DNA of 64,000 nt from a virus. The DNA lies in the IMG/VR virus record IMGVR_UViG_3300034018_000240. One strand, written 5' to 3'. The translations under genes and the position numbers were made by a program. How positions within the stretch are numbered: the first letter of the stretch is position 1; every line of letters begins with the position of its first letter. This document shows, one piece after another, positions 1 to 64,000 of this stretch. The notes under the pieces were generated by a model. The model worked only from the letters and a program-made list of their open reading frames with translations, was not told the DNA's origin and ran no database searches.

Positions 1-805
1 CTGCTTTGCTATGATATACAGGAATGCCTAATGCATCTGCAATCTTTGTGACACCACAGAATACTAGAATACGCTCGTCTTTATGTTTTGCTAGAAGTTC
101 TTTAGTCTTGTTAAGTTTTGCAAGACTGTTCTGAACAATTCTCATCCTAGCAAGACGTAAAAACATTGTACTCTTTCTCTGTTTCTCCATCTGATCTATA
201 ACCCAACCATAAGCATCAAATTGCTTCTTTTCAGTTTTCCATTTGCCTTTATAGTTGTTGTCCACTTTGTTATCTAATGCTACAGAAATCACTTTGATCT
301 CGTAGTCTGTAATAACACCTTCTTTAATTGCTTGTTCTATGGGATATGTAGCTAAAACTGGTAGCTTTAACTCTAGTCCTAATGTTTCTTCTGTATTTGA
401 TGTTAAAGTTCCTGTAAGACCTAACACTCTTTTGCAACATAATTCCTTTACAGCCTCTATTTGTGCTTCTGAGAGTAAATGTATCTCATCAAGTACAACT
501 AGGTCATAAAAGCATTCTGTGTGCTTTTTAATAGATAAATGTGTAGTATAAGTTATATTACTATTCTTATACTTTCTAGTTAAGAAGTCTTGTTCCCATG
601 CTGATTTAATCTTTAGATCAGGGTAGGCGATCAATATACTAATATCCTTGGGTAATTGCTCCAATATATTGATAGTTGTATATATTTTTCCAAACCTAGG
701 ACATAGATTAAGAATACCAGACTCTTCATGATCTAAAAATATCTTAGCAAACTGTTGCTGCCTCTTATCTCGTAATGTAAGGGTGTGGGGCTTTTGGTTT
801 GCCAT
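1..805 (-). CDS. SF2 (DEAD/DEAH-type) helicase; the 3' part of the gene (C-terminal part of the protein) lies beyond the window start
   Basis: Manual minus-strand translation from the ATG at 805 gives MANQKPHTLTLRDKRQQQFAKIFLDHEESGILNLCPRFGKIYTT...CFYDLVVLDEIHLLSEAQIEAVKELCCKRVLGLTGTLTSNTEE...ILVFCGVTKIADALGIPVYHSKA. It contains a DEIH motif II and an LGLTGT motif III-like segment. The ORF continues past position 1 and is absent from the ORF track because it is truncated. Confidence 0.6.
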   Translation of the reverse strand, partial: MANQKPHTLTLRDKRQQQFAKIFLDHEESGILNLCPRFGKIYTTINILEQLPKDISILIAYPDLKIKSAWEQDFLTRKYKNSNITYTTHLSIKKHTECFYDLVVLDEIHLLSEAQIEAVKELCCKRVLGLTGTLTSNTEETLGLELKLPVLATYPIEQAIKEGVITDYEIKVISVALDNKVDNNYKGKWKTEKKQFDAYGWVIDQMEKQRKSTMFLRLARMRIVQNSLAKLNKTKELLAKHKDERILVFCGVTKIADALGIPVYHSKA

Positions 806-975
806 AGCTTATAATTGTTGTAAATGACCAAAATAAATACTCAGCATTCACAGCTACGTATGGGTCATGTTTTTGTATGTTGTTCATCAAACTGACTGTA
901 GGGAACAACACCACTTGCCACCAATGGCTCTTTTTAGTGGGTAATGTATTATACATTTTGAAGTTTAATTTCATG

Positions 976-2037
976 TTACTTGTTTAAAAAGAAAGTTTTA
1001 TTAATAATCTCATTGTATACGTTTTCATTCATATACTTTACTTTTGGTAGCTCTTTGAACATACCAATCTGACCTAGGAAACCTAGACCAATTCTTACAT
1101 CATCCTCACCATATGAATTCTTAATGAGTCTTAATGATCTAAAGTACTTTGCACCATACTCATCTCTAAGTTTGTTCAGGTCATATCCTGATGGGTCTTG
1201 TACTTTATATCTCATAGGGTCAAACAATGCTAGGACAACGTCAGCATCGTTCTGGGTTTGTGAACTGTCAGCAAAGTCTTCCAACTGTGGTTCTACATCA
1301 CCATTCTTTAGTCTCATTGGACTAGAAATGTCTCTGTTGAACTGACTGACAATCACAGGACTATAACCATACATATCTCTAGCATATCTAAGCTCATCTG
1401 ACATTTTATCTATCAGTTGCTTCTTAGTAGGATAGTCTTTTGTTGGTTTCAATAAACCTATATGATCAATAACAACAATAGTTAGTTCACTCTCATTATT
1501 AGGAATGTATCTTTTGTTATACTGATCTACATCTTCTATTACACCATTTTGTAATGCATGTTCTTTTAGATGTTTAGATATGCCTATTGGGTTATCTGGT
1601 CCATCAATGATTGTAATGACATCTTTCATGTTCTCTAAGTAATCTTCATACATCAAGAATAGATCGTGCTCATCACTCGTCATCTTCTCTGTCCAACCTA
1701 ATAGCTTTGGCACAGGAATAATTACTCCTTGGTCTAGAAATATCTTTCTACTGACCCACTTGGCATACTTGTACGTTCTACTACGCTCCATTGAGCGATA
1801 TATGATGCGTAACTTCAGTTCTGGAGGTTTGTTATCAATGTACCAATCAAATGGATTTAAAACATAAGCGTCATCAATGAAGCTAGTTTTACCTGATCCA
1901 GTGAGACCACCCACAAGTGTGTACATAGACTTCCTAATGCCAATGTATCTGTTCAATCTATCAAAGCCCATAGGTATACCATTGTTTCTACCATCTAGGC
2001 CAGCTTGAACTTCTCGTTTTAAATCTTCAAAACTCAT
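976..2037 (-). CDS. DnaB-family (RecA-fold) replicative DNA helicase, helicase domain only
   Basis: 353 aa. Walker A in TLVGGLTGSGKTSFIDDA, Walker B-like TIVVIDHIGLL, DnaB H3-like IVSQFNRD, H4-like ADVVLALFD. Motif order and spacing match the DnaB/T7 gp4 helicase family. Confidence 0.7.
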   Translation of the reverse strand: MSFEDLKREVQAGLDGRNNGIPMGFDRLNRYIGIRKSMYTLVGGLTGSGKTSFIDDAYVLNPFDWYIDNKPPELKLRIIYRSMERSRTYKYAKWVSRKIFLDQGVIIPVPKLLGWTEKMTSDEHDLFLMYEDYLENMKDVITIIDGPDNPIGISKHLKEHALQNGVIEDVDQYNKRYIPNNESELTIVVIDHIGLLKPTKDYPTKKQLIDKMSDELRYARDMYGYSPVIVSQFNRDISSPMRLKNGDVEPQLEDFADSSQTQNDADVVLALFDPMRYKVQDPSGYDLNKLRDEYGAKYFRSLRLIKNSYGEDDVRIGLGFLGQIGMFKELPKVKYMNENVYNEIINKTFFLNK

Positions 2038-2660
2038 ATGTCCATTCCTTTAATTGGTTCGTCAGCCTCTTTAATTACCACACCCTGATTGATAAGCTCT
2101 ATATAGTTTTGAAATGAGCGTTGATTCAAATAAGTAAGACTGCCTTGCATGTAACTTAATCTATTTGTACCTGTCTTGAAAGAATTCTCTTTCTTTTGCG
2201 TCACTTCATATTCTAATGCTGCTATGAGCTGATCAACTGTGTATTCTCCTTCAGCAAGGATAGCATCTAGTTTTAGTTGGCAGTCATCTTTGTAAACACG
2301 CAGTGTTCTACCACCTGAGAAGCTTTTACCTTTATGTGTAAAGATATCAGTTCCTGGATATGCAGCCCACCATCTCTCAAACTCAGCAAAGGTTTGTGTT
2401 TTCTTTACAATCTTACTAGTCTTAGCACGTGTGTTCATGAATTCCAATAGATTCCTACCAAGGACTGTAATCTTAAATTGCTCAGACACTAATCCTTTTC
2501 TACGCAATGTCTGACATAGCATATCTGTCTTTGCTCCTCCTTCAGCTAATGTCTTGATGTCAAATTCTTCATCTATCAGCTTGAGAAGAAATACCATGTC
2601 TAATGTATATCCATCTTTGAGTAGTTGCTCAAAATGGTAAGGGGTTACTTTGATGTTCAT
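2034..2660 (-). CDS. hypothetical protein (208 aa), translationally coupled to the downstream helicase gene (ATGA overlap)
   Basis: Long ORF in the same orientation as neighbours. The 4-nt stop/start overlap with the DnaB-like gene suggests a functional link (possible loader/accessory factor; speculation). No recognisable motif. Confidence 0.45.
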   Translation of the reverse strand: MNIKVTPYHFEQLLKDGYTLDMVFLLKLIDEEFDIKTLAEGGAKTDMLCQTLRRKGLVSEQFKITVLGRNLLEFMNTRAKTSKIVKKTQTFAEFERWWAAYPGTDIFTHKGKSFSGGRTLRVYKDDCQLKLDAILAEGEYTVDQLIAALEYEVTQKKENSFKTGTNRLSYMQGSLTYLNQRSFQNYIELINQGVVIKEADEPIKGMDI

Positions 2661-2874
2661 GTTCTCTGTTTAGTATTTTGTCTTTATCAATTACTACTAT
2701 CTGAGCAGGCAGTTTTATTCTTCTAAACTCCTCTTCAAGTATCTGTTGTGTCTCTTGCAAATATACTAAATCTTTGAGAGATTCTCTCTCCCAATCTTCA
2801 TTAATTTGTAGATTTTTCATCTTTTTTATATTGTGCGTTGTTCCAAAAGAATGGACATGCCACTGTAATAACAC
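2629..2874 (-). CDS. small hypothetical protein; probable true start at ATG 2820 (MKNLQINEDWERE..., 63 aa)
   Basis: The ORF-track start is a GTG directly preceded by an in-frame TAG. An ATG lies at 2820. No motifs. Confidence 0.25.
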   Translation of the reverse strand: MLLQWHVHSFGTTHNIKKMKNLQINEDWERESLKDLVYLQETQQILEEEFRRIKLPAQIVVIDKDKILNREHEHQSNPLPF

Positions 2875-3028
2875 CTAGTGTTACATCATGTTCATCTAAC
2901 ATCATGTTCACTTTATATGGGGGATCTGAAAAATATGATTGTCCCAACTCATCAGGAATTGCTGTATATCTATGACAATTTAGTCTTAACATACAACTAC
3001 CACCTTTACAACATGAAATATCTGGCAT
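2801..3028 (-). CDS. small Cys-rich protein (75 aa) containing an FSDPPY motif
   Basis: MPDISCCKGGSCMLRLNCHRY...SYFSDPPYKVN. DPPY is the catalytic motif IV of N6-adenine/N4-cytosine DNA methyltransferases, but the ORF is far too short to be an MTase and no FxGxG motif follows. Confidence 0.3.
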   Translation of the reverse strand: MPDISCCKGGSCMLRLNCHRYTAIPDELGQSYFSDPPYKVNMMLDEHDVTLGVITVACPFFWNNAQYKKDEKSTN

Positions 3029-3029
3029 C

Positions 3030-3305
3030 TTATTTGTTTTTATGATTAATGTATATACGTAGTGTCTTATGTGTATCTTCTATCAAAGCTATCACTTTGG
3101 CATTCTTATCCCAATTGTAATACTTAACTACACCATCTTCTACAACTTCAATTTGTGTAACTAGTGTAGTGTTTAATATATTTTTACTAGGTAGAGGTAG
3201 TTTGTTTAGGGATATGTCCCTTGTACTCATTGGTCTGTGATAAGGATATTTTCCTGACATATGTTTAGTTTTAATTATTCTGCTGCATAACCAAAGAATA
3301 TCCAC
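3030..3305 (-). CDS. hypothetical protein (91 aa)
   Basis: ORF in the co-oriented early block; no motif. Confidence 0.3.
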   Translation of the reverse strand: MDILWLCSRIIKTKHMSGKYPYHRPMSTRDISLNKLPLPSKNILNTTLVTQIEVVEDGVVKYYNWDKNAKVIALIEDTHKTLRIYINHKNK

Positions 3306-3832
3306 TCACCATCTCTTTCTGTTGGTGATTTTTTGTATGTTATCTTAGCTACTAAGTTGTCACCTTTCTCTAAGAACTTCTTGATTACTATTGATGTAGT
3401 TACTTGATACTTTTCTGTATATTTACGAGCGTCTTTTACAGCATCCCCTTTTGTATCCCATGAACCAATAACATGATCACCACGTTGAACAACATATTTA
3501 AGTACCCACTTCTTCGTACCTGGTGTAACTATGTGCTCCACTTGAGATTGAGTCTTGTTCTTATTACCTACAGGTTGTACAACACATATAGCTGAACAAT
3601 CACGTTTGTTCATAGCATGACTATCAAATCTGTCACGTATGTAAGCAGATACATCATTAAACTTACTTTTCTTATATGCTTCTGTTTCATCTCTAAATCC
3701 ATGGGTAGTACTAATTGTACCATTGTAGCCATCTTGATGACCATACTCAAGTTCAGCTTCTTCACAAGCTCTGTTATATGCTTCTTCTGCTGTTTTACCA
3801 CCATATCTTGCTTTAAATTGACATGCTCCCAT
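3275..3832 (-). CDS. hypothetical protein (185 aa)
   Basis: Long ORF, co-oriented; no recognisable catalytic motif. Confidence 0.5.
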   Translation of the reverse strand: MGACQFKARYGGKTAEEAYNRACEEAELEYGHQDGYNGTISTTHGFRDETEAYKKSKFNDVSAYIRDRFDSHAMNKRDCSAICVVQPVGNKNKTQSQVEHIVTPGTKKWVLKYVVQRGDHVIGSWDTKGDAVKDARKYTEKYQVTTSIVIKKFLEKGDNLVAKITYKKSPTERDGEWIFFGYAAE

Positions 3833-3843
3833 AATTATTTATT

Positions 3844-4029
3844 TTATCTGCCATTCCAGGCAGGTGATGTAAATGAAATTCCTCCTTCTGTTCTATGATT
3901 GTTATTAATCTGATTGTCAGATGGTTCATCGTCTTCTTCATCTTCCCAATCGCAATGATCCCTACATTCAGGACAAATGTCTATCTCAGGCATACGAGAG
4001 TATGCCCCACAACATGTTGAATAAGCCAT
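3844..4029 (-). CDS. small zinc-ribbon-like acidic protein (61 aa)
   Basis: CC..(x)..CPEC..HC cysteine/histidine spacing followed by the acidic run DWEDEEDDEPSD. Confidence 0.4.
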   Translation of the reverse strand: MAYSTCCGAYSRMPEIDICPECRDHCDWEDEEDDEPSDNQINNNHRTEGGISFTSPAWNGR

Positions 4030-4040
4030 AAATTTTAGTT

Positions 4041-4442
4041 TTATTTTACTTCAATGTGATTCCTACCATCATTCCAATAACTTATGTCACCATACCATAC
4101 AAAGATTTCTTCGTCTGGTTGTATGAGCTTTGTAGCAACAAACTCAAATGTGTTGCGTTCTATGTTGGATCTCCAAGCAGCGTTGGCTGTGTCTGAATGA
4201 TTATAGAATGAACCAAACCCACCAGCTACCACTTGTTTCTCCCATCCTGATCCACCACCCTGTGGCCAATTGAATCTGTAATCTATGACACAAGGAGAAA
4301 CTTCTCCATTCTTCATACCTACATCAAAAAAGGGACACTCTTCTATGATGTCCCCTTCAAATATTACCTTGTCTGCAAATACTCCCCAGCCATGTATGCT
4401 GCTTGGAGCCATGTAGACTTTTGTTGATTGATAGATACGCAT
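4041..4442 (-). CDS. SET-domain protein lysine methyltransferase (minimal viral vSET-like, 133 aa)
   Basis: GWGVFADKVIFEGDIIEECP matches the SET N-region (compare chlorovirus vSET GYGVFARKSFEKGELVEEC, quoted from memory). GFGSFYNHSDTANA matches the NHSxxPN pseudoknot motif. EEIFVWYGDISYW matches the EELxxxYG post-SET motif. Size fits minimal viral SET proteins. Confidence 0.8.
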   Translation of the reverse strand: MRIYQSTKVYMAPSSIHGWGVFADKVIFEGDIIEECPFFDVGMKNGEVSPCVIDYRFNWPQGGGSGWEKQVVAGGFGSFYNHSDTANAAWRSNIERNTFEFVATKLIQPDEEIFVWYGDISYWNDGRNHIEVK

Positions 4443-4444
4443 AA

Positions 4445-4717
4445 TTAATCTTTTATTCTCAAACCAAACTGTAAGTCAAACCATTGAAAGTTTGCCTCAG
4501 CTCTTGATTTGTTTATTTTAAATACTTTCTTCATTAATGGAATAGCGTAAGCTTTAAACTGATCATGTTGTTCTTGTGTCATAGTCCATTTGCTATACCA
4601 TTCTTTAGTCATAAATGCTTCTTGTGTAGACTTACCAATCATTCCTAATTGATAGTCTACTAAATGATCACCTATGTTCTCTCTATTTATCTTTGCCATG
4701 CTTTTTGATTTCTTCAA
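4445..4717 (-). CDS. hypothetical protein (90 aa)
   Basis: Co-oriented ORF, no motif. Confidence 0.4.
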   Translation of the reverse strand: MKKSKSMAKINRENIGDHLVDYQLGMIGKSTQEAFMTKEWYSKWTMTQEQHDQFKAYAIPLMKKVFKINKSRAEANFQWFDLQFGLRIKD

Positions 4718-4907
4718 TTACTTCATCCCAGTATTGTGGATCATTATCTAGTCCAGAACCCATCCACATATCTTTGGCTTTTGTATCCATTATTTCATGT
4801 GCTGTTAGCGATGCACAGTCTGCTGCTTTATATATATCTCCAACTATGGATAAATGATTGAGTACGAGATATGCTGCTTTTACTTTTGCTTCCATTGTGT
4901 GTCTCAT
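4683..4907 (-). CDS. hypothetical protein (74 aa)
   Basis: Co-oriented ORF immediately upstream of polB (1-nt stop/start overlap); no motif. Confidence 0.4.
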   Translation of the reverse strand: MRHTMEAKVKAAYLVLNHLSIVGDIYKAADCASLTAHEIMDTKAKDMWMGSGLDNDPQYWDEVIEEIKKHGKDK

Positions 4908-6859
4908 TAGAATAAACTCATTTGATTAGGATTAACAATAACTTTACGTTTCTTACCTTCTAGTTGTATCTTGTGTATTATGCGTTCAGCACGCTCAATA
5001 TAATATGCATGATTGATGTTGTCCAGAGGATGATCTGATGTTAGATGATTACATACATGCATCACCCAATCACCTGCTTCCACTTGTGATACATCAACAG
5101 CTGTGCTATCTGAATTCTCGTTCTTCACCTTCAGTAGCTTCTCTCCTGTATTAGATACATAATATCTAATCAGCTTGTTATAGACTGTCTTCGTCTCTTT
5201 GCTGTGACCTTCGTAATGAAAGTCTTTACTAGCTTTCTGTCTGAGACAAAAGTCATATATATTTGTATGATTGCGAATGGTATCAGCCACAGGCACGTCA
5301 TTAACAAAAAAATGCTCAAGTGCAATAGGGACAACCCTAGCACTCTTATTTTTGTGTAGTTCAAAGTCTGTAAGGAAGTCACCCTTCTTTTTGATTTCGC
5401 CATCTGTTTTGATTGCTAGATAGTCATTTACTGTCGAGAATATAATCTTAGCATAGTCTGTACGTTCTAACTCATAACTGGTTAGATCCATCCACCACTT
5501 GTTAATCTCATGCATCTTCTCAACTTTGTCTTTGTGCACCTTGATTGTCACACCATCTGTATTTGCAGATATAATGTTTATACCAGCTAATTCATATGCT
5601 TCGATGAGCATCAGAAGACTTAGTTCTCCTGTGATGGTTGTGAACATTGTGAGCTGTCTGTCATAGATCCAAGACTGCATGTCAGAAGACTTACCATAAA
5701 CTGAATTGACTGCGAGTTTGAGTGCTCCAACAATACCTTTAATCTTTTTATCCTTTTTAGCAAGAGGCTTGAGCTCCAATCTTTTATCAAACATGGTTTT
5801 GTATCCTCTAAGGAACTCAGGGCCCAAATGATGAGGATATTTACCATTATTAATAATGATAGCAGGGTAATAACTGGATACATCCCAATCCACAATAATA
5901 TAATCAGCATCAGCTTCAAATATCTTAGGCTTGTTCTCTGTATGTAAGCCACCCTTTGCAAAAGTGTATATGTTGTCATAAAACTCTAATGATTCTTTAA
6001 ATTCATCTTTGATAGTTAGTTTCTCTTTGCTAATTGCTTTTAAGAACTGTTGTAGTTTTGGTGTCTGGAATGTAATGTAATCAGCAATACAATGTCTCAC
6101 CTTTACTTCAGTTCTAAACAAGCCTTTCTTTGGTAAATCAGAATATAATATGTTCTTTTCTTGACAATAGAACTTCTTAATCATCTCATCACCAATCTTA
6201 CTATCAGAATAGTTTAAACATGGTATGCCAAACTCTTCTTCAATATCTTGTCTGAGCTCTATCTGATTATTGCCCTTATACAATGGATGCTCAGTTTGAC
6301 CTATTGTTACCTTGTAGAACTCATAGGTAGCCATAACATCATTCTTACAATAGTCTTTAGTCAGTTGAATCTCTTCATCTGTCATGTTAATCTTTGTATG
6401 ATGTATAGGCATCTCTTCAATGTTCTCTAGATCCATCTCAAACTCTAGTCGTTTCAGTGAGACCATTCTATTCTTGTTATCATAGTGGTTCACTCTGAAT
6501 ACATCTATCTGCTTAAGTGTAAGCCATTCTTCTCTGTACTCAGGAAATACATCATAGTTAGCATCATGGATAATATCAGCAGCCTTTTGTGCTATCTTAG
6601 CAGCTGTCTCAAGAGCTGTGAGCTCATGCCAGTTTTCATAGTTACGCAAGATCCACTCAATCACTTGAGAGTCAAAGCGTAAGTTATTATAACCAACCCA
6701 ATAGTATTCAGGATGTTGTTCAATAAATCTCATATACCCATCTAGTTGGTTCTTATCCTTACTCACTTCAAACTCTGTATAAGTTTTGCTCCCAGGATTA
6801 TATATGCCAATGAGGAATAACTCCTGCATTGTCTCAATATCATAGATGAGTATATTCAT
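4907..6859 (-). CDS. family B DNA polymerase with 3'-5' proofreading exonuclease (650 aa)
   Basis: Exo I IYDIET, Exo II YNNLRFD, Exo III YCKNDV. Pol motif A DWDVSSYYPAIII (DxxSLYPS), motif B KLAVNSVYGKSS (Kx3NSxYG), motif C-like ISANTDGV (variant of YxDTDS). Compact size and motif B resemble phi29-type protein-primed polymerases. Confidence 0.85.
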   Translation of the reverse strand: MNILIYDIETMQELFLIGIYNPGSKTYTEFEVSKDKNQLDGYMRFIEQHPEYYWVGYNNLRFDSQVIEWILRNYENWHELTALETAAKIAQKAADIIHDANYDVFPEYREEWLTLKQIDVFRVNHYDNKNRMVSLKRLEFEMDLENIEEMPIHHTKINMTDEEIQLTKDYCKNDVMATYEFYKVTIGQTEHPLYKGNNQIELRQDIEEEFGIPCLNYSDSKIGDEMIKKFYCQEKNILYSDLPKKGLFRTEVKVRHCIADYITFQTPKLQQFLKAISKEKLTIKDEFKESLEFYDNIYTFAKGGLHTENKPKIFEADADYIIVDWDVSSYYPAIIINNGKYPHHLGPEFLRGYKTMFDKRLELKPLAKKDKKIKGIVGALKLAVNSVYGKSSDMQSWIYDRQLTMFTTITGELSLLMLIEAYELAGINIISANTDGVTIKVHKDKVEKMHEINKWWMDLTSYELERTDYAKIIFSTVNDYLAIKTDGEIKKKGDFLTDFELHKNKSARVVPIALEHFFVNDVPVADTIRNHTNIYDFCLRQKASKDFHYEGHSKETKTVYNKLIRYYVSNTGEKLLKVKNENSDSTAVDVSQVEAGDWVMHVCNHLTSDHPLDNINHAYYIERAERIIHKIQLEGKKRKVIVNPNQMSLF

Positions 6860-7125
6860 AATTGTTTATTTTTGTTAGTCCATCCATTTGCCATGTGTTC
6901 TTAAATGCCAAAATCTATGGCTTAACACTGCAACTATTATACCCCAAAATGTATCAGCTTCATATGAGCCTTCTTTAACTATTAGTTTCATATTATCTTT
7001 TATATGTTTTAATGTATTCTTTAATACACCATTTAATCATGTCCCATAGATAATATCTTTGTTTTGATTTAGAAAGCTTGTGTAAGCTTTCATAATAACT
7101 AAAATATTCATTCATAATTAGAAGT

Positions 7126-7392
7126 TTATTTCTCTTTTACTGATTTCTTAGCTGTTTTCACAGACTTTTTACTCTTATTAGAAATATAGTTCTCTTTACT
7201 ATCTAATAATGTAAGAAACGCTGCACTAATAACATCATATAAATATTTATCTTCAAGCATAGCTGATGCAAATGATGCAGCTAATATTGTTTTATCACCA
7301 TCGTCATCATATAATGTATGTACAGTGCCATCACCTATAGACATAAAGAAATGAGCTTTGAGCTTTGCTATTTGTGCTTTACTTTTTGCCAT
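7126..7392 (-). CDS. hypothetical protein with lysine-rich C-terminal tail (88 aa)
   Basis: C-terminus KSKKSVKTAKKSVKEK is histone-H1-like/basic; possible nucleic-acid binding (speculative). Confidence 0.45.
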   Translation of the reverse strand: MAKSKAQIAKLKAHFFMSIGDGTVHTLYDDDGDKTILAASFASAMLEDKYLYDVISAAFLTLLDSKENYISNKSKKSVKTAKKSVKEK

Positions 7393-7476
7393 ATTTATCT
7401 TTTAAACGTTGATAAACATAAGTTACCATATATGCCCAGCATATCACTGCTAAGACTATTTGAATGTAGAATAAAA

Positions 7477-7686
7477 TCATAAATTTATATTATATCTTTC
7501 TAATGAGATGTTCTTACAGAATCTAATCTCTTTGTTTGTTAATGTCCATATTTGTCCATCATCCATAGCACATGTAAATAAAAGGTTATGCTCCTGGCTA
7601 TAATCTATAACCAAAAAAGCATAACCTTCCATTTTATCAGATACCCTTACTATTGGTATCATTGGATTTAATTGCAGAATCATCAT
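7477..7686 (-). CDS. hypothetical protein (69 aa)
   Basis: Small co-oriented ORF. Confidence 0.3.
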   Translation of the reverse strand: MMILQLNPMIPIVRVSDKMEGYAFLVIDYSQEHNLLFTCAMDDGQIWTLTNKEIRFCKNISLERYNINL

Positions 7687-7781
7687 CTTTATTTGTATTA
7701 TCGTCTATAAATGGGGCATTTATCCATTCAACTATGATCCATACCCAAACAAGTAATACAAAGATAATAAAATAAATCATG

Positions 7782-8021
7782 TCAATAGTTTTTAAATCTA
7801 ATAAGTTTATACTCATCAGAGCTGATATACATATATCTGCGTCCTTTGATGTGTAATCTCTTAGATGGTTTATAATTTGCTTTCACAGCAAATATACTAT
7901 CTATTAGTTTAGAACAAGAATTAATTGTTCTTCTATAAGAAGAATCTTGTTGGTCTGGTTCGTACACTGTAATTGTATGTGTGCAATGTGGTTTTGCACT
8001 AAAGATTAGGCTGTAAGACAT
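7782..8021 (-). CDS. hypothetical protein (79 aa)
   Basis: Small co-oriented ORF; start preceded by CCAACACACATG, which resembles the AACACAC upstream motif of the 9485 and 9907 genes. Confidence 0.3.
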   Translation of the reverse strand: MSYSLIFSAKPHCTHTITVYEPDQQDSSYRRTINSCSKLIDSIFAVKANYKPSKRLHIKGRRYMYISSDEYKLIRFKNY

Positions 8022-8039
8022 GTGTGTTGGTATTAGTGG

Positions 8040-8348
8040 TTAAAAGAAGAATGTCATACCTGTTTCAGATATCTCTATCTTTGTAGGCTTTCTAAACGTA
8101 ACAGATCTTTTAAGAGGCATCTTTGTAGATACTGTCTTTGTCATAACTGGTTGACGTCTAGTGCGTTGTGGTGCCATGTCTAACATTTTAATGTAAACAC
8201 CATTAACTGGTCTGTTAAGACTGTTAGCTACAAACTTTGATAACTTAGCCATGGACATAGGCTTTGCAGTCTTTTTGTTGTCCATCATCATTGTCTTGAT
8301 TGTTCTTAATTCCTTCTTGGAATAGTTGTTTGATCCTTTCTTTCTCAT
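8040..8348 (-). CDS. hypothetical basic protein (possible later start near 8252-8291)
   Basis: Overlaps the upstream ORF by about 100 nt as drawn. K/R rich. Confidence 0.25.
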   Translation of the reverse strand: MRKKGSNNYSKKELRTIKTMMMDNKKTAKPMSMAKLSKFVANSLNRPVNGVYIKMLDMAPQRTRRQPVMTKTVSTKMPLKRSVTFRKPTKIEISETGMTFFF

Positions 8349-8646
8349 TTTGCTTTATTTTTTTGTTTAGTAAATACTGTTTTCTTTTAATTCTAGCTTC
8401 CTTTCTTTTCTTATTATGTTTCTTATTAATAGGTCCAGCTTGTTGCTGTCTCAATATTTGTTTTGGTGTTGTATCAAGACTAGTTAGCGTTTCACCTATT
8501 TTAGCTGATAAAGCTGTTCTAGGTTTTAATGGTAAAGGTATATTATGATGACTCATATGACCAGTATCAACACTTAAATCAATCTCTTTCACCAAACGTG
8601 GAGGGTTTTTAATCCTTCTCTTTCTTGTATTTCCTTTTAATATCAT
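8245..8646 (-). CDS. hypothetical highly basic protein (133 aa)
   Basis: KKHNKKRKEARIKRKQYLLNKKIKQNEKERIKQ low-complexity basic region. Sits immediately downstream of the 8671-8697 terminator, so probably the first gene of a new transcription unit. Confidence 0.35.
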   Translation of the reverse strand: MILKGNTRKRRIKNPPRLVKEIDLSVDTGHMSHHNIPLPLKPRTALSAKIGETLTSLDTTPKQILRQQQAGPINKKHNKKRKEARIKRKQYLLNKKIKQNEKERIKQLFQEGIKNNQDNDDGQQKDCKAYVHG

Positions 8647-8670
8647 ACGCTCTTCTATTTTATGTGTAAT

Positions 8671-8697
8671 AAAAAAGCCCTACATTTCTGCAGGGCT
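8671..8697 (-). terminator. rho-independent terminator for leftward transcription
   Basis: Minus-strand reading AGCCCTGCA-GAAA-TGTAGGGCT (9-bp stem with one G-U, GNRA tetraloop) followed by TTTTTT. Lies between the stop of 8717-8977 and the start of 8245-8646. Confidence 0.55.
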
Positions 8698-8716
8698 CTC
8701 GCTTACTAACCACACA

Positions 8717-8977
8717 TTAACCTAACCTTAATTTATTATCGTCCCATAATGCACTGACATTTAACTCTTTACACCATTGGTTGAACTTTTCACGCTCTGT
8801 AGGTGTAAATGGTTTGTTAATCTTTACAGTGATTTTGGGTCTGTCTTCTGTCTTTTGCTTGTTTTTAAATAATTCTAAGATATTTCTCATAGCTATTTCG
8901 TTTTGAATGTTAATATTATTCTGTTTCATGGTCTGCATCATTTGGTTCAGGATCATATTCAGTGAGGTCATCTTCAT
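8717..8977 (-). CDS. hypothetical protein (start probably at an internal Met, about 8935-8971)
   Basis: Co-oriented ORF followed by the intrinsic terminator. Confidence 0.35.
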   Translation of the reverse strand: MKMTSLNMILNQMMQTMKQNNINIQNEIAMRNILELFKNKQKTEDRPKITVKINKPFTPTEREKFNQWCKELNVSALWDDNKLRLG

Positions 8978-9485
8978 CTAAATCATCCTCCCAATCCTCA
9001 TCATCATCATCATCGTATTCATGCTCATCCACAAAACTTACATGTCTAATAGTCACCTTATCATGAAAAAAGACTACATTTCTATGTATACCTTCTTCAT
9101 CTTCAGAGTCAAATACTTCCAATGCTATATCACCATTCTCACCATCTTCACCATAAACATAGGCATTAATGATTTGAACTGTGAGGTCTTCCAAGTCATC
9201 AGAACTATCACCTTGGTCCCACCAACCTATTTGGTCAGGTGTTGCAAGGATTTCTTCTTTATCATCCTTATTCTGTGTTGGCATAACAATGTATGGCTCA
9301 ACTGGTGCACCATTGAAAGCAATGTAGCTTTCCATATCTTGTGGTATGTGTGTTAGTTCATGGAGTTGTAGGTATTCATATACCTGTCCATAAACCACAT
9401 CCTTTTGCTTTGATGCAAACCACATGCCTTTCTCTAGTTGTCTAGGCATATATGATTTGAATACAAGTTTAGCTAGTGTAAACAT
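8916..9485 (-). CDS. extremely acidic protein (189 aa; C-terminal about 60 residues almost entirely D/E)
   Basis: C-terminus FDSEDEEGIH...HEYDDDDDEDWEDDLDEDDLTEYDPEPNDADHETE. Start codon preceded by AAAAACACACGATATG. Confidence 0.5.
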   Translation of the reverse strand: MFTLAKLVFKSYMPRQLEKGMWFASKQKDVVYGQVYEYLQLHELTHIPQDMESYIAFNGAPVEPYIVMPTQNKDDKEEILATPDQIGWWDQGDSSDDLEDLTVQIINAYVYGEDGENGDIALEVFDSEDEEGIHRNVVFFHDKVTIRHVSFVDEHEYDDDDDEDWEDDLDEDDLTEYDPEPNDADHETE

Positions 9486-9498
9486 ATCGTGTGTTTTT
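9486..9498 (-). promoter_or_regulatory. conserved AAAAACACACGAT element abutting the start codon (minus strand)
   Basis: Minus-strand reading AAAAACACACGAT-ATG. Confidence 0.3.
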
Positions 9499-9628
9499 AG
9501 TGTATGTTAGCAAATATAGGTTAATTAGTTAATATAAGGACCCAGCTAGGGGAAGCTGAGCCCTATATATCTCACACAAACTAACCACTAATATTGTATT
9601 GTTATAAAGTCAGGTAATTCGTTCATGG

Positions 9629-9907
9629 CTAAAGTGTGTTAGTTAATTTCTCTTGTTTATATTCTTCCACTGCTATTTTAAGCTTCTCTCTTTGTTGATG
9701 AGCATAATCTTCAGTGACAAAACTAAGCTCCATCGTGTTATCTGTTCCTGGTTCAGAACAGCGTCCACCATACTTAAGCTTACCTAAATGTCCCCAAAAG
9801 TACATATCTCTAACCATCTCAATGGCTTCGAGTTCGTCTTCTGTCTCTCTAATAATCTTATAACCACTCAAGTTGTTGTTGTCATCCCTAATTAGTTCTA
9901 GTTTCAT
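9629..9907 (-). CDS. hypothetical protein (92 aa)
   Basis: ORF preceded by TAAACACACGATTATG, the same upstream motif as the 9485 gene. Confidence 0.45.
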   Translation of the reverse strand: MKLELIRDDNNNLSGYKIIRETEDELEAIEMVRDMYFWGHLGKLKYGGRCSEPGTDNTMELSFVTEDYAHQQREKLKIAVEEYKQEKLTNTL

Positions 9908-9920
9908 AATCGTGTGTTTA
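9908..9920 (-). promoter_or_regulatory. conserved TAAACACACGATT element abutting the start codon (minus strand)
   Basis: Minus-strand reading TAAACACACGATT-ATG; near-identical to the 9486 site. Confidence 0.3.
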
Positions 9921-10258
9921 GAATGTGTGTGTAAAAAGCGAATATATAGCCTAATGTTGCCTCAGCTGTATATTCTTATGTGTATGTCATAACGCAACAA
10001 ATAAAATCCCTCTGTACTCAAATGTATAATCTGTGGTTCAGGCTCATACGTCCTTTATGATAGTCCACCCTACCTCTATGTCTAGACCATAGATTAATTG
10101 ATTATACATTTGTCTATCCTTGGGAAATAGAAATGGTACATTAAATGATTAAATAGCTGTATTACAATTCAATTACCTCCAAGCAAATAAGCTTGATAGG
10201 ACGTAATAGGTCATGCATAACCTTTTACAACTATTTAATCAATATAATAAAGAGCAGA

Positions 10259-10498
10259 CTAATTGCCTGCTCCAATATCCTGAACAAAATAGAACTCACC
10301 ACCATGAATGAGTCTAATACCACCATATAATATACCATCTATATGAACAAACTTATCCAACACACCTTGTATTGGCAATTCCATAGACTTAATACTATCA
10401 ATAGAGACTTGTTCACTCTCTATAAAGAAATCATCCTTACTAATAGGACTAATGTTATTGCCAAATAATGTATAGGCAAGTTGTTGTGCGTTATTCAT
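10259..10498 (-). CDS. hypothetical protein (79 aa)
   Basis: Isolated ORF flanked by AT-rich intergenic DNA. Confidence 0.4.
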   Translation of the reverse strand: MNNAQQLAYTLFGNNISPISKDDFFIESEQVSIDSIKSMELPIQGVLDKFVHIDGILYGGIRLIHGGEFYFVQDIGAGN

Positions 10499-10660
10499 AT
10501 AAATGCTATTTAATGCTATATATATTGTATTGTATAGCGTGAATTAATGTATCTTGAAAAGATAGCTAAAAGGGCCTATTAAGCACACACCTCTTCAAAC
10601 ATTCACACGAAATATATTGATTATCAGTGTGTTATATTGTCTGAAGTCTTGATGTTGTAT

Positions 10661-10685
10661 AAAAAAGGGGGCACGAGGCCCCCTT
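10661..10685 (-). terminator. rho-independent terminator for leftward transcription
   Basis: Minus-strand reading GGGGGC-CTCGT-GCCCCC followed by TTTTTT. Starts 3 nt after the stop of the 10690-11097 gene. Confidence 0.6.
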
Positions 10686-10689
10686 AATG

Positions 10690-11097
10690 CTAGTAAGCAG
10701 CTAGTTCTTCGTAACTAACAGCTTGCTTAGCAGTGCTATCAATTACAAATTCTTCTTCTTCACCACCTTTACCAACTGGTGCACAGATTGTAGTGATCTT
10801 ACCATCAAGGCTTTCACAAATGTTAAGCTTCAAAATGGCAGCAATCACGTCTCTTTTAGGTGCCCCATTATCAAGAGCGTTCTTCACAGTCAAGCTAACT
10901 CTCTTACTTAATGGACAAGTGGTGCTTGTACCATCTTTTAGTGTTAATACCATTGACATTGCTTTGATGACACCATCATTGAACCTGCTGATAGTACCTG
11001 GACAAAACTTAACGCTTCCACCTGCGTGAAGACTTGCAACTGTTCCCAATTCAGTTAGCTTAGGAGTGCTAACAAACTCTTTGTACATTAGTGCCAT
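10690..11097 (-). CDS. hypothetical protein, first gene of the leftward early arm (135 aa from MALMYKEFVS...)
   Basis: The ORF track extends to 11199 through the G-rich regulatory repeats. The Met at 11097 is the plausible start. The gene is insulated by its own strong terminator. C-terminus GGEEEEFVIDSTAKQAVSYEELAAY is acidic. Confidence 0.5.
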   Translation of the reverse strand: MALMYKEFVSTPKLTELGTVASLHAGGSVKFCPGTISRFNDGVIKAMSMVLTLKDGTSTTCPLSKRVSLTVKNALDNGAPKRDVIAAILKLNICESLDGKITTICAPVGKGGEEEEFVIDSTAKQAVSYEELAAY

Positions 11098-11119
11098 TGT
11101 TTTTCGTTTTAGGCTGTTA

Positions 11120-11570
11120 ATTAATAGGGGGGATGTGTCGATCCCCCAATTGTAGGAGGGGTGGCAAGCTGGAAGTACCCTCTCCTCCCATGGACACAAT
11201 AGGGGTAGGGGGTATGTAAAATTTTTGGTAGGGGGTTGTTAATTGTTCCATGTGGAACATTCTGTCTAAGCAATTGAAGACTAGGGGGTTAGCTGGCCCA
11301 AGTGTTAAATGTTGTGTCACACTTTTTCAAATATTTGTGACAGATTTGGCAAGTTATAACAAGTCTATATTCTGCCAAAAGTCAAGCTATAGCTTTACCC
11401 TAGGGGATGTTTAGTCAAGGGATAGCTTTACATAATGTGTCTTATTATACCCATAAGCATATAGTTTGGTCTTTATAAGGGACATTATATCTTAGGGCAT
11501 ATAAAAATAAATTTGGTGGGTATAAATATTTACCTGTATCTTTGGGGGGGATTTAGGGGGGGCCCCATCT
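11120..11570. repeat. divergent regulatory hub with TAGGGG(G) iteron-like repeats, short palindromes and G7 tracts; candidate early promoter/operator region and/or replication origin
   Basis: TAGGGG(G) copies at about 11125, 11152 (variant), 11200, 11205, 11229, 11282, 11401 and 11554. Inverted repeat GGGGGAT-GTGTCG-ATCCCCC at 11128-11147. Palindrome TGTTCCA-TG-TGGAACA at 11244-11259. GGGGGGG-ATTTA-GGGGGGG-CCCC at 11544-11566. Transcription polarity switches here. Confidence 0.5.
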
Positions 11571-11601
11571 AATACCTCTCTATTAATTAAAGCTTTGATA
11601 T

Positions 11602-11844
11602 ATGGTAGTATTATTACTTGGTTGTATTGTTGGTCTCTTGAGTGTGATTGTAGTGGTATGGGGGTTTGTACACTTTGAGGAGTGGGAGATAGGGATAGAG
11701 TTTCTACCTAAACATTATAACAACTTTGAGCTAGGAATATCGAATAGAAACTACGAGCTGACAGATGGAGGACTAGAGCAAGAGCTTAGAATAGGTCTGT
11801 TATTATTCACCTTTTTAATCATGTTTAGGAGATTTGATGCATAA
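11602..11844 (+). CDS. small hydrophobic (membrane) protein (80 aa)
   Basis: MVVLLLGCIVGLLSVIVVVWGFV... N-terminal TM-like segment. First ORF of the rightward arm; could be spurious. Confidence 0.3.
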   Translation: MVVLLLGCIVGLLSVIVVVWGFVHFEEWEIGIEFLPKHYNNFELGISNRNYELTDGGLEQELRIGLLLFTFLIMFRRFDA

Positions 11845-11907
11845 TATAGCATTAACTTTTATAATAACTAAAATAGTTATTTGTAGATCGTCCAGATATA
11901 CATACCT

Positions 11908-12273
11908 TTGTATCAACTAATTATGGAAGCAAAACCAATTGTACAACGACTAAAGACTTCAGTCAATGACAGTATTGTCATGGCTGAGAAGTATTATAGA
12001 ATCTTGTCAGCTGTCAATGACCTGAAGCTTACAAAGAGGGAGATACAATTGATAGCCTTTGCTGCTATAAAAGGGAACATCTCTTATGCTAATATACGTA
12101 AGGAGTTTTGTGAAAGATACGACAGTACGTCCCCAGCCATAAATAACATTATCTCCAAACTAAAGAAGATGGGGATATTTGTAAAGGATGGGACAAAGGT
12201 GAAGGTTAATCCCATCATCTTGCTCAACTTTGAGAAAGATCTTGTATTGCAAATAACTCTAGCACATGGATAA
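11908..12273 (+). CDS. hypothetical early protein (121 aa)
   Basis: Co-oriented ORF at the start of the rightward arm. Confidence 0.45.
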   Translation: MYQLIMEAKPIVQRLKTSVNDSIVMAEKYYRILSAVNDLKLTKREIQLIAFAAIKGNISYANIRKEFCERYDSTSPAINNIISKLKKMGIFVKDGTKVKVNPIILLNFEKDLVLQITLAHG

Positions 12274-12652
12274 GCCTATAAGTATGTCTGTCAAGGACTA
12301 CCTTGTTAGGACCCTTGCTGTGAAGATGATGATTTCTGAGAAGACAATTGAGACAGTGATAAACCACCAGTTTCAATCTGCCAACGAGGCGATGGACACA
12401 AATAACAGTATTGAAATCTCTGGGTTTGGGAAGTTTTATTTCAATGAGAAGAAAGCCAAGAAACGTCTAGAAGACTTGACTAGGAAGAAAAACCTAATGC
12501 TTGAGTTCCTAGCCAGTGCTGAAACCTCAGAACAAAAGAAACGTTCCTCTCAGGTGACACTAGAAAAAACAGAAGCTCTGATCAATTTACTAAAAAGTAA
12601 AATTATATATGAAGATCAACTTCTCTCAGATTTACGAGGGCTGGAAGAATAA
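12266..12652 (+). CDS. HU/IHF-like (DNABII-like) DNA-binding protein, N-terminal similarity only
   Basis: MSVKDYLVRTLAVKMMISEKTIETVINHQFQSANEAMDTNNSIEISGFGKFYFNEKKAKK parallels the HU pattern (helix-helix then GFGxF...R..R). The RNP arm motif is absent; the C-terminus is charged and coiled. Confidence 0.45.
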   Translation: MDKPISMSVKDYLVRTLAVKMMISEKTIETVINHQFQSANEAMDTNNSIEISGFGKFYFNEKKAKKRLEDLTRKKNLMLEFLASAETSEQKKRSSQVTLEKTEALINLLKSKIIYEDQLLSDLRGLEE

Positions 12653-12956
12653 CCTGTTCCCAGCTGATGACATGAAAGAACGCATTAGGGAAATTAGCCA
12701 ACAACGTATGGCTATTTGTGATACCTGTGAATGGTGTTCTGAAAACAGACCTAAGAAACCTCGAAGGTTTGATAAGCATTGTACACATTGTGGGTGTGTT
12801 CTATCAGCTAAGACTAGGTGTCTATCTTGTAGCTGTCCTATAGAAAAGTGGGGAGCAGAGATGGAATCACGAGAGGAAGAAGAACAATTAATACAAACAG
12901 TATATGGAAAACAGGGAAGTGAAAATTCAGAAGATTCCACTGGACAGACTAATTGA
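12609..12956 (+). CDS. Cys-rich zinc-finger protein (probable start at Met 12672)
   Basis: CDTCEWC...(x)...CTHCGC...C..CSC gives four CxxC-type pairs. Acidic low-complexity C-terminus. Confidence 0.4.
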   Translation: MKINFSQIYEGWKNNLFPADDMKERIREISQQRMAICDTCEWCSENRPKKPRRFDKHCTHCGCVLSAKTRCLSCSCPIEKWGAEMESREEEEQLIQTVYGKQGSENSEDSTGQTN

Positions 12957-13161
12957 GACTTTAGTTAACCTTTATAACCAGGGAATAGACTATATTGATA
13001 TATCTGGAGTACCAGGTGTTGAGTTTGATAGAATGGCTATTGTCTTTACAAAAGACTATATGACAGAAGAAGGAAAGAAAAACTTTGGAGAAGACAGTGA
13101 GTTAGACTTGGAGATTGGTCCAAGCAAACTAACAGATGACGATATAAACCAGTTAATATAA
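12904..13161 (+). CDS. hypothetical protein (85 aa)
   Basis: ORF overlapping the previous gene by 53 nt; no motif. Confidence 0.35.
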   Translation: MENREVKIQKIPLDRLIETLVNLYNQGIDYIDISGVPGVEFDRMAIVFTKDYMTEEGKKNFGEDSELDLEIGPSKLTDDDINQLI

Positions 13162-13165
13162 TACA

Positions 13166-13450
13166 ATGAGTAAAAAGACTCACTATACAGAAGTGATATC
13201 TATATTACAAGAACTAAATAAAGACTTCCCTACATACAATTTGGGCAGACACTTAGCTACAGCTCTTGCAGACTATGGTGACATTTGGGGTATAACAGAT
13301 AAAGAACTTGCATTTGCTCTAAGTAAGTATAAGAGTGAGATAGAGATGGATGTACCTCACACAGATGAATCTGAGTTAGAAAAGATTATAAAAGAAGGTA
13401 TGGACCTTGATAACATCCTGAAGGAGGAGGAAGAAGATGGCGACTATTAA
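13166..13450 (+). CDS. hypothetical protein (94 aa)
   Basis: Co-oriented ORF; acidic C-terminus. Confidence 0.45.
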   Translation: MSKKTHYTEVISILQELNKDFPTYNLGRHLATALADYGDIWGITDKELAFALSKYKSEIEMDVPHTDESELEKIIKEGMDLDNILKEEEEDGDY

Positions 13451-13769
13451 GAAAACTACATACGTAAATACAGAGCTTGAATGGGCAGAAGTACAGCTAA
13501 AGTCTTGGAAAGCATACGTTGATGCTAATCCACTACATGAATTGAAAGATAGGATTGAGTGGAAACCTACAGCTAAAGGAGGAATGTTACCTATGGTCAT
13601 AGCCTCTATTGAAGCTCAAGGTAAGTTTGTCCAAGAGACAATGAAAAACTACCTAGCATTGGTAGAAGTGGTAGATAAGTTAAGAAACATGGAAGAAGCT
13701 AAGGTGGAAGTGAGAGGAAAAGGTGAATTATCAGGAGCTGCTGCTGAGTTCTTAGCAAATAGAAAATGA
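13437..13769 (+). CDS. hypothetical protein immediately upstream of terL; positional candidate for the small terminase subunit
   Basis: 110 aa, overlaps the terL start by 4 nt. Only position supports the TerS idea. Confidence 0.45.
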   Translation: MATIKKTTYVNTELEWAEVQLKSWKAYVDANPLHELKDRIEWKPTAKGGMLPMVIASIEAQGKFVQETMKNYLALVEVVDKLRNMEEAKVEVRGKGELSGAAAEFLANRK

Positions 13770-15808
13770 TAGAACTACAAAATATAGATTACAAAGACTG
13801 GTTTATAAATCAGAAGCGTATTCCTGATAAAGACTCTCAGGAGTGTAAGCCATTCTTTGACTTTCACAGAGAGCTATGTTTAAATGGAGCCATGATGGGG
13901 GGTGTTTATATCAACCCCTTTTTGTATTGGCACCTAAACATATGGCATACAGAGGTAGATGTAATAGATGAAAGAGGAAGGATTGCACAGAAATATGCCA
14001 ATCCTTTTTTAAGAGATAATGAATGGCTTGTGACAAATGAAATTGACAGAGCTCAACAAGAAAAGAGGGGCTTAGTCATTCTAGGTATTAGACGTTTTGC
14101 CAAGTCAGTTTTAGAAGCATCCTATATTGCATGGGGTGCAACCTTTGATGAAAACAGTCAGAATATCATAGCAGGCTTAAATGCCCCAGATATAAAACTG
14201 ATTACTGATAAGATTGACAAAGGATTGAATTTCATTCCTGAGTATTGGAGATGGCAGAGAATTGAGGACAACTGGAAGAACCAAGTGACTCTAGGTATAA
14301 AGACCAAGTCTGGTGAACGTATCCCATTCTCTTCCATTCTAATACGTAACCTTGATGAAGGTAATAATGAAGAGGCCATTGCAGGTACAAAACCACGTAA
14401 ATTAATTATAGATGAAATTGGTAAAGGAAACTTTCTTAGAGGCTTACAGGCTGCTATTCCAGGTTTCACTACACCCTATGGCTGGGGATGTAGCCCCATA
14501 CTTACTGGGACTGGTGGGGACATGAAGAAATTCATGGATGCAAAGAGCTTAATGTTTGACGTAGACAACTTTAACTTCCTTACATATAATAATAGTAAAG
14601 ATGACAAACGTATACATGGATTGTTCATCTCTCATAAATATAGAATGGAGGCAAAGGATGATTCTACACTAGGAGCATATTTGAATGAACCATCCACCTC
14701 AGACTTACACAATGTAAAAATGCTTGTAAGTGATGAAGAAAAGGCAACACAGATTACTAATGATAATTTAGAAAGACTTAAGAAAGCTGGAGATAGAATA
14801 GCCTATCTAAAAGAAAAGATGTACTATCCTCAGGAAGTGGATGACATTTTCTTAAATGAGGATACTAATATATTTGATATTGACAGTGCTAAGAGACAGA
14901 AGTTTAGATTGTTGCAACAAGAAAGAACAGGAACTCCTGTTATCTTGTTTAATGATGGAGAGAAGATAGCTCATGAGTTTACAGATAAATTACCCATCTC
15001 TAACTTCCCTCTAAAAAACTCAGACCTAAAAGAAGCACCTGTTGTTATATATGAATTCCCTGTGGATAATCCTCCTTATGGATTGTATGTAGCAGGAGTC
15101 GATCCATATAGACAAGGTAAGTCTGCATATTCAAGTTCACTTGGATCTGTATACATATATAAAAGGATGCATGAAATTTCAGGTGAGAAGTATCAAGATA
15201 TGTTCGTAGCTTCGTATTGTGCAAGACCTGATAAGAAAGAAACTTGGGAAGAACAAGCTAGACTTCTTATTAAATACTATAACGCTAGAACTTTGTGTGA
15301 GAATGATGATATATCATTTATTGAATATATGAAGAGTAAAGGAGATGCACACTACTTAGAGAAACAACCTGAATGGCTTAAAGAGATTGTTCCTAATACC
15401 ACTGTAAAAAGAGATTATGGAATTCATCGTTCAAGTCAGAAGATAATTGACTATCTTCACACCTGTTTAAAGAAGTATATGGAAGCTCCAATCTTTGTAG
15501 AGAAGAATGACGCAGGTGAAGTGATTAGAGAAGTCTTGGGTGTGAGTAAGATATTTGATCCTGTATTGCTTGAAGAGATTATTCAATACAATGATCAAGG
15601 TAACTTTGATAGAATTATTGCTGCAGAGTTAGCAATAGCACAAGCATTAAAGATGGACCCAATAATGGGTAAGATAGGTGGTACATCAGATGAGAGAGTA
15701 GCTTCTATGTTCAATAAGAAAAGAGGCAATATACTTTTCACTGAAGCTAGGAACAACATGTTTGGACAATCAAGAAATAAATATAAACGAAATAAATTGT
15801 TTTCATAA
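13766..15808 (+). CDS. terL: terminase large subunit (ATPase plus RNase H-like nuclease)
   Basis: 680 aa. Walker A-like GIRRFAKS, Walker B KLIIDEIG, C-terminal nuclease motif YVAGVDPYRQGKS (hhhGhD), followed directly by the portal gene. Confidence 0.75.
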   Translation: MIELQNIDYKDWFINQKRIPDKDSQECKPFFDFHRELCLNGAMMGGVYINPFLYWHLNIWHTEVDVIDERGRIAQKYANPFLRDNEWLVTNEIDRAQQEKRGLVILGIRRFAKSVLEASYIAWGATFDENSQNIIAGLNAPDIKLITDKIDKGLNFIPEYWRWQRIEDNWKNQVTLGIKTKSGERIPFSSILIRNLDEGNNEEAIAGTKPRKLIIDEIGKGNFLRGLQAAIPGFTTPYGWGCSPILTGTGGDMKKFMDAKSLMFDVDNFNFLTYNNSKDDKRIHGLFISHKYRMEAKDDSTLGAYLNEPSTSDLHNVKMLVSDEEKATQITNDNLERLKKAGDRIAYLKEKMYYPQEVDDIFLNEDTNIFDIDSAKRQKFRLLQQERTGTPVILFNDGEKIAHEFTDKLPISNFPLKNSDLKEAPVVIYEFPVDNPPYGLYVAGVDPYRQGKSAYSSSLGSVYIYKRMHEISGEKYQDMFVASYCARPDKKETWEEQARLLIKYYNARTLCENDDISFIEYMKSKGDAHYLEKQPEWLKEIVPNTTVKRDYGIHRSSQKIIDYLHTCLKKYMEAPIFVEKNDAGEVIREVLGVSKIFDPVLLEEIIQYNDQGNFDRIIAAELAIAQALKMDPIMGKIGGTSDERVASMFNKKRGNILFTEARNNMFGQSRNKYKRNKLFS

Positions 15809-18396
15809 TGGCAATTATAAGATACACGAAAGACGCAACAATTAGGTATGCCTACCTTAATATCTTCCCTGATCAGTTCAAGACTGAGAGAGAAAAGATG
15901 GATGAGAGTTGGATTAAAAACACAATGGACTATTTTGCTAACAAGGCATATGCTGAGTATGTTAAGAGCAGAGATACATTTGTTAAAAACTATGACTTAG
16001 TAAAAGGTATTCTAAGAAGAGAAGATTTTTATCAAGAACCAGAAGTAAGAAGTTTTACAGATGTGCTCACAGCAGATTTAGCTCTTCCTGCCTATGTAAA
16101 ACATTATTCTATAATGACCACTCCTATTAACGAGTTAGTAGGAGAAATCTCTAAGAGACCTGACGCATTTCGTGTCAAAGCATTTGATGATGATAGTAAA
16201 GCTGAAGAGCTTGAGTTTAAAACTCAAATGTTAAATGATTATGTAGTTAATACAGCCAAGAGAAAGATATTAGAAAAGGCTGCTATGAATGGAGAAGAGA
16301 TTGAAGAGGAAGAATTAAATCAAATGACTTTAGATCAAGTTAAAGATGAATTAGACTCTTATACATCTACAGCAGAAAAGTGGGCAAACCATATTCTTAC
16401 AGCTCAGAAGGCTGAGTTTAATTTAAAGGAGAAAGGAGAAGACTCTTTTAGAGATCTTTTAATTTCTGCTAGAGAGTTCTTTCACATATATGAAGATAAC
16501 TCTAAGCTTGGATTTAACGTTGAGGTGGCTAATCCTAAGAACACTTGGTTCTTAACTACTCCTGATAGAAAATGGATATCTGATCCTACAGGTCGTGCAC
16601 AAGGTGCATATGCTGCTGGTATTGTACAAGTTATGGAATTGTCTGAGATTATTGAATCTATCCCAGACTTAACTAAAGATGAGATTGATCACTTACGTAG
16701 TTCATTACAAGACTATGGATTGATCAATGTACGTGAATCTAACTTGGGCAATCCTAATGCTATTCCTGGTAATGAATCTATTCAATACGATACATTTGAC
16801 CCATTAGTCTTACAGACTAGAATGATTATTGAGTCTGAGATGAAACAGAATGATGATGGTCTTCAGGACTTCTTAGGACTTACATCTAATGTAAGCTCTT
16901 TTGGTTATAAGTATGTTGTAGTAAGATCTTATTGGATTTCTAAAAAGAAGATAGGTAAAGTTATTTACTTAGATGAGATGGGTAATGAACAGTCTCAACT
17001 TGTAGATGAAAACTATAAATCTGGAATGCTTCCTACACAACAGTCTTTAGAGTGGGGTTGGATTAACCAATGGTATCAAGGTGTTAAAATTGGTCCAGAT
17101 ATCTATCATGTCAAACCTTATAACTTATTACCTTATTGTCCTATCATAGGTCAAACGTTTGAAGTGAAGAACACAGAGGCTAAGAGTCTTGTAGATATGA
17201 TGAAGCCTTTCCAAGTTTTATATAATGTGTGTATGAACCAGTTATATAAATTACTTGAGAAGGAAGTAGGTAAGGTTCAGTTAATGTCTATTAGACATAT
17301 TCCTATTCCTAAAGATGGAGATGCTCAAGATGCTCTTGACATTTGGGAAATGGAAGCTCGTAACAGAGGTGTAGTATTTGTGGATGATAGTCCAGAAAAC
17401 TTAAAGAGCCCAAGCTCATTTAATCAATACACTAGCTTAGACCTTACACGTACGCAGGAGATCCAAGCAAGATACACTCTAGCACAACAACTTAAGAATG
17501 AGTGTTGGGAATTAATAGGTATGTCAAGACAAAGACTTGGTGCTATACAAGCTAGTGAATCAGCTACAGCAACCAATGCAGCCATTACACAATCTTATGC
17601 TCAGACAGAACCTTTATTTGTAGCTCATGAATATATCATGGGTCAATTATATCAATCTATTATTGATGCTGCTTTATATGTAGAAAGTTCTAAACCACAA
17701 TCTACTATTTCTTATGTAAATTCTGAAGGAGAATCTGCATTTGTTTCTGTAAATGGTTCAGACTTACGTTTTAGAGATTTAAAAATATTCTTGACTAACA
17801 GACCTGAAGATAAGCAAATGTTTAATGAAATTAGAGGTTTGTCTCAAGCTGTTCTACAAAATGGTGGTTCATTACATGACATCATTGAGCTTTATAGCAC
17901 TAACTCTATTCGTCAGATGAAGAAGGTGTTCAAAACTCTTAAGAGCAGACAAGAAGAATTGGAAGTTACTAAGTTACAACAACAACAACAACAATTAGAC
18001 CAACAACAGCAACAAGCTGAAGCTCAACTGCAATTACTTCAACAACAACAAGCTGAGAAGATTGCTAATGATAATTATCAAGCTGAGCTTGATAGAATCA
18101 ATAAAAAAGAAATTGCTCTTATTGCAGCAGAGGCTAAGAACATGGGACCATTGAGTGATGAAGATGCTTCTGGTGTTCCTGATGTATTGGAAATCAATAA
18201 GTTAGCTACAGAGGAATCAAAAGCTATAAAAGATTATCAAAGCAAGATGGCTGATATTCAATCTAAGAATAGGATGGCTTCACAAAAACTTGAAGTTGAA
18301 AGAGAAAAATTACAAGTGGCTAGAGAAAACCAAGCAAATGATTTAGCTATTGCTAAGGAAAATGCCAAGGGTAGAGCTGCTAAAAAACCTAAATAA
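15808..18396 (+). CDS. portal protein (862 aa)
   Basis: Position immediately after terL with a TAATG overlap. Size typical of crAss-like portals. C-terminal Q-rich coiled coil (QQQQQQLDQQQQQAEAQLQLLQQQQ). Confidence 0.6.
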   Translation: MAIIRYTKDATIRYAYLNIFPDQFKTEREKMDESWIKNTMDYFANKAYAEYVKSRDTFVKNYDLVKGILRREDFYQEPEVRSFTDVLTADLALPAYVKHYSIMTTPINELVGEISKRPDAFRVKAFDDDSKAEELEFKTQMLNDYVVNTAKRKILEKAAMNGEEIEEEELNQMTLDQVKDELDSYTSTAEKWANHILTAQKAEFNLKEKGEDSFRDLLISAREFFHIYEDNSKLGFNVEVANPKNTWFLTTPDRKWISDPTGRAQGAYAAGIVQVMELSEIIESIPDLTKDEIDHLRSSLQDYGLINVRESNLGNPNAIPGNESIQYDTFDPLVLQTRMIIESEMKQNDDGLQDFLGLTSNVSSFGYKYVVVRSYWISKKKIGKVIYLDEMGNEQSQLVDENYKSGMLPTQQSLEWGWINQWYQGVKIGPDIYHVKPYNLLPYCPIIGQTFEVKNTEAKSLVDMMKPFQVLYNVCMNQLYKLLEKEVGKVQLMSIRHIPIPKDGDAQDALDIWEMEARNRGVVFVDDSPENLKSPSSFNQYTSLDLTRTQEIQARYTLAQQLKNECWELIGMSRQRLGAIQASESATATNAAITQSYAQTEPLFVAHEYIMGQLYQSIIDAALYVESSKPQSTISYVNSEGESAFVSVNGSDLRFRDLKIFLTNRPEDKQMFNEIRGLSQAVLQNGGSLHDIIELYSTNSIRQMKKVFKTLKSRQEELEVTKLQQQQQQLDQQQQQAEAQLQLLQQQQAEKIANDNYQAELDRINKKEIALIAAEAKNMGPLSDEDASGVPDVLEINKLATEESKAIKDYQSKMADIQSKNRMASQKLEVEREKLQVARENQANDLAIAKENAKGRAAKKPK

Positions 18397-18926
18397 TGTT
18401 TGATAAACTGATTGAGATAATAACTAACTGGTGGTTACAACTAACTCCAGTTATTATTGTCAGAGACTATGAAGGAGCTGTATTACTAAGGTGTGGAAAA
18501 TTCTACAGTGTTCTTGAACCTGGACTACATTTTAAGATTCCTTTGTTTGATGAGGTGATAGATCACCATGTAGTAACAACTACCCTTAGTCTTGATGCTC
18601 AATCTTTATACACCTTGGACAAACAAAACATTGTTGTCAAGGGAGTTGTAAAATACAAGATAGCTGATGTAAAGATATTCCTACTTGAGGTATTTGATGC
18701 ACAAGATGCATTGTCAGACATGTCTCAAAGTATAATAAAAAACGTTATTATGTCAATGACCATGGAGGAATGTACAGATCAGGAACTTGACAACACTTTG
18801 ACAAAGAAAGTTAGAGTGGAAGCTAGGAAATGGGGAGTTGAGGTTCAACAAGTTACACTTACAGACCTTGCCCCAATCAGAAGTTATAGGTTTATAAATG
18901 ACAACTTTCTTAACAAATTAGATTAG
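18396..18926 (+). CDS. SPFH / band-7 (stomatin-prohibitin-flotillin-HflK/C) domain protein
   Basis: Hydrophobic N-terminus (LIEIITNWWLQLTPVIIV), then VLLRCGKFYSVLEPGLHFKIPLFDEV matching the SPFH core (compare stomatin VLEPGLHFLIP), and a C-terminal ARKWGVEVQQVTLTDLAP block. Confidence 0.7.
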   Translation: MFDKLIEIITNWWLQLTPVIIVRDYEGAVLLRCGKFYSVLEPGLHFKIPLFDEVIDHHVVTTTLSLDAQSLYTLDKQNIVVKGVVKYKIADVKIFLLEVFDAQDALSDMSQSIIKNVIMSMTMEECTDQELDNTLTKKVRVEARKWGVEVQQVTLTDLAPIRSYRFINDNFLNKLD

Positions 18927-19036
18927 AGTAAAAAATATTAATGCTATATTATATTGAATAATGGTCAATATAAAGGCTCCTCTCTTTGCTATTAACTTAA
19001 GTTACTTTACTTTTACATACAAAACCAATTAAAACT

Positions 19037-19045
19037 CAACTACAT
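19037..19045 (+). promoter_or_regulatory. conserved CAACTACAT element abutting the start codon
   Basis: aaaactCAACTACATATGg. The same 8-9-mer is flush against the ATG at 22109 and 32164. Confidence 0.35.
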
Positions 19046-20329
19046 ATGGCTGAAAATCTAGATATGCCCCAAATGGGTAATTTTAGTATTCAAGATACTA
19101 TGGATATGGGAATGGGAAGTCAAGAGTTATTAAATGACTTGTTATCTCCTGATAGTGCTACATCTAACCCTGATGACATTCAGGATATTAAAGATGAACC
19201 TACACCTGCATCCACAAAGAAAACTACTTCTAAACAACCAGCTACATCAGCTCCTGCTCCAGAAGATGATAAGAAAGAAGAAGCTCCTGTAAAGGACATT
19301 CAAAGTTTCTTATATGGAGATGAAGATGATGAAGATGCTGAAGAAGATGATGACGCTCCTGCAACAGATAAAAAACCAGTTGCAAAAGGTGCTGATAATC
19401 AAGAAGATAGTAATGAAGATGGTGAAGATGGTGAAGAAGCAGTTCCTAACCAATTCGAAGCTTTATCAAAAGATCTTTTAAAACTAGGTGTCTTTTCACA
19501 AGACGAAGATGAAGAAGAAACAGTTATTGATAGCCCTGAAGCTTTCTTGGAAAAGTTCCAAGCAGAGAAGAAAAAGGGAGCTATTGAAATAGTAAACAAC
19601 TTCATTGGTCAGTTTGGAGAAGATTATCAAGAAGCATTTGATGCCATATTTGTAAAAGGAGTTAGTCCAAAAGACTACTTTAGTGCATATAATCAAATCC
19701 AATCTTTCTCTGATATGGATTTAAGCGATGAGAGTAATCAAGTTGCTGTTATTAAACAAGCATTGACAGATCAAGGATTTGAGCCTGAAGATGTTACAAC
19801 AGAGATTGAAAGACTTAAAAATTATGGTGACTTAGAAACTGTTGCTGCTAAACACCACAAAGTCTTGATAAAAAAGGAAGCGTCAAAGCTTCAACAATTA
19901 GAGCAAGATAAACAAGCTCAATTACAACAGCAACAAGCCATCAAGCAACAATACTTACAGAATGTAAACAATGTTTTACAAGAGAAGATTAAAGCTAAAG
20001 AATTTGATGGCATACCAATTAACCCTAAATTAGCTGGTGAACTACAAGATTTCCTAGTAACAGACAAGTACAAGACAGCATCTGGAGAAACTCTCACAGA
20101 CTTTGATCGTACTATACTGGAGCTGAAACGTCCTGAGAATCATGAGAAGAAGGTCAAACTTGCTCTATTGATGAAAATCATTGAGAAAGATCCTACACTA
20201 TCTACTATTCAAAAGACAGGTATCACCAAAAAGTCTAATGAATTATTTGGTGAGGTTGCCAGACAAGCCCAGAAGAGTTCAGTGAAATCTAAACAGTCAG
20301 CTAGACCTACTTCTTCTTGGTTTCAATAA
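19046..20329 (+). CDS. acidic coiled-coil protein, probable scaffolding protein (427 aa)
   Basis: D/E-rich N-terminal half (DEDDEDAEEDDD), Q-rich coiled coil (QQLEQDKQAQLQQQQAIKQQ). Located between portal and the putative capsid gene. Preceded by the CAACTACATATG motif. Confidence 0.5.
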   Translation: MAENLDMPQMGNFSIQDTMDMGMGSQELLNDLLSPDSATSNPDDIQDIKDEPTPASTKKTTSKQPATSAPAPEDDKKEEAPVKDIQSFLYGDEDDEDAEEDDDAPATDKKPVAKGADNQEDSNEDGEDGEEAVPNQFEALSKDLLKLGVFSQDEDEEETVIDSPEAFLEKFQAEKKKGAIEIVNNFIGQFGEDYQEAFDAIFVKGVSPKDYFSAYNQIQSFSDMDLSDESNQVAVIKQALTDQGFEPEDVTTEIERLKNYGDLETVAAKHHKVLIKKEASKLQQLEQDKQAQLQQQQAIKQQYLQNVNNVLQEKIKAKEFDGIPINPKLAGELQDFLVTDKYKTASGETLTDFDRTILELKRPENHEKKVKLALLMKIIEKDPTLSTIQKTGITKKSNELFGEVARQAQKSSVKSKQSARPTSSWFQ

Positions 20330-20364
20330 CAAATTTATATAACAAAAATTAAAAAAGTATAACA

Positions 20365-21918
20365 ATGGCAATTCAAACAATTCCAGGTTTAACTGGATTT
20401 ACTTATGCTCGTGTCGCTTCTATGGATAAGCGTGCAGTAGGTAAGTTAACTGATGCAAACCATTTAGAGAGCTTTCACTCTACAGAGCCTGCAGACTATG
20501 ATAAGAAGATTATCAGTTTGTACACTCAGAGTTCTCTTTATAGTAATGACTTCTTAGACATGATCAACAAGTCTACTCCTTACTATATTGATAACAACAG
20601 TGATGCTTGGAAATGGCAAGTACAAGTTCCTTACAAATTCCCAAAAATCATTGATGTTCCTACAAGCACATTAGAATTAAACAAACCTGGTATTGATGGT
20701 CAAGAATTCCAATTGATTATTGATACTAATGAGTTCTCTAAGAATGCAATTATTTCTGTAGGTACTCGTCAGTATGGTCCTCGTTTCTACGTAGTAAAAG
20801 ATCCTGTTCCTTGGAACGTAGGTTTCTTATACACTTTCACTTTGGTGAGTGACAATCCTACAGTAGATTTCGTAAGTGCTACATTCTTACAAGTGGGTAT
20901 CGAACTAGAATTAGTTGATGCTGCAATTGGTGAATTCGATCAAGACTTATTAGGTCTTCCTCGTTTAGGTGAGCAAATCACAATGTTTGAATCTTTAGGT
21001 TCTGCATATGGTTATGAGCACAAAATCACTGAGTGGGCTGATGATAAGATGATGAGAGATACAAAAGGTAATCCATTGGATATCTTAGTATACGCTCCTC
21101 AAAGACGTAACCAATTACCTTTAACTCGTAATGATGTTAAGTGGGAACCATTTATTGAGTTCTGGATGCGTAAGTCTATGTTAGAATTAAAAGTTAAGCG
21201 TATGATCTGGGCTCGTCCTGGAACTGTGAAGACTAATGGTTCTAAGCAAGAATTAAAGCGTACTTCTGCTGGTGTATATCACAGAATGCGTAACAATGGT
21301 AACTTAGTACAGTACAACAGAGGTGAGTTCACTGCGAACTTAATTCGTTCTGTATTTGGTGACTTATTCTACAGACGTGTGGATGTTAAAGACAGACGTG
21401 TTAAAATGTACACTAATGAAGCTGGCTTTGACGTATTCCAACAAGCTTTAAAGACAGATGCTTTGAATTCTGGCTTAACTTTCATGGCTGATTCTGGTAA
21501 CAGATACATGCAAGGAGAAGGACAACACATCACTTACAACTTTGCATTCGATGCAATGGTAACTCGTGAGACTGGTCGTGTTGAATTAATCCACTTGAAA
21601 GAGTTAGACCTTCCTCAAACAAATTTAGAATTTGGACAGAACAAGAAGTCAACTCCAGTATTTATGGTGTTTGATGTATCTCCAATGTCTGATGGTTCTA
21701 TGATCAATAATATTCGTGAAGTACGTATGAAGGGTGCACCTTCTATGACTTGGGGTTATATCGATGGTACTCGTCACCACTTAGGCTTTGCTAAGTCTCA
21801 AGGTATGAGTTCTGCGAACAAGTTCCCTGGATATGAGATTTGGATGAAGGATCGTTGTGATGTATTCATTGAAGATTTATCTAGAACAGTATTGATTGAA
21901 GAAATTCCTCAATTCTAA
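20365..21918 (+). CDS. putative major capsid protein (517 aa)
   Basis: Size and position (after scaffold, before a stem-loop cluster) fit crAss-like HK97-fold MCPs. No direct motif evidence. Confidence 0.5.
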   Translation: MAIQTIPGLTGFTYARVASMDKRAVGKLTDANHLESFHSTEPADYDKKIISLYTQSSLYSNDFLDMINKSTPYYIDNNSDAWKWQVQVPYKFPKIIDVPTSTLELNKPGIDGQEFQLIIDTNEFSKNAIISVGTRQYGPRFYVVKDPVPWNVGFLYTFTLVSDNPTVDFVSATFLQVGIELELVDAAIGEFDQDLLGLPRLGEQITMFESLGSAYGYEHKITEWADDKMMRDTKGNPLDILVYAPQRRNQLPLTRNDVKWEPFIEFWMRKSMLELKVKRMIWARPGTVKTNGSKQELKRTSAGVYHRMRNNGNLVQYNRGEFTANLIRSVFGDLFYRRVDVKDRRVKMYTNEAGFDVFQQALKTDALNSGLTFMADSGNRYMQGEGQHITYNFAFDAMVTRETGRVELIHLKELDLPQTNLEFGQNKKSTPVFMVFDVSPMSDGSMINNIREVRMKGAPSMTWGYIDGTRHHLGFAKSQGMSSANKFPGYEIWMKDRCDVFIEDLSRTVLIEEIPQF

Positions 21919-21950
21919 TAATGCCCCTCTAAGGATAGTATTCTTAGACT

Positions 21951-22080
21951 GACACCTCTGGTGTTTCGCATAAAAAAATCAGAAGACGTTCCCCCCACAT
22001 CCCAGTGGGGGAGTCTTCTAACACAGATGGACATGTACAAGTAAATTCTGTACAGTGTTCCCTTCGATGGGAACCATCTG
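21951..22080 (+). terminator. cluster of three stem-loops downstream of the putative MCP gene (terminator / RNA-stability elements)
   Basis: Hairpin GACACC-TCT-GGTGTT (21951-21965), then TTTCG. Long GC-rich hairpin GAAGACgttCCCCCCAC-ATCCCA-GTGGGGGAGtcTTC (21982-22018), preceded by A7. Hairpin CAGATGG...GTTCCC-TTCGAT-GGGAAC-CATCTG (22024-22080). No canonical U-tract on the plus strand. Confidence 0.4.
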
Positions 22081-22099
22081 CAAATAAACCAAATAAAAA

Positions 22100-22108
22100 C
22101 AACTACAT
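22100..22108 (+). promoter_or_regulatory. conserved CAACTACAT element abutting the start codon
   Basis: aaaaaCAACTACATATGg, downstream of the stem-loop cluster. Confidence 0.35.
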
Positions 22109-23077
22109 ATGGGCAAGATAGGAAAAATATCTACTATTAAAAAAGACTACAACAATTCTCAGTTACAAACAATGCAAGGTGGACTTGCATCAAGAGGCTA
22201 CACAAGAATTCCTGGTACAGGAGTTTTTAAATATCCTTATAAAGAATTGGATGGTCAGTACAGAACAGGCTTAGATCCAAAGGCTGCTTACATCAGAAGA
22301 ATCTCTGATCCTCTTGAAAGAGAGATGGAGATTGAAAGAGTAACAGAATTAAGAGACAAGCTAGAAGCAGCATTAGGTGGTGTTGACTTAGGTCCTCGTT
22401 CTCAGTTCTGGAACTATGGCTTATCAACTTCTGTTGATGATTCCTTACACGTACAACCTGTTAAGCTTATGGATGGCGACAATTATTATGATTTGTCAAT
22501 GCCATTGCAAGAGCTAGCATTCTCATGGTTGAGAGTTCATCCAACAATTGCTTCTAGCTATCAAGCTTGGGAGCGTGGTGAATTCCCTGCAGACATTCAA
22601 TATTATGTTGCAGATGATGAGATTGAAAACAAGGTGATGTTTAAAAAGAAACAACTTATTAATAAAGCTATTGTTAAGTTTGATTCTATGACTCCTGAGA
22701 AGAAGAAGAAAGTGGCTCGTCTACTTGGTCTTCCAGTATCTGATGATTCTAAAGAAGAAGCAGTTTACAATCAGGTGGATAACCTCCTAAAACAAACAGA
22801 ATTCAAGAATGGCAAATATCAAGGTTTGAACCCTATAGAAGTGTTCAACAGATTTGCAGATATGAAAGAAAACTTGCTCCATATCAAAGACCTAGTAAAA
22901 CAAGCTGTTGCTCATTCAATTTATAGAGTGAGACCTAATGGTAGAGTTTTTGAAGGTGAATTTGAAATAGCAGTTGATGAAGATGATTTAGTTAAATTCC
23001 TTGCAGATGAAGACAACCAAGATCAGTTATTGACTTTGGAAGGCAAATTAAAAGGAAAAAAAATAGCCTCATTATGA
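22109..23077 (+). CDS. structural protein of unknown function (322 aa)
   Basis: Preceded by the CAACTACATATG motif. Lies in the head/tail morphogenesis block. Confidence 0.5.
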   Translation: MGKIGKISTIKKDYNNSQLQTMQGGLASRGYTRIPGTGVFKYPYKELDGQYRTGLDPKAAYIRRISDPLEREMEIERVTELRDKLEAALGGVDLGPRSQFWNYGLSTSVDDSLHVQPVKLMDGDNYYDLSMPLQELAFSWLRVHPTIASSYQAWERGEFPADIQYYVADDEIENKVMFKKKQLINKAIVKFDSMTPEKKKKVARLLGLPVSDDSKEEAVYNQVDNLLKQTEFKNGKYQGLNPIEVFNRFADMKENLLHIKDLVKQAVAHSIYRVRPNGRVFEGEFEIAVDEDDLVKFLADEDNQDQLLTLEGKLKGKKIASL

Positions 23078-23805
23078 TCCCAGTAGATAGTTTATTATAT
23101 AAGATTGACCAGAAACTAAATAAACTATCAACAAATGAGCATCAACAAATTAACCTAGAAGATAAGATTCTAGCACTTAACGAAGCTCAGATAAAGCTAA
23201 TAAAGCAAAAGGTTGATGGTACTAGTACAAACTCTGGTTATGGGTTGGATGCATTTAAAAAACGCTATGAAGACCTTCAAAGTTTAGTTATCACCTATAA
23301 CAATCAACCTTTGCCTTTAGCATTAAAGAATGCACAGTTGAATCAGTATTTTGCAAGTCTTAATGTTTTGACTCCAAAATATATGTTCTATCTTGATAGT
23401 TATATATTAGCAGACAAAGGAAGATGTACAAATAGAAAGATATGGATAAATAGAGATTTGGCTAAACATGGTGACATTCAGTTTATACTAACTAATGACA
23501 ACTACAAGCCTTCTTTCGAATATCAAGAAACATTTAACTTTCTATCCTCTGACGAGATATCTATATTTACAGATGGTACATTTACACCAAAAGATATTTA
23601 CATATCATATATGAGATATCCAGTGTACATTAACAAGACAGGATATATCATGTTAGATGGCTTGCCTTCTTTTGATCAAAACTGTGAACTTGAGACTTAC
23701 TTAGAAGATGAGTTGTTGGATCTTACAGTACAAAACTTGGCAATGTATACAGAAAACCAAAGTGCTGTTCAAAGCTCAATCTATAGAATACAAACAAACG
23801 AATAA
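23074..23805 (+). CDS. structural protein of unknown function (243 aa)
   Basis: 4-nt overlap with the upstream gene (translational coupling). Confidence 0.5.
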   Translation: MIPVDSLLYKIDQKLNKLSTNEHQQINLEDKILALNEAQIKLIKQKVDGTSTNSGYGLDAFKKRYEDLQSLVITYNNQPLPLALKNAQLNQYFASLNVLTPKYMFYLDSYILADKGRCTNRKIWINRDLAKHGDIQFILTNDNYKPSFEYQETFNFLSSDEISIFTDGTFTPKDIYISYMRYPVYINKTGYIMLDGLPSFDQNCELETYLEDELLDLTVQNLAMYTENQSAVQSSIYRIQTNE

Positions 23806-23831
23806 TTTTTCACAATTAAATATAAAGCAAA

Positions 23832-24992
23832 ATGGCTGATTTTTCATTAACCACCCTCTTTGTAGTACCAGTAGGAAACACATTACCTAGCTCTGGATCT
23901 ACACAGAATTTAACAGCTGGTCAAGTAGGTATTTTCCTAAATGACTATAGTGTTGCTACATCTAGTAACATCGCTGATGCCCCTTATTTCTATGTTGCTC
24001 AAGGTAGAACAAACACGTATTTACAAGGCTCTAAGCGTTCAGACAAAATTGCTGGATGTGTAACTGGTGCTGCTTGTAAGTCAAACGTAACTGAATGGTA
24101 CAAGTCTAATGGTTGTGCAACTGCTGTAAATCAAGTTACTGATGTAACTGGTTTCACAGTTAAACCTGGTGAGATTGTAACATTAACTTTACGTGGTTTC
24201 TCTAGCTACTTAGAAACATTGTACTTCAATGGTTTCACTCGTTCTGTAACAGTTAATGCTCCATGTCTTGGATGTGGTGACGATCCTTGTACAGATGTAG
24301 ATGTGCCTGCATTGATTGATGATCTTATCTATCATTTAGAGTTAGATGCTCCAGGTAACAATCCTGATAACATCACTTTAAATCAATTTTACCAATTCCA
24401 AAGACTTGGTAACAATGCAAATGCGTTCTTACGTATCACTGGTAAACCATTGACTAAATATGGCCAGCCTTGTGACGTTGCTGCATTCCCTTGGGAGTAT
24501 GACAGATTCTACTTCAGAACTTTCATCTTCTCTGGTCCAGCTACAACTGCTGATTTCATTGTTGATGATCCTTGTAACAGAGTTGCTACTCCAGTGATTA
24601 GACAACGTTCTAACTATCCTGTTGGTACTTCTGCTGAAGTTCAACAATTAGAGAAGAACTTCTATAGCTACCAAGCTGGTTACTTAAAGCATTTATACAG
24701 AATGGGTGGTTACAACGAGAACTTTGAGTCTTGGGTAACTGATGGTCAAATCTATGATTTGTACTATATCAAATTCAATGAGTATAATAAATCTGAGTAC
24801 CAATGGGGTGACTATATCTATGAAGATAGCACAGTGATTATTGCTGTTCCTAGCAATCAAACAACTGCTATCGAAGCTATATTAGAAGCTGCTTTAGGAA
24901 CTGTTGCTGGAGATACATCTTGTATCACTACAACTAGTACTACAACTACTGTATGGCCTAGTACTTCAACAACAACTACTTTGATCCCTTAA
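23832..24992 (+). CDS. structural protein with Thr-rich C-terminus (386 aa)
   Basis: Ends CITTTSTTTTVWPSTSTTTTLIP; followed by an intrinsic terminator. Confidence 0.5.
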   Translation: MADFSLTTLFVVPVGNTLPSSGSTQNLTAGQVGIFLNDYSVATSSNIADAPYFYVAQGRTNTYLQGSKRSDKIAGCVTGAACKSNVTEWYKSNGCATAVNQVTDVTGFTVKPGEIVTLTLRGFSSYLETLYFNGFTRSVTVNAPCLGCGDDPCTDVDVPALIDDLIYHLELDAPGNNPDNITLNQFYQFQRLGNNANAFLRITGKPLTKYGQPCDVAAFPWEYDRFYFRTFIFSGPATTADFIVDDPCNRVATPVIRQRSNYPVGTSAEVQQLEKNFYSYQAGYLKHLYRMGGYNENFESWVTDGQIYDLYYIKFNEYNKSEYQWGDYIYEDSTVIIAVPSNQTTAIEAILEAALGTVAGDTSCITTTSTTTTVWPSTSTTTTLIP

Positions 24993-25020
24993 GAACTAAG
25001 GTAAGATCATATTAACCTAT

Positions 25021-25064
25021 GCCAGAGGGTGAGAGGATATCTCAAATCCTCTGGCATTTTTATT
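25021..25064 (+). terminator. rho-independent terminator
   Basis: GCCAGAGG...CCTCTGGC (alternative inner stem AGAGGAT-ATCTCAA-ATCCTCT) followed by ATTTTTATT. Confidence 0.5.
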
Positions 25065-25073
25065 ATATAAATC

Positions 25074-25631
25074 ATGACATTAGATTTTTTAGTAATTAAC
25101 ACTTATGATACTAGCACATTAGCAATAGCTGATACGTCTGTGTATAATACAAATCCACCAAGTGTTAGTTCTCCAACTATGCAAATAACTGTGCCTGGTT
25201 ATACTGTTCCTGTAGCTATTCCTTTCAATGTTCAACAAATAAATACTTATAACTCAATTATATTGGGTTTAACTGCTTTTCCTGCTATTTCTCCATTACC
25301 TGATGGTGTATATTTTTTAAAATATTCAGTGGCTCCAGCAAATACTAATTATGTAGAAAAAAACATAATGCGTACAAATGCTATTCAGGAAAAGTTTGAT
25401 AGTGCTTTTATGAAACTTGATATGATGGAATGTGATTCAGCTATCAGAACCCAAGCTAAGGTGGTATTAAATAGTGTATATTATATGATTCAAGGATCTA
25501 TAGCAGCAGCTAATAACTGTGCAATTGATACAGCTAACAGATTGTACAATCAAGCTAATAGACAACTTGACTATTTTATTGCTAACCAATGTGGTTGTAC
25601 AGGAAACAACTATATAATTAATTTCTACTAA
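25074..25631 (+). CDS. structural protein of unknown function (185 aa)
   Basis: Co-oriented ORF in the tail region. Confidence 0.5.
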   Translation: MTLDFLVINTYDTSTLAIADTSVYNTNPPSVSSPTMQITVPGYTVPVAIPFNVQQINTYNSIILGLTAFPAISPLPDGVYFLKYSVAPANTNYVEKNIMRTNAIQEKFDSAFMKLDMMECDSAIRTQAKVVLNSVYYMIQGSIAAANNCAIDTANRLYNQANRQLDYFIANQCGCTGNNYIINFY

Positions 25632-25632
25632 T

Positions 25633-25785
25633 ATGGCAAACTGTAGAGGATGTGGCATGAAAGTTGGATGTGGCTGTCAGTTGATTAATGGCCTATGTTC
25701 AGCTTGTCACAACAAAGCAAAAAATGCTCTAAAAAGATTAAAAGATGCTTACACCAAGATTGACAGATTGTGTAATAAATGGTAG
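25633..25785 (+). CDS. small Cys-rich zinc-ribbon-like protein (50 aa; below the ORF-track cutoff)
   Basis: MANCRGCGMKVGCGCQLINGLCSACHNKAK... CxxC-x5-CxC-x6-CxxC. Overlaps the start of 25745-26020 in another frame. Confidence 0.3.
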   Translation: MANCRGCGMKVGCGCQLINGLCSACHNKAKNALKRLKDAYTKIDRLCNKW

Positions 25786-26020
25786 TATCCCAGCAACTCT
25801 TACACAAATTGATGCAAGGTTGACATATTGGGCAAATATTGAATATAACAATATCTCCTTTTCTACCAATACTTACATCCCTGGGGATGTAATAGGAGAT
25901 TTACTAAATTACAAACGTATATTAGAATATAGATCTTGTAATCCAGATTATGCTATGGTGTGTGGTCTTCCCACTACCTCTCAAGTTATAAGCAGGGTTA
26001 AAATTCTAATTAATAAATAA
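25745..26020 (+). CDS. hypothetical protein (91 aa)
   Basis: ORF-track ORF. Overlaps the small Cys-rich ORF by 41 nt, so one of the two may be spurious. Confidence 0.3.
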   Translation: MLTPRLTDCVINGSIPATLTQIDARLTYWANIEYNNISFSTNTYIPGDVIGDLLNYKRILEYRSCNPDYAMVCGLPTTSQVISRVKILINK

Positions 26021-26028
26021 ATTATAAT

Positions 26029-27186
26029 ATGTCTTGCGAAAGTTGCTACAATGGTTGTGTTGATATAGTATCTGATAAGTGTGTCAGATATACAGGAGTT
26101 ACGTATGCCTCAGTGGGCATTGATGCTGGTGATTCTTTATACCAAGTAGAGATTGCTTTGATAGAAAAAGTCATTTCTTTCTTGAATGGATCTGGTATAA
26201 ACATTAGTATAAACCCTACTTTTTTATGTAACTACATGCAGACATTTTTACCTGCAGGTAGTACTTTTACACTTCCTACAATAATTTCAGGAATTGTAAG
26301 AGCTATTTGTGATATTAACACTCGTGTTGTTAGTATTAATAATACACTAACTATATTAAATGCTGATTATACAATTGGCTGTCTTACAGGAGTTACAGCT
26401 TCTTCTGACACTCATGATATTGTTCAGGCTACTATAAATAAACTTTGTGCAGTTTCAACTGATCTTACTGCTCTTACTCTTAATGTAAATACAAACTATG
26501 TTAAGTTAGCAGATCTTGATGCTTTGATTGCTGCATATATTGCAGGTACATCAGGTGGTGGTTCTACCCAACAGTATTTAAAAATGGTTCCATTTGTAGC
26601 CTATGAATATTATGGACCATTAACAAACTTTGATGGATCAGGTATTGGCATCCCAGCAAATGGTTTCTTCAAAGTATATTTATGTAATGGTCTAAATGGC
26701 ACCCCTGATAGAAGAGGACGTGCTGCTGTAGGAGCCATTCAAAATGTACCAGGTGCTCCATTAGATGCTGCAGTAAATCCTGCTAATGCTGGTAATCCAA
26801 ACTATGCTTTGTATAACACAGCAGGAGCAAACACTGTAACTTTGATTACATCACAAATTCCTGTACATAGTCATAATGCTACTGTAGTGGCATCTGGATC
26901 AGTGCCAAACCACACTCACATAATAATGGGAGGATCAGGTCCTGGTAATAGTCCTGCTCCAAATGCATTACAAGTTATGGCAAATGAAAAAGGAGATGGT
27001 GGTAATGCAAGTTATAAATTTTCAATTGCTAGTTCTCAAGTACATAACTCTGGTATAAGTAGTGCAAGTGGAGCTGGTCCTGTAGCACTTAGTGTGGCTG
27101 TTTCAAACAGCGATACAGGTAGTGGAGGAGCTCATCCTAACATACAACCTGTAATAGCTGCATATTATATTATGTATATTCCTTAA
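26029..27186 (+). CDS. tail fibre protein with phage tail-collar domain
   Basis: FKVYLCNGLNGTPDRRGRAAVG...ANTVTLITSQIPVHSHNA matches the collar-domain pattern (LPDLRGR...vtLt..qmPaHtH). N-terminus MSCESCYNGC is paralogous to that of the next gene. Confidence 0.65.
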   Translation: MSCESCYNGCVDIVSDKCVRYTGVTYASVGIDAGDSLYQVEIALIEKVISFLNGSGINISINPTFLCNYMQTFLPAGSTFTLPTIISGIVRAICDINTRVVSINNTLTILNADYTIGCLTGVTASSDTHDIVQATINKLCAVSTDLTALTLNVNTNYVKLADLDALIAAYIAGTSGGGSTQQYLKMVPFVAYEYYGPLTNFDGSGIGIPANGFFKVYLCNGLNGTPDRRGRAAVGAIQNVPGAPLDAAVNPANAGNPNYALYNTAGANTVTLITSQIPVHSHNATVVASGSVPNHTHIIMGGSGPGNSPAPNALQVMANEKGDGGNASYKFSIASSQVHNSGISSASGAGPVALSVAVSNSDTGSGGAHPNIQPVIAAYYIMYIP

Positions 27187-27207
27187 TCTATTTAAACTAA
27201 CTATAAA

Positions 27208-29106
27208 ATGTCTTGTTCTTCTTGCTATCCTAATCCTAATCCTTGTTACACTGCATATTATCAACCTGGTCAAAACTGTGGTTGTTGTGGTGGTGTAGTG
27301 GGTGATTGTGGATGTGTTGGTACTGCTGGCACTGCTGGCACTGGTGGCTGGGGCTGCTGGTGTGGTGCTACAGGCTGTGCAGATGCTCCTTATAATAGTA
27401 ATAATACTGTCTATGTTGGACCTAATCTTCCTAACTCAGGTGTTAACACTTGTGACACTTTAACCACTGCATTAGAAAAAATTGACTATGTAGTAACAGG
27501 TGGTGGAGGTGGTGGAAAAAATGGAACATCAGGAACTAGTGGAACTCCTAGTACAAGTGGTTCTTCTGGAACCTCTGGTTCTTCTGGCTCTAGTGGTGTA
27601 ACTGGTGCTCAAGGTGCTGCTGGTGTAAATGGTACAGCAGGTTCTTCTGGTACATCAGCTTTGTCTGGTTCTTCTGGATCTTCTGGAAGTTCAGGAACTG
27701 CTGGTAAAAATGGTTCTAGTGGTGTTGATGGTAGTTCTGGAATCAGTGGTAGTAGTGGTACAAGTGGAAATTCAGGATCAAGTGGTAATAGTGGTACAAG
27801 TGGTACTGATGGCTCTAGTGGAACAGCAGGAACAGCAGGAACAGCAGGAGCTGACGGAGCTAATGGAAGCAGTGGCACAAGTGGTCAAAATGCAACCAGT
27901 GGTACAGCAGGACTATCAGGTGATAAATATGCTACAACATCAGTTAGCTCATTTACACTAGGAAGTGGAGGTACAATTACTGTTGGTACAGGACTTTCTT
28001 ATACCATAGCACAATCTGTATTAATTTCATTTAATGGATCAAACTATCAAACTTCTCCAGTTACATCTTATAACTCTGGAACAGGTGTTTTAGTTTTAGG
28101 TACACCAAGTGCTACTGTAGGTTCAGGAACTTATAGTTCTTGGACAGTTAACTTAGCAGGAGCTGCAGGTGGTAATGGTTCTAGTGGTACTTCTGGTTCT
28201 TCTGGAACAAATGGTACAGCTGGTACTAGTGGTACGTCTGGTACAGCTGGTACTTCTGGTACTAATGGAACAACTGGCACTTCTGGAACAACAGGTACAA
28301 GTGGAACAAATGGAACTTCTGGTTCTAGTGGTACTAGTGGTACCAATGGAACAACTGGTACAAATGGATCATCAGGGTCTAGTGGATCTTCAGGTTCATC
28401 TGGCTCTTCTGGATCATCAGGTAGCTCTGGATCTTCTGGGGTTAGTGGTACTAGTGGATCTTCTGGTGTATCTAATAGTATTTCTGGTGCTACTAATCAA
28501 GTTCTTAAATATAGTAGTGCTACTTCTGCTGTAGGATGTTCTATATATGATGATGATAATTATACATCAATAGGTGGTCCTAATCCAGGATCAAGACTTA
28601 ATGTATATCTAGGTAATGGTCAACCAGCAGGAAACTATGTTGCAGATTTTGCAGGCATAGAACCATACGTTACAGTTAGAGCATTAGGTGGTAGTAATAC
28701 TGCTACATTACAATTACTTCCTACATCAGGTTATACAGCATTTATTGGTAACTATAATGGTGGAGGTGTGATAATTAGAGCAATGAATGCTGATGTGGTT
28801 ACAATTGATTCATCTGGTGTTACAGCTCCAGCATTTTTTGAAACTTCTGATATTAGGTATAAGGATGTATTAGAATGGAACCCAGAAATAAATGTGCTTG
28901 GAATAGATGTAATTAAATTTAAGCGTACTGATATTGTAACTAATACAATTAACTATGGTTATTCAGCTCAACAAGTACAAGAAATTATTCCTGATGTTGT
29001 TAATGAGATAGATGAAAAGTTAAGTGTAAACTACATAGCTGTTCATACATTAAAGATAGCAGCATTAGAAAAACGTATTGCAGAACTTGAAGCTAAATTA
29101 AAATAA
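27208..29106 (+). CDS. collagen-like tail fibre with C-terminal S74 intramolecular-chaperone autopeptidase domain
   Basis: Cys-rich N-terminus. Two long (G-X-Y)n tracts (about 27520-27930 and 28140-28490). C-terminus SDIRYKDVLEWNPE...GYSAQQVQEIIPDVV...LKIAALEKRIAELEAKLK matches the endosialidase-chaperone pattern (SDxRxK...GxiAQEvqevlPelV...coiled coil). Confidence 0.75.
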   Translation: MSCSSCYPNPNPCYTAYYQPGQNCGCCGGVVGDCGCVGTAGTAGTGGWGCWCGATGCADAPYNSNNTVYVGPNLPNSGVNTCDTLTTALEKIDYVVTGGGGGGKNGTSGTSGTPSTSGSSGTSGSSGSSGVTGAQGAAGVNGTAGSSGTSALSGSSGSSGSSGTAGKNGSSGVDGSSGISGSSGTSGNSGSSGNSGTSGTDGSSGTAGTAGTAGADGANGSSGTSGQNATSGTAGLSGDKYATTSVSSFTLGSGGTITVGTGLSYTIAQSVLISFNGSNYQTSPVTSYNSGTGVLVLGTPSATVGSGTYSSWTVNLAGAAGGNGSSGTSGSSGTNGTAGTSGTSGTAGTSGTNGTTGTSGTTGTSGTNGTSGSSGTSGTNGTTGTNGSSGSSGSSGSSGSSGSSGSSGSSGVSGTSGSSGVSNSISGATNQVLKYSSATSAVGCSIYDDDNYTSIGGPNPGSRLNVYLGNGQPAGNYVADFAGIEPYVTVRALGGSNTATLQLLPTSGYTAFIGNYNGGGVIIRAMNADVVTIDSSGVTAPAFFETSDIRYKDVLEWNPEINVLGIDVIKFKRTDIVTNTINYGYSAQQVQEIIPDVVNEIDEKLSVNYIAVHTLKIAALEKRIAELEAKLK

Positions 29107-29108
29107 TA

Positions 29109-29789
29109 ATGAGTTGGGCATCCTTAACAAACAATCAGTGTATTTCTTGCAATAATTTACAAGATGGTGTAAACAATAATGTGTTTACATTAAAAAATGC
29201 TATCCCTGTTAGTAACAAACAAGTCACTAGAAATGAAGCAGAATTTTATGTAAACATTCAAAATATAACAAATAGGTCTGCTAATGAACTTGTAATTAAA
29301 AGTGATGTAATATCTTCTGGTAGTACAACAACTACATCAACTACTCAAGTTCCAACTCCTTGTGGAAATCCAACTTCTTATTCAGGAGGAGTTACATATC
29401 CAACACCATTCACAATTACAGTTGGTAGTGGTACAGGAAATACTACTCTGACATTTGATGCACAAAATGTTCCTGATAGATTTATAGTTCAATGGAATGG
29501 TAATTTTGTAATTGATACAGGATATAGAGGTAATTCTAATTATAACATTGGAGGAAGTCTTAGAAGTAACTTTAATTCTTCTTTAAGTGGTAAAGTAGAT
29601 CCTATAACAGGATTAACTTATCCAAACACTACTCAATGGCCAGGAGATGGTTATCCACTAGTAGTAAGTCCTGGTAATGGAACTTCTGTATTTTCTAAAA
29701 ATGCTTCCTCACCAACTACAGCAAATGTTTTTGTTTATGCTCCTCTTCCAGGAACTGCGTGGTCATTTACATTAGGTTGCCCAATATAA
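29109..29789 (+). CDS. tail fibre / receptor-binding protein, MSWAS family paralog 1 (226 aa)
   Basis: About 70-aa N-terminal module, nearly identical to that of the next gene (MSWASLTNNQCISCNNLQD...FTLKNAIPV...AEFYVNI), then a poly-Thr linker and a unique C-terminal domain. Confidence 0.55.
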   Translation: MSWASLTNNQCISCNNLQDGVNNNVFTLKNAIPVSNKQVTRNEAEFYVNIQNITNRSANELVIKSDVISSGSTTTTSTTQVPTPCGNPTSYSGGVTYPTPFTITVGSGTGNTTLTFDAQNVPDRFIVQWNGNFVIDTGYRGNSNYNIGGSLRSNFNSSLSGKVDPITGLTYPNTTQWPGDGYPLVVSPGNGTSVFSKNASSPTTANVFVYAPLPGTAWSFTLGCPI

Positions 29790-29821
29790 TATTTTAAAAC
29801 CAAATTAATATTAAATAAGTA

Positions 29822-31336
29822 ATGAGTTGGGCATCAATAGCAAATAATCAATGTGTTTCATTAAATAATTTACAGGATGCTGTGAACAATGGAGTATTTA
29901 CATTAAAGAATATAATTCCTGTTCCTAACACTAAACAAGTAACTTCAGGTGAAGCAGAATTTTTTGTAAATATAATTCCTACAGGTAAGTCTGTTAATGA
30001 ACTTGTTGTTAAGTCTAATTTAGTTTCACCTCCAACTACAACTACTACATCAAGTACAAGTACAACAAGTACAACCACAACATTTATTTCAGATCCTTGT
30101 AATTGTGTTGAAGTAAATATTACATCTGCTGGTGGTGAAGTAGCAACATTTAATTGTTTTGGAGTAAATGAAAACTATGTTTATGCAACAGCTGGTACTA
30201 GATATATTTGTGCAGCTGTTATTGGTGGCTTATTACAAGCTAACATCGTATCAGGTACAGGAACGTTAACACCTATTGGTAATTGTAAAACTGGACCTTG
30301 TGGATCAACAACAACAACAACAACAACAACTATATTTAATCCAACTAACAACCTTAATTTTATTCAGACTATTGTAAGTAGAGATGATGTTACTAGCTCA
30401 AATGATGGAAAATATGTAGCTACAATATGCGTTACAAATAATAAATTATATATTTCTAATGACTATGGACTTACTTATACAACAGTTACTGTTGCTGGGA
30501 CAAATACACTCTATAGAGTTGCTGTAAGTGGAACAGGTGAGTATATGTATTGTCTTTCACAAGCTCAAGGACAACCAGGTGTTATTTCAAGATCTACAGA
30601 TTATGGTGTTAATTGGAATACTACAGGTACTGCAACAGGAGCATATTCTTCAATTACTACAAATAGAACAGGACAATATGTAATTGTTGGAGCAATAAAT
30701 TTAGGTGAAGCAGAATCAGGGTTGGGTCAAATTTGGAGATCTTCAGATTATGGAGTATCTTTTGTAAGAGTAGATTTTTCTTTTGGTGGTCTTTATCCTC
30801 AAGCACCCTATGCTGTTACAGTAGATAGTTCAGGTAATCGTCAATATGCTGCTACCATTAATCTTAGTATGGCAGCATTTGATGGAACTGTAGGAAGAAC
30901 AACAACTGCTTTAGGTAATTTTACACCCAAAGCTCAAGATGGTAATCAAACATATTATGGAGTGAGTACCTCTGCTGATGGATCAAAAGTGGTTGTTGCT
31001 AATCAAGGTGGATTTTACGGATATAGTCCTGGAAATGTTCAGTTGAAAAGAAGTATAGATTATGGTGACACGTATGCAAATTTTGGTGGAGTTTCTACTC
31101 AATGGCTTGGTGTAACTATAGATGGAAGTGGTACAAATATAATAGCTGTTCCAGGTACTTCAGGAGCAAGCACTTTATATAAATCAGTTTCATTTGGTAC
31201 ACTTTCTTCAGTAGCAAGTTCTAAACTTTGGACTAGTGTATCAATTTCTTATAATGCAACTGTAGCAATTGCTGCAGAAACAACTGGACTTTGGAGATCT
31301 ACAAATGGTGGATCTACTTGGACAAAATTATCTTAA
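29822..31336 (+). CDS. tail fibre / receptor-binding protein, MSWAS family paralog 2, with C-terminal BNR/Asp-box beta-propeller
   Basis: Shared N-terminal module and a poly-Thr linker. Repeated S-x-D-x-G-x-(T/N)-W-like motifs: SNDGKYVAT, SRSTDYGVNWNT, RSSDYGVSFV, SIDYGDTYAN, STNGGSTWTKL. Confidence 0.65.
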   Translation: MSWASIANNQCVSLNNLQDAVNNGVFTLKNIIPVPNTKQVTSGEAEFFVNIIPTGKSVNELVVKSNLVSPPTTTTTSSTSTTSTTTTFISDPCNCVEVNITSAGGEVATFNCFGVNENYVYATAGTRYICAAVIGGLLQANIVSGTGTLTPIGNCKTGPCGSTTTTTTTTIFNPTNNLNFIQTIVSRDDVTSSNDGKYVATICVTNNKLYISNDYGLTYTTVTVAGTNTLYRVAVSGTGEYMYCLSQAQGQPGVISRSTDYGVNWNTTGTATGAYSSITTNRTGQYVIVGAINLGEAESGLGQIWRSSDYGVSFVRVDFSFGGLYPQAPYAVTVDSSGNRQYAATINLSMAAFDGTVGRTTTALGNFTPKAQDGNQTYYGVSTSADGSKVVVANQGGFYGYSPGNVQLKRSIDYGDTYANFGGVSTQWLGVTIDGSGTNIIAVPGTSGASTLYKSVSFGTLSSVASSKLWTSVSISYNATVAIAAETTGLWRSTNGGSTWTKLS

Positions 31337-31358
31337 TTAAACCAAACAAATCAATAAT

Positions 31359-31988
31359 ATGACAGTCTTAGTAACATTAACATTAGCAGGGACAGACGTA
31401 GGTCCCTTTAACCTTTATTCAAATGTAGATGGATATACCACAGCAATAGCAAGTGGTGTATCTAGAGCTGCATTAGTAGCAGGATACAATCTTTTAAATG
31501 TGCCTGATAATGCTTCTGTTATCAGAGTACAATCTACAGGCACTTGTACAAATTATCTTGATATACTTTTAAGTGGTGCAACAACCACTACAACTAGTAG
31601 CACTTCTACTTCTACAACAACCTCTACAACCACAGCATTTGTTGAATGTATAACTGGTGATAGAAATGCACTCGCTACATGTTCTGGAGGTGAATCTGCT
31701 CCATTCACAGTGACTGCAGGAAATACAGCTCTTATCACTCCTGGTGGATATTACTACTCTGGAACTGGTACAAGAACATATGCATGTTACATTATGGATG
31801 CTGCAAATACCACAGTTTTATATACGTTCACTTATACTCAGACAAGCATGAGTCCAGGAACTTGGGCATCAACATTACCTTCTAACATCTTATCTGCAGG
31901 TAGCTATCGCTTAAGAACAGATACAGTGAACTGTTTCACTAGCTCTGGTACATTTAGTTTAGTTGCAACTTGCAACACACCTGATTAA
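31359..31988 (+). CDS. tail fibre-associated protein, TGPFDL family paralog 1 (209 aa)
   Basis: N-terminal about 70-aa module (LTLAGTDVGPFNLYSNVDGY...LVAGYNLLNVPDNASVIRVQSTGTCTNYLD) shared with the 41115 and 41560 genes. Poly-Thr/Ser linker. Followed by a strong terminator. Confidence 0.55.
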   Translation: MTVLVTLTLAGTDVGPFNLYSNVDGYTTAIASGVSRAALVAGYNLLNVPDNASVIRVQSTGTCTNYLDILLSGATTTTTSSTSTSTTTSTTTAFVECITGDRNALATCSGGESAPFTVTAGNTALITPGGYYYSGTGTRTYACYIMDAANTTVLYTFTYTQTSMSPGTWASTLPSNILSAGSYRLRTDTVNCFTSSGTFSLVATCNTPD

Positions 31989-32019
31989 AAACCCCTGTTT
32001 GTTGGTTTACAGATGGTCT

Positions 32020-32049
32020 CCCCTAGGGTTTCTACCCTGGGGGTTTTTT
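32020..32049 (+). terminator. rho-independent terminator
   Basis: CCCCTAGGGT-TTCT-ACCCTGGGGG (10-bp stem including one G-U) followed by TTTTTT. Confidence 0.7.
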
Positions 32050-32155
32050 GTTTAAACTCTAACTAAAAAAGTTATTCTATATAATTAAATTAGTTAACAA
32101 AATTTTGAAAATGTCAAAAATAATTCCTACCTTTACAGTAATTTTAACTAAACTA

Positions 32156-32163
32156 AACTACAT
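32156..32163 (+). promoter_or_regulatory. conserved AACTACAT element abutting the start codon
   Basis: ctaaactaAACTACATATGc, 110 nt downstream of the terminator. Confidence 0.35.
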
Positions 32164-33414
32164 ATGCCTGAAAATCAATCCTTGCTGCAACAGCTAGAAG
32201 AGATTCTACACTGGAAAAAAAGTAAAAAGTTCTATGCTGATAAGCTTGGAATTACAGAGTTTGAGGTGGATGAGCTATTAAAAGAATTAAGAAATCAAGA
32301 GAAGAGTGAAGAAGATGCTGAGATAGGGAACTATATTGCTGATCTAGAAAACAGGGTTATTAAGTTTACAGAAGATCTAGCTAAGGGTACAGGAGAGGTT
32401 GTAGCCAACTTTAGCGAAGAGGTTAAGAGTTTAGACGAACTCATTGAGAAATGTAAGATAGATACAGAGAAGTGGGAGATAACCAAATATGTTCAAAACT
32501 TCTGGGGAAATGGAAACAATCCTCATTGGCAAGTCAAAGCATGGTTAGGGAAGAAGTCTACAGAACAAGTTTTTCAAGATGTGTTTGTAGACTTTTTAGC
32601 TTCATATAAGCCTGTGTCTCAAGAAGTTATGAGTCCTAAGGTTGACTTTAACAAACCAAATGGTATGTTAGTTATCAACAAACAAGACTCTCACTTAAAC
32701 AAATGGGACATAGATGGTAATAATAATGTAGCAGATAGACTAGCTAACATTATGTACAAGGTGGAACTGATAGCTAATCAAGCTCAGTTATCCAACAACT
32801 TGCAGAACATAACTTACATAATAGGATCTGATGAGTTTAACAGTGAGTATACAAATGCCACTACAAAAGGAACTCCTCAACAGAACACGCATACATATCA
32901 TACATCTTTTGAATACATCTGTGGACATGAGGTGTTAATGATTACAATGTTATTACAATATGCTCAGAATGTAAATGTAATCTATGTGGCAGGTAATCAT
33001 GATGAGTTTGTAGGTTGGCATTTAGTTAACTGGTTACAAACCTACTTCAGAAATACAGAGAGATTAGCATTTGATTTATCTCCTAAGTATAGAAAGTATG
33101 TAAGCTATGGTGATTCAGCATTGATGTTTAACCATGGAGATGCTATCAAACCAGCTAAGCTTGCAGCTTTATTCCCAATAGAGTTTAGAGAACATTGGTC
33201 TAGTCATAGCAAGTTTTACATTTTTACAGGAGACAAACACCATGAGGTGAGTCATGATTTCAATGGTATAAAGTTTTATCAAATTCCAGCATTTTCAAAT
33301 GCTAAAAGTCTTTGGGACGACAAGATGGGTCACACAATGTCCAAGGCAGAAGTAACAGGATTTTTAATAGATGACTGTGATGGGATGACAAATATATTCA
33401 AACAGTATTTATAA
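32164..33414 (+). CDS. calcineurin-like metallophosphoesterase family protein (416 aa)
   Basis: Ordered motifs QDSH (DxH), IGSDE (GDxxD-like), YVAGNHDEF (GNHD/E), NHGD, TGDKHHEVSHD (GHxH-like). Preceded by the AAACTACATATG motif and an AT-rich promoter-like region. Confidence 0.55.
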   Translation: MPENQSLLQQLEEILHWKKSKKFYADKLGITEFEVDELLKELRNQEKSEEDAEIGNYIADLENRVIKFTEDLAKGTGEVVANFSEEVKSLDELIEKCKIDTEKWEITKYVQNFWGNGNNPHWQVKAWLGKKSTEQVFQDVFVDFLASYKPVSQEVMSPKVDFNKPNGMLVINKQDSHLNKWDIDGNNNVADRLANIMYKVELIANQAQLSNNLQNITYIIGSDEFNSEYTNATTKGTPQQNTHTYHTSFEYICGHEVLMITMLLQYAQNVNVIYVAGNHDEFVGWHLVNWLQTYFRNTERLAFDLSPKYRKYVSYGDSALMFNHGDAIKPAKLAALFPIEFREHWSSHSKFYIFTGDKHHEVSHDFNGIKFYQIPAFSNAKSLWDDKMGHTMSKAEVTGFLIDDCDGMTNIFKQYL

Positions 33415-34151
33415 TGGCAACATTAAGACAAATGGTTTCAGATGTACGTTCAGTACATAAATTGCTCACTACAGATAATCTAATTACTGATAGAGTGGTT
33501 GCGTCTGAAATCAAGAACAACACATTTTTACTAATCAAACGTGAGACTAATCTCAGAAAGCTTTGGGCTACTGATACTGTATTTCAAACACTTCCTTGTT
33601 TGGAAATGCTAGAGGTGCCTATTTCTGATTGCTGTGAATATGTGGACCCTTGTCAAGTTGCAAGAAGCAAATACAAACTTCCTCGCATCAGTGAGGGAAA
33701 CTATCAATACTTAATCCAAGGTGTTTATTCTATAAACGCTATGGGAGGTAAAGGAAAAAGATTCAAAGAGATTACAATCAATAGATACTTAAATCTATTA
33801 AAACTTCCTATCATAAAAGCTGAACAATACTATTGGATAGCTAATGGTGGGTATCTATATGTTAACAATCCTAACTTAAAATCAGTTAGAATATCTGCAT
33901 TCTTTGAAGAAGATATTCCAAACAGTATTTTATATCCTGATGATTGTGCTTGTGGAAACATTCCTTCTGTAACAAATGAAGAGTATTGTATAAATCCATT
34001 AGACAAAGAGTTTGGATGCCCAGGCTACTTAATAACACAAGTGTTACAACTTACTTCTCAAAAACTATTATCGACATACTTTAGCATTAAAACAGACCAA
34101 ACATTTGATGGCATTGATGGACAAGCTCCCAATGCAAAACCAACAAGCTAA
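33414..34151 (+). CDS. structural protein of unknown function (245 aa)
   Basis: TAATG-coupled to the upstream gene. Confidence 0.5.
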   Translation: MATLRQMVSDVRSVHKLLTTDNLITDRVVASEIKNNTFLLIKRETNLRKLWATDTVFQTLPCLEMLEVPISDCCEYVDPCQVARSKYKLPRISEGNYQYLIQGVYSINAMGGKGKRFKEITINRYLNLLKLPIIKAEQYYWIANGGYLYVNNPNLKSVRISAFFEEDIPNSILYPDDCACGNIPSVTNEEYCINPLDKEFGCPGYLITQVLQLTSQKLLSTYFSIKTDQTFDGIDGQAPNAKPTS

Positions 34152-34627
34152 TGCGTACTAAGATAGACTGGAGAAGCTCTAGTAAAGAAAACTACAGTAA
34201 CTTTTGTAAGAAACATCCCACCATAAAAATTACATTTGATGAGTGGCGAAACATTATATATTTATATAATGACAATTTTAAAAACTACATTCTAGAAACA
34301 GGAGAGAAAGCAAGACTTCCTTTTGGCTTTGGTGAGTTCTCTATCAATAAAAAGAAGAGAAAGAAAACAAAGACAGTTGATGGAAAAGAAGTGGTTAACC
34401 TACCAGTAGACTGGCAGAAGACAAAACAAAAGGGAAAAATCATCTACAACTTCAACTTTCATACAGAGGGATTCTTTTTTGGTTGGATGTGGTTTAAAGA
34501 GTCCACTAGGATTCGTAATATAAATCTTTGGTATTTCAAACCTTCTCGTACCACTTCTAGATTGCTGTCACATTACATAAAAACAGATGATAAATACCAA
34601 CACATTTATTGTGAATGGAAAAAATAA
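34151..34627 (+). CDS. structural protein of unknown function (158 aa)
   Basis: Coupled ORF. Confidence 0.45.
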   Translation: MRTKIDWRSSSKENYSNFCKKHPTIKITFDEWRNIIYLYNDNFKNYILETGEKARLPFGFGEFSINKKKRKKTKTVDGKEVVNLPVDWQKTKQKGKIIYNFNFHTEGFFFGWMWFKESTRIRNINLWYFKPSRTTSRLLSHYIKTDDKYQHIYCEWKK

Positions 34628-34633
34628 AAGAAC

Positions 34634-35605
34634 ATGGCATACTATTACAGATACAATTTTGTCTCACCTGAACCAATTTATTCAGTTGTTAAGGAAGAGT
34701 TAAAATCCTACTTTGACACAGGAGCAGTGGATGATTTGCTTTTCCCTACTTACTTAGACAAATGTCTACAGAAGTTAGGTAGGTCAAGTTATGTCATTGC
34801 TGAACAGACGCTAGATATTTCTGGTTATGAGGCTAGACTTCCTGATAACTTCTTTGCTGTTAGAGAGGCTTGGATGTGTACAGAGATACCATCTAACTAC
34901 CCATATCAAACAGCTAACTCGTTCTATTCTCAAGCTGCTTCTCAAACAACAATACAAGTCTCTCCTATTATTAGTGGTGGAGTTCCTTGTGTAGAACCTA
35001 ACTGTACAACAGGATGTCCTACGTGTATGCCTGATATCATCCAAGCAGTATATAAAACCAATCAACAGATTGCTAGATCAATAAAAAGAGAATACTTATT
35101 AAAACCAGGTAATATATCTTGTCAAAGTAAGTGTGATGTAAGTTATACAGATGCTTGGGAATTCTATACACCTGCTCCTCCTATACATGAGTTCACTCCA
35201 GGATCAGCAGGATATGATAGCTTTGACATTAGAGATAATAAGTTTGTCACTAACTTTGGTTGTGGTATAGTTCATATGATATTCTATGCTACAGACTATG
35301 ATGCTATTGGTAATCAGTTAATTCCTGATAACTATCGTATTAGAGAGTTTGTAGAAGCGTTTATTAAATACAAGGTGTTTGAGACATTGGCTAATCAAAT
35401 CAATGATGAAACTTTTAATCAAATACAACAGAAGCTAGCATATTACAAACAGCTACATGATGAAGCATTCATTATGGCTTACACTGAAATTAAGAAGCAA
35501 GACGCATGGACTAAACAAAGAAGAGTAAGAAATGACTTACAACGCTTTGGACAATATGAATTACCAAATAGAAGCTCAAGATATGGCAGAGGATGGAATA
35601 GATAA
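34634..35605 (+). CDS. structural protein of unknown function (323 aa)
   Basis: Long ORF, Cys-rich central part. Confidence 0.5.
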   Translation: MAYYYRYNFVSPEPIYSVVKEELKSYFDTGAVDDLLFPTYLDKCLQKLGRSSYVIAEQTLDISGYEARLPDNFFAVREAWMCTEIPSNYPYQTANSFYSQAASQTTIQVSPIISGGVPCVEPNCTTGCPTCMPDIIQAVYKTNQQIARSIKREYLLKPGNISCQSKCDVSYTDAWEFYTPAPPIHEFTPGSAGYDSFDIRDNKFVTNFGCGIVHMIFYATDYDAIGNQLIPDNYRIREFVEAFIKYKVFETLANQINDETFNQIQQKLAYYKQLHDEAFIMAYTEIKKQDAWTKQRRVRNDLQRFGQYELPNRSSRYGRGWNR

Positions 35606-38600
35606 TCAAGGAACATCTAACGTAAGACAAGAATTTAATCTTGGCAGAGTTGGATTAGACATGGACTCTTCTGTAAATCAAATACAGAAGGGTAAGCTTT
35701 CTTATGCTCTAAACGCAGCATTAGAAAACTTTGACGCTAATTCTGTAAGCTATCAGAATGAGCCAAGTAATGAAGCTTGCTTAGAGTTTCCTGAAGGCTT
35801 TCAGCTTATTGGAACTCATTTCATACAAGAGAAAAACAAACACATATTCTTCTTAGCGAATCCTCAAACAGGAGGAAGTGAGATAGGATATATGGATAAC
35901 AATGATTGTGTATATCGCACACTTTGTACTCCTATTCCTGATACAGACTTAACAGTTTGTGCTAACTCAGAATGTTTAAACTTTGATATAAACTATCCAA
36001 TACACAAGGCTGTACATAAGATTACAAACTGTACCACTGAGGTTTATTGGACTGATGGATTAAATCCAAGAAGATATATTAACATTGAGCAAGTTCCATA
36101 TGTTTTTTCATATGAAGGAGGTAATACTTGTGATCCAACTATTCTAGTAGTAGATGGACAAGGAGTTCTTGATTGTAATAAGTTAGATGTACAACCTAAC
36201 TTTCAAATTCCTAATATAGAAGTTGCTGAAATTGTTGTAGGAGGAGATTTGAGAGCTGGTACTTATCAATTTGCTATTCAATATGGTAATGCTTCAGGAG
36301 ATGCTTATACATCCTACTTCTCTATAACTAATCCTACATCTATTGCTAATACAGAAATAACAACTCCTGATTTTCAATATTCTGTAGGTGAATCTATTGT
36401 ATTAAATATTACTAACTTAGATGTTACAGGATACTTCCAATACTTTAACTTAGCTGTTATAAAGACCATTAATAATGGTACCACTGTAGAATTAGTGGGA
36501 ACATATAACATTGAAGAAAAGTCTACAAGTATAACTTATACAGGACAGAACACAACTCAGATTCCTTTGAGTCTTGCAGATGTTCTTGAAAAGTTTCCTT
36601 ATTATGAGATTGCTCAAGATGTAACAAACGTACAAGATGTTATTGTTTGGGACAACTTAACTTCTATTGATAGAATCAACTATCAAAGCGTTGCTAATCA
36701 AGTACAACTTCAATGGGAGACATATAAACTGCCAGCTGGTAACACCTATGCTGATGGTTTTTATACTTCCAACTTAAGAGGATATTTAAGAGATGAGGTT
36801 TATGCATTTGAAATTGTATTCTTATTAACCAATGGTAAGCAAACAGATGGTTTTCATATTCCTGGTAGATCACCAATTTCTAATGATTTAACTCCTATTT
36901 ATGAAACTGGTCCTAATGCAACTCCTGACTTCATAGGTACTGCTACTAATGTTGAACCTGTTACACTTTATAAATATAGTCCTAATTGGAAAATATATAA
37001 TACAGCCAGTGTATCTACAACGTATCCTGTTCCTACAGACAATACTAGGAAGATAGGAGAGGCATACCCTTATCAATCTGGAGACTTTGCATATTGGGAG
37101 TCTACTGAGGAGTATCCATGTAACGTAGATGTATGGGGAGACTTAGCTGGTAAACCAATTAGACACCATAAATTTCCTGATGTTCTTGTAAGTCCTTACT
37201 TTGAGAGTCCAAGCATTGTATATAATGGAGGTCAGATAGAACCTGTAATGCAAGTTGCCAATGCTATCTATCCAATAGGTGTGAAGATAGATGTACAACA
37301 AGTGGCATTTGCTATTCAAAGCTCTAGTTTAACAAATGAAGAGAAGGCATCTATTGCTGGATTTAAAATAGTAAGAGGTAATAGAAGTACAAACAAATCT
37401 ATTATTGCTAAAGGTATTCTTAGAAATGTAGGTAAATACACTAGAGAAGATCCTGCTGATCCTAATGCTACATACTACTACTATCCTAACTATCCATACA
37501 ATGACTTAAGTGAAGATCCATTCTTACTTGAGAGAAACAATGCTTACAACTCTCAATGTGATACGTTCTCTGTATCAGTGACAACTCCTGGTATCTTACA
37601 ATACACAAACTGTTTTACAGGAGAAGTAGATACACAAGCTTTTACTAGCAGTACCACTGAAATATGTTCTATCACACTTCCTGTTGTAAATAGTGGTTCT
37701 GCAACATTTACAAATACTACAACTACTACTTATACAATTACAAATAATTCAGCTGTTAGTTCTGTTACATTTAATTATACAGATCCAGTTACAGGAGCAT
37801 TACAAAGTATAACAGTAGGTAGTGTTGTAGGTGGTAACAACGTTAAAACATTTAACTCTACCACTTTCCCTGTAAGAACATCAGGACTAAGTAATTATAA
37901 AATAGTAGCTAGCAACACAAGTGAAAACTTAAATTGTTATCCTAATAAATTAGATGGATTTAATAATCCTGAGTCTGCTTACAGACAAGTATTTAATTCT
38001 CCAGAGACTTCTTTTGGACAACCTACACTAGGTAATGTTCTTAAGTTAGAGAGTGTATTATTTGGTGGAGGAAGAGCTCATTTTGTTGAAGTGCAGAAAC
38101 ATGCTATGTATAAGCTTATCACTGAACAAACACAAGTTGATGCTTTAACCTCTAGTAAGAGAATAGCTGATCTTGGGGGATTTAGTCCTACAGCATTCTT
38201 TACAGCATATCAAACTTACTTACAGATTTATATCAATGGTATTAGTAGACAAAACTTTGCATATTCATTTAACTCTATATCTAGTTATGATTATAGTGCA
38301 GATATTTCTAATAATCAAGGAATTAAACAAAGACAACTTGATCTAGCTCAATACGTATTTCCAGGTGTACAGAACGTAGGTGATAATTATGATCTTAATA
38401 ACTGGAACAGAGAGTCTTCAGTTTATGTTAAAACTATTGATGTTAGAAATGGAATACCTGTATCACCTTTGCCATATCCTAATGACACCCCTTCTCTTGT
38501 TGTAGCAGGTGTAAGTCAAATTAGTGACACTTCAAGATTTACAATTTCAGAAGCAGAAAACTGTGCTAGTCCTGAAGCTCAGAGAGATATCAAAGTAGTA

Positions 38601-41093
38601 TCTTACTATGGTTCTATAAAGGCTATTAATAATGCTCAATGGGGACAGATATATTCATATCAAACTATTGACACAGGATTCCAAAGAATATTCAGTGCAA
38701 TATCTGCTAATGATCCTGAAGTAATATTTGGTGGTGATACATATATTGGTAAGTTTGGATTTAAAACAAAACTTCCATTCTTTATTGATAATAGAGTGAA
38801 TGCTCCTGATGATTCTGATATATATTATGATGAGATAGGTAATGTAGCTTACCCACAATATTGGTATTCAGCAAGATCTATCTTGTCTGATTTTACTGTA
38901 GGCTCTACTGTAATGAAGAATATAATCTCTACCAAAGCACATTATCTTGATTGTCCTAATGATGATATTGCTGACAGTGGTACAACAACTTCTACAACTA
39001 CACCTGCTCCAGGAACAGTAATAGCTGGTTCTTTGAATTATGTGTATGATGGTAAGATGTACTTGTTTGCTTATGGTATTCCTTACTATTATGTAGAGAG
39101 TTCTATTAATGTAGACTTACGTCAGGCATTCAATAACTTAGAAGGTGACTTCTATCCACATGTAAGTTCAGGTATCCCTGATACTTGGTTCCAAGAAAGT
39201 AGAGTTCCTATTGCTCTTGATAATACATATTATTACAATACAACCTTCTCTAAGCAGAATGTAGAGAACTTCTTCTCTCACTTGCCTGCAGATTGGATAC
39301 AGCAATTATGTTATAAAAACTTTCCATTCAGAGCAATATACTCTGATAGACAAGAAAGTTATTCTGACAATAGAATAAATAGCTGGTTGATATATCGTCC
39401 AGTGAGCTTCTTTGATTTCCCTCAAAACTATGGTAATCTTATATCTTTAGATGGTATTCAGAACAGAGCTACACTAGCTAGATTTGAGAACAAGACATTG
39501 TTATATGGTAACATGTTAACATTGAATACAAGTAATCCTCAAGCAGCTTATTTAGGTAATCCTTCATTATTCAGCAGTGTTGAACCACCTCCTATAGATT
39601 ACGCTGAAACAGATCTTGGATATGTTGGTTGTCAAAATAAGATGTTGCTTAAGATACCTCAAGGGCAGATAACTATTGATGCTAAGAGATGTCAAGTATT
39701 TTTAATTCAAGGAACACAAGCAACTGATATTTCAGGATTTGGTTCTGGTCTTAATAGATTCTTTACAAATCATTTAGCATTTGAAATACTAAGATACTTC
39801 CCAACAGTTAACACAGATAATCATTTCAAGAATATTGGTATTCATGGTGTGTATGATAGTGTATTTGAAAGAGTAATAATTACTAAGTTAGACTATGTTC
39901 CACAACCAGGTAAAGAGGTATTTTATGATGAGGTGGTTAAACAGTTTTATGTTGACCAACCAGTAGCTGGTGATCTTGTAGTTAAGAAATATATCGAGGT
40001 GACAGATCTTGAATACTTCTGTAACAAATCATGGACTGTTTCATTTAACTTCAATACAAAGAGTTGGGTGAGTTTTCATACATATCTTCCTAACTTCTAT
40101 ATAGGAGAAAACAGCTTCTTCTATTCTGGATTAAATGAAGGTTGTGATGTCACAGCAGTGGCAGTTGTACCAATACCTTCTCCAACCACAACTACAACAA
40201 CAACAAGAATTATATACTGTAACCTAACTGGTACAGCTGTAGTGGTAGGATATCCTTGTCTTTTAGGAGGAACAGCTTCACAACAAACCACTACCACTAC
40301 AACAACATCTACATCTACTTCTACTAGTACCACTACTACTACCACAACTGCTGTGCCTTTTGACTGTATATTAATTCCAGGATCTTTTACAACAGAACCT
40401 GATTGTAGATTAACAGCAGGAGAATTTATACGTGTATCTGTTACTACAACAAGTACAACAACTCCTACTCCTACAACTAGCACTACCACTACACCACAAC
40501 CATCTCTTTATAGATATAGTTCAGCAGGTCCTGATGATGCTTGTGGTACTGCTTTAACAATGACAAATGTAATATTGACTGATCCACCATTCTGTTCTGC
40601 AACTGCAATTCAATGTGATGAGTTTGTACTATCACCAGCTGGTGTACCAGTATGGGTTCGCACTGGTAATAGCTATAGAGCTGCAACAATCAATGATCCT
40701 AATACATCTGGAATTGCTACATTCGATGTAGGAACATGTATTGTATGTACAACTACAACTAGTACTTCTTCTACTACTACTACCACTACAACTGCAGCAC
40801 CTGTTGCAAGAACTGTAACTAACCTTGGTGCAAGTGCTTCTGATATATTAGGAGAGATTTATATAGATTCCTCAGTTACTCTTAGTGGTAATGTAAATGT
40901 AGATACTATAATAGAAGTAGTTGTGTCCACTAGTACATATGGTGATATCACTGTATATGTTACAATACTCAATGGTAACAATGCAGGAGTTGGTTCAACT
41001 TCTGTTGGAATGGGAAGTCTTCCATCAGTATCAGGTCAATGTATTGCATCTTCTGATAATGTATATGTAACTTTCATTGGGTATGAATGTTAA
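35532..41093 (+). CDS. giant tail/fibre-associated protein (about 1830-1853 aa) with multiple poly-Thr/Ser linkers
   Basis: Longest uninterrupted frame. The start is ambiguous (ATG at 35532, 35556 or 35583; the last overlaps the upstream gene by only 23 nt). Four poly-T/S linker tracts in the last 300 residues separate Cys-containing modules. Confidence 0.6.
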   Translation: MTYNALDNMNYQIEAQDMAEDGIDNQGTSNVRQEFNLGRVGLDMDSSVNQIQKGKLSYALNAALENFDANSVSYQNEPSNEACLEFPEGFQLIGTHFIQEKNKHIFFLANPQTGGSEIGYMDNNDCVYRTLCTPIPDTDLTVCANSECLNFDINYPIHKAVHKITNCTTEVYWTDGLNPRRYINIEQVPYVFSYEGGNTCDPTILVVDGQGVLDCNKLDVQPNFQIPNIEVAEIVVGGDLRAGTYQFAIQYGNASGDAYTSYFSITNPTSIANTEITTPDFQYSVGESIVLNITNLDVTGYFQYFNLAVIKTINNGTTVELVGTYNIEEKSTSITYTGQNTTQIPLSLADVLEKFPYYEIAQDVTNVQDVIVWDNLTSIDRINYQSVANQVQLQWETYKLPAGNTYADGFYTSNLRGYLRDEVYAFEIVFLLTNGKQTDGFHIPGRSPISNDLTPIYETGPNATPDFIGTATNVEPVTLYKYSPNWKIYNTASVSTTYPVPTDNTRKIGEAYPYQSGDFAYWESTEEYPCNVDVWGDLAGKPIRHHKFPDVLVSPYFESPSIVYNGGQIEPVMQVANAIYPIGVKIDVQQVAFAIQSSSLTNEEKASIAGFKIVRGNRSTNKSIIAKGILRNVGKYTREDPADPNATYYYYPNYPYNDLSEDPFLLERNNAYNSQCDTFSVSVTTPGILQYTNCFTGEVDTQAFTSSTTEICSITLPVVNSGSATFTNTTTTTYTITNNSAVSSVTFNYTDPVTGALQSITVGSVVGGNNVKTFNSTTFPVRTSGLSNYKIVASNTSENLNCYPNKLDGFNNPESAYRQVFNSPETSFGQPTLGNVLKLESVLFGGGRAHFVEVQKHAMYKLITEQTQVDALTSSKRIADLGGFSPTAFFTAYQTYLQIYINGISRQNFAYSFNSISSYDYSADISNNQGIKQRQLDLAQYVFPGVQNVGDNYDLNNWNRESSVYVKTIDVRNGIPVSPLPYPNDTPSLVVAGVSQISDTSRFTISEAENCASPEAQRDIKVVSYYGSIKAINNAQWGQIYSYQTIDTGFQRIFSAISANDPEVIFGGDTYIGKFGFKTKLPFFIDNRVNAPDDSDIYYDEIGNVAYPQYWYSARSILSDFTVGSTVMKNIISTKAHYLDCPNDDIADSGTTTSTTTPAPGTVIAGSLNYVYDGKMYLFAYGIPYYYVESSINVDLRQAFNNLEGDFYPHVSSGIPDTWFQESRVPIALDNTYYYNTTFSKQNVENFFSHLPADWIQQLCYKNFPFRAIYSDRQESYSDNRINSWLIYRPVSFFDFPQNYGNLISLDGIQNRATLARFENKTLLYGNMLTLNTSNPQAAYLGNPSLFSSVEPPPIDYAETDLGYVGCQNKMLLKIPQGQITIDAKRCQVFLIQGTQATDISGFGSGLNRFFTNHLAFEILRYFPTVNTDNHFKNIGIHGVYDSVFERVIITKLDYVPQPGKEVFYDEVVKQFYVDQPVAGDLVVKKYIEVTDLEYFCNKSWTVSFNFNTKSWVSFHTYLPNFYIGENSFFYSGLNEGCDVTAVAVVPIPSPTTTTTTTRIIYCNLTGTAVVVGYPCLLGGTASQQTTTTTTTSTSTSTSTTTTTTTAVPFDCILIPGSFTTEPDCRLTAGEFIRVSVTTTSTTTPTPTTSTTTTPQPSLYRYSSAGPDDACGTALTMTNVILTDPPFCSATAIQCDEFVLSPAGVPVWVRTGNSYRAATINDPNTSGIATFDVGTCIVCTTTTSTSSTTTTTTTAAPVARTVTNLGASASDILGEIYIDSSVTLSGNVNVDTIIEVVVSTSTYGDITVYVTILNGNNAGVGSTSVGMGSLPSVSGQCIASSDNVYVTFIGYEC

Positions 41094-41114
41094 AATAATA
41101 TAAAATAAAATAAT

Positions 41115-41549
41115 ATGCCATTTTCAGCAACAATAAGTTTAAATTTTGCAGGAGCAAACACTGGTCCTTTTGATCTTTTTTCAGATGCAGACACTTATGC
41201 TGTAGCATTTGCATTAGCAGTTCCTAAAGCGTCTTTGCTTGCAGGATATTTATCAAGTGCTGTTCCTGATTTTACAACAATCTGTAGAGTTAAATCTACA
41301 GGAGCGTGTGTTAATTATGTAGACATGCCTCTTGATGATCCTTACATATTTGTATATACAAGATGTGATACAGGAGATGAGTATTATAAGATAGGATTAA
41401 TAACAACAGGAAATGTACAAGATACTAATACACCTACAGCAAACTGTTATCAATATGTTGCTCAAGGATTACTATCAGCCATGACTATTGCCTATCCAAG
41501 TTTAACAATTAACAATACTTTATCTGCTTCAAGTTGTCCTTGCGTTTAA
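41115..41549 (+). CDS. TGPFDL family paralog 2 (144 aa)
   Basis: SLNFAGANTGPFDLFSDADTY...LLAGYLSSAVPDFTTICRVKSTGACVNYVD aligns with the N-terminus of the 31359 gene. Confidence 0.5.
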   Translation: MPFSATISLNFAGANTGPFDLFSDADTYAVAFALAVPKASLLAGYLSSAVPDFTTICRVKSTGACVNYVDMPLDDPYIFVYTRCDTGDEYYKIGLITTGNVQDTNTPTANCYQYVAQGLLSAMTIAYPSLTINNTLSASSCPCV

Positions 41550-41559
41550 AATAATATAA

Positions 41560-42426
41560 ATGGCTAAAACAGTAATAATAAGATTAACTTGCTCAGGTGG
41601 CAGAACAGGACCCTTTGATATCTCTGATAACTTAGGGACAGTCTTGGGCATTGACATTACTAAACAAGACCTTATTGATGGATATACTGTTAGTGTTGCT
41701 GACTCTGTTACTACAATAATTATAAGATCTAAAGGTAAGTGTTCTACTAGCATTAATGTTACAATTGGTACAGCTACAAAAGAACAGCTTGCTGCTTTAG
41801 ACTACACTGTATGTAACACAGGATCTATATGGAAGCATTTAGATGATACAATACATTATAACAAATACTATGGTAATGTAGAACCATACATAATTGAATA
41901 TCCATTTGCTTATCAAACCTATGATGAGATACTTCAGAATGTTAAAGATTATAGTAAGGTGTATAACTATATACCATCTGTAGATGGAGTGGTTAATGAA
42001 ACTGCTAAGATAGAGGTTGATAATCAATGGTTTAACAAAGCTGTTCTATATAATGGACAACAGTCTACAGGTATATTAGAACTTGTACCAAAGCCAATCA
42101 ACAACCTAAAACAATACTTAGCTTACCCAATATATAATGACTTTAGCAAGACTATCACTTATACTAAGTCAGATAACTTCTATCAATATAATACATTCTG
42201 GGGATTAGTTAAGAATAAATCATTACCTTTGTTTAGAACAAGTTGTGAGTCTTTATCAGTAGATAAGGTTGTAAATCAAGTGAATATGGATTATGGAAAA
42301 CGTTCATTTAAGAAAGAACCATTGAGAGCCAAAGACTTAAAGGTAAGACACATCCTTGACAATAGCTCTGAAGCACATATAGTTTCTCAATTCATTATTG
42401 CACCTGCTCAAATCTCTTATAAGTAA
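41560..42426 (+). CDS. TGPFDL family paralog 3 with extended C-terminal domain (288 aa)
   Basis: IRLTCSGGRTGPFDISDNLGTV...LIDGYTVSVADSVTTIIIRSKGKCSTSINV shares the same module. Confidence 0.55.
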   Translation: MAKTVIIRLTCSGGRTGPFDISDNLGTVLGIDITKQDLIDGYTVSVADSVTTIIIRSKGKCSTSINVTIGTATKEQLAALDYTVCNTGSIWKHLDDTIHYNKYYGNVEPYIIEYPFAYQTYDEILQNVKDYSKVYNYIPSVDGVVNETAKIEVDNQWFNKAVLYNGQQSTGILELVPKPINNLKQYLAYPIYNDFSKTITYTKSDNFYQYNTFWGLVKNKSLPLFRTSCESLSVDKVVNQVNMDYGKRSFKKEPLRAKDLKVRHILDNSSEAHIVSQFIIAPAQISYK

Positions 42427-45400
42427 TGGCTAACTGGTTAGACAAATATGAACAAGGAGGCTTAGTCTTAAAGAAAAAGACCAAGGATAACTATGGCAAG
42501 AAAGCTAATCCTAATGATGTCCAAGTATCTGTAGGTCCTGACTTTGTAGGACTTGGATATAACATTAAGGGTAGGGACTATTCTCCTGCATGGGGTGGGC
42601 GATTTCAGAATGGTGGATTCTTACAACCTAATAGTTCTAAATTGCCAGAAGGATATGTAATACCATATAACACTCCTAGCACTGAATTAGCTATGTCTAT
42701 AGGTGGAGAAAAAGGAGAACCAGCTTATTTAATTCCTTCATTTAAAGGTGGTAAGAAATTAAAAGATCCTATTGCTGAATATAAGAAGACAGGTGAACAT
42801 CTTGGTGGTCCATTTAAAACATGGCAAGAAGCTGAGAAGTTTGGTGAGATGAGACATGAATATGTAGAGAAAGGACAATCACTTCCTTCTCCATTGAAGT
42901 GGTGGGATGATATGCAAATGGGGGGATCTATGCCAGGTTCTGTAGGCTTCACGTACGCACGTGTAGCTGGCTCAGCTCCTGCTAATGGTAAGTATACTAA
43001 GAAGACAAAAGCTAGTGCTCAGAATGGTCAAGAGATGAAATTCTACCAAGAAGGACTAGACTTCAAACCTAAGAGTATAAGTCAAGATGGAAAAACTATT
43101 CCTAATGAGAAAGAGGAAATAAAACCAATTACAACTTCTCAAAAAAACATAGGACAAGCTGCAGCATGGAAAGTAATAGAAGCTATTAAAGCTAACACTC
43201 CATATCAATTATCAGAAAGTGCTGTAAAGTCTGGAATAGATCCATCATTAACATGTATAGGTGGTGTATGTAATGTCTATAAAGATTTAGGTGTTGACTT
43301 CTCTGGTGTAGGAAATGAAAAACAAGGTGTAAGAGAATCAAGAACAAAAGGTAAAGTAGTAGAATATAATCCAACATTTGATAAAAACTATAAAGCTGCT
43401 GGATTTGAAAAAGTAAAAGGAAGACCTATTGAATTTAATGAGTTAACTGATATAATACAAAAAGGAAACTTAAATCCAGGAGATTTTATACAATACTATA
43501 ATAAAAAAGGTATTCCAGATCATACTAATATTGTATTAGGTTCAAACCCTGATGGCAGTGTTGAGGTTTATAATTCATATAAACATGGACAGGTAACAAG
43601 AGGAGAAAGTAAAGAACCTTATGTATATACATTAAATCCTGAAGCACAAGACTATAAAGGTAAAAAAATTAATGTATTTAGAGTAGGTGATCAAAAGGCA
43701 ACAGAAATAAGAGATGCAAGTGCAAATGATCCAAGTGGTATAACAAACACTTGGTTTAATTACAATATGGAGAAGGCGATTCAAAGAAGAATGAAAATAC
43801 TAGAAAAGGATTACCAAGAACTTGCAAAACAAAGTGGTGAACCTGCTAAAAAACTAACTCCATCACAATTAAGAAAAGCTGCAATAGAAGAAGAAAGACG
43901 TATTTATGAATCAGATCCTATGTTTAAAAGAAACCTAGAGATAATAAATACAGTTGACTTTTCTGAATCTCCACAAGAAGCAATGTATAGAACATTGAAT
44001 AAAAAGAAAAATGGTGGATGGTTAGATAACTACAGTGAACCAATAAGAGATGACAGAGGACAGTGGGCTCATCCAGGTAAGATAACAGAGATAGGATCTA
44101 ACAATATTACAATGCAAGGGGTAGACTATCCTGTTCTTGGCATATCTGATACAGGTGATACACAGATGATGTATCCTGATCAAGATTATAAGTTTGATGG
44201 TGAAAAGGTTACAGAGTATCCAATGGCTCAAGATGGTGAGAACATTACCAAAAAACTGAAGAAAGAAGCTGAGGAGAAATTAGAAAGGATGAAGAAACCT
44301 AAGGCTACTCTATCTCAATATACACCTAAGAAAGGGGAACAAGCTAAGTTTGATAAACAGAAGTTACAAAGAATAGCTGAAGACAATGCTCCATTAAATA
44401 GAATGGCTGCTAGTAAGGGAGCTAAGAATATGCAAGATGCTATAGAAGCAGCATTGATAATGGAAGGTGGATTGGCAGCAAGTAAGCTTGTTGGTAAAGG
44501 TGCCAAAGCAGCTGCTAAATATGCTACAGAACAAACAGCCTTAAAGAATGTTTATAAGTTAAATCCATATGCATTTAAACCTACAGAGGGAATGATGTAT
44601 AGAGGTATTGGTAAAGAAGGAATGGAAGATGCATTACAAAGTGGTCTGTTTAGAGCTAAACAAAATGTAACTCCTACTAGTATAGGTAACTTTAATACTA
44701 CTAGACAATTTAGTAAAGCTTACTATACTCCTAGATTTGATATAGCAGATCAGTATGGACAAGGGTATATTGCTGAGGTACCAAGAGGAGCTTCTGACTG
44801 GGGTAAGAGATATGGTAAAAAAGAATGGAGTCAAATAGCTCAAAGAGATATACCTATAACTGAAGGTAAAGTTTTACAGAAAGATTGGTTAAAAAGATAT
44901 AAAGAAGTTCCTAAACCAACTGCTTCAGAACAAGTTGTAAGAGGTCCAATTCCTGCTCCTTACAAAGGAACAACTTTACCTTATGATAACATTGGATATA
45001 AGGAACCAGCAACAGGAGAACTAGCTCCATACATGACACCAGAGTTTGAAGCAATTCCATATAGTGAATTACCTAAAACTGTATATCATGGTGGTCCTAG
45101 TGTTATTTCAGACGCAGGTGCTATTAGAATAACTAGAGAAGGATTGCCTATTCAAAGTGCAACTTCTCCAACTTCAAGAGGATTCTATGCAACTCCTAAT
45201 ACTTGGATGCATATGGAAGGTTCTCCAAATCCTCTTAGAGATGTAGAAGGATTTTATCCAAAACTTGCTAGTGAGAATGCTGAAAACTATGCAATGGGAA
45301 GAGGGGATGCATACATACATGGAGGTGAGTTTGTTGAAAATCCTAGAATAGTTGACTGGAAAACATTTAGTCAAATGGAACCAGTTAAGAATCTTAATCC

Positions 45401-45593
45401 TGACTTTAGAAGACTAAGTCCTGAGGCTGCTAAAATAGCAGAAGATCTTGGTATATATGGTCTTAGAGATAATAGTGAATATAACATTCTTAATCCACAA
45501 AAGGTTTTTAAATCATTTAAACCTGCATATAAAAATCTGGGTAAAGGTTGGGAAAAATATAACAAAGGTGGCTGGTTAAACAAATATAAATAA
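42426..45593 (+). CDS. large virion (probably ejected) protein with CHAP/NlpC-P60-like cysteine peptidase (peptidoglycan hydrolase) domain
   Basis: 1055 aa. Candidate catalytic Cys in TCIGGVCNVYKDLG (about 43251-43271). Candidate His in NPGDFIQYYNKKGIPDHTNIVLG (about 43490-43530), followed by GSVEVYNSY, matching the Cys...GDhh...HVgI...N pattern. GGWL(D/N)(K/N)Y motif at N-terminus, middle and extreme C-terminus. Confidence 0.6.
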   Translation: MANWLDKYEQGGLVLKKKTKDNYGKKANPNDVQVSVGPDFVGLGYNIKGRDYSPAWGGRFQNGGFLQPNSSKLPEGYVIPYNTPSTELAMSIGGEKGEPAYLIPSFKGGKKLKDPIAEYKKTGEHLGGPFKTWQEAEKFGEMRHEYVEKGQSLPSPLKWWDDMQMGGSMPGSVGFTYARVAGSAPANGKYTKKTKASAQNGQEMKFYQEGLDFKPKSISQDGKTIPNEKEEIKPITTSQKNIGQAAAWKVIEAIKANTPYQLSESAVKSGIDPSLTCIGGVCNVYKDLGVDFSGVGNEKQGVRESRTKGKVVEYNPTFDKNYKAAGFEKVKGRPIEFNELTDIIQKGNLNPGDFIQYYNKKGIPDHTNIVLGSNPDGSVEVYNSYKHGQVTRGESKEPYVYTLNPEAQDYKGKKINVFRVGDQKATEIRDASANDPSGITNTWFNYNMEKAIQRRMKILEKDYQELAKQSGEPAKKLTPSQLRKAAIEEERRIYESDPMFKRNLEIINTVDFSESPQEAMYRTLNKKKNGGWLDNYSEPIRDDRGQWAHPGKITEIGSNNITMQGVDYPVLGISDTGDTQMMYPDQDYKFDGEKVTEYPMAQDGENITKKLKKEAEEKLERMKKPKATLSQYTPKKGEQAKFDKQKLQRIAEDNAPLNRMAASKGAKNMQDAIEAALIMEGGLAASKLVGKGAKAAAKYATEQTALKNVYKLNPYAFKPTEGMMYRGIGKEGMEDALQSGLFRAKQNVTPTSIGNFNTTRQFSKAYYTPRFDIADQYGQGYIAEVPRGASDWGKRYGKKEWSQIAQRDIPITEGKVLQKDWLKRYKEVPKPTASEQVVRGPIPAPYKGTTLPYDNIGYKEPATGELAPYMTPEFEAIPYSELPKTVYHGGPSVISDAGAIRITREGLPIQSATSPTSRGFYATPNTWMHMEGSPNPLRDVEGFYPKLASENAENYAMGRGDAYIHGGEFVENPRIVDWKTFSQMEPVKNLNPDFRRLSPEAAKIAEDLGIYGLRDNSEYNILNPQKVFKSFKPAYKNLGKGWEKYNKGGWLNKYK

Positions 45594-45613
45594 ATCATAC
45601 AATAGAGTATAAT

Positions 45614-48490
45614 ATGAAAGACCAAATATTAAAGATTGCTAAAGTAAAGTCTGAGAAGGAATTCTACAAGAAGTATCCTACAGAAGAAGCATTCATGAAA
45701 GTTCATGGTAAAGAGTTAAAGAAAGCTGCTATGGGTAAGTCTATGGTGAACAAACAGTTACACCAACTTACAGACTTTGGCAATCCTCCTAAGTTTCAAG
45801 GTGGTGGTAGTGCTAATGGAAATGTGCTAAATCTTATGGGTTGGGGAAATGCTCAACCTGCTGTACAACCTGCTACTTATAATAGCTGGACAGGACTTGT
45901 TGGTGGATCACAGAATGCTGCTGGACAAGAAGTAGTTACAAAAGCAGCTACAGATGCTGCATTTGGTGAAGGTGGTCTTCCTGAAGGTGCTGGTGGAGGT
46001 GGTATGGCAGCAGGAGTAGCAACAGCAGCTATTGGTGCATTGCCAGGAATCATAGGAGGTATCGAAGCAATTGGTTCACAAAGAAAAGCAATAAATAAAG
46101 CATATCAAGCTAGAGAGTTATCAGAACTAGCTTTACAAGCTGGCTCTACAAGAGAGAAAGTTAAACGTAAATATGTAAGACCAGAAGATAATATTGTACA
46201 GCCTGGACAGTTAGGTAATCCTTATGGATCAGGTACAAACTTCTTAGCTGAGAATGGTAGAATGATTGGTGGCAATCCTACAGAGATTCAGAACATGTAC
46301 AATCCTGGTGATATGTACACTGACCTTGGATTTGAACCAATGGGAGAAACATTGAAACAATTTAAAAAAGGTGGCAATCTTCCTGAAGCAGCATTTGGAG
46401 ATTACTTCCAAAGTTCTGGTCAAGCACAGATTGGTAGTGCTGCAGGTACAGCCATTGGTAGTATTGTAGGTGGACCATTAGGTGGTGCAATTGGTGGACT
46501 TATTGGTACAGTGGGTGGTAACCTATTAGGTGGTGCTAAAAATGCTAGAGAACTAGAAGCAGAGAAAAAGAAAGCTGAGATGAACACTCAACAAGCTGCG
46601 TTCCAACAAGCTCAACAAAATCAGTTTGGTGCATATATGGAGCAAGGTGGTAAGGTGGATGTAGGTGATGAATATAAGTGGGTTAGTCATACATGGCAAC
46701 CACAAACAATTGCTAAGTTTGGTGAGTATAATGTTAAAGACTTGTTAAAGCCTCCTCATGATGCAGATATGCTAAGAAGTGGTGGTCATTTAAAAGATGA
46801 GTATTATACACCTCCTAGTGCAGAAGCATTGTTTACTGGCAGACCTGAGCGAAAGCCTTTAACTATGCAACATGGTGGACAGATGGCTATGGGGGGTGAC
46901 TTAGAAATAATTGAAGGTGGTAAGGCAGAAACAATCTCTTATAATCCTTTCCTACCAGATGGTGGTGAGACAGTTATGTTTAAAGGAAGATCTCATGACA
47001 ATGGTGGCATTCCTATTAACTTTGGTGAGAATGGTGTAGAAGTTGAGGGTGGTGAACCAGCTGTTAAACTAAAAGATGGTGGTAAAGACAACAATATGGT
47101 TGTATTTGGTAACATGAAGATTGATAAAAACATAGCAGACCTTATGGGAGATCCAAAAGCAAAAGGTAGAAAGTTCAAACATTATGTAGCTGATATAGCT
47201 AAGAATGATGCAAAACAATTGAAAATAAGTGAGAAGGCTAATGAAAAAATTATCAATGCTGATAATAATAGTACAGCTGGTCATTTACAGTTAATAACAA
47301 ATGAACTTATAAAACAAGGAGCTGAAGAGTATCAAAAGATAAATGCTAAAAAGATTCAGGAAGCAGGTATTGTACAAAATGCTATTCTTGATACAGCTAG
47401 TCAATTAGGAGTTAAGAGTGACAAACTTGCTGAAGGTAAGCTTGAAAAAGAATATGACAAACGTATGATGGCTAAAGATGGTAAGAAATTAAAGAAGGCT
47501 CAAAATGGAGAGTATGAATATTTTGATCCTAAAAATAATTATTTAGAAGAAGAAATTAACACTTCACAAAATACTGGTGGTGTAATGTCTGGATATGATC
47601 AAAATATGAATTACTTTGATCAGTCAGGAAATCTAGTAGATCAATCTGGAGATCTTCCTAAAGCAGTTGGAGTAGCTGGAGTTGAAGGTGGAGGATTTGG
47701 ACAAGCATTAAAGTCATTAGGAAGTACTTTAGGTAAAGGGCTTGAGAAGTATGGTCCTAGTATCCTATCTAACATAGCTCCATTCTTAAGACCTAGTAAT
47801 GCTAATGAAGAATTATCTCCAGATCAATTATATCCTGAATACTTTGCATTGGCTACCAATCAGTTAGAACCTGTACAGGCTCAAACATTCCAGCCAATGT
47901 TAGATACTCCTATGGATATCTCTTTTAATGATCAGATTAATGCTATTGATGCTCAATCTAGAGCAGCCATTAGAGCAGCAGGTTCAAACCCAGCTGCCCA
48001 AGCAATGATTATGGCTCAGGCATTAGAAGCTAAAAACCAAGTGTTTGGAAATCGAGACAGAATCAATACTACAAACAAGATGCAGATATTTGATAAGAAT
48101 AGAGCAATGTTAAATGATGCTCAGCTTAAAAACTTACAAATTCTTGATAATCAATACGTTAGACAAGCTCAGGCTAGATCTAATACTAAAGAACAAGCAC
48201 TTAGTGCGTTAAGTTCTATAGCTGCTAAGACAGCACAACAAAGAGCTGCTAATAGACAATTGGCTGTTATGGAGAACATGTACAACTTTAGATTCACTCC
48301 AAGTGGTAGAGCAATTAATATGAATGCTCCTGCTCAGTTTAATATTCCTGGAGCAGGAGGGTCTCAAAAATCTACAGATGCAAAAGGAAATGATCTTCTT
48401 CCTATCTATAATAAGAAAGGAGACATTACAGGATATAAAGTCAAAGAAGCTAGACATGGTTCACTTGTAAAAGCTCTAAAAAATCTCTAA
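45614..48490 (+). CDS. large virion protein with glycine-zipper membrane-like segments (958 aa)
   Basis: AGGGGMAAGVATAAIGALPGIIGGIEAIGS and AAGTAIGSIVGGPLGGAIGGLIGTVGGNLLGGAK ((G/A)xxxG repeats). Many Gly-Gly dipeptides. Coiled-coil C-terminal half. Confidence 0.55.
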   Translation: MKDQILKIAKVKSEKEFYKKYPTEEAFMKVHGKELKKAAMGKSMVNKQLHQLTDFGNPPKFQGGGSANGNVLNLMGWGNAQPAVQPATYNSWTGLVGGSQNAAGQEVVTKAATDAAFGEGGLPEGAGGGGMAAGVATAAIGALPGIIGGIEAIGSQRKAINKAYQARELSELALQAGSTREKVKRKYVRPEDNIVQPGQLGNPYGSGTNFLAENGRMIGGNPTEIQNMYNPGDMYTDLGFEPMGETLKQFKKGGNLPEAAFGDYFQSSGQAQIGSAAGTAIGSIVGGPLGGAIGGLIGTVGGNLLGGAKNARELEAEKKKAEMNTQQAAFQQAQQNQFGAYMEQGGKVDVGDEYKWVSHTWQPQTIAKFGEYNVKDLLKPPHDADMLRSGGHLKDEYYTPPSAEALFTGRPERKPLTMQHGGQMAMGGDLEIIEGGKAETISYNPFLPDGGETVMFKGRSHDNGGIPINFGENGVEVEGGEPAVKLKDGGKDNNMVVFGNMKIDKNIADLMGDPKAKGRKFKHYVADIAKNDAKQLKISEKANEKIINADNNSTAGHLQLITNELIKQGAEEYQKINAKKIQEAGIVQNAILDTASQLGVKSDKLAEGKLEKEYDKRMMAKDGKKLKKAQNGEYEYFDPKNNYLEEEINTSQNTGGVMSGYDQNMNYFDQSGNLVDQSGDLPKAVGVAGVEGGGFGQALKSLGSTLGKGLEKYGPSILSNIAPFLRPSNANEELSPDQLYPEYFALATNQLEPVQAQTFQPMLDTPMDISFNDQINAIDAQSRAAIRAAGSNPAAQAMIMAQALEAKNQVFGNRDRINTTNKMQIFDKNRAMLNDAQLKNLQILDNQYVRQAQARSNTKEQALSALSSIAAKTAQQRAANRQLAVMENMYNFRFTPSGRAINMNAPAQFNIPGAGGSQKSTDAKGNDLLPIYNKKGDITGYKVKEARHGSLVKALKNL

Positions 48491-48566
48491 CTAATTAAGT
48501 TATAGTGAATTACTAAAATTTGTTATAGCTCTTGGTAATTCTAATATTTTAAATTAATTTTGTATT

Positions 48567-51161
48567 ATGGCATCGTTTACTGATAAATCCTTACAATTCA
48601 ACCCTTACATCCAAGAGCTCCCTGTGGAGGCCATGGTGCAAGTGGGCATGCAAAAGCAAGCCCAGTATGATCAAGGTGTGCAAAAAATTCAGAATGAAAT
48701 TGATCGAGTTGGTGGTATAGAATTATACAGACCCCAAGACAAACAGGTATTACAATCTAAACTCAATGAGTTAGGTAGTAGATTAAAGACTGTGGCAGCA
48801 GGAGACTTTTCTAATCAACAACTAGTTAACTCAGTTGCTGGTATGACAGGTCAAATTATTAAAGATGAAAACATCATAAACGCTGTATCATCTACGCAAC
48901 AATATAAAAAAGCTGTTAAGGAAAGAGAAGAATATCTAAAAGATGGCAAGACTTCTCCATCAAATGACTGGTTGTTTCAACAAAAAACTAACAAGTGGAT
49001 GAATGGAGATGTAAAAGAAACATTTAGTGGAGGGTATGATCCATACACAAACTGGAGAAAAAATGCATTAGATATTATAAAGGATCTCACTGGAGATTCA
49101 ACTATTACAGAAGAAGATTTTACAACAGTTGTTGGTGAAGATGGGAAACCTCAAGTGGTCTTAGCAGATGCTACTACAAGAACAAAACTTGCAGGTGTGT
49201 CTCCTGACCAAATCAAACAAGCACTATCTGTAGGTTTAACACCTGCTGATTGGAGACAGTTAGAGATAGATGGTGTATATACATATAGTAATGTTACTGA
49301 TCCTAATTTATTTAAAGAGAATGTTAATAGTGAATACTTAGATAAGTCTGAATACTTCACTAAACAAAAACAAGCTCTTGAGAATTCTTTAAGTTCTACA
49401 AATTCAAATGTTCAGAAACAAATGATTCAAGATAAGATAAATGGTCTTGATTCTACAATTAACAAACTTAATAAAGAAAGAGATAGTATATTAGGTCTTG
49501 TTGATAGAGGAGATTTGGAAAGAGCTAAGGCAAACTTATTTACTCTTAACTCTATTAACAACTTTGCTAAACCTTTCTCTCATACAGAAGTTGAGATCAC
49601 AAAAGAAGATAGTCCTGCAGCTCAAATGCAAATGCAAAGGGAAACAAAAAATCAAGCTTGGAAGATACATAAAGATAATATGTATTGGAAGTCAAGAGAA
49701 GTCAAAGCTGCAGAAGAGGCTAATAAAATAGCAAAGAAAACAGCAGAAGGATATGGTGCTTTTGCAGCTCCTGTAGATCAGGATACTCTTCCTAAATTAA
49801 CTGTTGGTGAACTTACAAGAACAACAGATATAGAGTTAGGTAAAATTAAAGATAGAGATGAAGCTTTTTTAAAGTCTCAAGGTAAAACTAAAGAATGGTT
49901 TGAACAACAAAGAGCTGCGTGGGAAACAAGACCTACAGGGGTTAGTCCTGTTGTAGCTAACTATTTTAATACTACAGAAAAAGAAAGAAGACAAGCTGAA
50001 GCTAATCAAGAATTAATATTAGATGTTAGAAGAAAGGCAGAAGCTGAACATGGTACAATAGATAAGCTTATTCCTAAAAATGCTCCTACTGTTACTTATA
50101 AAAAAGGTAATGAAGTATATCAATATACAGCTAAAGACTTTGTAGACTTTAATACAGTAGCATATAAATATAGAGGTACTGGTGGTGGTACAGCTCCAGG
50201 TGGAGGATCTGTTGTTGGTATGGCAGGAACTCCTGTAGCTTCAGCAGATGCTAAAGCTAGACAAGAGTTAAGTCCTAAGATGTATAACTTGTATAAGATT
50301 TGGAGTAAGATGCCAGCCAAGAGATATGATTCTGACAAGGTTATATTAGCTCAACTAGACAATTATGCAAAGACTGTAAATAAGCCTTATAAAGAAACCT
50401 TACAAAAGATTGATAAGACTATGGAAGATACTTTTAAAAATAGGATTTCTGTAAGTCAAGCTGCTGGATATAACATCCCTTCAATAACTCCTGCTCAAAA
50501 AGGAAGTTTAAAAAGCTTTTTAATTGCTGCTGCTGCTGCTGCTGAGAAGAGTGGTGGTAAACTTGCAGGCTCTCCTGATTTTAATGTTGAGACTGCTAGA
50601 GAAATTGCAGGATCAGAAAATCCAAACTTTTCAATAGATGTTGCTGAAGGCACTGAATTCCAAGAACCTTATTATAAAGTTACAGCTGTTGGTCCAGGAG
50701 GAAAAGCAACTAGTTTTAGATTAACTCCAGAACAAAAAATAGGAGGCTTTGGTACTCAATTTGATGATGTAGCATCACAACAACTAAGACCATATTTAGA
50801 TCAAATAAATAAAACAGGAGGAATGACCACTGCCAAAGATGGTAGTGCCAGGACAACTGTTAGCAATGCTTTCTTAGGTAATCTTGATTTTGAAAATGTA
50901 AGAACCTATGGTGTGAAAGCAAATATCATACAACTTAGTCCAGGCAATTATACACTAGGTATCAAAGCATATGATCCTATAAGAAGAAGTTGGACTACTG
51001 ATGAGATGTACTATCCAAGTGTAGGAAGTATGACTAAGGAAGGACTTAACATGGCTATAAAAAATATGAATGATAGTGAGATATTTAGATTGATAAATGA
51101 AAGACCAGCAACAGCTGGTGACTTACAAAAAATACAAAAAGCTTCTCAAAAACCTTTATAA
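48567..51161 (+). CDS. large virion protein of unknown function (864 aa)
   Basis: Long ORF, TAATG-coupled to the giant ORF downstream. Confidence 0.55.
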   Translation: MASFTDKSLQFNPYIQELPVEAMVQVGMQKQAQYDQGVQKIQNEIDRVGGIELYRPQDKQVLQSKLNELGSRLKTVAAGDFSNQQLVNSVAGMTGQIIKDENIINAVSSTQQYKKAVKEREEYLKDGKTSPSNDWLFQQKTNKWMNGDVKETFSGGYDPYTNWRKNALDIIKDLTGDSTITEEDFTTVVGEDGKPQVVLADATTRTKLAGVSPDQIKQALSVGLTPADWRQLEIDGVYTYSNVTDPNLFKENVNSEYLDKSEYFTKQKQALENSLSSTNSNVQKQMIQDKINGLDSTINKLNKERDSILGLVDRGDLERAKANLFTLNSINNFAKPFSHTEVEITKEDSPAAQMQMQRETKNQAWKIHKDNMYWKSREVKAAEEANKIAKKTAEGYGAFAAPVDQDTLPKLTVGELTRTTDIELGKIKDRDEAFLKSQGKTKEWFEQQRAAWETRPTGVSPVVANYFNTTEKERRQAEANQELILDVRRKAEAEHGTIDKLIPKNAPTVTYKKGNEVYQYTAKDFVDFNTVAYKYRGTGGGTAPGGGSVVGMAGTPVASADAKARQELSPKMYNLYKIWSKMPAKRYDSDKVILAQLDNYAKTVNKPYKETLQKIDKTMEDTFKNRISVSQAAGYNIPSITPAQKGSLKSFLIAAAAAAEKSGGKLAGSPDFNVETAREIAGSENPNFSIDVAEGTEFQEPYYKVTAVGPGGKATSFRLTPEQKIGGFGTQFDDVASQQLRPYLDQINKTGGMTTAKDGSARTTVSNAFLGNLDFENVRTYGVKANIIQLSPGNYTLGIKAYDPIRRSWTTDEMYYPSVGSMTKEGLNMAIKNMNDSEIFRLINERPATAGDLQKIQKASQKPL

Positions 51162-54100
51162 TGGCAGATACTCCTTTAATAGACAGGGCATTATTAGATT
51201 CATCATTGAATGATTATACACCTACTGAACTTCCTGAAAGACCTGCAAGTGTTCCTTATCAAAGCTTGCGAAGTCAATACGAAGGAACTGGTATTCCTAT
51301 GATGGATGGAGAACCTACTCCTACTGCATTAAGTGCTCTTGAGAATGCTGTATTAACTGCAGGTAGAAATGATGGTAAGAAGATGGCAGGTGGCATTGAT
51401 AGAACTTTAACAGAGGTAAGTAGTGATAGATATAAGAGCTTCATGCCTGGTGATTATAATAATGAAGATGCTTATGCTCAAAGTCAAAGTTGGGCTAGTA
51501 AAATGGTTAATGGTGTAGGTAAAGGTTTAGTTCTTACAGGAACTACTTTCTTACAATCTACTGTAGGACTAGTAAATGGTCTAGCTAACTTTGCAAACTC
51601 TGGAAGATTTGCAGATATTTATGATAATGACATGAATAGGTTTTTAGATGAGGAAGTTGTAAAGGCTTCTGAAAACATAATGCCTAACTATTATAAAGCA
51701 GGAGAAAGAGAACAAGATTGGTATTCTCCAAGTAAGTTATTTAGTGCTAACTTTATTTGGGATGGAGTTGTTAAAAACTTAGGCTTTGCTGCAGGTGCTG
51801 CATTGTCAGGAGGAGCATATGCTGCTGCTCTAAAATCAATCCCTCTTACAGCTAGACTGTTCTCAGTGGGTAAGGGTGCTCAAGCTTTAGCTGCTTCAGA
51901 AGAAGCATTGCTTGCTGCAGATAAAGCAGCTTCTACTTATGGTAAACTTAAAGGACTTTCTGATAAGTTTTTATCATCTTATAGCTCATTAGGTCAAGGA
52001 GGTAGAATTACTGTTGCAGCTTTAGGTACAGTGGGTGAGGCTGGCTTTGAAGCATACCATACGCTTAATGATTTTAGAAATAAAAAGATTGAAGAATATA
52101 AAGAAGCAAATGGTGGTCAAGCTCCTATGGGAGAAGATCTGTTAAAGATTAATCAACTTTCTGAAGAAGTGGGTAATTCTTCTTACTTTGCAAACGTTGG
52201 TTTATTAACTGCTACTAACTATATTCAGTTTCCTAAAATACTAGGAGCTACATACAAAGGGGAGAAAGGGATTGTTAATTCTCTTACAAAAGAAATTGGT
52301 GAAATTACAACAGACGCTACTGGTAAATATATAGCAGCTCCTAATAGATTTGGAAAAATCTTATCTACATTAAATAAGGTGAGACCATATACCTTCTCTG
52401 CTTCAGAAGCATTTGAGGAAGGTGCACAATACGCAATTGGCAAATCTACAGAAAACTATTACAATAAGAAATATAACAACGAACCAACTAATTGGTTAGA
52501 TGGTGTTGCTGCAGGAATTAGTGAAACATTAACTACTAATGAGGGTATGGAGAACATACTTATTGGTGGATTGTCTGGAGCATTAATGTTAGGTCCTGGT
52601 AAGTTTGGTGAAGCAAAAGAAAAGTCAAAGAATACACAAGCTGCTATTACAGAATTTAATAATGCTATCTTGTCTGACTTCTCTAAAGAAGTTAAAGGAT
52701 CTGTTAATAGAGGTACAACTATACAAGAGGAAAGAGAAACAGCAATAAGAAGAGGTGATATTCTAGAGAGCAAAGACTTAGAGCGTGATTACATAATCAA
52801 CTATCTAACTCCTCGTATTAAGTATGGTAGATTTGATCTTGTTCAAAGCGACATTGCTCAGTATAAAACTCTAGCAATGACTGATGAGGGATTTGCACAG
52901 TTACAATCAGAAGGTAAGGCATTAGATACAGATACTAAAGAAGCATATCTACAAAGATTAGCTAACTTAGAAGTTACTGCTCAGAACATTAAATCATTAT
53001 ATCAATCATTAGATGTACGTTATGGTGGGTTAGTAAATGCTGATGGTAAGCCTGTCTATTCACCAAAGGTGATGGATCAGATGATATATGCTGCAACTAA
53101 GGTGGCAGACTATGATGAAAGACTTCCTCAATTAATGACAGTGTTAGATGCTGTAGGTATTGATACTACTACTGTTGTTAATGACTTAACTAATGGAGAC
53201 AGTGATTCTTACATAGCAGCTGTTGAAAAAATTAAGGCATCAAAGTCTATTAATGAAGATGAATTAATGCAGACATTAGAAGATGTTGCAGAGCTTGCTT
53301 TGCGTAGAGACAACTTCTTGTTTGAATATAATGATATAAAGAACAATCCTAGTAAGTATGACACTGCAGAAACTATGGATAAAGATGCTCCAAAGAAAGA
53401 AACTGTAAAAGTTAAGACTAAGGATGGTGAAGAAGATATTGAAGTAGATACAGAATACTACTTAGGTAGAACTGTTAAGTATGACAAAGATGGTAATGAG
53501 GTTTATGGATTTCCAAGATTAACTATCCTTGGAGAAAATGAAGATGGTACTATTAAGATTAAGGATTCTAATGGTGTTGTAAGAGACATCTCTAAAGAAG
53601 AATTAGCTGGCTATAAATTAGGCAAAGTGTCAGACACTTTAAATAATAAAAAAGCCAAATACTATATGGAACATAGTAACACTGTGTTTCAATTTAACTT
53701 TGGTAAAGGTAAGAAAGTTAAAGGTAGATTAGAATACTCCCCTAAAGATGGAGTATTAAACTTTGTGTACAGAGACACTAAAGGAAAGATTAAATCTATT
53801 GAGGTTACAGGTAGTCAATTTGTAGCTCAAGAAGGATATGATGTTCCTATGATTATGGCTGTTGGTGAACTTACACCAATTCAAAAACAAGCATTAGATG
53901 AATTTGTTAGTTTAAAAGAATCAAAATTTTCTGCTAAAAGAGAAGCTAGATTAAAAATACTAAATGACATGTTTGATGAAACATCATCAAAGCTAATGTC
54001 TACACAAAAGTTATTAGAACAAAAATACAATGAACTTGAGAAGATAACAGGCGATCTTACTAATGTTGAAACCAAGCTTAAGGCTGGTGAGATGACTAAG

Positions 54101-57100
54101 AAGAATGCGTTCAAAAAAACCACAGCCAACGCACTTAGAGCTGCAAGTAAATTATCTAAACTAAGAGATAAGTTAATTGATGAGATTAGAGAATTAGAAT
54201 CTCAACAAGAAGAACTTGAGTTTACACAAGCTTACATTGCTGACATGGTTCAGAATATAGGTGAGCTTCCTGCAGAAAGTGAAGACTTTATCAATGAATT
54301 AAAAGAACAAAAGTCTCTTGTTGAAGATTTAATATTAGATACTGGTAAAAATATTAATGCTTTGTCTAAGCTCTTAACTAATGTTGAGAAAGCTTTAGAT
54401 ACTGCTGTAGATTTGGCATTAGATCTGATTAAGAAGTTTGAAGCTAAATATCCAAACTTACCTTACACTCCATTAGCTTTACAAGAATATTTGAATGCTA
54501 ATCCAGAAGTTAGAAGAAATAACCCTGAATTAATGTCAGACTTAATTGAGTTTGAAAGAGATCTTGCCAATATTGATGAGTTAGATGTAACTCCTAATGA
54601 ACGCAGTGTTGCTGAATTAAGAGAAGAGTTACAAGGTTTACAAGATCAGTTAAAGGAATATGAGCAAGACTTAAAAGCTAGAGAAGCAATTTTAACTAGA
54701 TTTCAAGATGTTGCTAAAGCTTATAAGTTACAGAAAGAACAAGAGAAAAAGTTAAAGAGTGATGGTAAACTTATTAATGCAGTTATTGGTACATTAAGTA
54801 AGGAACAATTAGACAATACTCCATATAGTGTTAAGTACGAACCTACTTCTAAGAAAGGTCCAAAGATATTAGTTACATCTACTGTTGCTAGTAAGAATAT
54901 ATTAGGCTATGCACGTGCAAATTACTTTGGTAATAAGTTCAACTCATTCCCTAATAAGAATAATATATTTGGTGTCTTAGTTACTTCTGCAAATGAAGAC
55001 AACATTATACCAGGACTTACTTCATATTTACAGAACAACAATACAGACATAGATCCAACAAAAACTATTGCATTAGTAATGGTTGAGGATCAAGGCAATG
55101 GTAACTTTGTATTGGTAGGTCAAGATGGGCAACCTCTTGCAGAAGGCCAAGATAAGTTAGAGAATGCTGTATTCCAAGTAATGCCTGACGAGAGTTTACA
55201 ATGGGGTCCTGACTTTGGTAATGAAACAATGTTCAGAAGCAACACACCTGAGCAAACTAGAAAAGAGTTAAAAGATCAATACATTGCTTTCAGAAATGAA
55301 ACATTAAAAGATCCTGCTGTTAGATTACAATCAATCACTCCTTCTTTTGGAAGACCTACTAGAGTTAGTATTACATTACCTGATGGTAAGAAGGTTACTG
55401 ATCCAAGTGCTGCTGTGTCTGTAAAGGCTGCTGGATTAATTGAAGACAAAGACTTAGTTGAAAAGCAGTTAATTGAAGTGCCTACTGTTGCAAAAGATAT
55501 TAGTAAAGGAAGCACAGAGTTTACAGATGTGCTTGGTAGAATATTCTTAGTATTAGATAATGCTTATGTTAAGTTAAAGAACAGACTGTTCAATACTAAA
55601 GAAGCTGAAACTATCTATGAGGTTCTTAATCAATTATCTAACAATGTGTTTGATGATGGTGGTGTAGAAGCTAGAAGTGAATATTTAATTGACTGGTTAA
55701 GAAGTGTTACATTCTGGGGCAAACCTAAAGAAGGCAAAGACCCTGGTTATAATAGTATATGGTTTGAGAGAGCAGATGGTGAATTAAGATTGTTCTTCTC
55801 TGGTAAAGGAGAGAGTCTTTCTTTTACACCACAAGCAATGGAAACTCAGAAAGATGCAATTGTCACTCTTCTACAAAACATGTACAATAATGTTAATGCT
55901 AGAAAGGTACAAAACACAGATGAATATAATTTAACATATGAAGAAATCATAGGTATTGGTGAGAATGGTATTCCACAAACAAAAGAATGGCAAAACTATC
56001 AAACATATTTGTTATCAGATGAGGGAAGAACAGCTGATGAGATTCCTTTGTTTACTGATATTACTGCGTTAGAATCTCCTGAAGATACTAATAGAGAGGG
56101 TGTATACTTTACACTTAGCGATGCTGCTGACAACTTTACTATTACAGAGATAGTTAGAACTGTGCCTAAGACTGTTGTTCCTGGTGGCATTAAGCCTACA
56201 GCTGCAACACCTGTTTCTGCAGAAGAAGAAACATTTACTGTAGGAGAAACACAAGAAGCTCCAATAGAAACTAAGACTGGTTCAAAGTTTGTATTAGATG
56301 GTAAGACTAAGAATATATTTATTACTCCAAAGGGAACTAGAATAGCTTTCACAGCTAATCGTAATTTATTGGCTAAAGGAGATATTGATAATGGTATTAA
56401 GATATTAAAAGGAGAAGACTTAGCTAAAGCTGAGGAAGCTTTAATTGCTGCAAATGTTAAGAAGGAAGATATGGGAAGAGCTTTAAAAGCTCCTATTGCT
56501 AACTTCTTAAATGTACCTGTACAGAAGGCAACTGCTGTAGAAGAAGATGAAGAAGCTTTTGCAATACCTGATGAAACAGATGCAGATGATGTAGTAATAG
56601 AGATTGAAGAAAAGGCACCAGCACAAATTACAACAAAGGGCCCTAGTGTAAGAAGTGGTGCTATAAAAGAAGCATTATTAGAAGATGAAGATGGAGACTT
56701 ACGTGAGATATTAGAGAATGAAATAAAGACATTCAAATCTGAAAACTGGAAGAAGTTAGAACAATGGTTAAGAGCTAATCTACCTAACGTTCCTGTATAT
56801 AGAGTGAAGAATGTTATCAAAGCTACAGGGGGAAGAAAGGCTTGGGGTATGTATAAGAATGGTGCTATCTATGTATACACTAATGCAGAGGCTGGGACAA
56901 CATATCATGAAGTGTTTCATGCTATCTGGAATATGTTCTCTGACCCTAAGGAACGCAAGGCTATTGTAAATGAATTCAAGAATAGAAAGGGCAGCTTTGT
57001 AGATAGAGTTACAGGACAAGAAGTTAAATACTCAGAAGCAACTCCTGGTCAAATCAAGGAACAACTAGCAGAAGAGTTTAGAGAATATGTATTAGATAAG

Positions 57101-60100
57101 AAAGTTCCACCTAAGCCTGCTGATGGTAGACCTTACATCATTAAGTTATTTACTGATTTAGCAAACTTTATTAAGGAATATTTCTTAGGTCCTCAAGCTG
57201 CAAGAAACACAGAAGAGTTATTTAAGAGAATAGGAGAAGGTTATTATAAGAACGCATCTCCATATCAGTCTAAGTTAGCATTAGCTAAACCTGGTATTAT
57301 TGATGTTGAAGATGCTATAGGCGACCCAACTAGTGAGTATAGTTTAATTGCTAATGGTCTTACAGGAGAACAAGTACATGATACTATTCAACAAATGACC
57401 TATTCTACTCTTACAAATCTTATTGCTACTAATCAAAGCCTATTTGATATCCCTGCTAAGAACAGAGCTGTAATATATAAAGAAGCTAAAGATAATCTTA
57501 AGTATACAGTTGTAGATAAGATTAAGAACATTGCTGCTAAACTAATGAAAGAAGGTATTGCTACAAAAGAAGATGTAGCTCCTGAGGTAGCAAAAGCTGA
57601 GCAGTTGTTTGCAATCATAGATAAAAACTGGGATGAGATAACTCAAATCTTTGAAGAACAATTATTATCTTATTCTATTGAATTTGATGAGAATGACAGT
57701 ACTCAAACAACAAATGAGAACAATACAGGTAGAGGAGACTATCAAGAGTCAGAGAAAATAGACAAGTTTAAGAAGGCTAACGCTGCTATTAAATTATTGT
57801 TAGCTACCATTCCATACAGAAATGCAAGAGGTAAAAGAACACTTTCTTCAATCAATGGTGTTAGATTAATACCAATGAGCAAGGTGTATATAGACCTTAA
57901 GAATGCTTTATACAACTCAGATACAGTAGATGATATGATGGAAAAACTACGTGAGTTTGTAGAGTCTCAAAAACCTGAATATGGTGTAATATACCAAAGA
58001 CTTACAGGACAACCTTCTTCTGAGAAGTTGAATCCTTATGCTAATATAAAAACTGATGCAGATCTTCAACTGGTTACTTCTTTCTACAATGTAATGAAGG
58101 GACAAGCTCCTGACGTGGTTACAGTGTACACAGCTCCTGATGGAACTGTAGTGACAACTGATATGTCTGTAGGCACAGCATCTAAGCAAATTGCTATTGA
58201 TATGGAAAACAGTATCATTAGCTCTATACAAAAGAACTTAGGAAAGTACTATAGATATGATGCTCCTAACAAAATGTACGTAGCTATTAAGAAGAACATT
58301 GAGAATCAACAGTTAGGATCATTAGAAAGAAGTGTATTATTTATGAAGTCTTTAGGAGTGGATGTTCCTATTAGAATGATTAGAAGACTTGGCTTTGAAT
58401 CTGACTTTAACAAAGCTGTTGCTGGTATAAAGAAGAACTTATTAGAAGCTGAGCAGATTAAGTTTATTTCTAGTAAGACAATTAACACTGCAGGTAGAGT
58501 TAAGGAGATTGCTGACATGCTTGCTAAGATTCAAAATCCTGACTTTGAAAGTACATATTTTAACCTTGAAGGTGATAGAGTACAGTCTTTCATAGGTGGT
58601 AATGCTATTAGTAGCTTACGTGATTTCTTAACTAAGATAAGCAATAAGAAACAATTAGTTGGCTCTAGATATGAATACTTACTTACAGATAACTTTGCTA
58701 ACATTGGTTCTGTATTCATGGACAAGATATTTGATAAAGATTCAGGAAACAAATTACCTAAGGGTGATGAGATATTAAGCACAGCGTATGCAGGTGGTAT
58801 GATTGATGAGGGTCTTGGCAAAAGAAAAGACCCAGCTAGTCTTACACCTAGTGAGCGTTTGAAGGAAGAGTTAAACCTTAACCTAGCAGGATACTATATG
58901 AACCTTGTTCCAGGAGATGCCTCTTTGGACTGGGCAAACTATGTAGGTAATACAGTTACATTAAATAGTTTAAAGAAAGACAATAGCTCAATACATAAAG
59001 TATTTAAAGGATACTTCTTGTCAGAGTTAGCTGTTTCTAGAGAAGGTCGTAAGATTGTACAAGATGAGAACGAGACTAGAAAGTCTACAGACCTGCGTTT
59101 CTTCAAGAATATATTAGGACCATCATTACATGAAGATATTGTATCATATGATCCAAGCAAAGAGAAATCTCTTGAGGATGTTTACACACACTTTGAATCA
59201 AGAATAAACACTGCTATAGACGCATTTGTTAAGAAGGATATTGAGAGAAGAAAAGCTGTGTATTCTAATTACAATATTCTTTCTGAAGATGAGAATGGTT
59301 TTAACTTTAATGGAGTGGAATTTGAAAAGAAAAGATCTTTAAGTGAGAATGATGTTGATGTGAATATCAAGTACTTATCTGTTAACTATATGATTAATAA
59401 CATAGAGTTACATAAACTTGTATACTCAGATCCATATTTCTACAAAGATGAATTGAAGCGTATTAAGAGTTTTTTATCTCCACGTCAGGCTATCATATAT
59501 GGTTCAGCAGGTTTAAATGCTGTAATGAATAATGTATATAATGATGACTATACAGATATTGATGATCTTGGATACACTGACTTCACAGCTGACTATTTCA
59601 AAACCATCACATTAGAGGATGTCAAAGGTGTAGCAGATGTAGAAGGATTTGCTAAAGAGTATTCATCATTCACTGAAACAGATGGTGGTGGTATGATTAG
59701 TATGCAAGCATATCGCAACTTTAGAATACGTGCTTCAAATTGGAACCCTAATGAGGAAAGACAATACAGATATGATGTTGCTTTTGAGAAAAGAGACAAG
59801 GGTCAGGACCTTTCTCCTAATGAATCAAATTTATTAGAAGCAGGCAATCCTCAAGTAAAGAGTGCATACACTCCATTGAAACCAGTTGTAGCTGGGGCTA
59901 AGATGAGTAAACAATCTTACAATGATGTTGTATTAGATAAGTTTGCCCTTTATCCATTGAGTTACAGAGTGTTACATGAGATTAATAAAGATTCAAATGC
60001 TATCAAGTTATACAACAAGATGCAGAAAGATAAGATTGACTACGCTGTATTTGACAGTGGTAGAAAGGTGGGGGCTGATGTATTAGTTAAATTATATGAT

Positions 60101-63100
60101 AGCAAGGGTAACTTTAATGATGCTCCTATTGCAGATGCAGATAAGATTAATATACCATTTAGTATTATAAGTGTACAGTCTGAGGTGCCTTCTAAGGATG
60201 AGGCTTTTGTAACAAGAGGTTCTCAGATTACCAAATTGGTAACATTAGACTTCTTACAAGCTGGTGTACCTTTTGACTTCATGTCTGATGAGAAAGATTT
60301 TAACAAGCGTTTAGAAGCTTGGGAAAACTTAGAAGATGAAACAGCTATGGCTAATGCATCTCCATTCTTCAAAGAGATATTGGAGAACCAAGACTTACTA
60401 GAGGAAATGACTGATATTGGTTATAAAAACCTTCTTGATAGATTAGGTATTAAACAAACCAAAGCAGGATTTGAGATTGTAGATCCTGAGAAGATTGCTC
60501 AAACATTACGTTCTGAGTTATTCAAAAGAGAAGTGAATCGCAATATAGTGGCTGCACTTGTGGGCTTTGAGAAAGGTCAAGTTTTAATTGAAGCTAGCCC
60601 TATGTACAGTCAAGTGAGAAACATTCTTTATTCTATAGTGGATAAGAACATTGTACGTCCAAAGATTAATGGTGGATTAAAAGTACAGATTCCTTCTACA
60701 GGATTTGAATCAGTAAGACCTGTAGGAAAGAATGGATTGTTTGAGTCAGATGTATTAAAGTTTTATGAGAAAGGTGGAGAGCGTGTAGCTGAGGTGATGG
60801 TAGGAAGATGGTTTGATAGTGATATGTCTGATGAGGACTTATTAAAATATTTAAACACTACAGATGAAGGTCAAGCTTTATTAAAGGGTGTAGCGTTTCG
60901 TATACCTACACAGAAGCAAAACTCTGTGGATGTAATTAAGATAGCTAAGTTTCTTCCTAAGGAGTTTGGTGACTCTGTTGTTGTACCAGCTGCGTTAGTT
61001 CAGAAGGTTGGATCTGACTTTGATATAGATAAGTTATCTATGTATTTCAAGAACATCTACAAAGGAAAAGATGGTAAGCCTAAGTTGATTCCATACTTTG
61101 GAATGGGCAAGGATGCTATCAAGAAGTTTGAAGAAATGTTTGACAAAGGAGAGTTCTTAACTAAAGAACAATTACAAGAGCTTGACAGATACATAGCAGA
61201 AGAACAAATCATGTTGGAAGACTTGATTGAAGAGAAGTCTAATGCAAGTAAGTTAATTACAGCAATAGTTGGAAACTTAAATGGTCTTATTAATGAAGAG
61301 GAATTAACACAGGAATTTACTAGAGGTATCAAAGCTAAAGATCAAATAATCAATCTATTATACAAGAAGTCTATTGAGAACCAATACATTCAGTCTTTAG
61401 AAAACATTATTGGAAGTGAGGCTAACTACACTAGATTAGTTACACCAAACAATGCTAAAGTGTTAAAAGATATGTCAATTGATATTACAGACAAGTTAGG
61501 TCTTGGTTCATTTGATTATTCTTCCACTGACAATATGTTGAATCAAATATTCATGTCTAGACTTAGACAGGCATTTGTACGTGGTAAATATGCAATTGGT
61601 CTTGCTGCTGTAGCTCAAACTAATCATGCTCAGAACCAACGTTCTAATATGTATGTTGATAAATCAATGATGTATAAATTAAGCAAGTCTGATCAGAAGT
61701 GGTTAGGAGATGCTAATGTTAACTTTAGCAAATATAATACAGTGAGGGTTGGTGGTAGAACAGTGCCTAGTCTTTCTGGTATTAAAGATGCTAACAATAA
61801 ATATGACATATCTGATATCATTGGTCAGTTTATTGATGGATATGTGGATATTGCTAAGGGTCCTTGGATTATGGAATTAGGTGCAAGTCCTAATGTAGCT
61901 CCTACATGGTTGTTCTTAGTTAAGATTGGAGTTCCAATTAAAGAAGTTGCCTACTTTATGAACCAACCAATCATTCGTGATTATGTACGTGAGTTAGAAA
62001 ACAGTGGATACACTTGGTTATTTAATGACTCAACTGTAGCTGCTATTAAAGACTCTGAGAAATATAAGGTGGACCCAAGTAAGGTACAAGGATTGAATAG
62101 TATTCCTAACGTTGCTGCTCTTGAGAAGAACATAGGTAAGAAGTCTTTTGATGTTGCTGGAAAAGCTGAACAACAATTCATATTAAATGAGTTCTTGAAG
62201 TATGGCATGATGGCTAATCAATTGTTTAAAGTGGTACAAGGATCTAACTTTGATACAACAGCGTTCAATGACCCAATGTTAATCTTTAAGAAAGAAGAGC
62301 AGTTATCTCAAGCTAGAGAAACTATTATATCTTCTGTAGATAACTTATTAAATAAATCTTTCATAGGTAGAGTTAGAATAGGATTACGTGATAGTAGAAA
62401 TGCTATTGGTCAGACAGCTTTGACTTCTGATACAAGAAGGGTAAGAGGTGTGCTTCAAAGCGTACTAAGACCTTACGTTAACTTGAACGATAGACAGTTT
62501 GTTAAGGTGGCTAGAAAAGCTGTTAATGATCTTTTTGACTGGGCTGTGCAAATCAATCCTACATTTAAGATCAATATGGAGAGAGACCTATTATCTAAAG
62601 ATGGTACAGCAAAACAGATTACAGATTATTTTAATGATATTAAAAATGATCCTGAGCACGTTTTACATAACAATGTTATTGTAAACTCTTTGGCTCCTAA
62701 GTTTGCAGGAACAGAAGAAGAGCGTCCTAATAATCTTTACATGCCAGGTAAGGATAACAAAGTATATGATCAAAACAAAGTTATATATGGCTTTGAAGAG
62801 TTGAGAAACTATATGGAGTCTACAGGTGATCTTCCTTTGTATAAGAAGTTGGTAAAGCTTTCTATATTACAATCTGGTTTATCTACATCTGCTATATCTT
62901 TCACTTCTCTTATTCCTTATGATGACTTTGTAGAAGAATACAATGATATTTTGTCCAAGTTAGAAACTTTACCTAACTTAGCTGACTTTGCTACATTGAA
63001 TGTTTTTGAAAGAAACAACTGGAATGATGATGAAATTGTTCCTCACAAGAAAGCACAATGGAAAACAGAGAAGCAAAAAGATGGTAAGTTAAAGACTAGA

Positions 63101-63598
63101 TATGATAATAATGCATTAACTATCTTAAACACTGGTGCAAATATTGCAATGAGAGATAAGAAGATACCTCAAGTTATTAAGATATCAACATTGTCTAGAG
63201 AGAGCACTAAGGATATCATTGTATATAGTTGGGAAGAAATACCTGCAGGAAAGACAAGAGCAGAGATGGTCAAAGCATCAGATTTCTCTTTTATTAAGAA
63301 AGGGTTATTTAAGAAAGTGATAGATGATGGTATTGATCCTTTAATTACATATAACAGATCAGGATATACATTCATTGTCTACAAAGCCATCAATGCTTGG
63401 GGTGATAGTTTTAGAGCTAATGAGTTCTATGACTTTGCTAACAAGTCTAAGATTGATAATGGGTTCATAGAGGTAGATGAGGTTAGTGATGATACTATTA
63501 AATCAGTATTCATAGGTGGTCAAAAGACTCCTCCTGTTGAAGCTTCAGAAATAGATGACGTATTAAATAAGAAAGATAAAGGCTGTAAAAAACAATAA
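51161..63598 (+). CDS. giant multidomain virion protein (4145 aa): HExxH zincin-like motif plus C-terminal DFDID motif consistent with the crAss-like two-barrel virion RNA polymerase
   Basis: Single uninterrupted 12.4-kb frame. HEVFH at 56906-56920 (residue about 1916, context GTTYHEVFHAIWNMF). DFDID at 61016-61030 (residue about 3286, context VQKVGSDFDIDKLSMYF), matching the DxDxD variant of the DPBB catalytic loop recalled from crAss-like virion RNAP literature. Long coiled-coil regions. Confidence 0.7.
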   Translation: MADTPLIDRALLDSSLNDYTPTELPERPASVPYQSLRSQYEGTGIPMMDGEPTPTALSALENAVLTAGRNDGKKMAGGIDRTLTEVSSDRYKSFMPGDYNNEDAYAQSQSWASKMVNGVGKGLVLTGTTFLQSTVGLVNGLANFANSGRFADIYDNDMNRFLDEEVVKASENIMPNYYKAGEREQDWYSPSKLFSANFIWDGVVKNLGFAAGAALSGGAYAAALKSIPLTARLFSVGKGAQALAASEEALLAADKAASTYGKLKGLSDKFLSSYSSLGQGGRITVAALGTVGEAGFEAYHTLNDFRNKKIEEYKEANGGQAPMGEDLLKINQLSEEVGNSSYFANVGLLTATNYIQFPKILGATYKGEKGIVNSLTKEIGEITTDATGKYIAAPNRFGKILSTLNKVRPYTFSASEAFEEGAQYAIGKSTENYYNKKYNNEPTNWLDGVAAGISETLTTNEGMENILIGGLSGALMLGPGKFGEAKEKSKNTQAAITEFNNAILSDFSKEVKGSVNRGTTIQEERETAIRRGDILESKDLERDYIINYLTPRIKYGRFDLVQSDIAQYKTLAMTDEGFAQLQSEGKALDTDTKEAYLQRLANLEVTAQNIKSLYQSLDVRYGGLVNADGKPVYSPKVMDQMIYAATKVADYDERLPQLMTVLDAVGIDTTTVVNDLTNGDSDSYIAAVEKIKASKSINEDELMQTLEDVAELALRRDNFLFEYNDIKNNPSKYDTAETMDKDAPKKETVKVKTKDGEEDIEVDTEYYLGRTVKYDKDGNEVYGFPRLTILGENEDGTIKIKDSNGVVRDISKEELAGYKLGKVSDTLNNKKAKYYMEHSNTVFQFNFGKGKKVKGRLEYSPKDGVLNFVYRDTKGKIKSIEVTGSQFVAQEGYDVPMIMAVGELTPIQKQALDEFVSLKESKFSAKREARLKILNDMFDETSSKLMSTQKLLEQKYNELEKITGDLTNVETKLKAGEMTKKNAFKKTTANALRAASKLSKLRDKLIDEIRELESQQEELEFTQAYIADMVQNIGELPAESEDFINELKEQKSLVEDLILDTGKNINALSKLLTNVEKALDTAVDLALDLIKKFEAKYPNLPYTPLALQEYLNANPEVRRNNPELMSDLIEFERDLANIDELDVTPNERSVAELREELQGLQDQLKEYEQDLKAREAILTRFQDVAKAYKLQKEQEKKLKSDGKLINAVIGTLSKEQLDNTPYSVKYEPTSKKGPKILVTSTVASKNILGYARANYFGNKFNSFPNKNNIFGVLVTSANEDNIIPGLTSYLQNNNTDIDPTKTIALVMVEDQGNGNFVLVGQDGQPLAEGQDKLENAVFQVMPDESLQWGPDFGNETMFRSNTPEQTRKELKDQYIAFRNETLKDPAVRLQSITPSFGRPTRVSITLPDGKKVTDPSAAVSVKAAGLIEDKDLVEKQLIEVPTVAKDISKGSTEFTDVLGRIFLVLDNAYVKLKNRLFNTKEAETIYEVLNQLSNNVFDDGGVEARSEYLIDWLRSVTFWGKPKEGKDPGYNSIWFERADGELRLFFSGKGESLSFTPQAMETQKDAIVTLLQNMYNNVNARKVQNTDEYNLTYEEIIGIGENGIPQTKEWQNYQTYLLSDEGRTADEIPLFTDITALESPEDTNREGVYFTLSDAADNFTITEIVRTVPKTVVPGGIKPTAATPVSAEEETFTVGETQEAPIETKTGSKFVLDGKTKNIFITPKGTRIAFTANRNLLAKGDIDNGIKILKGEDLAKAEEALIAANVKKEDMGRALKAPIANFLNVPVQKATAVEEDEEAFAIPDETDADDVVIEIEEKAPAQITTKGPSVRSGAIKEALLEDEDGDLREILENEIKTFKSENWKKLEQWLRANLPNVPVYRVKNVIKATGGRKAWGMYKNGAIYVYTNAEAGTTYHEVFHAIWNMFSDPKERKAIVNEFKNRKGSFVDRVTGQEVKYSEATPGQIKEQLAEEFREYVLDKKVPPKPADGRPYIIKLFTDLANFIKEYFLGPQAARNTEELFKRIGEGYYKNASPYQSKLALAKPGIIDVEDAIGDPTSEYSLIANGLTGEQVHDTIQQMTYSTLTNLIATNQSLFDIPAKNRAVIYKEAKDNLKYTVVDKIKNIAAKLMKEGIATKEDVAPEVAKAEQLFAIIDKNWDEITQIFEEQLLSYSIEFDENDSTQTTNENNTGRGDYQESEKIDKFKKANAAIKLLLATIPYRNARGKRTLSSINGVRLIPMSKVYIDLKNALYNSDTVDDMMEKLREFVESQKPEYGVIYQRLTGQPSSEKLNPYANIKTDADLQLVTSFYNVMKGQAPDVVTVYTAPDGTVVTTDMSVGTASKQIAIDMENSIISSIQKNLGKYYRYDAPNKMYVAIKKNIENQQLGSLERSVLFMKSLGVDVPIRMIRRLGFESDFNKAVAGIKKNLLEAEQIKFISSKTINTAGRVKEIADMLAKIQNPDFESTYFNLEGDRVQSFIGGNAISSLRDFLTKISNKKQLVGSRYEYLLTDNFANIGSVFMDKIFDKDSGNKLPKGDEILSTAYAGGMIDEGLGKRKDPASLTPSERLKEELNLNLAGYYMNLVPGDASLDWANYVGNTVTLNSLKKDNSSIHKVFKGYFLSELAVSREGRKIVQDENETRKSTDLRFFKNILGPSLHEDIVSYDPSKEKSLEDVYTHFESRINTAIDAFVKKDIERRKAVYSNYNILSEDENGFNFNGVEFEKKRSLSENDVDVNIKYLSVNYMINNIELHKLVYSDPYFYKDELKRIKSFLSPRQAIIYGSAGLNAVMNNVYNDDYTDIDDLGYTDFTADYFKTITLEDVKGVADVEGFAKEYSSFTETDGGGMISMQAYRNFRIRASNWNPNEERQYRYDVAFEKRDKGQDLSPNESNLLEAGNPQVKSAYTPLKPVVAGAKMSKQSYNDVVLDKFALYPLSYRVLHEINKDSNAIKLYNKMQKDKIDYAVFDSGRKVGADVLVKLYDSKGNFNDAPIADADKINIPFSIISVQSEVPSKDEAFVTRGSQITKLVTLDFLQAGVPFDFMSDEKDFNKRLEAWENLEDETAMANASPFFKEILENQDLLEEMTDIGYKNLLDRLGIKQTKAGFEIVDPEKIAQTLRSELFKREVNRNIVAALVGFEKGQVLIEASPMYSQVRNILYSIVDKNIVRPKINGGLKVQIPSTGFESVRPVGKNGLFESDVLKFYEKGGERVAEVMVGRWFDSDMSDEDLLKYLNTTDEGQALLKGVAFRIPTQKQNSVDVIKIAKFLPKEFGDSVVVPAALVQKVGSDFDIDKLSMYFKNIYKGKDGKPKLIPYFGMGKDAIKKFEEMFDKGEFLTKEQLQELDRYIAEEQIMLEDLIEEKSNASKLITAIVGNLNGLINEEELTQEFTRGIKAKDQIINLLYKKSIENQYIQSLENIIGSEANYTRLVTPNNAKVLKDMSIDITDKLGLGSFDYSSTDNMLNQIFMSRLRQAFVRGKYAIGLAAVAQTNHAQNQRSNMYVDKSMMYKLSKSDQKWLGDANVNFSKYNTVRVGGRTVPSLSGIKDANNKYDISDIIGQFIDGYVDIAKGPWIMELGASPNVAPTWLFLVKIGVPIKEVAYFMNQPIIRDYVRELENSGYTWLFNDSTVAAIKDSEKYKVDPSKVQGLNSIPNVAALEKNIGKKSFDVAGKAEQQFILNEFLKYGMMANQLFKVVQGSNFDTTAFNDPMLIFKKEEQLSQARETIISSVDNLLNKSFIGRVRIGLRDSRNAIGQTALTSDTRRVRGVLQSVLRPYVNLNDRQFVKVARKAVNDLFDWAVQINPTFKINMERDLLSKDGTAKQITDYFNDIKNDPEHVLHNNVIVNSLAPKFAGTEEERPNNLYMPGKDNKVYDQNKVIYGFEELRNYMESTGDLPLYKKLVKLSILQSGLSTSAISFTSLIPYDDFVEEYNDILSKLETLPNLADFATLNVFERNNWNDDEIVPHKKAQWKTEKQKDGKLKTRYDNNALTILNTGANIAMRDKKIPQVIKISTLSRESTKDIIVYSWEEIPAGKTRAEMVKASDFSFIKKGLFKKVIDDGIDPLITYNRSGYTFIVYKAINAWGDSFRANEFYDFANKSKIDNGFIEVDEVSDDTIKSVFIGGQKTPPVEASEIDDVLNKKDKGCKKQ

Positions 63599-63609
63599 AA
63601 TCAATCCAA

Positions 63610-64000
63610 ATGGCTGAATGTCAAGTATTTAGAAATGATGATGGTGTAATTGAAAGAGTAGAAGCTCCTAATGGGCAGCCTTCTACTCTATATAAAACTC
63701 TGCAAGATCTTGTAAAAGACAAGGAGCAAGCCTTACGTCTATGGGCACAGGTGTACACTGGTTCATTTAAGAACTGGTTTGGTGATTGGGAAAGAAAGCA
63801 AGGTTCTAAAGTAGTTGATGAAAATGGTGAACCATTAATAGTAAATGGTGATAAATTTCAATCAGATATAGTAACACCTGGACCTAATCAATTTAAGTCT
63901 GTACTTAATGAAGGATCATTTGCCATTGACAAGGGTGGATATGATAATACACAGGTAAGAACAGAAGCTATTCCTAGTGGAGAGGGAGTGGTAGCACGTA
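63610..64000 (+). CDS. hypothetical protein, 5' part only (runs off window end)
   Basis: ATG at 63610 (MAECQVFRNDDGVIERVEAPNGQPSTLYKTLQDLV...) is open to the window end. Confidence 0.45.
   Translation, partial: MAECQVFRNDDGVIERVEAPNGQPSTLYKTLQDLVKDKEQALRLWAQVYTGSFKNWFGDWERKQGSKVVDENGEPLIVNGDKFQSDIVTPGPNQFKSVLNEGSFAIDKGGYDNTQVRTEAIPSGEGVVAR

Follow-up and report, generated by a model that had tools for sequence, protein, structure and literature searches.

A predicted mini-SET methyltransferase carried as a dispensable single-gene cassette by a crAss-like phage

The DNA analysed, called the window throughout, is a 64,000-nucleotide stretch of viral sequence (IMG/VR record IMGVR_UViG_3300034018_000240) from a crAss-like phage, whose major capsid protein, terminase and portal are of the crAss type and which also has a divergent replication block and giant virion proteins. 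A block of leftward genes occupies about 0.8 to 11.3 kb, and between its genes for a DNA polymerase and a replicative helicase lies a small gene for a SET-domain protein. The features of this locus and the hallmark genes of the phage are as follows.

976–2037, minus strand: DnaB-like replicative helicase (Pfam DnaB_C, E 8.5e-15; phrog_19), downstream of the SET gene in the leftward block.
3844–4029, minus strand: g61, a small Cys-rich, acidic ORF that follows the SET gene directly, variably present in sibling phages and with no family match.
4030–4442, minus strand: SET cassette of 413 bp (the ORF and an 11-nt spacer), exactly absent in the sibling L162.
4041–4442, minus strand: predicted SET-domain methyltransferase gene, ATG at 4442–4440 and stop at 4043–4041, 133 amino acids and a stop.
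4445–4717, minus strand: g90, a small basic ORF (pI 9.7), the upstream border of a variable slot, beside the polymerase in nearly all sibling loci.
4907–6859, minus strand: DNA polymerase (phrog_1252, E 6.5e-144), upstream of the SET gene in the leftward block.
12266–12652, plus strand: HU/IHF-like DNA-binding protein (PF00216, E 1.7e-9).
13766–15808: large terminase, TerL (phrog_6681).
15808–18396: portal (phrog_6547).
20365–21918: major capsid protein (PF23898 Crass_capsid, E 1.3e-27).

A preliminary description of this DNA had placed the SET gene in a phage replication module and had pointed to a phage-encoded HU-like protein at 12266–12652. Both statements hold, as the gene lies on the same strand as the polymerase and the DnaB-like helicase that enclose it, and the HU-like protein is matched by PF00216. 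Among deposited phages, the closest TerL relatives are those of Leptolyngbya phage Lbo-JY46 (40% identity), the Cellulophaga phages phi17:2 and phi4:1 (32%) and gut crAss-like phages (26–28%). A megablast of positions 1–20000 of the window against deposited phages returned no match, so that the phage has no close sequenced relative in that set. The 4145-aa ORF that ends the structural block has no family match, which lends no support to its being a virion RNA polymerase. As the phage is of the crAss-like type, its host should be a bacterium, and one that lacks histone H3.

The gaps flanking the SET gene are 2 nt on the g90 side and 11 nt on the g61 side, and no terminator-like site was found on the minus strand from 10251 to 700. 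It is reasonable to infer that the SET gene is co-expressed with the replication genes. A scan for sigma-70 promoters gave 37 sites compared with 52 in shuffled sequence; as this consensus is uninformative for the phage, we infer the timing of expression indirectly.

On the minus strand, positions 4041–4442 form one 133-codon ORF with an ATG start and closed by a stop, as seen in the ORF list and its translation. A plus-strand reading of the same interval was rejected, its frame being riddled with stops. The interval had been given correctly before, with no strand named; the ORF is that of the minus strand. The Pfam SET profile (PF00856) is covered in full (1–105 of 105) by residues 18–118, with E 4.2e-13 and a score of 50.1 bits (cut-off 22.4), and the protein is a single domain without pre-SET or post-SET modules. 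This end-to-end match bears out the view of the product as a minimal SET-domain protein of 133 residues. PHROGs, NCBIfam and PADLOC held no match for the SET protein or for the small neighbouring ORFs and therefore give neither a functional label nor a link to a defence system; for g90 there was likewise no match in Pfam.

The structure predicted by AF2 has a mean pLDDT of 88.7 and a pTM of 0.83. In a Foldseek search of the PDB with this model, the chlorovirus protein vSET (3kma) ranked on top (E 1.2e-8, TM 0.85 normalised to vSET), followed by PFL0690c and Set7 and then by MLL, EZH2, SETD8, NSD1 and PR domains. The search gave 332 PDB matches at E <= 1e-3, and all 50 of those listed are SET or PR domains. 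Structure prediction, which the preliminary description had named as a check, thus returned a SET fold, as judged on overall fold similarity. By sequence, the solved relatives are, from the best downwards, PBCV-1 vSET (1n3j, E 9.6e-8), Plasmodium PFL0690c (4rz0) and S. pombe Set7 (5h6z). Comparison with the closest relatives (L001–L004, 91% amino acid identity) gave a dS of 0.26 and a dN of 0.05; the resulting dN/dS of 0.19 indicates a real gene under purifying selection and, together with the 284 homologous clusters described below, argues against a chance ORF. The protein is acidic (pI 4.8, net charge -7), as are its phage homologues (median pI 4.9).

Five blocks of the protein carry motifs of the SET enzymes or of the phage clade, shown here with the corresponding residues of vSET.

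4383–4391, minus strand: motif I, the GxG turn, G18-W-G20 (vSET G15-Y-G17); G18 and G20 are invariant and are also aligned with vSET, Set7 and cellular SETs.
4260–4280, minus strand: the clade-specific Y55-RFNWPQ block; Y55, R56, F57, N58 and P60 are invariant, and Y55, the putative lysine-channel tyrosine, aligns with vSET Tyr50.
4182–4202, minus strand: motif III, the NHSxxxN loop, N81-H82-S83-x-x-x-N87 (vSET N69-H70-S71...N75); N81, H82 and N87 are invariant.
4092–4112, minus strand: motif IV, of the ELxF/YDY type, E111-EIFVW-Y117; E112 and Y117 are invariant, and Y117, the catalytic tyrosine, corresponds to vSET Tyr105.
4062–4079, minus strand: the C-terminal Y122-W-N-D-G-R127; the aromatic pair Y122-W123 corresponds to vSET Y109-W110, and the DGR is invariant and specific to the phage clade.

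In SET enzymes, GxG forms the AdoMet-binding turn and NHSxxxN the AdoMet and pseudoknot loop. The three signature blocks claimed earlier were all located, as GWG, NHSDTAN and EEIFVWY, and their coordinates checked. In an alignment of 47 sequences, comprising the SET protein of the window and 46 homologues, G18, G20, Y55, N81, H82, N87, Y117 and Y122-W123 are invariant. The first seven, which are the catalytic residues, also stay unchanged when vSET, Set7 and cellular SETs are aligned. The Tyr/NH pair, whose absence from an alignment had been proposed as grounds for discarding the assignment, is therefore present as Tyr117 and N81-H82. On the strength of fold and motifs, the ORF most likely encodes a catalytically competent AdoMet-dependent protein (lysine) N-methyltransferase. 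SET enzymes are not strictly lysine-specific; SETD3, according to a passage in PMC11462206, methylates histidine.

Two further blocks are invariant only within the clade, R56-F-N-W-P-Q61 following Tyr55 and D125-G-R127 following the YW pair. By analogy with related enzymes, the Y55-RFNWPQ block is likely to form the lysine channel and a strand of the substrate groove, and the segments R56–Q61 and D125–R127 would line the peptide-binding groove. That groove-lining segments of this kind are invariant and peculiar to the clade suggests a single substrate for all its members.

Searches of a database of 5.8 billion proteins yielded 284 homologous clusters, almost all of 129–137 aa and 55–67% identical; among the 120 clusters listed of these 284, identity to the SET protein of the window is 55–94%. 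The ORF is intact across the clusters, one of which has 224 members, and the source names are often "SET domain-containing protein", including JGI labels on metagenomic proteins. A profile search of 1.84 billion representatives found 5094 proteins at E <= 1e-3 and only 31 at E <= 1e-30, which shows the close family to be a tight group inside a very large population of mini-SETs. In IMG/VR, 89 SET loci were found, and the neighbouring ORFs were clustered around 80 of them. In an NJ tree the 80 IMG/VR copies and the window protein are monophyletic, with no cellular sequence inside. Members of this clade are marked by invariant DYRFNWPQ and YGDxxYWxDGR blocks, by an identity of at least 50% and by their location on phage contigs, all of which apply to the window protein.

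The clade excludes both vSET and the cellular proteins. Copies from myoviruses are at an NJ distance of 0.34–0.39 from the window protein, vSET lies at 0.77, and cellular SETs come no closer than 0.69. Like the window protein, vSET (A612L of PBCV-1; 1n3j/3kma) is virus-encoded and minimal, with 119 aa against 133; the catalytic residues align, and a short C-terminal YGDxxYW is common to vSET, Set7 and the phage protein. The phage clade differs in its own invariant YRFNWPQ and YWNDGR blocks and in an insertion of 7–9 residues after the Tyr55 strand. The nearest non-viral sequences are prokaryotic mini-SETs, among them Go1-SET of Methanosarcina mazei and uncharacterised proteins of ~120–135 aa. 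These have the same size, a single domain and motifs I–IV and are acidic too (median pI 4.5). They are chromosomal, none falls inside the phage clade, their C-terminus reads NYN...(V/L)WF where the phage proteins have YGD..YWNDGR, and their Tyr55 strand reads DYYFxWG where the phage proteins have DYRFNWPQ. A GTDB scan with one genome per species found >576 cellular loci; the best are 33–41% identical to the window protein and come from Patescibacteria, Saprospiraceae and other Bacteroidota, Gammaproteobacteria and methanogens. No conserved partner gene was found near the cellular mini-SETs, which show lineage-specific synteny only, with neighbours that we take to be LemA, XseB and TPM-domain genes.

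In overall score the cellular mini-SETs (64–77 bits, 35–41% identity over the whole protein) exceed vSET (48.9 bits, 31% identity). The earlier statement that the protein resembles vSET more than bacterial SETs thus stands for the closest solved structure, by sequence and by fold, and for the C-terminal YGDxxYW, and fails for the sequence as a whole. The phylogeny that had been proposed against viral and bacterial SETs sided with neither, placing the protein in a clade of phages only. By descent the SET protein is neither of the vSET type nor of the bacterial type, with an overall sequence somewhat nearer to the prokaryotic mini-SETs.

The 80 loci fall into at least four unrelated genome contexts, of which C and D were called phage from the IMG/VR classification and from families shared with B.

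Context A, crAss-like: the window and L001–L004; phage hallmark genes confirmed.
Context B, contractile-tail phages: about 60 loci, the commonest context; sheath, tube, SNF2 helicase and family-B polymerase; hallmark genes confirmed.
Context C, accessory island: contigs of 68–274 kb; WavE-like, sulfotransferase, DUF454, MoxR-type ATPase, GTP cyclohydrolase I and radical-SAM genes.
Context D, glycan-gene cluster: contigs of up to 295 kb; DegT aminotransferase, PglD-like acetyltransferases, GT34-like, FkbM and PF11397 GlcNAc-transferase genes.

The phages of context B form an uncultured lineage. Their polymerase is only 23% identical to that of Salinibacter phages, and in them the SET gene heads a unit that continues with the SNF2 helicase and is divergent from the adjoining tail genes. 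Within 6–8 kb on each side of the SET gene, no protein family besides SET is common to contexts A–D. Across phages with unrelated virion architectures the copies of the clade keep 55–67% identity. On these sequence comparisons, the SET gene has spread horizontally, and alone, between unrelated phages.

Three domain fusions were seen, GT9+FkbM+SET (P0127), Methyltransf_24+SET (P0137) and PhyH+SET (P0124). They are real ORFs, each found on a single contig, and as they point in mixed directions they were rejected as a guide to the substrate. As a separate observation, the neighbours of the SET gene in two of the four contexts and the partners in the fusions (glycosyltransferases, FkbM, a sulfotransferase and 2OG oxygenases) could point to virion or cell-surface modification.

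With the polymerase of the window as a probe, 80 sibling loci were fetched, on contigs of up to about 115 kb and with polymerases 72–95% identical to it. All share the backbone polymerase – g90 – (variable) – g185 – ... – g208 – helicase, and no SET gene was found in any of these 80 polymerase-selected loci. In the closest case, L162, the polymerase is 95% identical to that of the window and the two upstream genes are 100% identical. The DNA alignment of the L162 junction shows the g90 stop, 4 nt and then the ATG of g61, at the place where the window has the 402-bp SET ORF and the 11-nt spacer. Two other siblings, L170 and L171, correspond to L001 without the SET gene. In none of the 51 siblings whose sequence covers both flanking genes does the slot hold a SET gene; it is empty (8–16 bp) in about 17 of them and otherwise occupied by assorted small ORFs without assigned function, apart from a 208-aa 2OG-Fe(II) oxygenase (PF13759, E 1.1e-20) in L163. 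Since the slot is empty or otherwise filled in all 51, it is a hot spot, and the SET gene is an accessory to the genome and no component of the replication machinery: an exact, dispensable single-gene cassette. The natural SET-plus and SET-minus sibling genomes, which differ by exactly this cassette, provide a ready-made comparison.

A mode of action can be proposed from these properties. As the gene sits in the leftward polymerase-to-helicase block, the SET protein would probably be made during infection alongside the replication proteins. It would bind AdoMet via the GxG and NHSxxxN loops, and Tyr117 and Tyr55 would serve to methylate a lysine lying in a groove between the YRFNWPQ strand and the C-terminal YWNDGR segment; the enzyme may be dimeric, like vSET. 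The substrate would be a conserved basic protein of the host, nucleoid-associated or belonging to transcription or translation, and its modification would be to the advantage of the phage.

There are two precedents among proteins of this fold. vSET, which the virion carries, trimethylates H3K27 and has been linked to the shut-off of host transcription (PMC7019647), and in vitro Go1-SET of Methanosarcina mazei methylates MC1-alpha, a chromatin protein of archaea (PMC3980110, PMC6776556). Being an effector on a host chromatin protein, vSET is the natural functional model; its substrate, however, must differ from that of the phage enzyme if the host is, as expected, a bacterium without histone H3.

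The spread of a single gene together with its strong conservation suggests one conserved target whose modification is of use to phages in general. A gene that travels alone between unrelated phages and encodes an acidic enzyme would most likely act on a basic host substrate, and a substrate encoded next to the SET gene is less likely. For the assignment of the substrate to a conserved, basic host protein we regard the case as about evenly balanced. The combined reading, in which a competent mini-SET methyltransferase is carried as a dispensable phage cassette and acts on a conserved and probably basic host protein, is the one we favour, with somewhat better than even confidence. More tentatively, and with rather less than even confidence, the enzymes of this clade may be effectors that move horizontally among phages and, during infection, methylate a lysine in a conserved host protein, be it a nucleoid-associated protein, an RNA polymerase subunit, or a ribosomal or translation factor.

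The methylated protein might instead be encoded by the phage, such as the HU/IHF-like protein (12266–12652) that the preliminary description had put forward as a substrate, the small basic g90 or virion proteins, with an effect on DNA packaging, compaction or particle properties. The presence of an HU-like gene in the window fits this idea, as does the action of Go1-SET on MC1-alpha, which indicates that prokaryotic SETs can act on chromatin proteins (PMC3980110); in Ralstonia a SET gene and an HU-like gene form a divergent pair (PMC5390034), and in the contractile-tail phages the SET gene adjoins, in divergent orientation, the tail module. The siblings L164 and L165, which lack the SET gene, nevertheless have an HU-like protein 98% identical to that of the window, and no HU homologue lies within 6–8 kb of the other 79 viral or of 80 cellular SET loci; in that phmmer search of all ORFs of the loci, with HupA of E. 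coli, Hbs of B. subtilis and the window HU-like protein as queries, only the window's own gene was matched. g90 too is present in SET-less siblings, and the lack of a shared family in the four contexts speaks against any phage-encoded partner within the 6–8 kb covered on each side of the gene; a phage substrate is unlikely. Still less probable is that the SET protein belongs to a loose accessory toolkit that decorates a glycoprotein, a cell-envelope or a virion component, lysine methylation being one step of a multi-step surface modification rather than a takeover of nucleoid or translation. Context D embeds the SET gene among DegT, PglD-like, GT34-like, FkbM and PF11397 genes, context C places it beside WavE-like and sulfotransferase genes, the fusions P0127, P0137 and P0124 join it to domains of a similar kind, and in L163 the 2OG-Fe(II) oxygenase takes its slot. 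Accessory islands collect unrelated genes, though, and adjacency within them is therefore weak evidence; moreover, each fusion is confined to one contig, the commonest context, that of the contractile-tail phages, pairs the SET gene with an SNF2 helicase, and in the window it lies between polymerase and helicase without such genes nearby.

Sporadic hot-spot cassettes and horizontal spread are typical of anti-defence genes, and the SET gene shows both traits, as it occurs sporadically and dispensably at a hot spot of diverse small genes and has moved horizontally between unrelated phages. It might thus serve in counter-defence, capping lysines on phage proteins or on a host defence protein and so blocking a lysine-directed defence such as the conjugation of ubiquitin-like proteins, or inactivating a defence effector. 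This is very improbable given that no PADLOC model matched, that no known anti-defence family lies nearby and no defence-related gene is linked to it, and that literature searches found no precedent. The least credible reading is that of a non-catalytic protein of the SET fold, be it a binding module or pseudo-enzyme, or of a decaying remnant, since the catalytic and AdoMet motifs are invariant across the clade, the dN/dS points to purifying selection and the ORF is intact in 284 clusters. The invariant catalytic residues and the purifying selection lead us to reject a pseudo-enzyme or a chance ORF.

Phages are known to take over their hosts through ADP-ribosylation and phosphorylation of host proteins, and to our knowledge protein lysine methylation is not among the documented chemistries by which bacteriophages modify the host. 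If the target of the SET protein is indeed a host protein, lysine methylation would be a host-takeover modification of bacteriophages, and the protein a bacterial-virus counterpart of chlorovirus vSET. Should this substrate be a protein of the host nucleoid or of host transcription or translation, a new takeover mechanism would be described and a compact methyltransferase of 133 aa would become available as a tool. If there is no such host substrate, the gene simply adds one to the list of annotated SET-domain genes.

SET domains in tailed phages have already been annotated, and the fold is well known. Apparently undescribed are the phage-only clade, its behaviour as a cassette and the natural plus and minus alleles. 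Literature searches found no functional study of any phage SET protein, the word "phage" is absent from a 2014 review of bacterial SET proteins, and ORF62 of phage Ps15 has been placed simply with the proteins of unknown function (PMC9025141). The best structural match in BFVD is a protein with an annotated SET domain from an 'uncultured Caudovirales phage' (UniProt A0A6J5L8Y2; E 5.8e-12, 34% identity). The Stenotrophomonas phages Moby, Mendera and Ps15 encode single-domain SET proteins that are only 27–29% identical to that of the window (E about 1). SET proteins are also annotated in the huge phages LR756501 and LR756511, and among 50,697 deposited phage records the clade itself is represented only by the 735-kb huge phage LR756501/LR756503, with 45% identity.

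In the crAss-like phage group to which the window belongs, the interval between g90 and g185 serves as a hot spot where small accessory genes are found; these two genes border a variable slot between the polymerase and the helicase. The interval was compared across the polymerase-selected, SET-less sibling loci (L162-L241), with the SET cassette (window 4030-4442) set against L162:8400-8408, and this revealed that the slot is empty in approximately 17 siblings. SET occupies it in five phages of the group, while in other siblings it is filled by a 2OG-Fe(II) oxygenase (PF13759) (L163:7763-8389) or by assorted unknown ORFs of 58-126 aa.

Three further features lie elsewhere in the window:
10665-10685, minus strand: strong terminator-like hairpin whose 8-bp stem includes 6 G-C pairs and precedes a T run
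27208-29106, plus strand: 632-aa collagen-repeat protein, tail region
51161-63598, plus strand: 4145-aa single ORF, end of the structural block

The hairpin, immediately 3′ of the ORF at 10690-11199, is the sole convincing terminator-like site of the leftward block of minus-strand genes and may mark the boundary between an early unit and the replication genes. Collagen triple-helix repeats (PF01391, E 1.2e-28) occur in five stretches of the 632-aa protein, which is probably a fibre. The 4145-aa ORF had no match in PHROG or NCBIfam; judging from where it lies in this crAss-like phage, its product might be the giant virion-packaged RNA polymerase or cargo protein.

The neighbourhoods of SET in other phages contain the following:
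L029:5072-5862, L053:5620-6422, L055:7597-8399 and L057:7597-8399, also in L022: SET paralogue pairs
L027:10197-11735 and homologues: conserved 512-aa protein (family 12), adjoining the SNF2 helicase of contractile-tail phages
L028:14720-15346 and L028:2635-3663: GTP cyclohydrolase I and radical-SAM/SPASM genes, respectively
L043, L058, L062, L065, L067/L068 and L070, about 8 kb viewed on each side of SET: sugar-modification cluster

In some contractile-tail phages two divergent SET paralogues are adjacent, with stop and start codons overlapping by 4 nt, and SET-SET fusion proteins (P0126 and P0129) are present in the representative database. As vSET, the minimal chlorovirus enzyme, is a functional dimer, the pairs and fusions may represent heterodimers or enzymes of two specificities. 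In the 512-aa protein, which had no PHROG match, an N-terminal half whose sequence (FNHALFWNML, DLWEHAYYL) looks like that of an Fe/Mn superoxide dismutase is fused to an uncharacterised C-terminal half.

The accessory island with SET (context C) also carries the GTP cyclohydrolase I and radical-SAM/SPASM genes, types linked to 7-deazaguanine DNA modification in phages. The sugar-modification cluster, found on large phage contigs of up to 295 kb, encodes a DegT aminotransferase, PglD-like acetyltransferases, GT34-like and FkbM proteins and PF11397 GlcNAc-transferase, and is reminiscent of the gene sets that giant viruses have for glycosylation.

Follow-up and report, generated by a model that had tools for sequence, protein, structure and literature searches.

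A G-rich block of about 450 bp (11120-11570) lies between the two gene arms of the 64,000-nt stretch of phage DNA analysed here (the window), and raises the question whether it is an origin built of iterons, a set of promoters for a phage RNA polymerase, or a control region of another kind. Our answer, to which we assign a probability of about 0.5, is that the block would be a transcription-control region composed of two different elements rather than one iteron array: a conserved module beside the first gene of the minus arm, and a predicted host-type promoter (P1) carrying paired G7 tracts at the head of the plus arm.

The window is from an uncultured crAss-like phage whose virion RNA polymerase (vRNAP) is of the gp66 type. 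The vRNAP region lies in a giant protein of 4,145 aa, which carries DFDID at residue 3286 and aligns by BLASTP with gp66 of phi14:2 over ~1,050 aa (E=3e-33), GSDFDIDK being aligned in both. Searches of this region against PDB sequences and PHROGs returned no match, and the direct comparison with gp66 alone succeeded. Comparison with annotated phages gave no DNA match to the window, near-identical or distant, a tRNA search of the window found none, and Rfam returned zero families for it at the gathering threshold; permissive thresholds added only SraG (E=0.59), which is at chance level and lies outside the block. The G+C content, given in the earlier note as about one third, was computed at ~0.35. 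As that note had it, the block occupies the exact divergence point of two arms, the replicative (−) arm, whose first gene starts at 11097, and the structural (+) arm, whose genes start at 11602 and 11923. The sign of the GC skew flips at ~11,000, and the cumulative minimum falls at the same place, as predicted; since gene orientation changes at the same point, the two switches are fully confounded. Our comparison set comprised more than 60 related contigs, with the module counted in ~65 loci, and the conservation described below indicates that the block is a genuine control region, preserved in evolution, that separates the early from the late gene arm. Feature coordinates are collected in Table 1.

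Table 1. Features of the divergence region and genes discussed in the text, in window coordinates.
Feature	Position	Strand	Basis or remark
Intrinsic-terminator-like hairpin 3′ of the first minus-arm gene	10665-10685		Hairpin scan
First minus-arm (replicative/early) gene, 135 aa	10690..11097	−	ORF list and sequence
Conserved module, ~140 nt: H1, H2, CCCATGGACACAA, G-runs, A4T5 and palindrome, in order	11122..11261	+	nhmmer profile
Hairpin H1: GGGGGAT / GTGTCG loop / ATCCCCC	11128..11147		TAGGGGGG (11125-11132) is the 5′ arm
Stem H2: AGGAGGGGTG (11154-11163) pairing with TACCC-T-CTCCT (11176-11186)	11154..11186		RNAfold, window and homologs
CCCATGGACACAA	11187-11199	+	Conserved block
TAGGGGTAGGGGG	11200-11212	+	Conserved block
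A4T5 tract	11218-11226	+	Conserved block
TAGGGGGTT	11229-11237	+	Conserved block
Palindrome TGTTCCA-TG-TGGAACA, operator-like	11244..11259		Single occurrence in the window
Optional conserved block	11282..11445		Contains TAGGGGGTT at 11282-11290
Inverted repeat TGTCACA-N14-TGTGACA	11315-11321, 11336-11342		In optional block
AGTCAAGnnATAGCTTTAC, two copies	11380-11398, 11413-11431		Core palindrome AAGCTATAGCTT
TAGGGG	11401-11406		In optional block
Predicted promoter P1: A-rich upstream element, −33 TTTG (11512-11515), 21-nt spacer, −7 TATCTTTG (11537-11544)	11503..11544	+	
G7-ATTTA-G7-C4 cluster	11544..11566	+	Non-template strand, at and just after the predicted P1 start
Small membrane protein, 80 aa, between P1 and P2	11602..11844	+	ORF list
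Conserved block GCATAATATAGCATTAAC upstream of P2: a pair of GCAT(A/T)A half-sites at a distance of 10 bp	11838..11910 region	+	
Predicted promoter P2: TTTG (11880-11883), N19, TACCTTTG (11903-11910)		+	Promoter pattern scan
Gene for a 116-aa protein with a MarR-like winged-helix fold, the first conserved one of the plus arm	11923..12273	+	
HU/IHF-type DNA-binding protein	12266..12652	+	Pfam Bac_DNA_binding E=1.7e-9; phrog_379
Giant 4,145-aa protein, C-terminal part gp66-type virion RNA polymerase	51161..63598	+	

The clustering of G-runs and the features listed for the block are far from chance. Seven of the 17 plus-strand runs of five or more G lie within 550 nt, and none of 200,000 random placements reached seven. 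The GGGGGAT/ATCCCCC hairpin, the TGTTCCA-TG-TGGAACA palindrome and the G7-ATTTA-G7-C4 element are all present as described. TAGGGG occurs ten times in the whole window, seven of these on the plus strand of the block between 11125 and 11559, where about eight copies of TAGGGG(G) had been reported; all five copies of TAGGGGG in the window lie in the block, on the plus strand. A motif scan thus gave no genome-wide spread, in agreement with a regulatory hub specific to the arm divergence, and because TAGGGGG is found only in the block it does not act as a phage RNA polymerase promoter repeated across early genes, the other role that had been proposed for it. That the motif often takes the form TAGGGGGTT was an overstatement, because only two such copies exist (11229 and 11282).

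The iteron interpretation fared poorly. Iteron origins would be expected to hold at least three direct repeats of ~17-22 bp, helically phased and conserved as binding sites; the longest repeated unit here is 9-13 nt, and what recurs is merely a G-run of 5-7 nt. The seven TAGGGG copies are irregularly spaced, at start-to-start distances of 75, 6, 23, 53, 119 and 153 nt, their flanks differ and are not conserved, and relatives carry two to seven runs each. Iterons of the form TAGGGGGTT are unsupported, because the G-runs alone are conserved and no repeat unit is. In six relatives a C-run even stands in place of a G-run, which further undercuts an array, and the AT-rich element near the G-runs is a conserved AnTn tract of just 9-16 bp.

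The nhmmer profile of the left module finds one match per locus, in constant orientation, at ~65 related loci, and a single match in the window. In our alignment of the module from 33 diverse relatives (A1), the core of H1, a G-run, a loop of 3-11 nt and a C-run followed by AA(C/T), is present in 33 of 33. The H1 stem measures 7 bp in the window and 4-9 bp in relatives, many of which have a loop of 3-5 nt. H1 is found close to the minus arm: its median distance to the first minus-arm ATG is 40 nt over 50 loci, with tight spacing in 43 of them. In the window, the module lies 30 nt from this ATG and 285 nt from P1; in several close relatives only 60-80 nt separate the module end from P1. The earlier note, which treated the left half as part of an array, had missed that it is one conserved structured module. 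The unit made of ACACAA, a G-run and AnTn varies in copy number in five relatives.

Evidence for folding within the module is uneven. The outer stem of H1 covaries in several lineages, and such compensatory changes favour folding as a single strand; an outer stem is missing from H1 of the window itself, and the co-evolution test over all lineages gave a weak p=0.07, the effect being real only in sub-lineages. The strand test on H1 (G·T 4 versus A·C 11) does not distinguish the folding strand, no asymmetry in folding energy was found between the two strands, and the hairpins fold with z of about −2 on both. RNAalifold applied to a MAFFT alignment of the module recovered hardly any consensus structure; part of the reason is that loops of unequal length drop out of register. 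H2 is a weakly supported structure, because RNAalifold keeps just its GGGG/CTCC core, with a conserved G·U pair and no compensatory change. A terminator scan flags H1 on the minus strand, with a tail, CTATTAATTA, that is broken by A residues and contains no unbroken T-run, and H1 stands before a gene, not after one. The palindrome that closes the module recurs as GTTCCA-NN-(T/A)GGAAC beside 49 of 91 module matches; its half-sites GTTCCA/TGGAAC are conserved, its central dinucleotide is variable and there is no covariation. It behaves like a protein operator, in line with its earlier description as operator-like. Two other readings of the module were rejected: a 24-codon minus-strand ORF lying over it, because the indels are not multiples of three, and a host −7 box (TACAATTG) on the minus strand by H1, which is unconserved among relatives.

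The optional block is present in some relatives and missing in others. Its segment 11312-11347 shows 94-100% identity in relatives whose coding DNA is ~73% identical, and three relatives have a different inverted repeat, TGCATGAA...TTCATGCA, at the same position and with a similar loop.

The right part of the region contains sequences of another nature. P1 matches exactly the Bacteroidota sigma-ABfr consensus, −33 TTTG / −7 TAnnTTTG (PMC7366714). Full matches to TTTG-N19-21-TAnnTTTG number three in the 64 kb against 1.46 expected, and two of the three are P1 and P2. Both are found in nearly every locus; across 52 relatives their conservation is 90% or higher, and the n positions of the −7 box vary while its fixed positions are kept. 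Over 63 loci, the pattern occurs 110 times in the sense orientation in 690 kb of plus arm (0.16/kb), as compared with six times in 299 kb of minus arm (0.02/kb) and 0.01/kb in antisense. The minus arm is thus predicted to be without recognisable host-type promoters. A scan for E. coli-type promoters gave background levels only, and promoter scans detected none preceding the module, whichever strand was read. In phi14:2, the TTTG-N19-21-TAnnTTTG pattern picks out the host-RNAP promoters mapped upstream of g110 and g108 (bioRxiv 10.1101/2020.03.07.982082). These "middle/late" promoters are like P1 and P2 in consensus, sense orientation, A-rich upstream element and location where the structural arm begins. 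Unlike the phi14:2 case, the window has a tandem pair, and its P1 carries a G-tract cluster that the phi14:2 and Lbo-JY46 promoters do not have. P1 is thus a canonical predicted Bacteroidota promoter, of the class mapped in phi14:2.

With a G4Hunter score of 2.20, the paired G7 is the strongest G4-prone site of the window, which agrees with the G-quadruplex suggested earlier; 29 distinct variants in relatives score 1.5-2.5. The cluster is always found 3′ of P1, as G7-ATTTA-G7 or as GGGG-TGGA-GGGTGGGG. In the window, GGG-G-GGG-ATTTA-GGG-G-GGG (11544-11562) fits the canonical motif, in which loops of 1-7 nt join four G3+ tracts, and only nine of the 29 variants contain this motif. A 5′ stem-loop with compensatory changes is seen in 15 of 37 variants. 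These comparisons indicate that the paired G7 tracts constitute the start region of the predicted P1 and that G-tract density there is under selection. The position of the G7 pair on the start region of a highly conserved host-type promoter had also escaped the earlier note.

Candidate regulators are encoded next to the block. The 116-aa winged-helix protein has 1,525 unnamed homologs; its AF2 model (pLDDT 74) retrieves MarR-family regulators as top Foldseek matches and, more weakly, T4 MotA-NTD, and Pfam gives it only sub-threshold winged-helix matches, including Phage_rep_O (E=0.017). We regard this protein as a candidate for binding the palindromes. The 80-aa membrane protein exists in a subset of relatives only, its peptide being conserved in three of them, and its gene is missing where the distance from P1 to the next ATG is ~190-220 nt. 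On the other side, most relatives have an ORF of 126-149 aa at the position of the first minus-arm gene, with a fast-diverging sequence.

The biology of the minus arm can be approached through phi14:2, a phage that transcribes its two arms divergently or convergently, in any case with opposite polarity. Its replicative arm is early and transcribed by gp66, an enzyme that uses single-stranded and denatured DNA, not duplex DNA, and no early promoter motif was found in that phage, no common motif being reported upstream of gp66 transcripts (bioRxiv 10.1101/2020.03.07.982082). Upstream of its first early gene, g111, we found the same ordered elements as in the module, including a hairpin, GGGGATACTCCCC, in the region around 97,750-98,150. 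The hairpin-core pattern is unique in the phi14:2 genome (0.02 expected), and the best genome-wide match of the module profile lies at this place in the right orientation, although by profile score neither phi14:2 nor Lbo-JY46 reaches significance (nhmmer E of ~0.3 to 1). The elements are arranged in a similar way in the Lbo-JY46 clade; its module abuts the plus-arm promoter, with the A-tract at the −33 box, and lies ~760 nt from the minus-arm gene, so the module could serve the plus arm instead. The module is absent from phi17:2, and the first plus-arm genes of the three clades have no detectable homology. The two collections searched yielded no relative from phi14:2's own clade; with Lbo-JY46 TerL as the anchor, only one relative was obtained.

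We propose that host RNA polymerase would transcribe the structural arm from P1, backed by P2 ahead of the first conserved gene of that arm. The paired G7 would form the spacer between the −7 box of P1 and its start together with the first ~15 nt of the transcript, and selection at this start would act on non-template G-tract density and, in many variants, also on a 5′-terminal G:C stem-loop. By analogy with phi14:2, the replicative arm would be the early class made by the injected vRNAP. The conserved module is a candidate site at which this early-arm transcription enters or starts: through its hairpin and G-tracts the duplex would be prone to adopt structures, exposing single-stranded template to a polymerase incapable of using duplex DNA. 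The palindromes could be operators through which the MarR-like winged-helix and HU/IHF-like proteins switch between arms. As a terminator-like hairpin directly follows the first minus-arm gene, the module cannot be the sole early promoter.

A more specific version of this proposal, which we put forward tentatively and consider doubtful, is that the ~140-nt module is the single-copy recognition or entry site of the crAss-type vRNAP, extruding or melting in injected DNA. The three early promoters of coliphage N4 are template-strand DNA hairpins, with a stem of 5-7 bp and a loop of 3 nt, recognised by an injected, T7-like virion RNA polymerase that is inactive on relaxed duplex DNA. Like N4, the phage studied here would inject an RNA polymerase that needs a single-stranded template, and a short G/C hairpin, H1, stands tens of nucleotides upstream of its first early gene. 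Unlike the N4 promoters, the module is single-copy, the other G/C hairpins of the window being only terminator-like, and with its G-runs, A-tract and palindrome it is far larger, at ~140 nt. The enzymes also differ, since the DFDxD motif of crAss vRNAPs is common to cellular multisubunit RNA polymerases, a class apart from the T7-like N4 enzyme. Entry of vRNAP via the module would then be convergent with N4 hairpin promoters, by an unrelated DFDxD polymerase. If the module is such a site, its absence from earlier findings on phi14:2 would be due to its single copy, since a motif search confined to one genome does not pick up a site present only once.

The block could instead be a replication origin, in which the hairpin, the G-runs and the AnTn tract, through unwinding or bending, would bind an initiator, and transcription from P1 through the G-cluster would form, on the non-template strand, a stable R-loop or G4 that primes or activates replication. 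Promoter-proximal G-rich R-loop/G4 elements couple transcription to replication priming at mitochondrial CSBII and in ColE1 RNA II, and the T4 and T7 origins are of the promoter-plus-downstream-element type. The window shares with CSBII and RNA II non-template G-tracts within ~20 nt of the start of a strong promoter and a G-richness kept despite sequence change; on the other side, only nine of the 29 variants have the canonical four-tract motif. An origin would account for the strongest G4/R-loop-prone site being located right downstream of a strong conserved promoter, for the variable copy number of the ACACAA unit and for the skew minimum at the block, and the HU/IHF-like gene and the winged-helix neighbour with its lambda Rep_O match are compatible with it. 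Clustered repeats by an A/T tract, an adjacent winged-helix gene and a skew switch are likewise features of lambda ori and iteron origins; unlike these, the block holds homopolymer runs of 5-7 nt in place of 17-22 bp iterons, with irregular spacing and non-conserved flanks, and its would-be initiator is sub-threshold, the fold search favouring MarR-type regulators. The confounded skew, the short AnTn tract and the phi14:2 and Lbo-JY46 promoters, which are without a G-block, also argue against this reading. In prototypic crAssphage, an origin was predicted in an arm-boundary intergenic region with a GC-skew shift, beside a first-position DNA-binding initiator gene, a setting much like ours, on the basis of OriFinder, read coverage and RepL genes (PMC10983915); no RepL was detectable here with Pfam. 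Overall, we consider an origin unlikely.

The distances within the block bear on another account, in which host RNA polymerase alone would be involved, the module providing a UP-like A-tract, operators and HU/IHF bending sites to plus-arm promoters, its hairpins being incidental palindromic protein sites, with no role for vRNAP or replication. The Lbo-JY46 arrangement and the close relatives with the module near P1 fit this account, as do the adjacent winged-helix and HU-like genes, the palindrome conserved without covariation and the in-place swap of G-run for C-run, as expected for recognition of duplex DNA. It does not explain, however, why the module of the window is so far from P1 and so near the minus-arm ATG, why the H1-ATG spacing is tight, or why the outer stem of H1 undergoes compensatory changes, and it leaves the minus arm without any recognisable promoter; we regard it as rather improbable. 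Far less probable is a genome terminus or packaging signal, that is, the physical ends, a terminal repeat or a terminase recognition site of a linear genome. The literature on crAss001 describes short direct terminal repeats and early genes at one end, and from the opposite transcription of the phi14:2 arms we infer that each begins at a different physical end. The interval 11100-12040 contains the start or stop of many related contigs, with ends in the H1 loop (L022, L080, L085), in H2 (L001, L090), just before P1 (L010, L049) or inside the G7 pair (L021), and a break at the block is also seen in two long contigs (103.7 kb and 113.9 kb). We downgraded this idea because the breaks are scattered over ~900 nt rather than at one or two positions, because there is no terminal overlap, the first 40-mer of L001 occurring once, and because the L021/L106 contig is simply missing 54 nt spanning P1; other contigs read straight through, and G homopolymers with strain-level indels explain a fragile assembly. 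A structured non-coding RNA gene in the block is the least credible reading. In its favour, non-coding blocks are better conserved than neighbouring coding DNA, the hairpins fold with z of about −2 on both strands, and long intergenic regions of phi14:2 give rise to abundant non-coding RNAs early in infection; against it, no Rfam match emerged in the block even at permissive thresholds, RNAalifold gave essentially no consensus structure or compensatory pairs, no promoter precedes the module on either strand, and the module tolerates indels and copy-number changes.

The crAss-like phages rank with the most abundant of known phages and, to our knowledge, all of them carry a giant virion RNA polymerase. 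Our literature search found no described promoter for a crAss-type vRNAP, and the left module is a previously undescribed hairpin-plus-G-run element, which now supplies a defined and conserved site, present once per genome, where the arm that vRNAP would transcribe begins. A purified gp66 enzyme and an infection system exist for phi14:2, which has a look-alike module; the question of the vRNAP site is therefore directly testable. The G-tract cluster of P1 offers a clean natural case for promoter-proximal G4/R-loop effects in Bacteroidota phages. Should the region turn out to be an origin instead, its architecture would be the first of an origin to be defined in the clade.

All the features that the earlier note had listed for the G-rich block at 11120-11570 are present in the sequence, and the finding is real and specific. 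In a scan of the 64-kb window, 5/5 copies of TAGGGGG and 7/10 copies of TAGGGG lie at 11125-11559, all on the plus strand, and 7 of the 17 runs of at least five Gs fall inside 550 nt, a clustering reached by none of 200,000 random placements. TAGGGGGTT, described as a frequent form, has just two copies. The block does lie at the divergence of the two gene arms, and the suggested GC-skew check revealed a change of sign at ~11,000. We took 160 related loci from IMG/VR using TerL and DNA polymerase as anchors; some non-coding stretches of the region are better conserved than the adjoining genes. Alignment of 52 non-redundant relatives, combined with per-locus scans, shows the composite anatomy of the block, its conservation and the class of its promoters: at the sequence level it resolves into several distinct elements, a module on the left, and a promoter (P1) with G-tracts on the right.

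Features of the window discussed in the text
Feature	Position	Strand	Details
Replicative arm	1 to 11097	-	gene positions
Intergenic block, 40 nt	10105-10145		minus arm; TACATTTG on the plus strand, antisense to the arm
GCAT(A/T)A block	10495-10552		TAGCATTAAATAGCATTTA; just ahead of second minus-arm gene (ATG at 10498)
Strong intrinsic-terminator-like hairpin	10665-10685	-	AAGGGGGCCTCGTGCCCCCTT then TTTTAT; directly 3' of first minus-arm gene
Module, single profile match	11122-11261		H1 11128-11147; H2 11154-11186
P1	TTTG 11512-15, N21, TATCTTTG 11537-44	+	>=90% conserved (52 relatives)
Small membrane-protein ORF, 80 aa	11602-11844	+	between P1 and P2; hydrophobic N- and C-terminal segments
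GCAT(A/T)A block	11838-11856		TGCATAATATAGCATTAAC; ~25-40 nt upstream of P2 -33 box
P2	TTTG 11880-83, N19, TACCTTTG 11903-10	+	>=90% conserved (52 relatives)
Winged-helix protein, 116 aa	11923-12273	+	MarR-like
Structural arm	from 11602/11923 onward	+	gene positions
632-aa protein	27208-29106		collagen triple-helix repeats, Pfam E=1.2e-28
Giant vRNAP ORF, 4,145 aa	51161-63598	+	single ORF; gp66-type domain C-terminal, DFDID at residue 3286

No close match to the window was found among deposited phages. It is from an uncultured crAss-like phage, as judged by its gene content: it codes for a Crassvirus-type major capsid protein, a P22-like portal, a large terminase, a DnaB-like helicase and a DNA polymerase, as well as a protein of 4,145 aa that aligns over its C-terminal ~1,050 residues (E=3e-33) with gp66, the virion RNA polymerase (vRNAP) of Cellulophaga phage phi14:2, including the catalytic GSDFDIDK in both. 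This ORF is about twice the length of gp66 (2,180 aa); its N-terminal 1,500 aa match only phrog_32390 (unknown function), and neither PHROG nor PDB sequences match the rest. The 632-aa collagen-repeat protein, with a weak C-terminal match to Peptidase_S74 (intramolecular chaperone), is probably a tail fibre.

P1 and P2 both match exactly the Bacteroidota primary-sigma consensus (-33 TTTG, -7 TAnnTTTG; PMC7366714). The full pattern has just three matches in the window, two of them being P1 and P2. Across 63 loci, it gave 110 sense matches on the plus arm, essentially each locus's P1 and P2, and 6 on the minus arm, which is the antisense background level. In phi14:2, it recovers the promoters ahead of g110 and g108, which were mapped by primer extension and attributed to the host RNA polymerase (Drobysheva preprint, bioRxiv 10.1101/2020.03.07.982082). 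The first G of the G7-ATTTA-G7-C4 element is the last G of the P1 -7 box, so the element spans the start-site spacer and the very beginning of the transcript. Every relative has a G-tract cluster behind P1, in the form G7-ATTTA-G7 or GGGG-TGGA-GGGTGGGG. In agreement with the possible G-quadruplex noted earlier, the G7 pair is the top G4Hunter site of the window (2.20), and 29/29 variants score at least 1.5. The second G-tract pairs with a C-rich stretch 3' of it into a 5' stem-loop in 15/37 variants, with compensatory changes (e.g. ATTTAGGG..CCCTAAGT vs AAAAAGGG..CCCTTTGT). Since the cluster occurs in all variants and the stem-loop only in these, the universal constraint is G-richness of the non-template strand, the hairpin being a frequent extra. 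P1, P2 and the G7 pair belong to an already known class of promoter, here with a conserved G-tract start region that is unusual. The 80-aa ORF is a real small membrane protein and looks like an accessory gene inserted into the leader: it is found in part of the clade only, and the distance from P1 to the ATG is ~410 nt with it vs ~190-220 nt without it.

The left module is a conserved element that has not been described before. A profile built from 31 homologs has exactly one match per locus, in constant orientation. The module comprises, in order, a hairpin, H1 (G-run, loop, C-run, AA(C/T)), a second G/C stem, H2, CCCATGGACACAA, at least one G-run, an AnTn tract and, in roughly half of the loci, a palindrome, GTTCCA-NN-TGGAAC. 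H1 is found upstream of the first minus-arm ORF, at a median distance of 40 nt from the start codon (24-68 nt in 43/50 loci). In several lineages, both sides of an outer stem around the G/C core of H1 change yet stay complementary (GCCATG/CATGGC, GCCAAG/CTTGGC, GACAAG/CTTGTC, GCAGG/CCTGC, TTACGCA/TGCGTAA, GCAATGTT/AACATTGC); a test of cognate vs non-cognate flanks over all 50 variants gave only p=0.07, and the window's own H1 has no outer stem. The sequence of the palindrome is conserved and shows no covariation, the behaviour expected of a binding site for a dimeric protein, which fits its earlier description as operator-like. The proposal of sequence-specific TAGGGGGTT iterons fared less well: the [ACACAA, G-run, AnTn] unit is duplicated in some genomes and the G-run is replaced in place by a C-run in six lineages, which, with the other facts on the module, argues against it.

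In phi14:2, the arms diverge in a 358-bp region between g110 and g111 that reads, in window orientation, TTAATTAATTG ... GGGGATACTCCCCAAT ... TGGGGGATGATTG ... CACACAA ... A8, a series that precedes the first early gene; the mapped promoter lies on the opposite side. The best match of the module profile in this 100-kb genome is the g110/g111 hairpin, in the expected orientation; its E value of ~1 is non-significant alone, but the prior chance of this place and strand is ~0.002. The hairpin-core pattern was observed once vs 0.02 expected. The module is absent from phi17:2, outside Crassvirales. In the clade of Leptolyngbya phage Lbo-JY46, a hairpin, GGGGGAGTAG and an A9 tract adjoin the plus-arm promoter, ~760 nt from the minus-arm gene. 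Adjacency to a single gene is therefore not the constant, which across clades is position between the arms and orientation. Among cultured phages, the nearest relative is Lbo-JY46 (L081/L082, PP438436.1; TerL 40% identical), which is listed as cyanobacterial. On the TerL arms of this phage and of L168, a relative of it, there are nevertheless repeated boxes of the form TTTGGTAG-N~16-TA(T/C)CTTTG, which is the promoter consensus of the Bacteroidota type; a re-examination is warranted of either the host assignment or the supposed specificity of such promoters.

Two further non-coding blocks, 90-100% conserved in relatives, each carry a pair of GCAT(A/T)A half-sites 10 bp apart and look like a protein-binding site common to both arms. 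The 40-nt intergenic block is 95-98% identical in relatives vs ~73% for coding DNA.

Other roles were considered for the region. A transcription-activated origin, with P1 followed by an R-loop- or G4-prone leader and the A-tract as unwinding element, is compatible with the GC-skew minimum found here and with the arm-boundary origin predicted for prototypic crAssphage (PMC10983915), despite the absence of true iterons. A terminus or packaging role was suggested by the many independent contigs of this clade that end at window positions 11117-11840 (L001, L009, L010, L021/L106, L022, L049, L080, L085, L090, L162); the contigs broken in the intergenic region include two nearly complete genomes (103.7 and 113.9 kb). 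However, the break points are scattered, and neither terminal overlap nor terminal repeat was found, making fragile assembly the simpler explanation; the region is an assembly-break hot spot, with G homopolymers and strain-level indels as the probable cause. A non-coding RNA gene in the block is unsupported.

In phi14:2, the entire replicative arm is of the early class and is transcribed by gp66, for whose transcripts a common upstream motif was not found (Drobysheva preprint, bioRxiv 10.1101/2020.03.07.982082). This enzyme does not use duplex DNA and efficiently transcribes single-stranded or denatured DNA. Given that host-type promoters are absent from the minus arm and that the module is the sole conserved element ahead of it, early-arm transcription would start at the module. 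The terminator-like hairpin makes the first minus-arm gene look like a monocistronic unit, such that the early arm must restart downstream from additional early promoters, and the Lbo-JY46 layout fits a plus-arm role for the module equally well. The palindromes and A-tract may be bound by the MarR-like winged-helix and HU/IHF-like proteins encoded by adjacent genes. The 116-aa winged-helix family is very common in public metagenomes (1,525 homologs with E<=1e-3, none of them named), and its model resembles, besides MarR regulators, the activation domain of the T4 middle-transcription factor MotA (TM 0.57-0.68). We consider it plausible that the module is the entry site of the vRNAP, where the hairpin and G-tracts may promote local single-strandedness.

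Follow-up and report, generated by a model that had tools for sequence, protein, structure and literature searches.

The window, that is, the whole stretch of DNA analysed here (64 kb of a genome of approximately 105–117 kb), carries the packaging and head genes of a crAss-like phage, and among them a gene for a 176-residue protein with an SPFH/band-7 domain, designated below as mini-SPFH (Table 1). The stop codon of the large terminase gene (terL) and the ATG of the portal gene share one nucleotide (TAATG), and the portal stop and the SPFH ATG overlap in the same way, so that terL is the first cistron of a coupled terL-portal-SPFH unit. The preliminary description of this DNA placed the SPFH gene between portal and scaffold genes, which agrees with the P22_portal and PHROG matches of the upstream gene and with the acidic, Q-rich 427-residue open reading frame (ORF) that precedes the major capsid protein (MCP) gene. 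According to sequence comparison this ORF is the ancestral crAss pre-MCP gene, being similar to the pre-MCP gene of cr10_1 (BLASTP E=6e-7) and weakly but colinearly to that of Lbo-JY46, while a scaffold function is suggested by its position and composition.

Table 1. Features of the terminase-capsid region; nucleotide positions are those of the window.
Feature	Position	Strand	Description
Large terminase (terL), 680 aa	13766..15808	+	PHROG 6681 terminase large subunit, E=1.4e-85
Portal protein, 862 aa	15808..18396	+	Pfam P22_portal, 5.9e-17; PHROG 6547 portal, 1.8e-97
Mini-SPFH gene	18396..18926	+	ATG start, 176 aa plus stop
N-terminal amphipathic helix	18399..18443	+	Residues 2-16 (FDKLIEIITNWWLQL); AF2 helix 2-16
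SPFH1/SPFH2 core	18450..18875	+	Residues 19-160; delimited by Pfam, PDB alignments and AF2 secondary structure
VLEPGLHFKIP motif	18510..18542	+	Residues 39-49, inside the SPFH core
C-terminal tail	18876..18923	+	Residues 161-176; family-conserved S163-x-R165-[LF]-[IF]; stands in place of coiled coil/cap
Spacer	18927..19045	+	Conserved intergenic region between the SPFH gene and the scaffold-like/MCP pair; alignment A5, 11 clade members
Scaffold-like protein, 427 aa	19046..20329	+	PHROG 16294; acidic N-terminal half, Q-rich coiled-coil region
Major capsid protein, 517 aa	20365..21918	+	Pfam Crass_capsid, 1.3e-27; PHROG 11589 major head protein

The spacer contains an invariant 15-mer, TTAATGCTATATTAT (18938–18952), followed by TCTTTG...TAC-TTTTAC, which resembles the -33/-7 promoter of Bacteroidota and may act as one. 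The exact 15-mer is present just twice in the window, the other copy being located at 11841–11855 on the minus strand. By virtue of this promoter-like spacer the SPFH gene would form an expression unit distinct from that of the scaffold-like and MCP genes, whose expression is high, and, as the last cistron of the terL-portal-SPFH unit, it would be expressed late and in roughly portal-like (low) amounts.

The SPFH identity proposed for the ORF is confirmed by three concordant lines of evidence. Residues 21–160 match Band_7 (PF01145) in Pfam with 90.8 bits (gathering cutoff 23.6; E=1.4e-25; profile positions 2–147 of 176); phmmer comparison with PDB sequences retrieved stomatin (4.5e-12), QmcA (4.9e-9), and HflK (1e-7) with alignments spanning residues 19–162; and the fold prediction, by which the identity could have been disproved, returned an SPFH fold. 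The α/β fold composed of SPFH1 and SPFH2 is thus assigned to the 176-residue protein with high confidence. The AF2 model was built on an alignment of 130 diverse family members, and the model obtained from a shallow alignment (23 sequences, 84–99% identical), which gave only pLDDT 52, was not used. Band_7 is the sole significant domain in Pfam, PHROG, and NCBIfam, where neither a protease nor a head-completion domain was matched.

Both ends of the chain depart from the canonical SPFH organization. The hydrophobic N-terminus of the preliminary description does exist as a helix, situated where canonical SPFH proteins have their membrane anchor, but it is not a transmembrane (TM) segment: the Kyte-Doolittle mean over 19 residues peaks at 1.22, short of the ~1.6 that usually marks a TM segment, and the scan revealed neither a TM helix nor a hydrophobic hairpin in the protein. 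Instead, an 18-residue amphipathic helix with a hydrophobic moment of ~0.5 contains the polar residues D3, K4, E7, N11, and Q15. The N-terminal consensus of the whole mini-SPFH family is M-[FL]-[DE]-[KR]-L-I-[DE]-..-W-[ED]-..-P, the acidic face of the helix being conserved, and only 18% of the members reach a Kyte-Doolittle value of at least 1.6 at this end; a few members (P0190 and P0166) possess real TM segments. Peripheral, in-plane membrane binding by the helix is possible. An acidic polar face is unusual among helices that bind anionic bacterial membranes, and for this reason the helix may be a protein-protein interface instead. Having no signal peptide or TM helix, mini-SPFH cannot reach the periplasm.

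At the C-terminus the chain stops 14–16 residues past the SPFH domain, with neither a coiled coil nor a cap, and no long helix is modeled there by AF2; pLDDT drops to 62–78 in the tail. This short tail is nevertheless conserved: S163 is invariant in the clade (alignments A1 and A2) and in a sub-alignment of 12 family sequences (A4), and R165 reaches a conservation of at least 90% in the family alignment of 130 sequences (A3). SPFH proteins are universal membrane organizers, and recent cryo-EM studies revealed closed cages that are built by their coiled coils. The solved ring or cage chains matched here are 255–420 aa long and align with mini-SPFH only over their SPFH half, which holds for stomatin, HflK/C, QmcA, prohibitin, erlin, and flotillin (TM-score relative to the target ~0.5), and a canonical Bacteroidota SPFH protein of 313 aa taken as a comparator (L131) has a real TM helix and a coiled coil of ~130 aa. 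The idea that the phage protein forms a ring or cage is therefore undermined, since SPFH oligomerization is driven by a coiled coil and a cap, both of which are missing from this protein.

Comparison with individual systems leads to the same picture of an isolated core. Matched chains of stomatin (human STOM and the core domain of Pyrococcus PH1511) have 255–308 aa, a hydrophobic hairpin in the membrane, and C-terminal helices from which the 16-mer cage is formed, in contrast to the 176 aa, amphipathic helix, and 16-residue tail of the phage protein; PH1511 is paired with the PH1510 protease, and no NfeD/STOPP protease partner was found in the window. The core resembles HflK/HflC of E. coli, the FtsH-modulating cage (NCBIfam hflK, E=4e-20, profile positions 2–147 of 261; Foldseek 4e-13), though the hflK and hflC profiles are matched only in their SPFH part and the scores fall short of the equivalog cutoffs (72.3 versus 159.4 bits for hflK, TIGR01933; 48.1 versus 134.4 for hflC, TIGR01932). 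Furthermore, mini-SPFH is encoded by a single gene with no K/C pair and is devoid of TM helix, coiled coil, and cap. The SPFH domains of HflK/C lie in the periplasm, while QmcA of the E. coli SPFH-NfeD pair QmcA-YbbJ faces the cytoplasm, as the phage protein must. QmcA shares the SPFH core (phmmer 4.9e-9; Foldseek 8e-12) but has 305 aa, a TM helix, and a coiled coil and forms a 26-mer with NfeD, and no NfeD-like gene was found in the window. FliL also possesses an SPFH-like domain without a coiled coil; however, it is TM-anchored and periplasmic, with much weaker similarity and no sequence relationship to mini-SPFH.

Full-length SPFH/band-7 proteins are encoded by other viruses too, including PHROG 200 ("lipoprotein"), OLIVR1, Pasto, pVa5, StarPlatinum, ORFs of the T4-like phages RB43, 44RR, and Aeh1, and giant viruses, and have no assigned function either. 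They are about 260–500 aa long where lengths are known (BFVD targets), many are described as membrane proteins or lipoproteins, and their identity with mini-SPFH is at most 35% over a part of the domain. The same mini architecture was recognized in A0A6J7WFI0, a 173-aa "HflK protein" of an uncultured Caudovirales phage in BFVD (TM-score 0.87/0.88 over 173 columns, 28% identity), which is a member of the mini-SPFH family from a different phage.

The preliminary description also assumed that the slot between portal and scaffold is normally occupied by a prohead protease or a head-completion protein and that SPFH proteins often work with a protease. The first assumption does not hold for crAss-like phages, and a protease partner was not found in the window. 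In other crAss-like phages the slot is empty or holds an unrelated insert, never a supported protease: the portal gene directly adjoins the pre-MCP gene in Lbo-JY46 and Cellulophaga phi17:2, an aRib-like protein and a small regulator are encoded there in cr10_1, and a GIY-YIG-like gene is present in PhiCrAssBcn23. The "peptidase" label in the cr10_1 slot is not accompanied by any protease domain in Pfam, and the 203-aa portal-coupled gene of PhiCrAssBcn23, considered as a divergent mini-SPFH, was rejected (hhalign probability 0.9%). The PhiCrAss001 structural atlas mentions neither a protease nor a scaffold. Finally, the Pfam scan of the 50 plausible window genes of 90 aa or more detected no protease or NfeD domain that could indicate a partner.

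The same gene order was found in more than 100 contigs of one environmental crAss-like clade in which the SPFH gene is fixed, lying between the portal and scaffold-like genes in every contig examined and overlapping the portal stop with its start or following it at a distance of at most 6 nt in 98 of 104 loci. Absence from related head modules had been named as the sign of a recent cargo acquisition; since the gene is kept in the head module of all close relatives examined, mini-SPFH is not recent cargo. Its dN/dS in the clade is ~0.08, equal to that of terL and portal, and gives no gene-level indication of diversifying selection; synonymous sites are saturated across the clade, and neutral hitchhiking is ruled out by this dN/dS value. 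The best 120 matches listed in a profile search of the indexed protein database all belong to this 176-aa clade, and genome scans covering 185,579 species yielded only a phage contig binned in a Sediminibacterium metagenome-assembled genome and one canonical host SPFH. In IMG the clade members are annotated as "regulator of protease activity HflC."

An invariant position and tight coupling to the portal gene across a clade with saturated synonymous sites represent the pattern expected of a morphogenetic gene, which counts against a membrane factor. Together with the purifying selection as strong as on terL and portal, they fit a portal or procapsid assembly factor, absent from the virion, that would either hold the nascent initiation complex of portal and scaffold at the inner membrane or aid the portal dodecamer by forming a transient ring. 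Portal initiation by gp20 of T4, which is assisted by gp40 and the membrane, offers a loose analogy. Nevertheless, such a role appears rather unlikely, as crAss-like phages farther removed from the clade, whose portal, scaffold-like, and MCP genes are homologous, manage assembly without mini-SPFH, the post-portal site is an insertion hotspot which accommodates other small genes within the clade, including an Endo VII/HNH-like one, and the same family with the same N- and C-terminal motifs is present far from portal and capsid genes in unrelated phages. A bolder version, to which we give little credence, assumes a new kind of morphogenetic factor, co-made with the portal, whose transient SPFH ring or membrane dock would nucleate the portal dodecamer and scaffold into the procapsid. 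It is compatible with the data because of the invariant order, tight coupling, and terminase-level purifying selection; to our knowledge, there is no precedent for an SPFH domain in virus assembly. The non-capsid contexts of the family count against this version also, and co-option specific to the clade would reconcile them with it.

These contexts became apparent when the search was extended beyond the clade. Uncultured phages encode a large family of mini-SPFH proteins, ~175 aa in length and hardly studied so far, to which the protein belongs and which includes 763 representative clusters at E<=1e-10; nearly all of the 150 best of these clusters are 165–190 aa long and aligned end to end. 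The mini form is near-absent among 50,697 GenBank phage records. Distant members were found between endonuclease I and primase genes, between Metallophos and a lipoprotein plus TM coiled-coil pair, on the downstream side of an Amidase_2 endolysin, adjacent to a 3-TM protein, and in a cyanophage auxiliary-gene region, while the member L126, adjoining a trypsin-like protease, has the order holin-like / SPFH / trypsin-like protease / M15 endolysin. The lysis/membrane neighborhood pattern comprises only about 12 independent contexts and is given without statistics. Such locations in unrelated phages argue against a function tied to the capsid. In this clade, unlike several of the distant relatives, no membrane or lysis gene adjoins the SPFH gene, an observation that counts against a membrane role.

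The family-wide conservation of the N-terminal helix and the C-terminal motif, regardless of phage type, points to a shared host or membrane partner and not to a capsid-specific one. Accordingly, the explanation that we prefer, with a probability of roughly 0.4, is that mini-SPFH is a non-structural, late-expressed accessory factor working on the inner membrane of the host, on its cytoplasmic side. By means of the helix, which bears a WW pair, the SPFH core would be parked on the membrane surface, where the core may bind or organize a membrane client. One candidate client is a host quality-control complex of the SPFH/FtsH type; mini-SPFH might enter such a complex and, for want of a coiled coil, leave it open. 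Membrane or lysis proteins of the phage are another candidate. As a result, envelope integrity or proteolysis might be kept in check during head assembly and packaging. The virion mass spectrometry list of PhiCrAss001 contains no SPFH protein, which is counted in favor of the non-structural role.

The same list bears on the proposal that mini-SPFH is packaged as internal cargo or builds an inner-capsid cage and is delivered to the next host cell. The gene is located in the head module, crassviruses carry several MDa of cargo proteins (PMC10172136), and a full-length SPFH lipoprotein was detected once, with 3 spectra, in a particle preparation of a Vi01-like phage, where it was placed under miscellaneous functions. 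We consider this proposal very improbable, given that the protein has neither the coiled coil nor the cap from which SPFH cages are built, the known PhiCrAss001 cargo (gp45, gp46, gp47, gp49, and gp50) is unrelated and encoded elsewhere, the phages that carry family members differ widely in capsid type and gene context, and the coupling to terL and portal suggests a low copy number.

An unlikely but more plausible alternative is a protein of host takeover or conflict, namely, a superinfection-exclusion or anti-defense factor targeting a membrane sensor or effector of the host, or a mimic of host SPFH proteins that serves as a decoy. Across phages the gene behaves as a movable accessory gene at module boundaries, in the literature phage SPFH genes are treated as morons without an assigned role, and within the clade mini-SPFH diverged faster (61–92% identity) than MCP (92–99%). 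On the other hand, no PADLOC defense family was matched by mini-SPFH beyond one borderline hit (E=0.0099), three other family members gave none, the low dN/dS shows no gene-level diversifying selection, and the probable late expression does not fit anti-defense genes, which are usually early.

The preferred membrane-factor reading and its rivals concern the same object, a phage-borne SPFH branch that keeps only the core with a conserved helix and tail, counts hundreds of clusters at 50% identity, has hardly any representatives among cultured phages, and receives from automated pipelines no label other than "HflC-like"; its gene is fixed, under strong purifying selection, in the packaging/head operon of one abundant crAss-like lineage from the environment. 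If host SPFH/FtsH complexes or lysis timing are the target, mini-SPFH would be a compact natural probe of the SPFH core without the cage, and if portal assembly is helped, it would represent a new morphogenetic principle. Either way, the locus provides a defined 176-aa candidate, not a missing protease.

Several apparent leads from publications and databases were of another nature. In one Crassvirales preprint the SPFH domain appears as a BACPHLIP domain match only, with neither location nor test. The "band 7" of a phiCbK paper is a gel band, and the "prohibitin" match in a CRISPRi-ART paper is the word "prohibiting." Two human-gut "Bacteriophage sp." contigs with weak matches (H2 and H4) encode full-length SPFH proteins of 301 and 363 aa.

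The protein encoded between the portal and scaffold-like genes (mini-SPFH) is a member of a truncated, phage-specific SPFH subfamily, which in this clade of environmental crAss-like phages is located within the head/packaging operon. The ORF and its VLEPGLHFKIP core (residues 39-49), noticed in the preliminary description, were confirmed by the Pfam Band_7/SPFH profile, which matched residues 21-160 with 90.8 bits (E=1.4e-25; gathering cutoff 23.6 bits), and by phmmer search of all PDB sequences, which returned stomatin (4.5e-12), QmcA (4.9e-9), HflK, and HflC. The AlphaFold model based on a 130-sequence alignment of diverse relatives reached pLDDT 95 and pTM 0.84; a model from a shallow alignment (pLDDT 52) was discarded. 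The protein scored below the curated NCBIfam equivalog cutoffs for HflK (72 vs 159 bits) and HflC (48 vs 134 bits), and "regulator of protease activity HflC" is the label assigned to mini-SPFH proteins by automated pipelines.

The mini-SPFH consists of the SPFH core with neither anchor nor coiled coil. Its first 18 residues precede the first SPFH strand and fold into an amphipathic helix including D3, K4, E7, N11, Q15, and a WW pair, and no transmembrane segment was detected at the N-terminus in 19-residue Kyte-Doolittle windows (highest mean 1.22), so the hydrophobic N-terminus described at first stands as an amphipathic helix and not as a membrane-spanning one. The chain ends 14–16 residues past the SPFH domain and covers only the first ~147 positions of the Pfam and NCBIfam profiles, whereas the solved ring- or cage-forming SPFH chains have 255–420 aa and align with it only over their SPFH half (TM-score ~0.5 relative to the target), and a canonical Bacteroidota SPFH protein, that of Aquirufa (L131), is 313 aa long and includes a true TM helix and a coiled coil of ~130 aa. 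The preliminary suggestion that the protein is packaged as cargo or builds an inner cage is therefore very improbable, as the C-terminal coiled coil is absent and the known crAss cargo set also speaks against it: the cargo proteins found by mass spectrometry in the PhiCrAss001 virion are gp45, gp46, gp47, gp49, and gp50, and no SPFH protein is described among them (PMC10172136).

Features of the window, of the mini-SPFH, and of compared phage loci (L numbers); dN/dS values are pairwise (NG86) and relative only, since dS is saturated
Feature	Location	dN/dS	Remarks
terL	13766-15808	0.08	upstream of portal
Portal	15808-18396	0.09	P22_portal; PHROG portal 1.8e-97
SPFH gene	18396..18926 (+)	0.08	ATG start, 176 aa
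N-terminal helix	residues 2-16		AlphaFold
Beta strands	across residues 19-89		AlphaFold
Helices	across residues 92-144		AlphaFold
Strand	residues 148-160		AlphaFold
C-terminal tail	residues 161-176		lower AlphaFold confidence
Spacer	18927-19045		119 nt, 3' of SPFH gene
Scaffold-like gene	19046-20329	0.16	427 aa, acidic, Q-rich; after SPFH gene
MCP (Crass_capsid)	20365-21918	0.06	after scaffold-like gene
Second 15-mer copy	11841-11855		inverted
SET-domain protein	4041-4442 (-)		133 aa; Pfam SET E=4e-13
Collagen-repeat protein	27208-29106 (+)		632 aa; triple-helix repeats, E=1e-28
Giant ORF	51161-63598 (+)		4145 aa
66-aa ORF (MLEFRNPIPVVVEN...)	L078 7802-8001; L104/L069 6882-7081; L110 9802-10001		between portal and SPFH
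142-aa ORF	L117 8708-9134		between portal and SPFH; Endonuclease VII/HNH-type motif (...DHCH...GLLC..CN...)
L118			endonuclease I / SPFH / DnaG-type primase
L084	1398-2368		Metallophos / SPFH / lipobox lipoprotein overlapping coiled-coil protein with N-terminal TM
L125			DUF6549 / Metallophos / 178-aa ORF / SPFH
L086			3-TM protein / SPFH / RecA-like ATPase / DUF932
L121			SPFH at late-block end, ~3 kb downstream of Amidase_2 endolysin
L126	9773-12255		73-aa C-terminal-TM holin-like ORF / SPFH / trypsin-like protease / Peptidase_M15_3 endolysin / 135-aa TM protein
L123			SPFH among small ORFs close to cyanophage-type auxiliary genes
L122			SPFH in small divergent cassette between structural blocks
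L124			SPFH downstream of capsid block
L083 (MW202733.1)			SPFH directly after terL, environmental podovirus

Pfam and PHROG searches showed that the gene is surrounded by a crAss-like virion module, with CrAss ring proteins 1 and 2 and the muzzle protein encoded further downstream of the MCP. The window (GC ~35%) has no close DNA-level relative among GenBank phages, and the nearest annotated portals (cr10_1, Leptolyngbya phage Lbo-JY46, Cellulophaga phages) are only 22–28% identical to its own. An IMG/VR scan gave 165 contigs with an SPFH relative, and more were obtained from additional scans and contig look-ups. The SPFH-scaffold-MCP order was kept in all 80 fetched loci (SPFH identity 72–92%), the portal lay immediately upstream in 78 of the 78 reaching far enough, and the same four-gene order was found in more divergent clade members with SPFH identity down to 61%. 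The clade proteins are all of exactly the same length, with both termini conserved. In 44 loci the portal stop and the SPFH start share 1 nt, and in a further 54 they are separated by 2–6 nt (98 of 104 loci together). At this junction five loci have an additional small coupled gene, with TAATG stop/start overlaps on both sides, which marks the portal 3' end as an insertion hotspot. The dN/dS of the SPFH gene is on a par with that of terL, indicating a functional gene under strong purifying selection. The gene is thus fixed in this one crAss-like clade and tightly coupled to the portal, and the recent cargo acquisition considered in the preliminary description does not apply here.

Two other observations concern the clade. 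In L095 and L112 the terL is just 56–57% identical to that of the window, with a portal identity of 82% typical of the clade, which suggests replacement of the terminase gene by recombination within the module; the L112 MCP is 96% identical, and the L095 locus stops short of the MCP. The 59-kb contig L130 (JBBAJX010000014.1), assigned to a MAG of Sediminibacterium sp. (freshwater Bacteroidota), is a member of the phage clade with intact terL-portal-SPFH-scaffold-MCP order and a 95% identical MCP; it is likely a binning artefact and gives a weak host clue.

The spacer after the SPFH gene contains blocks that are invariant across the clade despite saturated synonymous sites, namely, the 15-mer TTAATGCTATATTAT, followed by a variable palindrome-like stretch and then by TCTTTG-N19-TAC-TTTTAC, similar to the -33/-7 promoter of Bacteroidota. 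The only other exact copy of the 15-mer in the window lies in the early/late switch region, where the minus-strand and plus-strand gene blocks diverge, and the 15-mer is probably a phage regulatory site. Presumably the SPFH gene is the last member of a terL-portal-SPFH translational unit, and a separate strong promoter drives the scaffold-like and MCP genes.

The slot between portal and scaffold was supposed to be normally occupied by a prohead protease, which is not the case in the distant crAss-like phages compared here. In Lbo-JY46 and Cellulophaga phi17:2 the portal is directly followed by a ~376–407-aa gene and then by the capsid gene. In cr10_1 the slot holds a 75-aa regulator and a 432-aa protein annotated as "peptidase", the sole Pfam signal of which is a weak aRib domain. 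PhiCrAssBcn23 (PhiCrAss001 genus) carries a 203-aa GIY-YIG-like gene overlapping the portal by 1 nt, and its product was rejected as SPFH (hhalign probability 0.9% vs the family profile). The PhiCrAss001 structural atlas mentions neither protease nor scaffold (PMC10172136). The 427-aa window protein shows weak homology to the cr10_1 pre-MCP gene product (E=6e-7) and colinearity with its Lbo-JY46 counterpart; the ancestral layout is hence portal, scaffold-like, MCP, with a variable insertion slot immediately behind the portal. By tblastn of 50,697 GenBank phage records, including 129 with a homologous portal, no crAss-like phage with an SPFH match was found. A clade-specific co-option as portal or procapsid assembly factor draws its main support from the invariant position and the coupling to the portal; however, it is unlikely, given that distant crAss phages manage without the protein and that the family occurs in other genomic contexts.

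The family is large and phage-borne, with conserved terminal motifs and varied contexts. An exhaustive comparison by phmmer with 1.84 billion representative proteins yielded 4211 matches at E<=1e-3, of which 763 reached E<=1e-10; nearly all of the top 150 are 165–190 aa long and align from residue 1 to ~170 with 31–49% identity. The members share the N-terminal consensus M-[FL]-[DE]-[KR]-L-I-[DE]-[LF]-[LI]-x-x-[FI]-W-[ED]-x-[LIF]-x-P, the SPFH core, and a C-terminal S-x-R-[LI]-[IF] motif. Along its polar face the helix has a conserved acidic character (positions 3, 7, and 14), TM-like N-terminal hydrophobicity occurs in only 18% of members, and true TM segments were acquired by a few (proteins P0190, P0166). 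The top viral structural match, a 173-aa protein of an uncultured phage, shares this architecture over its whole length (TM-score 0.87). Cultured phages have hardly any members of the family, and pattern scans for close relatives in 185,579 species-representative genomes located it just on a phage contig in a MAG.

The distant loci are phage-like with varied surroundings and are not head modules. In L118 the gene occupies the slot that in T7 belongs to the gene 3.5 lysozyme. In about half of the tabulated distant loci a small membrane protein or a lipoprotein is encoded no more than two genes away, and in three an endolysin lies within 3.5 kb; over about ten contexts this proximity to membrane and lysis genes is suggestive. 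The L084 lipoprotein (58 aa, …LTGC) and the overlapping 99-aa protein resemble an o-spanin/i-spanin pair, and the L126 surroundings look like a lysis cassette, where the trypsin-like protease with a signal-peptide-like N-terminus is the sole SPFH-protease pairing seen. In the L083 "prohibitin-like protein" CDS (about 7950-8495) the annotation is apparently truncated at the 5' end, since the tblastn alignment with family members begins ~130 nt before the annotated start codon; a start there would bring back the conserved N-terminal helix.

Since the helix and tail are kept across very different capsids and gene orders, their contact is most likely with some feature shared by the hosts or with the protein itself (a membrane surface or a membrane complex of the host) rather than with one particular capsid. 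For this reason a non-structural role at the inner membrane, with late expression, is tentatively favoured (probability about 0.4). Such a protein may enter host SPFH/FtsH-type assemblies but be incapable of closing them or, alternatively, may organise phage membrane or lysis proteins, and envelope or proteolysis would be held under control until packaging is complete. No protease partner was found in the window: Pfam detected no protease or NfeD domain in 50 of its ORFs (plausible genes of at least 90 aa). The window covers 64 kb of a genome estimated at ~105–117 kb from the lengths of the IMG/VR contigs, and a partner may be encoded outside it. Another kind of conflict or exclusion factor is rather doubtful; PADLOC gave no defence-family match for the protein. 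Overall, the preliminary observation was correct, and its interpretation is partly supported.

Phage SPFH genes were already known; in published papers their products are called morons or lipoproteins of unclear role, a 2026 Crassvirales preprint reports an SPFH-like domain match with no location given, and functional tests of phage SPFH proteins are absent from the literature. The protein described here is a clean, conserved, and testable candidate.

Other window genes include the giant ORF, which has no Pfam match at E<=0.01 and by its position could be the virion-packaged RNA-polymerase-type protein typical of crAss-like phages. The SET-domain protein, a putative lysine methyltransferase, is encoded in the minus-strand replication/early block, and L121, an unrelated mini-SPFH phage contig, has a SET-domain protein too. 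The collagen-repeat protein, with a weak C-terminal Peptidase_S74 intramolecular-chaperone signal, is probably a tail or head fibre.

Follow-up and report, generated by a model that had tools for sequence, protein, structure and literature searches.

A near-invariant word beside the start codon of a few late genes in an uncultured crAss-like phage: a candidate translation-initiation leader

Introduction

Three late genes of an uncultured phage carry the same short word immediately in front of their start codons, and the question raised by this locus is at which level, DNA or RNA, such a word would be read, and by what. The classical signal at this place, the Shine-Dalgarno sequence, is purine-rich and GGAGG-like, complementary to the 3' end of 16S rRNA, and located 5-10 nt before the start codon. 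Bacteroidia are described in PMC6847099, in the account given there, as ignoring Shine-Dalgarno sequences and relying on upstream features of the mRNA, and a Kozak-like context has been reported for Flavobacterium johnsoniae, with A at -3 and -6 (and at -12/-13) when the A of AUG is counted as 0 (PMC6847099).

The word was noticed in a first-pass annotation of a 64,000-nt stretch of viral DNA (IMG/VR record IMGVR_UViG_3300034018_000240), referred to below in its entirety as the window. Two roles were proposed there: the word may mark the transcription start sites of near-leaderless late mRNAs read by a phage-specified polymerase or sigma factor, or it may be a translation-initiation element. 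We compared the window with more than 200 related metagenomic contigs and weighed these two readings together with three others.

Results and Discussion

Phage and host context

The window begins with a minus-strand gene block (positions 1-11200) that includes a gene for a DnaB-like helicase, followed by a plus-strand late block with a terminase-sized ORF, a P22-like portal gene, the major capsid protein gene (20365-21918, + strand; phrog_11589, E = 1e-32), the gene for a crAss-type muzzle protein (Pfam crAss_MUZ, E = 8e-30) and an ORF of 4145 amino acids. Crassvirales-like phages are characterized by a crAss-type virion module (muzzle protein, P22-like portal and HK97-type capsid gene order), a giant virion protein and a Bacteroidota host; of these traits, the muzzle protein and the portal have family matches in the window, and we call the phage crAss-like in this provisional sense. 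The 4145-residue ORF (51161-63598) has no match in Pfam or PHROG; its position would suit a giant virion protein, or an ejection protein, of the crAss-like kind. Cultured relatives were not found by megablast, and the sole tblastn match to the capsid protein was a Leptolyngbya phage (26% identity). IMG/VR contains more than 593 near-identical relatives of the capsid protein. Three phage contigs were deposited under Bacteroidota names (a Sediminibacterium MAG, a Kapaibacterium MAG and a 'Cytophagia bacterium' record), and these are weak evidence for a Bacteroidota host, in agreement with the promoter type described below. Gene starts in the window lack Shine-Dalgarno sequences and have A-rich upstream regions. 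A generic sigma-70 promoter and terminator scan was uninformative for this type of host, since its promoter-like matches did not exceed those in shuffled sequence.

Several further features of the window were recorded in passing. The divergent region between the two gene blocks (11200-11600) contains the G-runs TAGGGG, GGGGG and GGGGGGG, ends with two host-type promoter matches (11512-11544 and 11880-11910), and may be an early promoter or origin region. Two genes of the early block (starts at 9485 and 9907), both of which follow long spacers, have the minus-strand word AAACACACGAT(T)ATG at 9486-9496 and 9909-9919; the signal is weak in the window, at two occurrences versus 0.8 expected with one mismatch allowed. 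The ORF annotated at 25745-26020 probably begins at 25634 (MANCRGCGMKVGCGCQ..., Cys-rich), in which case the apparent 113-nt spacer before it would be coding. Neighboring genes of the late block share identical opening codons, ATGAGTTGGGCA at 29109 and 29822 and ATGTCTTG at 26029 and 27208, which suggests tandem paralogues.

A box word tied to start codons and to one strand

The identical box reported at three late gene starts was borne out. The 11-mer AACTACATATG, which spans the box and the ATG, has three exact matches in the window, at 19038-19048, 22101-22111 and 32156-32166, all on the + strand, where 0.13 are expected from dinucleotide shuffles. The box itself, the 8-mer AACTACAT, occupies 19038-19045 (site 1), 22101-22108 (site 2) and 32156-32163 (site 3) on the + strand, in each case flush with the ATG of a long ORF (19046-20329, 22109-23077 and 32164-33414, respectively). 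The long intergenic regions described before these sites proved to be the longest spacers of the plus-strand block, at 119, 190 and 175 nt, and the A-rich tract described just upstream is found directly 5' of the box at all three. None of the three starts has a Shine-Dalgarno sequence upstream. The genome-wide motif count that had been proposed as a check came out enriched for the 11-mer and not for the bare 8-mer, which occurs 10 times in the window versus 5.8 expected; the signal of the box lies in its position at start codons and in its strand. The reverse complement of the box does not recur above chance in the window.

Among the related contigs (1.34 Mb), the 11-mer is found 161 times on the gene strand and not once on the opposite strand, and almost all copies are at gene starts. 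Across these relatives the core of the element is the 8-nt box, with the rare variant AACTAAAT, and the gap between box and ATG varies from 0 to 3 nt, so that the ATG is not part of the element. The variant arises at either site 1 or site 2 independently, including at site 1 of the most distant genome found, L418.

Host-type promoters and a G-free leader

The promoters of Bacteroidota sigma-A combine a -33 TTTG with a -7 TAnnTTTG element (PMC9723704), the latter about 5 nt ahead of the transcription start and the former some 19-21 nt further upstream, and a predicted promoter of this type, TTTG-N19-TACTTTTA, is located upstream of site 1 at 18985-19015 (+ strand). The pattern TTTG-N18-21-TAnnTTTN is retained there in 133 of 140 unique relatives, with the end of the -7 box 28-35 nt from the ATG, and the distance between box and promoter varies by 8 nt. 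Site 3 has its own predicted promoter, TTTG-N20-TACCTTTA (32104-32135, + strand), which is present in all 32 unique relatives, ends 26-29 nt before the ATG, and is preceded by an intrinsic-terminator-like hairpin with a T-run (32020-32053, + strand). Upstream of site 2, the same promoter pattern was found in none of 117 sequences. In Flavobacterium the -7 box extends from -12 to -5, and the median 5' UTR is 24 nt (PMC9723704); by this geometry, transcription is predicted to start near 19020 and 32140, giving sites 1 and 3 leaders of about 22-31 nt.

The box is the 3' module of a larger unit, a G-free, unpaired leader of about 25-30 nt whose 5' module is AAACCAA. In the window the 5' module is at 19022-19028 for site 1 (leader about 19020-19045) and at 22086-22092 for site 2, both on the + strand, and the order common to the two sites is AAACCAA, a gap that is not fixed but ranges from 5 to 14 nt, and then the box. 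The composite AAACCAA-N3-14-ACTACAT is found twice in the window, at sites 1 and 2 only, versus 0.01 expected; site 3 has the box without the AAACCAA module or the remaining leader. G makes up only 16 of 3832 leader bases in the relatives (~0.4%), with 9 of 1875 at site 1 alone, and RNA folding predicts the leader to be unpaired. The earlier view that the box is distinct from both the -7 box and the Shine-Dalgarno sequence agrees with these data, as it contains no TAnnTTTG-like motif and the leader is nearly free of G.

At sites 1 and 2 the leader starts a few nucleotides past a predicted 5' boundary of the RNA, which at site 1 is a transcription start and at site 2 is set by the structured RNA or tRNA that ends there. 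In relatives, AACCAA of site 1 starts 7-11 nt after the end of the -7 box (one outlier at 14), and the predicted start would therefore place AAACCAA at the very 5' end of the site 1 transcript, with AACCAA at about +3 to +7. Two contigs, L326 and L365, begin 8-9 nt before AAACCAA, and we considered whether these termini might represent RNA ends; they were set aside because they lie a few nucleotides upstream of the predicted ends and because an assembly break at a repeated or conserved leader is a simpler explanation.

These observations bear on the proposal that the box marks leaderless or near-leaderless late transcription starts used by a phage polymerase or sigma factor, the leader itself being the promoter. 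In its favor, about 27 nt of conserved sequence run up to the ATG of late genes preceded by long spacers, site 2 lacks a recognizable host promoter, and crAss-like phages encode polymerase subunits for which a late role has been speculated (PMC8375218). Late transcription in crAss-like phages is, however, thought to depend on the host polymerase (PMC8375218), and at sites 1 and 3 a canonical host promoter is kept 26-35 nt upstream. Full strand specificity and anchoring to the ATG are as expected of a function in RNA, and the leader of the gene 12609 orthologue shares sequence with the end of the ORF before it. The promoter of a T7-like single-subunit polymerase is a rigid block of about 20-23 bp with fixed spacing that ends at the start site, a pattern from which the leader departs in the variable gap between its modules and in shifts of the box by 1-3 nt. 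With host promoters at two sites and a variable gap, transcription initiation at the box is not supported by the sequence comparison, and we regard it as highly improbable.

The box is distinct from Bacteroidota sigma-A promoters. Such promoters are conserved upstream of sites 1 and 3, but the box itself is located 20-27 nt downstream of the -7 element (box end at 28-35 nt), and at site 2 it occurs without any promoter.

A covarying structured RNA upstream of site 2

The spacer between the capsid gene and site 2 holds RNA structure in place of a promoter, and folds well below its shuffled counterparts (z = -6.5). A long GC-rich hairpin, GAAGAC...GTCTTC, without a U-tract, follows the capsid gene at 21982-22018 (+ strand), and its inner helix is 98% paired among relatives. 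Immediately downstream is a three-way-junction RNA (22024-22080, + strand) with the outer stem CAGATGG/CCATCTG and two arms, the second of which has a loop that always starts with TTC. Covariation supports the junction: compensatory changes on both sides were found in 17 of its 26 pairs, junction cells are paired at 96% versus 40-48% when the partners are slid, and the covariation score is 0.505 versus 0.04-0.11 for slid partners. A gap of 5-7 nt separates the end of the junction from AACCAA in the leader of site 2.

The junction has no match in Rfam at E <= 1. We also considered it as a tRNA or tRNA-like element and rejected this, as ARAGORN reports none in the window and Rfam none; its sole resemblances to tRNA are the loop starting with TTC and its position beside true tRNA-Met genes in relatives. 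Three contigs carry such a tRNA-Met(CAT) between the junction and the site 2 leader (L189, 12339-12413; L220, 6649-6720; L224, 8148-8219). The anticodon stem of the L220 and L224 tRNAs has three G:C pairs, which is initiator-like, and the L189 tRNA has a C1xA72 mismatch; degenerate tRNA-like remnants are present at the same place in L192 and L219. Independently of the box, the covarying RNA beside site 2 represents a separate class of structured RNA that lacks annotation, and the structured region as a whole (21982-22080) could act on the capsid mRNA as a signal for processing or for stability.

Transcripts in which tRNA and mRNA are joined and tRNAs act as punctuation are familiar from the E. 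coli tRNA-tufB operon and from mitochondria. The site 2 leader recalls them in starting a few nucleotides past a structured RNA, or past tRNA-Met in L189, L220 and L224, and differs from them in that the three-way junction is not recognized by ARAGORN or Rfam and that any processing here is putative.

This processed-looking context (hairpin, three-way junction and, in some relatives, tRNA) lends some weight to a reading in which the box, which contains ACA and UAC, is the recognition or cleavage site of an endoribonuclease that trims late mRNAs to leaderless or near-leaderless forms or controls their stability, and the exact conservation of its sequence would suit an enzyme site. Removal of the leader, however, would make AAACCAA and the near absence of G pointless, and leaderless mRNAs are rare in Flavobacteria, at 5.5% (PMC9723704); we consider cleavage at the box very unlikely.

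The genes behind the box

The gene at site 1 (19046-20329, + strand) encodes a protein of 427 amino acids and is flanked by portal-side genes on one side and by the major capsid gene on the other; from this position alone we call it scaffold-like. It matches phrog_16294, a family of unknown function. Its product has more than 4700 homologues in metagenomes, no match to PDB sequences, and a weak helical match to FlgN that falls below threshold. Directly 3' of the capsid gene, the site 2 gene (22109-23077, + strand; 322 amino acids) belongs to phrog_16383, likewise a family of unknown function, and has thousands of metagenomic homologues; a sequence search of the PDB gave no meaningful match for its product, and the AlphaFold2 model (pLDDT 58) was unusable. 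The gene at site 3 (32164-33414) is nuclease-like and matches phrog_704.

Conservation and portability of the leader

Conservation in related phages, another of the proposed checks, was confirmed for sites 1 and 2, where the box is near-invariant, and not for site 3, where only a few close relatives have it. At site 1 the box is identical in 67 of 67 copies, drawn from 80 capsid-anchored loci, while the encoded protein varies at 61-88% identity; in 41 unique site 1 sequences, positions -8 to -1 are 100% conserved, while the leader varies in its middle part and codons vary at their third positions. At site 2 the box is exact in 72 of 80 relatives, the remainder being shifted by 1-3 nt or slightly degenerate. 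In the most distant genome found, L418, whose capsid protein is 88% and whose site 2 protein is 65% identical to those of the window, site 2 has the canonical box, and site 1 has AACTAAAT followed by TTT. No lineage was found, L418 included, in which both sites had altered the box in concert.

At site 3, by one count 3 of 45 relatives have the exact box, and by another 5 of 32 unique sequences; the other relatives have CGTAA, CATAA, CATAT or CCTACAT at this position. The site 3 box is a lineage-specific gain of the window's closest clade.

As controls we took six other gene starts of these contigs, and their columns -8 to -1 are conserved at only 50-90%. They include the start of the capsid gene, which differs from the boxed starts and is not invariant: it has a single invariant column in -8 to -1, with the protein being 93-100% identical.

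The leader is also found before genes other than these three. In several relatives (L033, 10768-11076; also L035, L062, L072, L235, L277 and L284), the position exactly 3' of the site 2 leader is taken by an inserted, free-standing gene for an HNH endonuclease (phrog_2255), and the gene that it displaced has a second, degenerate version of the leader, ..AAACCAA..ATTACATT ATG. In some relatives the orthologue of gene 12609 carries the leader. A family of 338-residue proteins of unknown function, phrog_4417, has an AAACCAA..AACTACAT leader in L211 (gene at 2284-3300) and L222, on contig stretches without a homologue of any gene of the window, so that the leader may also occur elsewhere in the genome or in phages outside this group.

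We further considered the leader as a general start region of host genes and rejected this: we searched 596 Gb of bacterial and archaeal genomes and obtained 105 matches versus about 100 expected by chance (a rough, composition-based estimate), almost all of them inside coding DNA. Only two of the matches are the phage itself, binned in MAGs.

It might be argued that the box has no function and reflects chance, a recent duplication or gene conversion between spacers, or the DNA target of a homing endonuclease. The bare 8-mer is not enriched in the window, the match at site 3 is young and lineage-specific, and in some relatives the HNH gene inserts exactly behind the leader of site 2. Such an origin is nevertheless hard to reconcile with a box that stays invariant before the genes at 19046 and 22109 while their proteins diverge to about 61-65% identity and control starts drift, with a strand bias of 161 to 0, or with the otherwise unrelated spacers that flank sites 1 and 2 (promoter versus structured RNA). 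We find the absence of any function barely plausible.

A candidate leader for Shine-Dalgarno-independent initiation

On the sequence evidence, the box is anchored to the start codon and not to the transcription start, because its gap to the ATG is only 0-3 nt while the distance of the ATG from the -7 box varies over 28-35 nt, and because the upstream context differs among the sites, being a promoter at sites 1 and 3 and structured RNA or tRNA at site 2. The second role proposed in the first-pass annotation, that of a translation-initiation element, fits all the data as far as sequence can speak to it (strand specificity, ATG anchoring, an unpaired and G-free leader, and conservation). In our preferred interpretation, to which we give about an even chance of being right, the element is a cis-acting mRNA leader that promotes the start of translation, independently of Shine-Dalgarno sequences, at a few late genes.

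The leader would have the form 5'-N1-7 AAACCAA N5-14 AACUACAU N0-3 AUG and would set a high rate of Shine-Dalgarno-independent initiation, acting in cis on the RNA. Its main targets would be the two genes that flank the capsid gene, of which the upstream one is scaffold-like. In primary transcripts initiated at the host sigma-A promoters of sites 1 and 3 it would be the 5'-terminal sequence, and at site 2 it would lie directly 3' of the structured RNA or tRNA in a read-through transcript, where it would probably be exposed by RNA processing. We infer that the element functions at the level of the mRNA, that its effect is on initiation, and that it is read by the ribosome (by way of S1 or of the mRNA channel) rather than by a dedicated factor.

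The HNH gene, the 12609 orthologue, the 338-residue family and the gain at site 3 all speak of portability and count in favor of a translation leader. Against it are the observations that the capsid gene, presumably the most highly expressed, lacks the leader, that no host genes use it in the 596-Gb scan, and that no joint change of the box at sites 1 and 2 was found, which would have proved a common reader. The box also departs from the A-3/A-6 rule of Bacteroidia in having C at -3 and C at -6, and the upstream A-rich tract fits only the -12/-13 part of the Kozak-like context. An A-rich and unstructured character fails to explain the exact conservation of eight nucleotides, which indicates a specific reader.

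The same exactness, exceeding what composition requires, could also reflect an operator at which a trans-acting regulator of phage or host origin, either an RNA-binding protein or a small RNA, binds AACUACAU beside the AUG and represses, activates or times the translation of a small late regulon. The restriction of the element to a handful of genes, the scaffold-like gene included, would suit such an operator, as would the mismatch to the A-3/A-6 rule and the absence of the element from host genomes. On the other side, no candidate RNA-binding protein was identified in the window and no complementary small RNA was found, and the capture of the leader by HNH and unrelated genes better suits a strong expression signal than a regulon. 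We regard an operator as the main rival reading, though a rather unlikely one.

T4 RegA targets and the post-transcriptional autoregulation of P22 scaffolding protein are established cases of translational control. Like these operators, the box is a specific element beside the AUG in a handful of phage genes, a scaffold-like one among them; unlike them, it has also been captured by selfish and unrelated genes, and any regulator is here putative. Closer to a translation leader are the T7 gene 10 'epsilon' leader and the CA-rich omega leader of TMV, which are translational enhancers; epsilon acts together with a Shine-Dalgarno sequence, and pairing to E. coli 16S rRNA has been proposed for it. 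The phage leader shares with epsilon and omega a short, unstructured, G-poor and A/C/U-rich sequence before late or structural genes of presumably high expression, portability to other genes and, as we infer here, action at the mRNA level. In contrast to epsilon, it has no Shine-Dalgarno sequence, and its conserved core abuts the AUG. It also resembles initiation in Bacteroidia in being A-rich, unpaired and devoid of a Shine-Dalgarno sequence (PMC6847099; PMC7797042; PMC13000457), and differs from it in that C is found at -3 and -6, that an exact word takes the place of a composition bias, and that the box occurs in a few phage genes and is absent from bacterial gene starts.

A bolder version of the translation leader would have AACUACAU, 0-3 nt before the AUG and combined with a 5'-terminal AAACCAA, act as a sequence-specific start-site selector, a functional substitute for the Shine-Dalgarno sequence, with either some feature of 30S subunits in Bacteroidota or an initiation factor encoded by the phage as its reader. 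It would privilege a few late mRNAs, which would be released from a polycistronic transcript by a novel three-way-junction or tRNA 'punctuation'. This is speculative, and we think it unlikely to hold in this full form.

For start-codon choice without Shine-Dalgarno sequences in Bacteroidota, only weak, composition-like determinants have been documented (PMC6847099). An invariant 8-nt word beside the AUG is a sharp determinant by comparison, and it is found in a very abundant group of uncultured freshwater phages. If the box proves to be a strong and portable leader, it would provide a practical expression tool for Bacteroidota.
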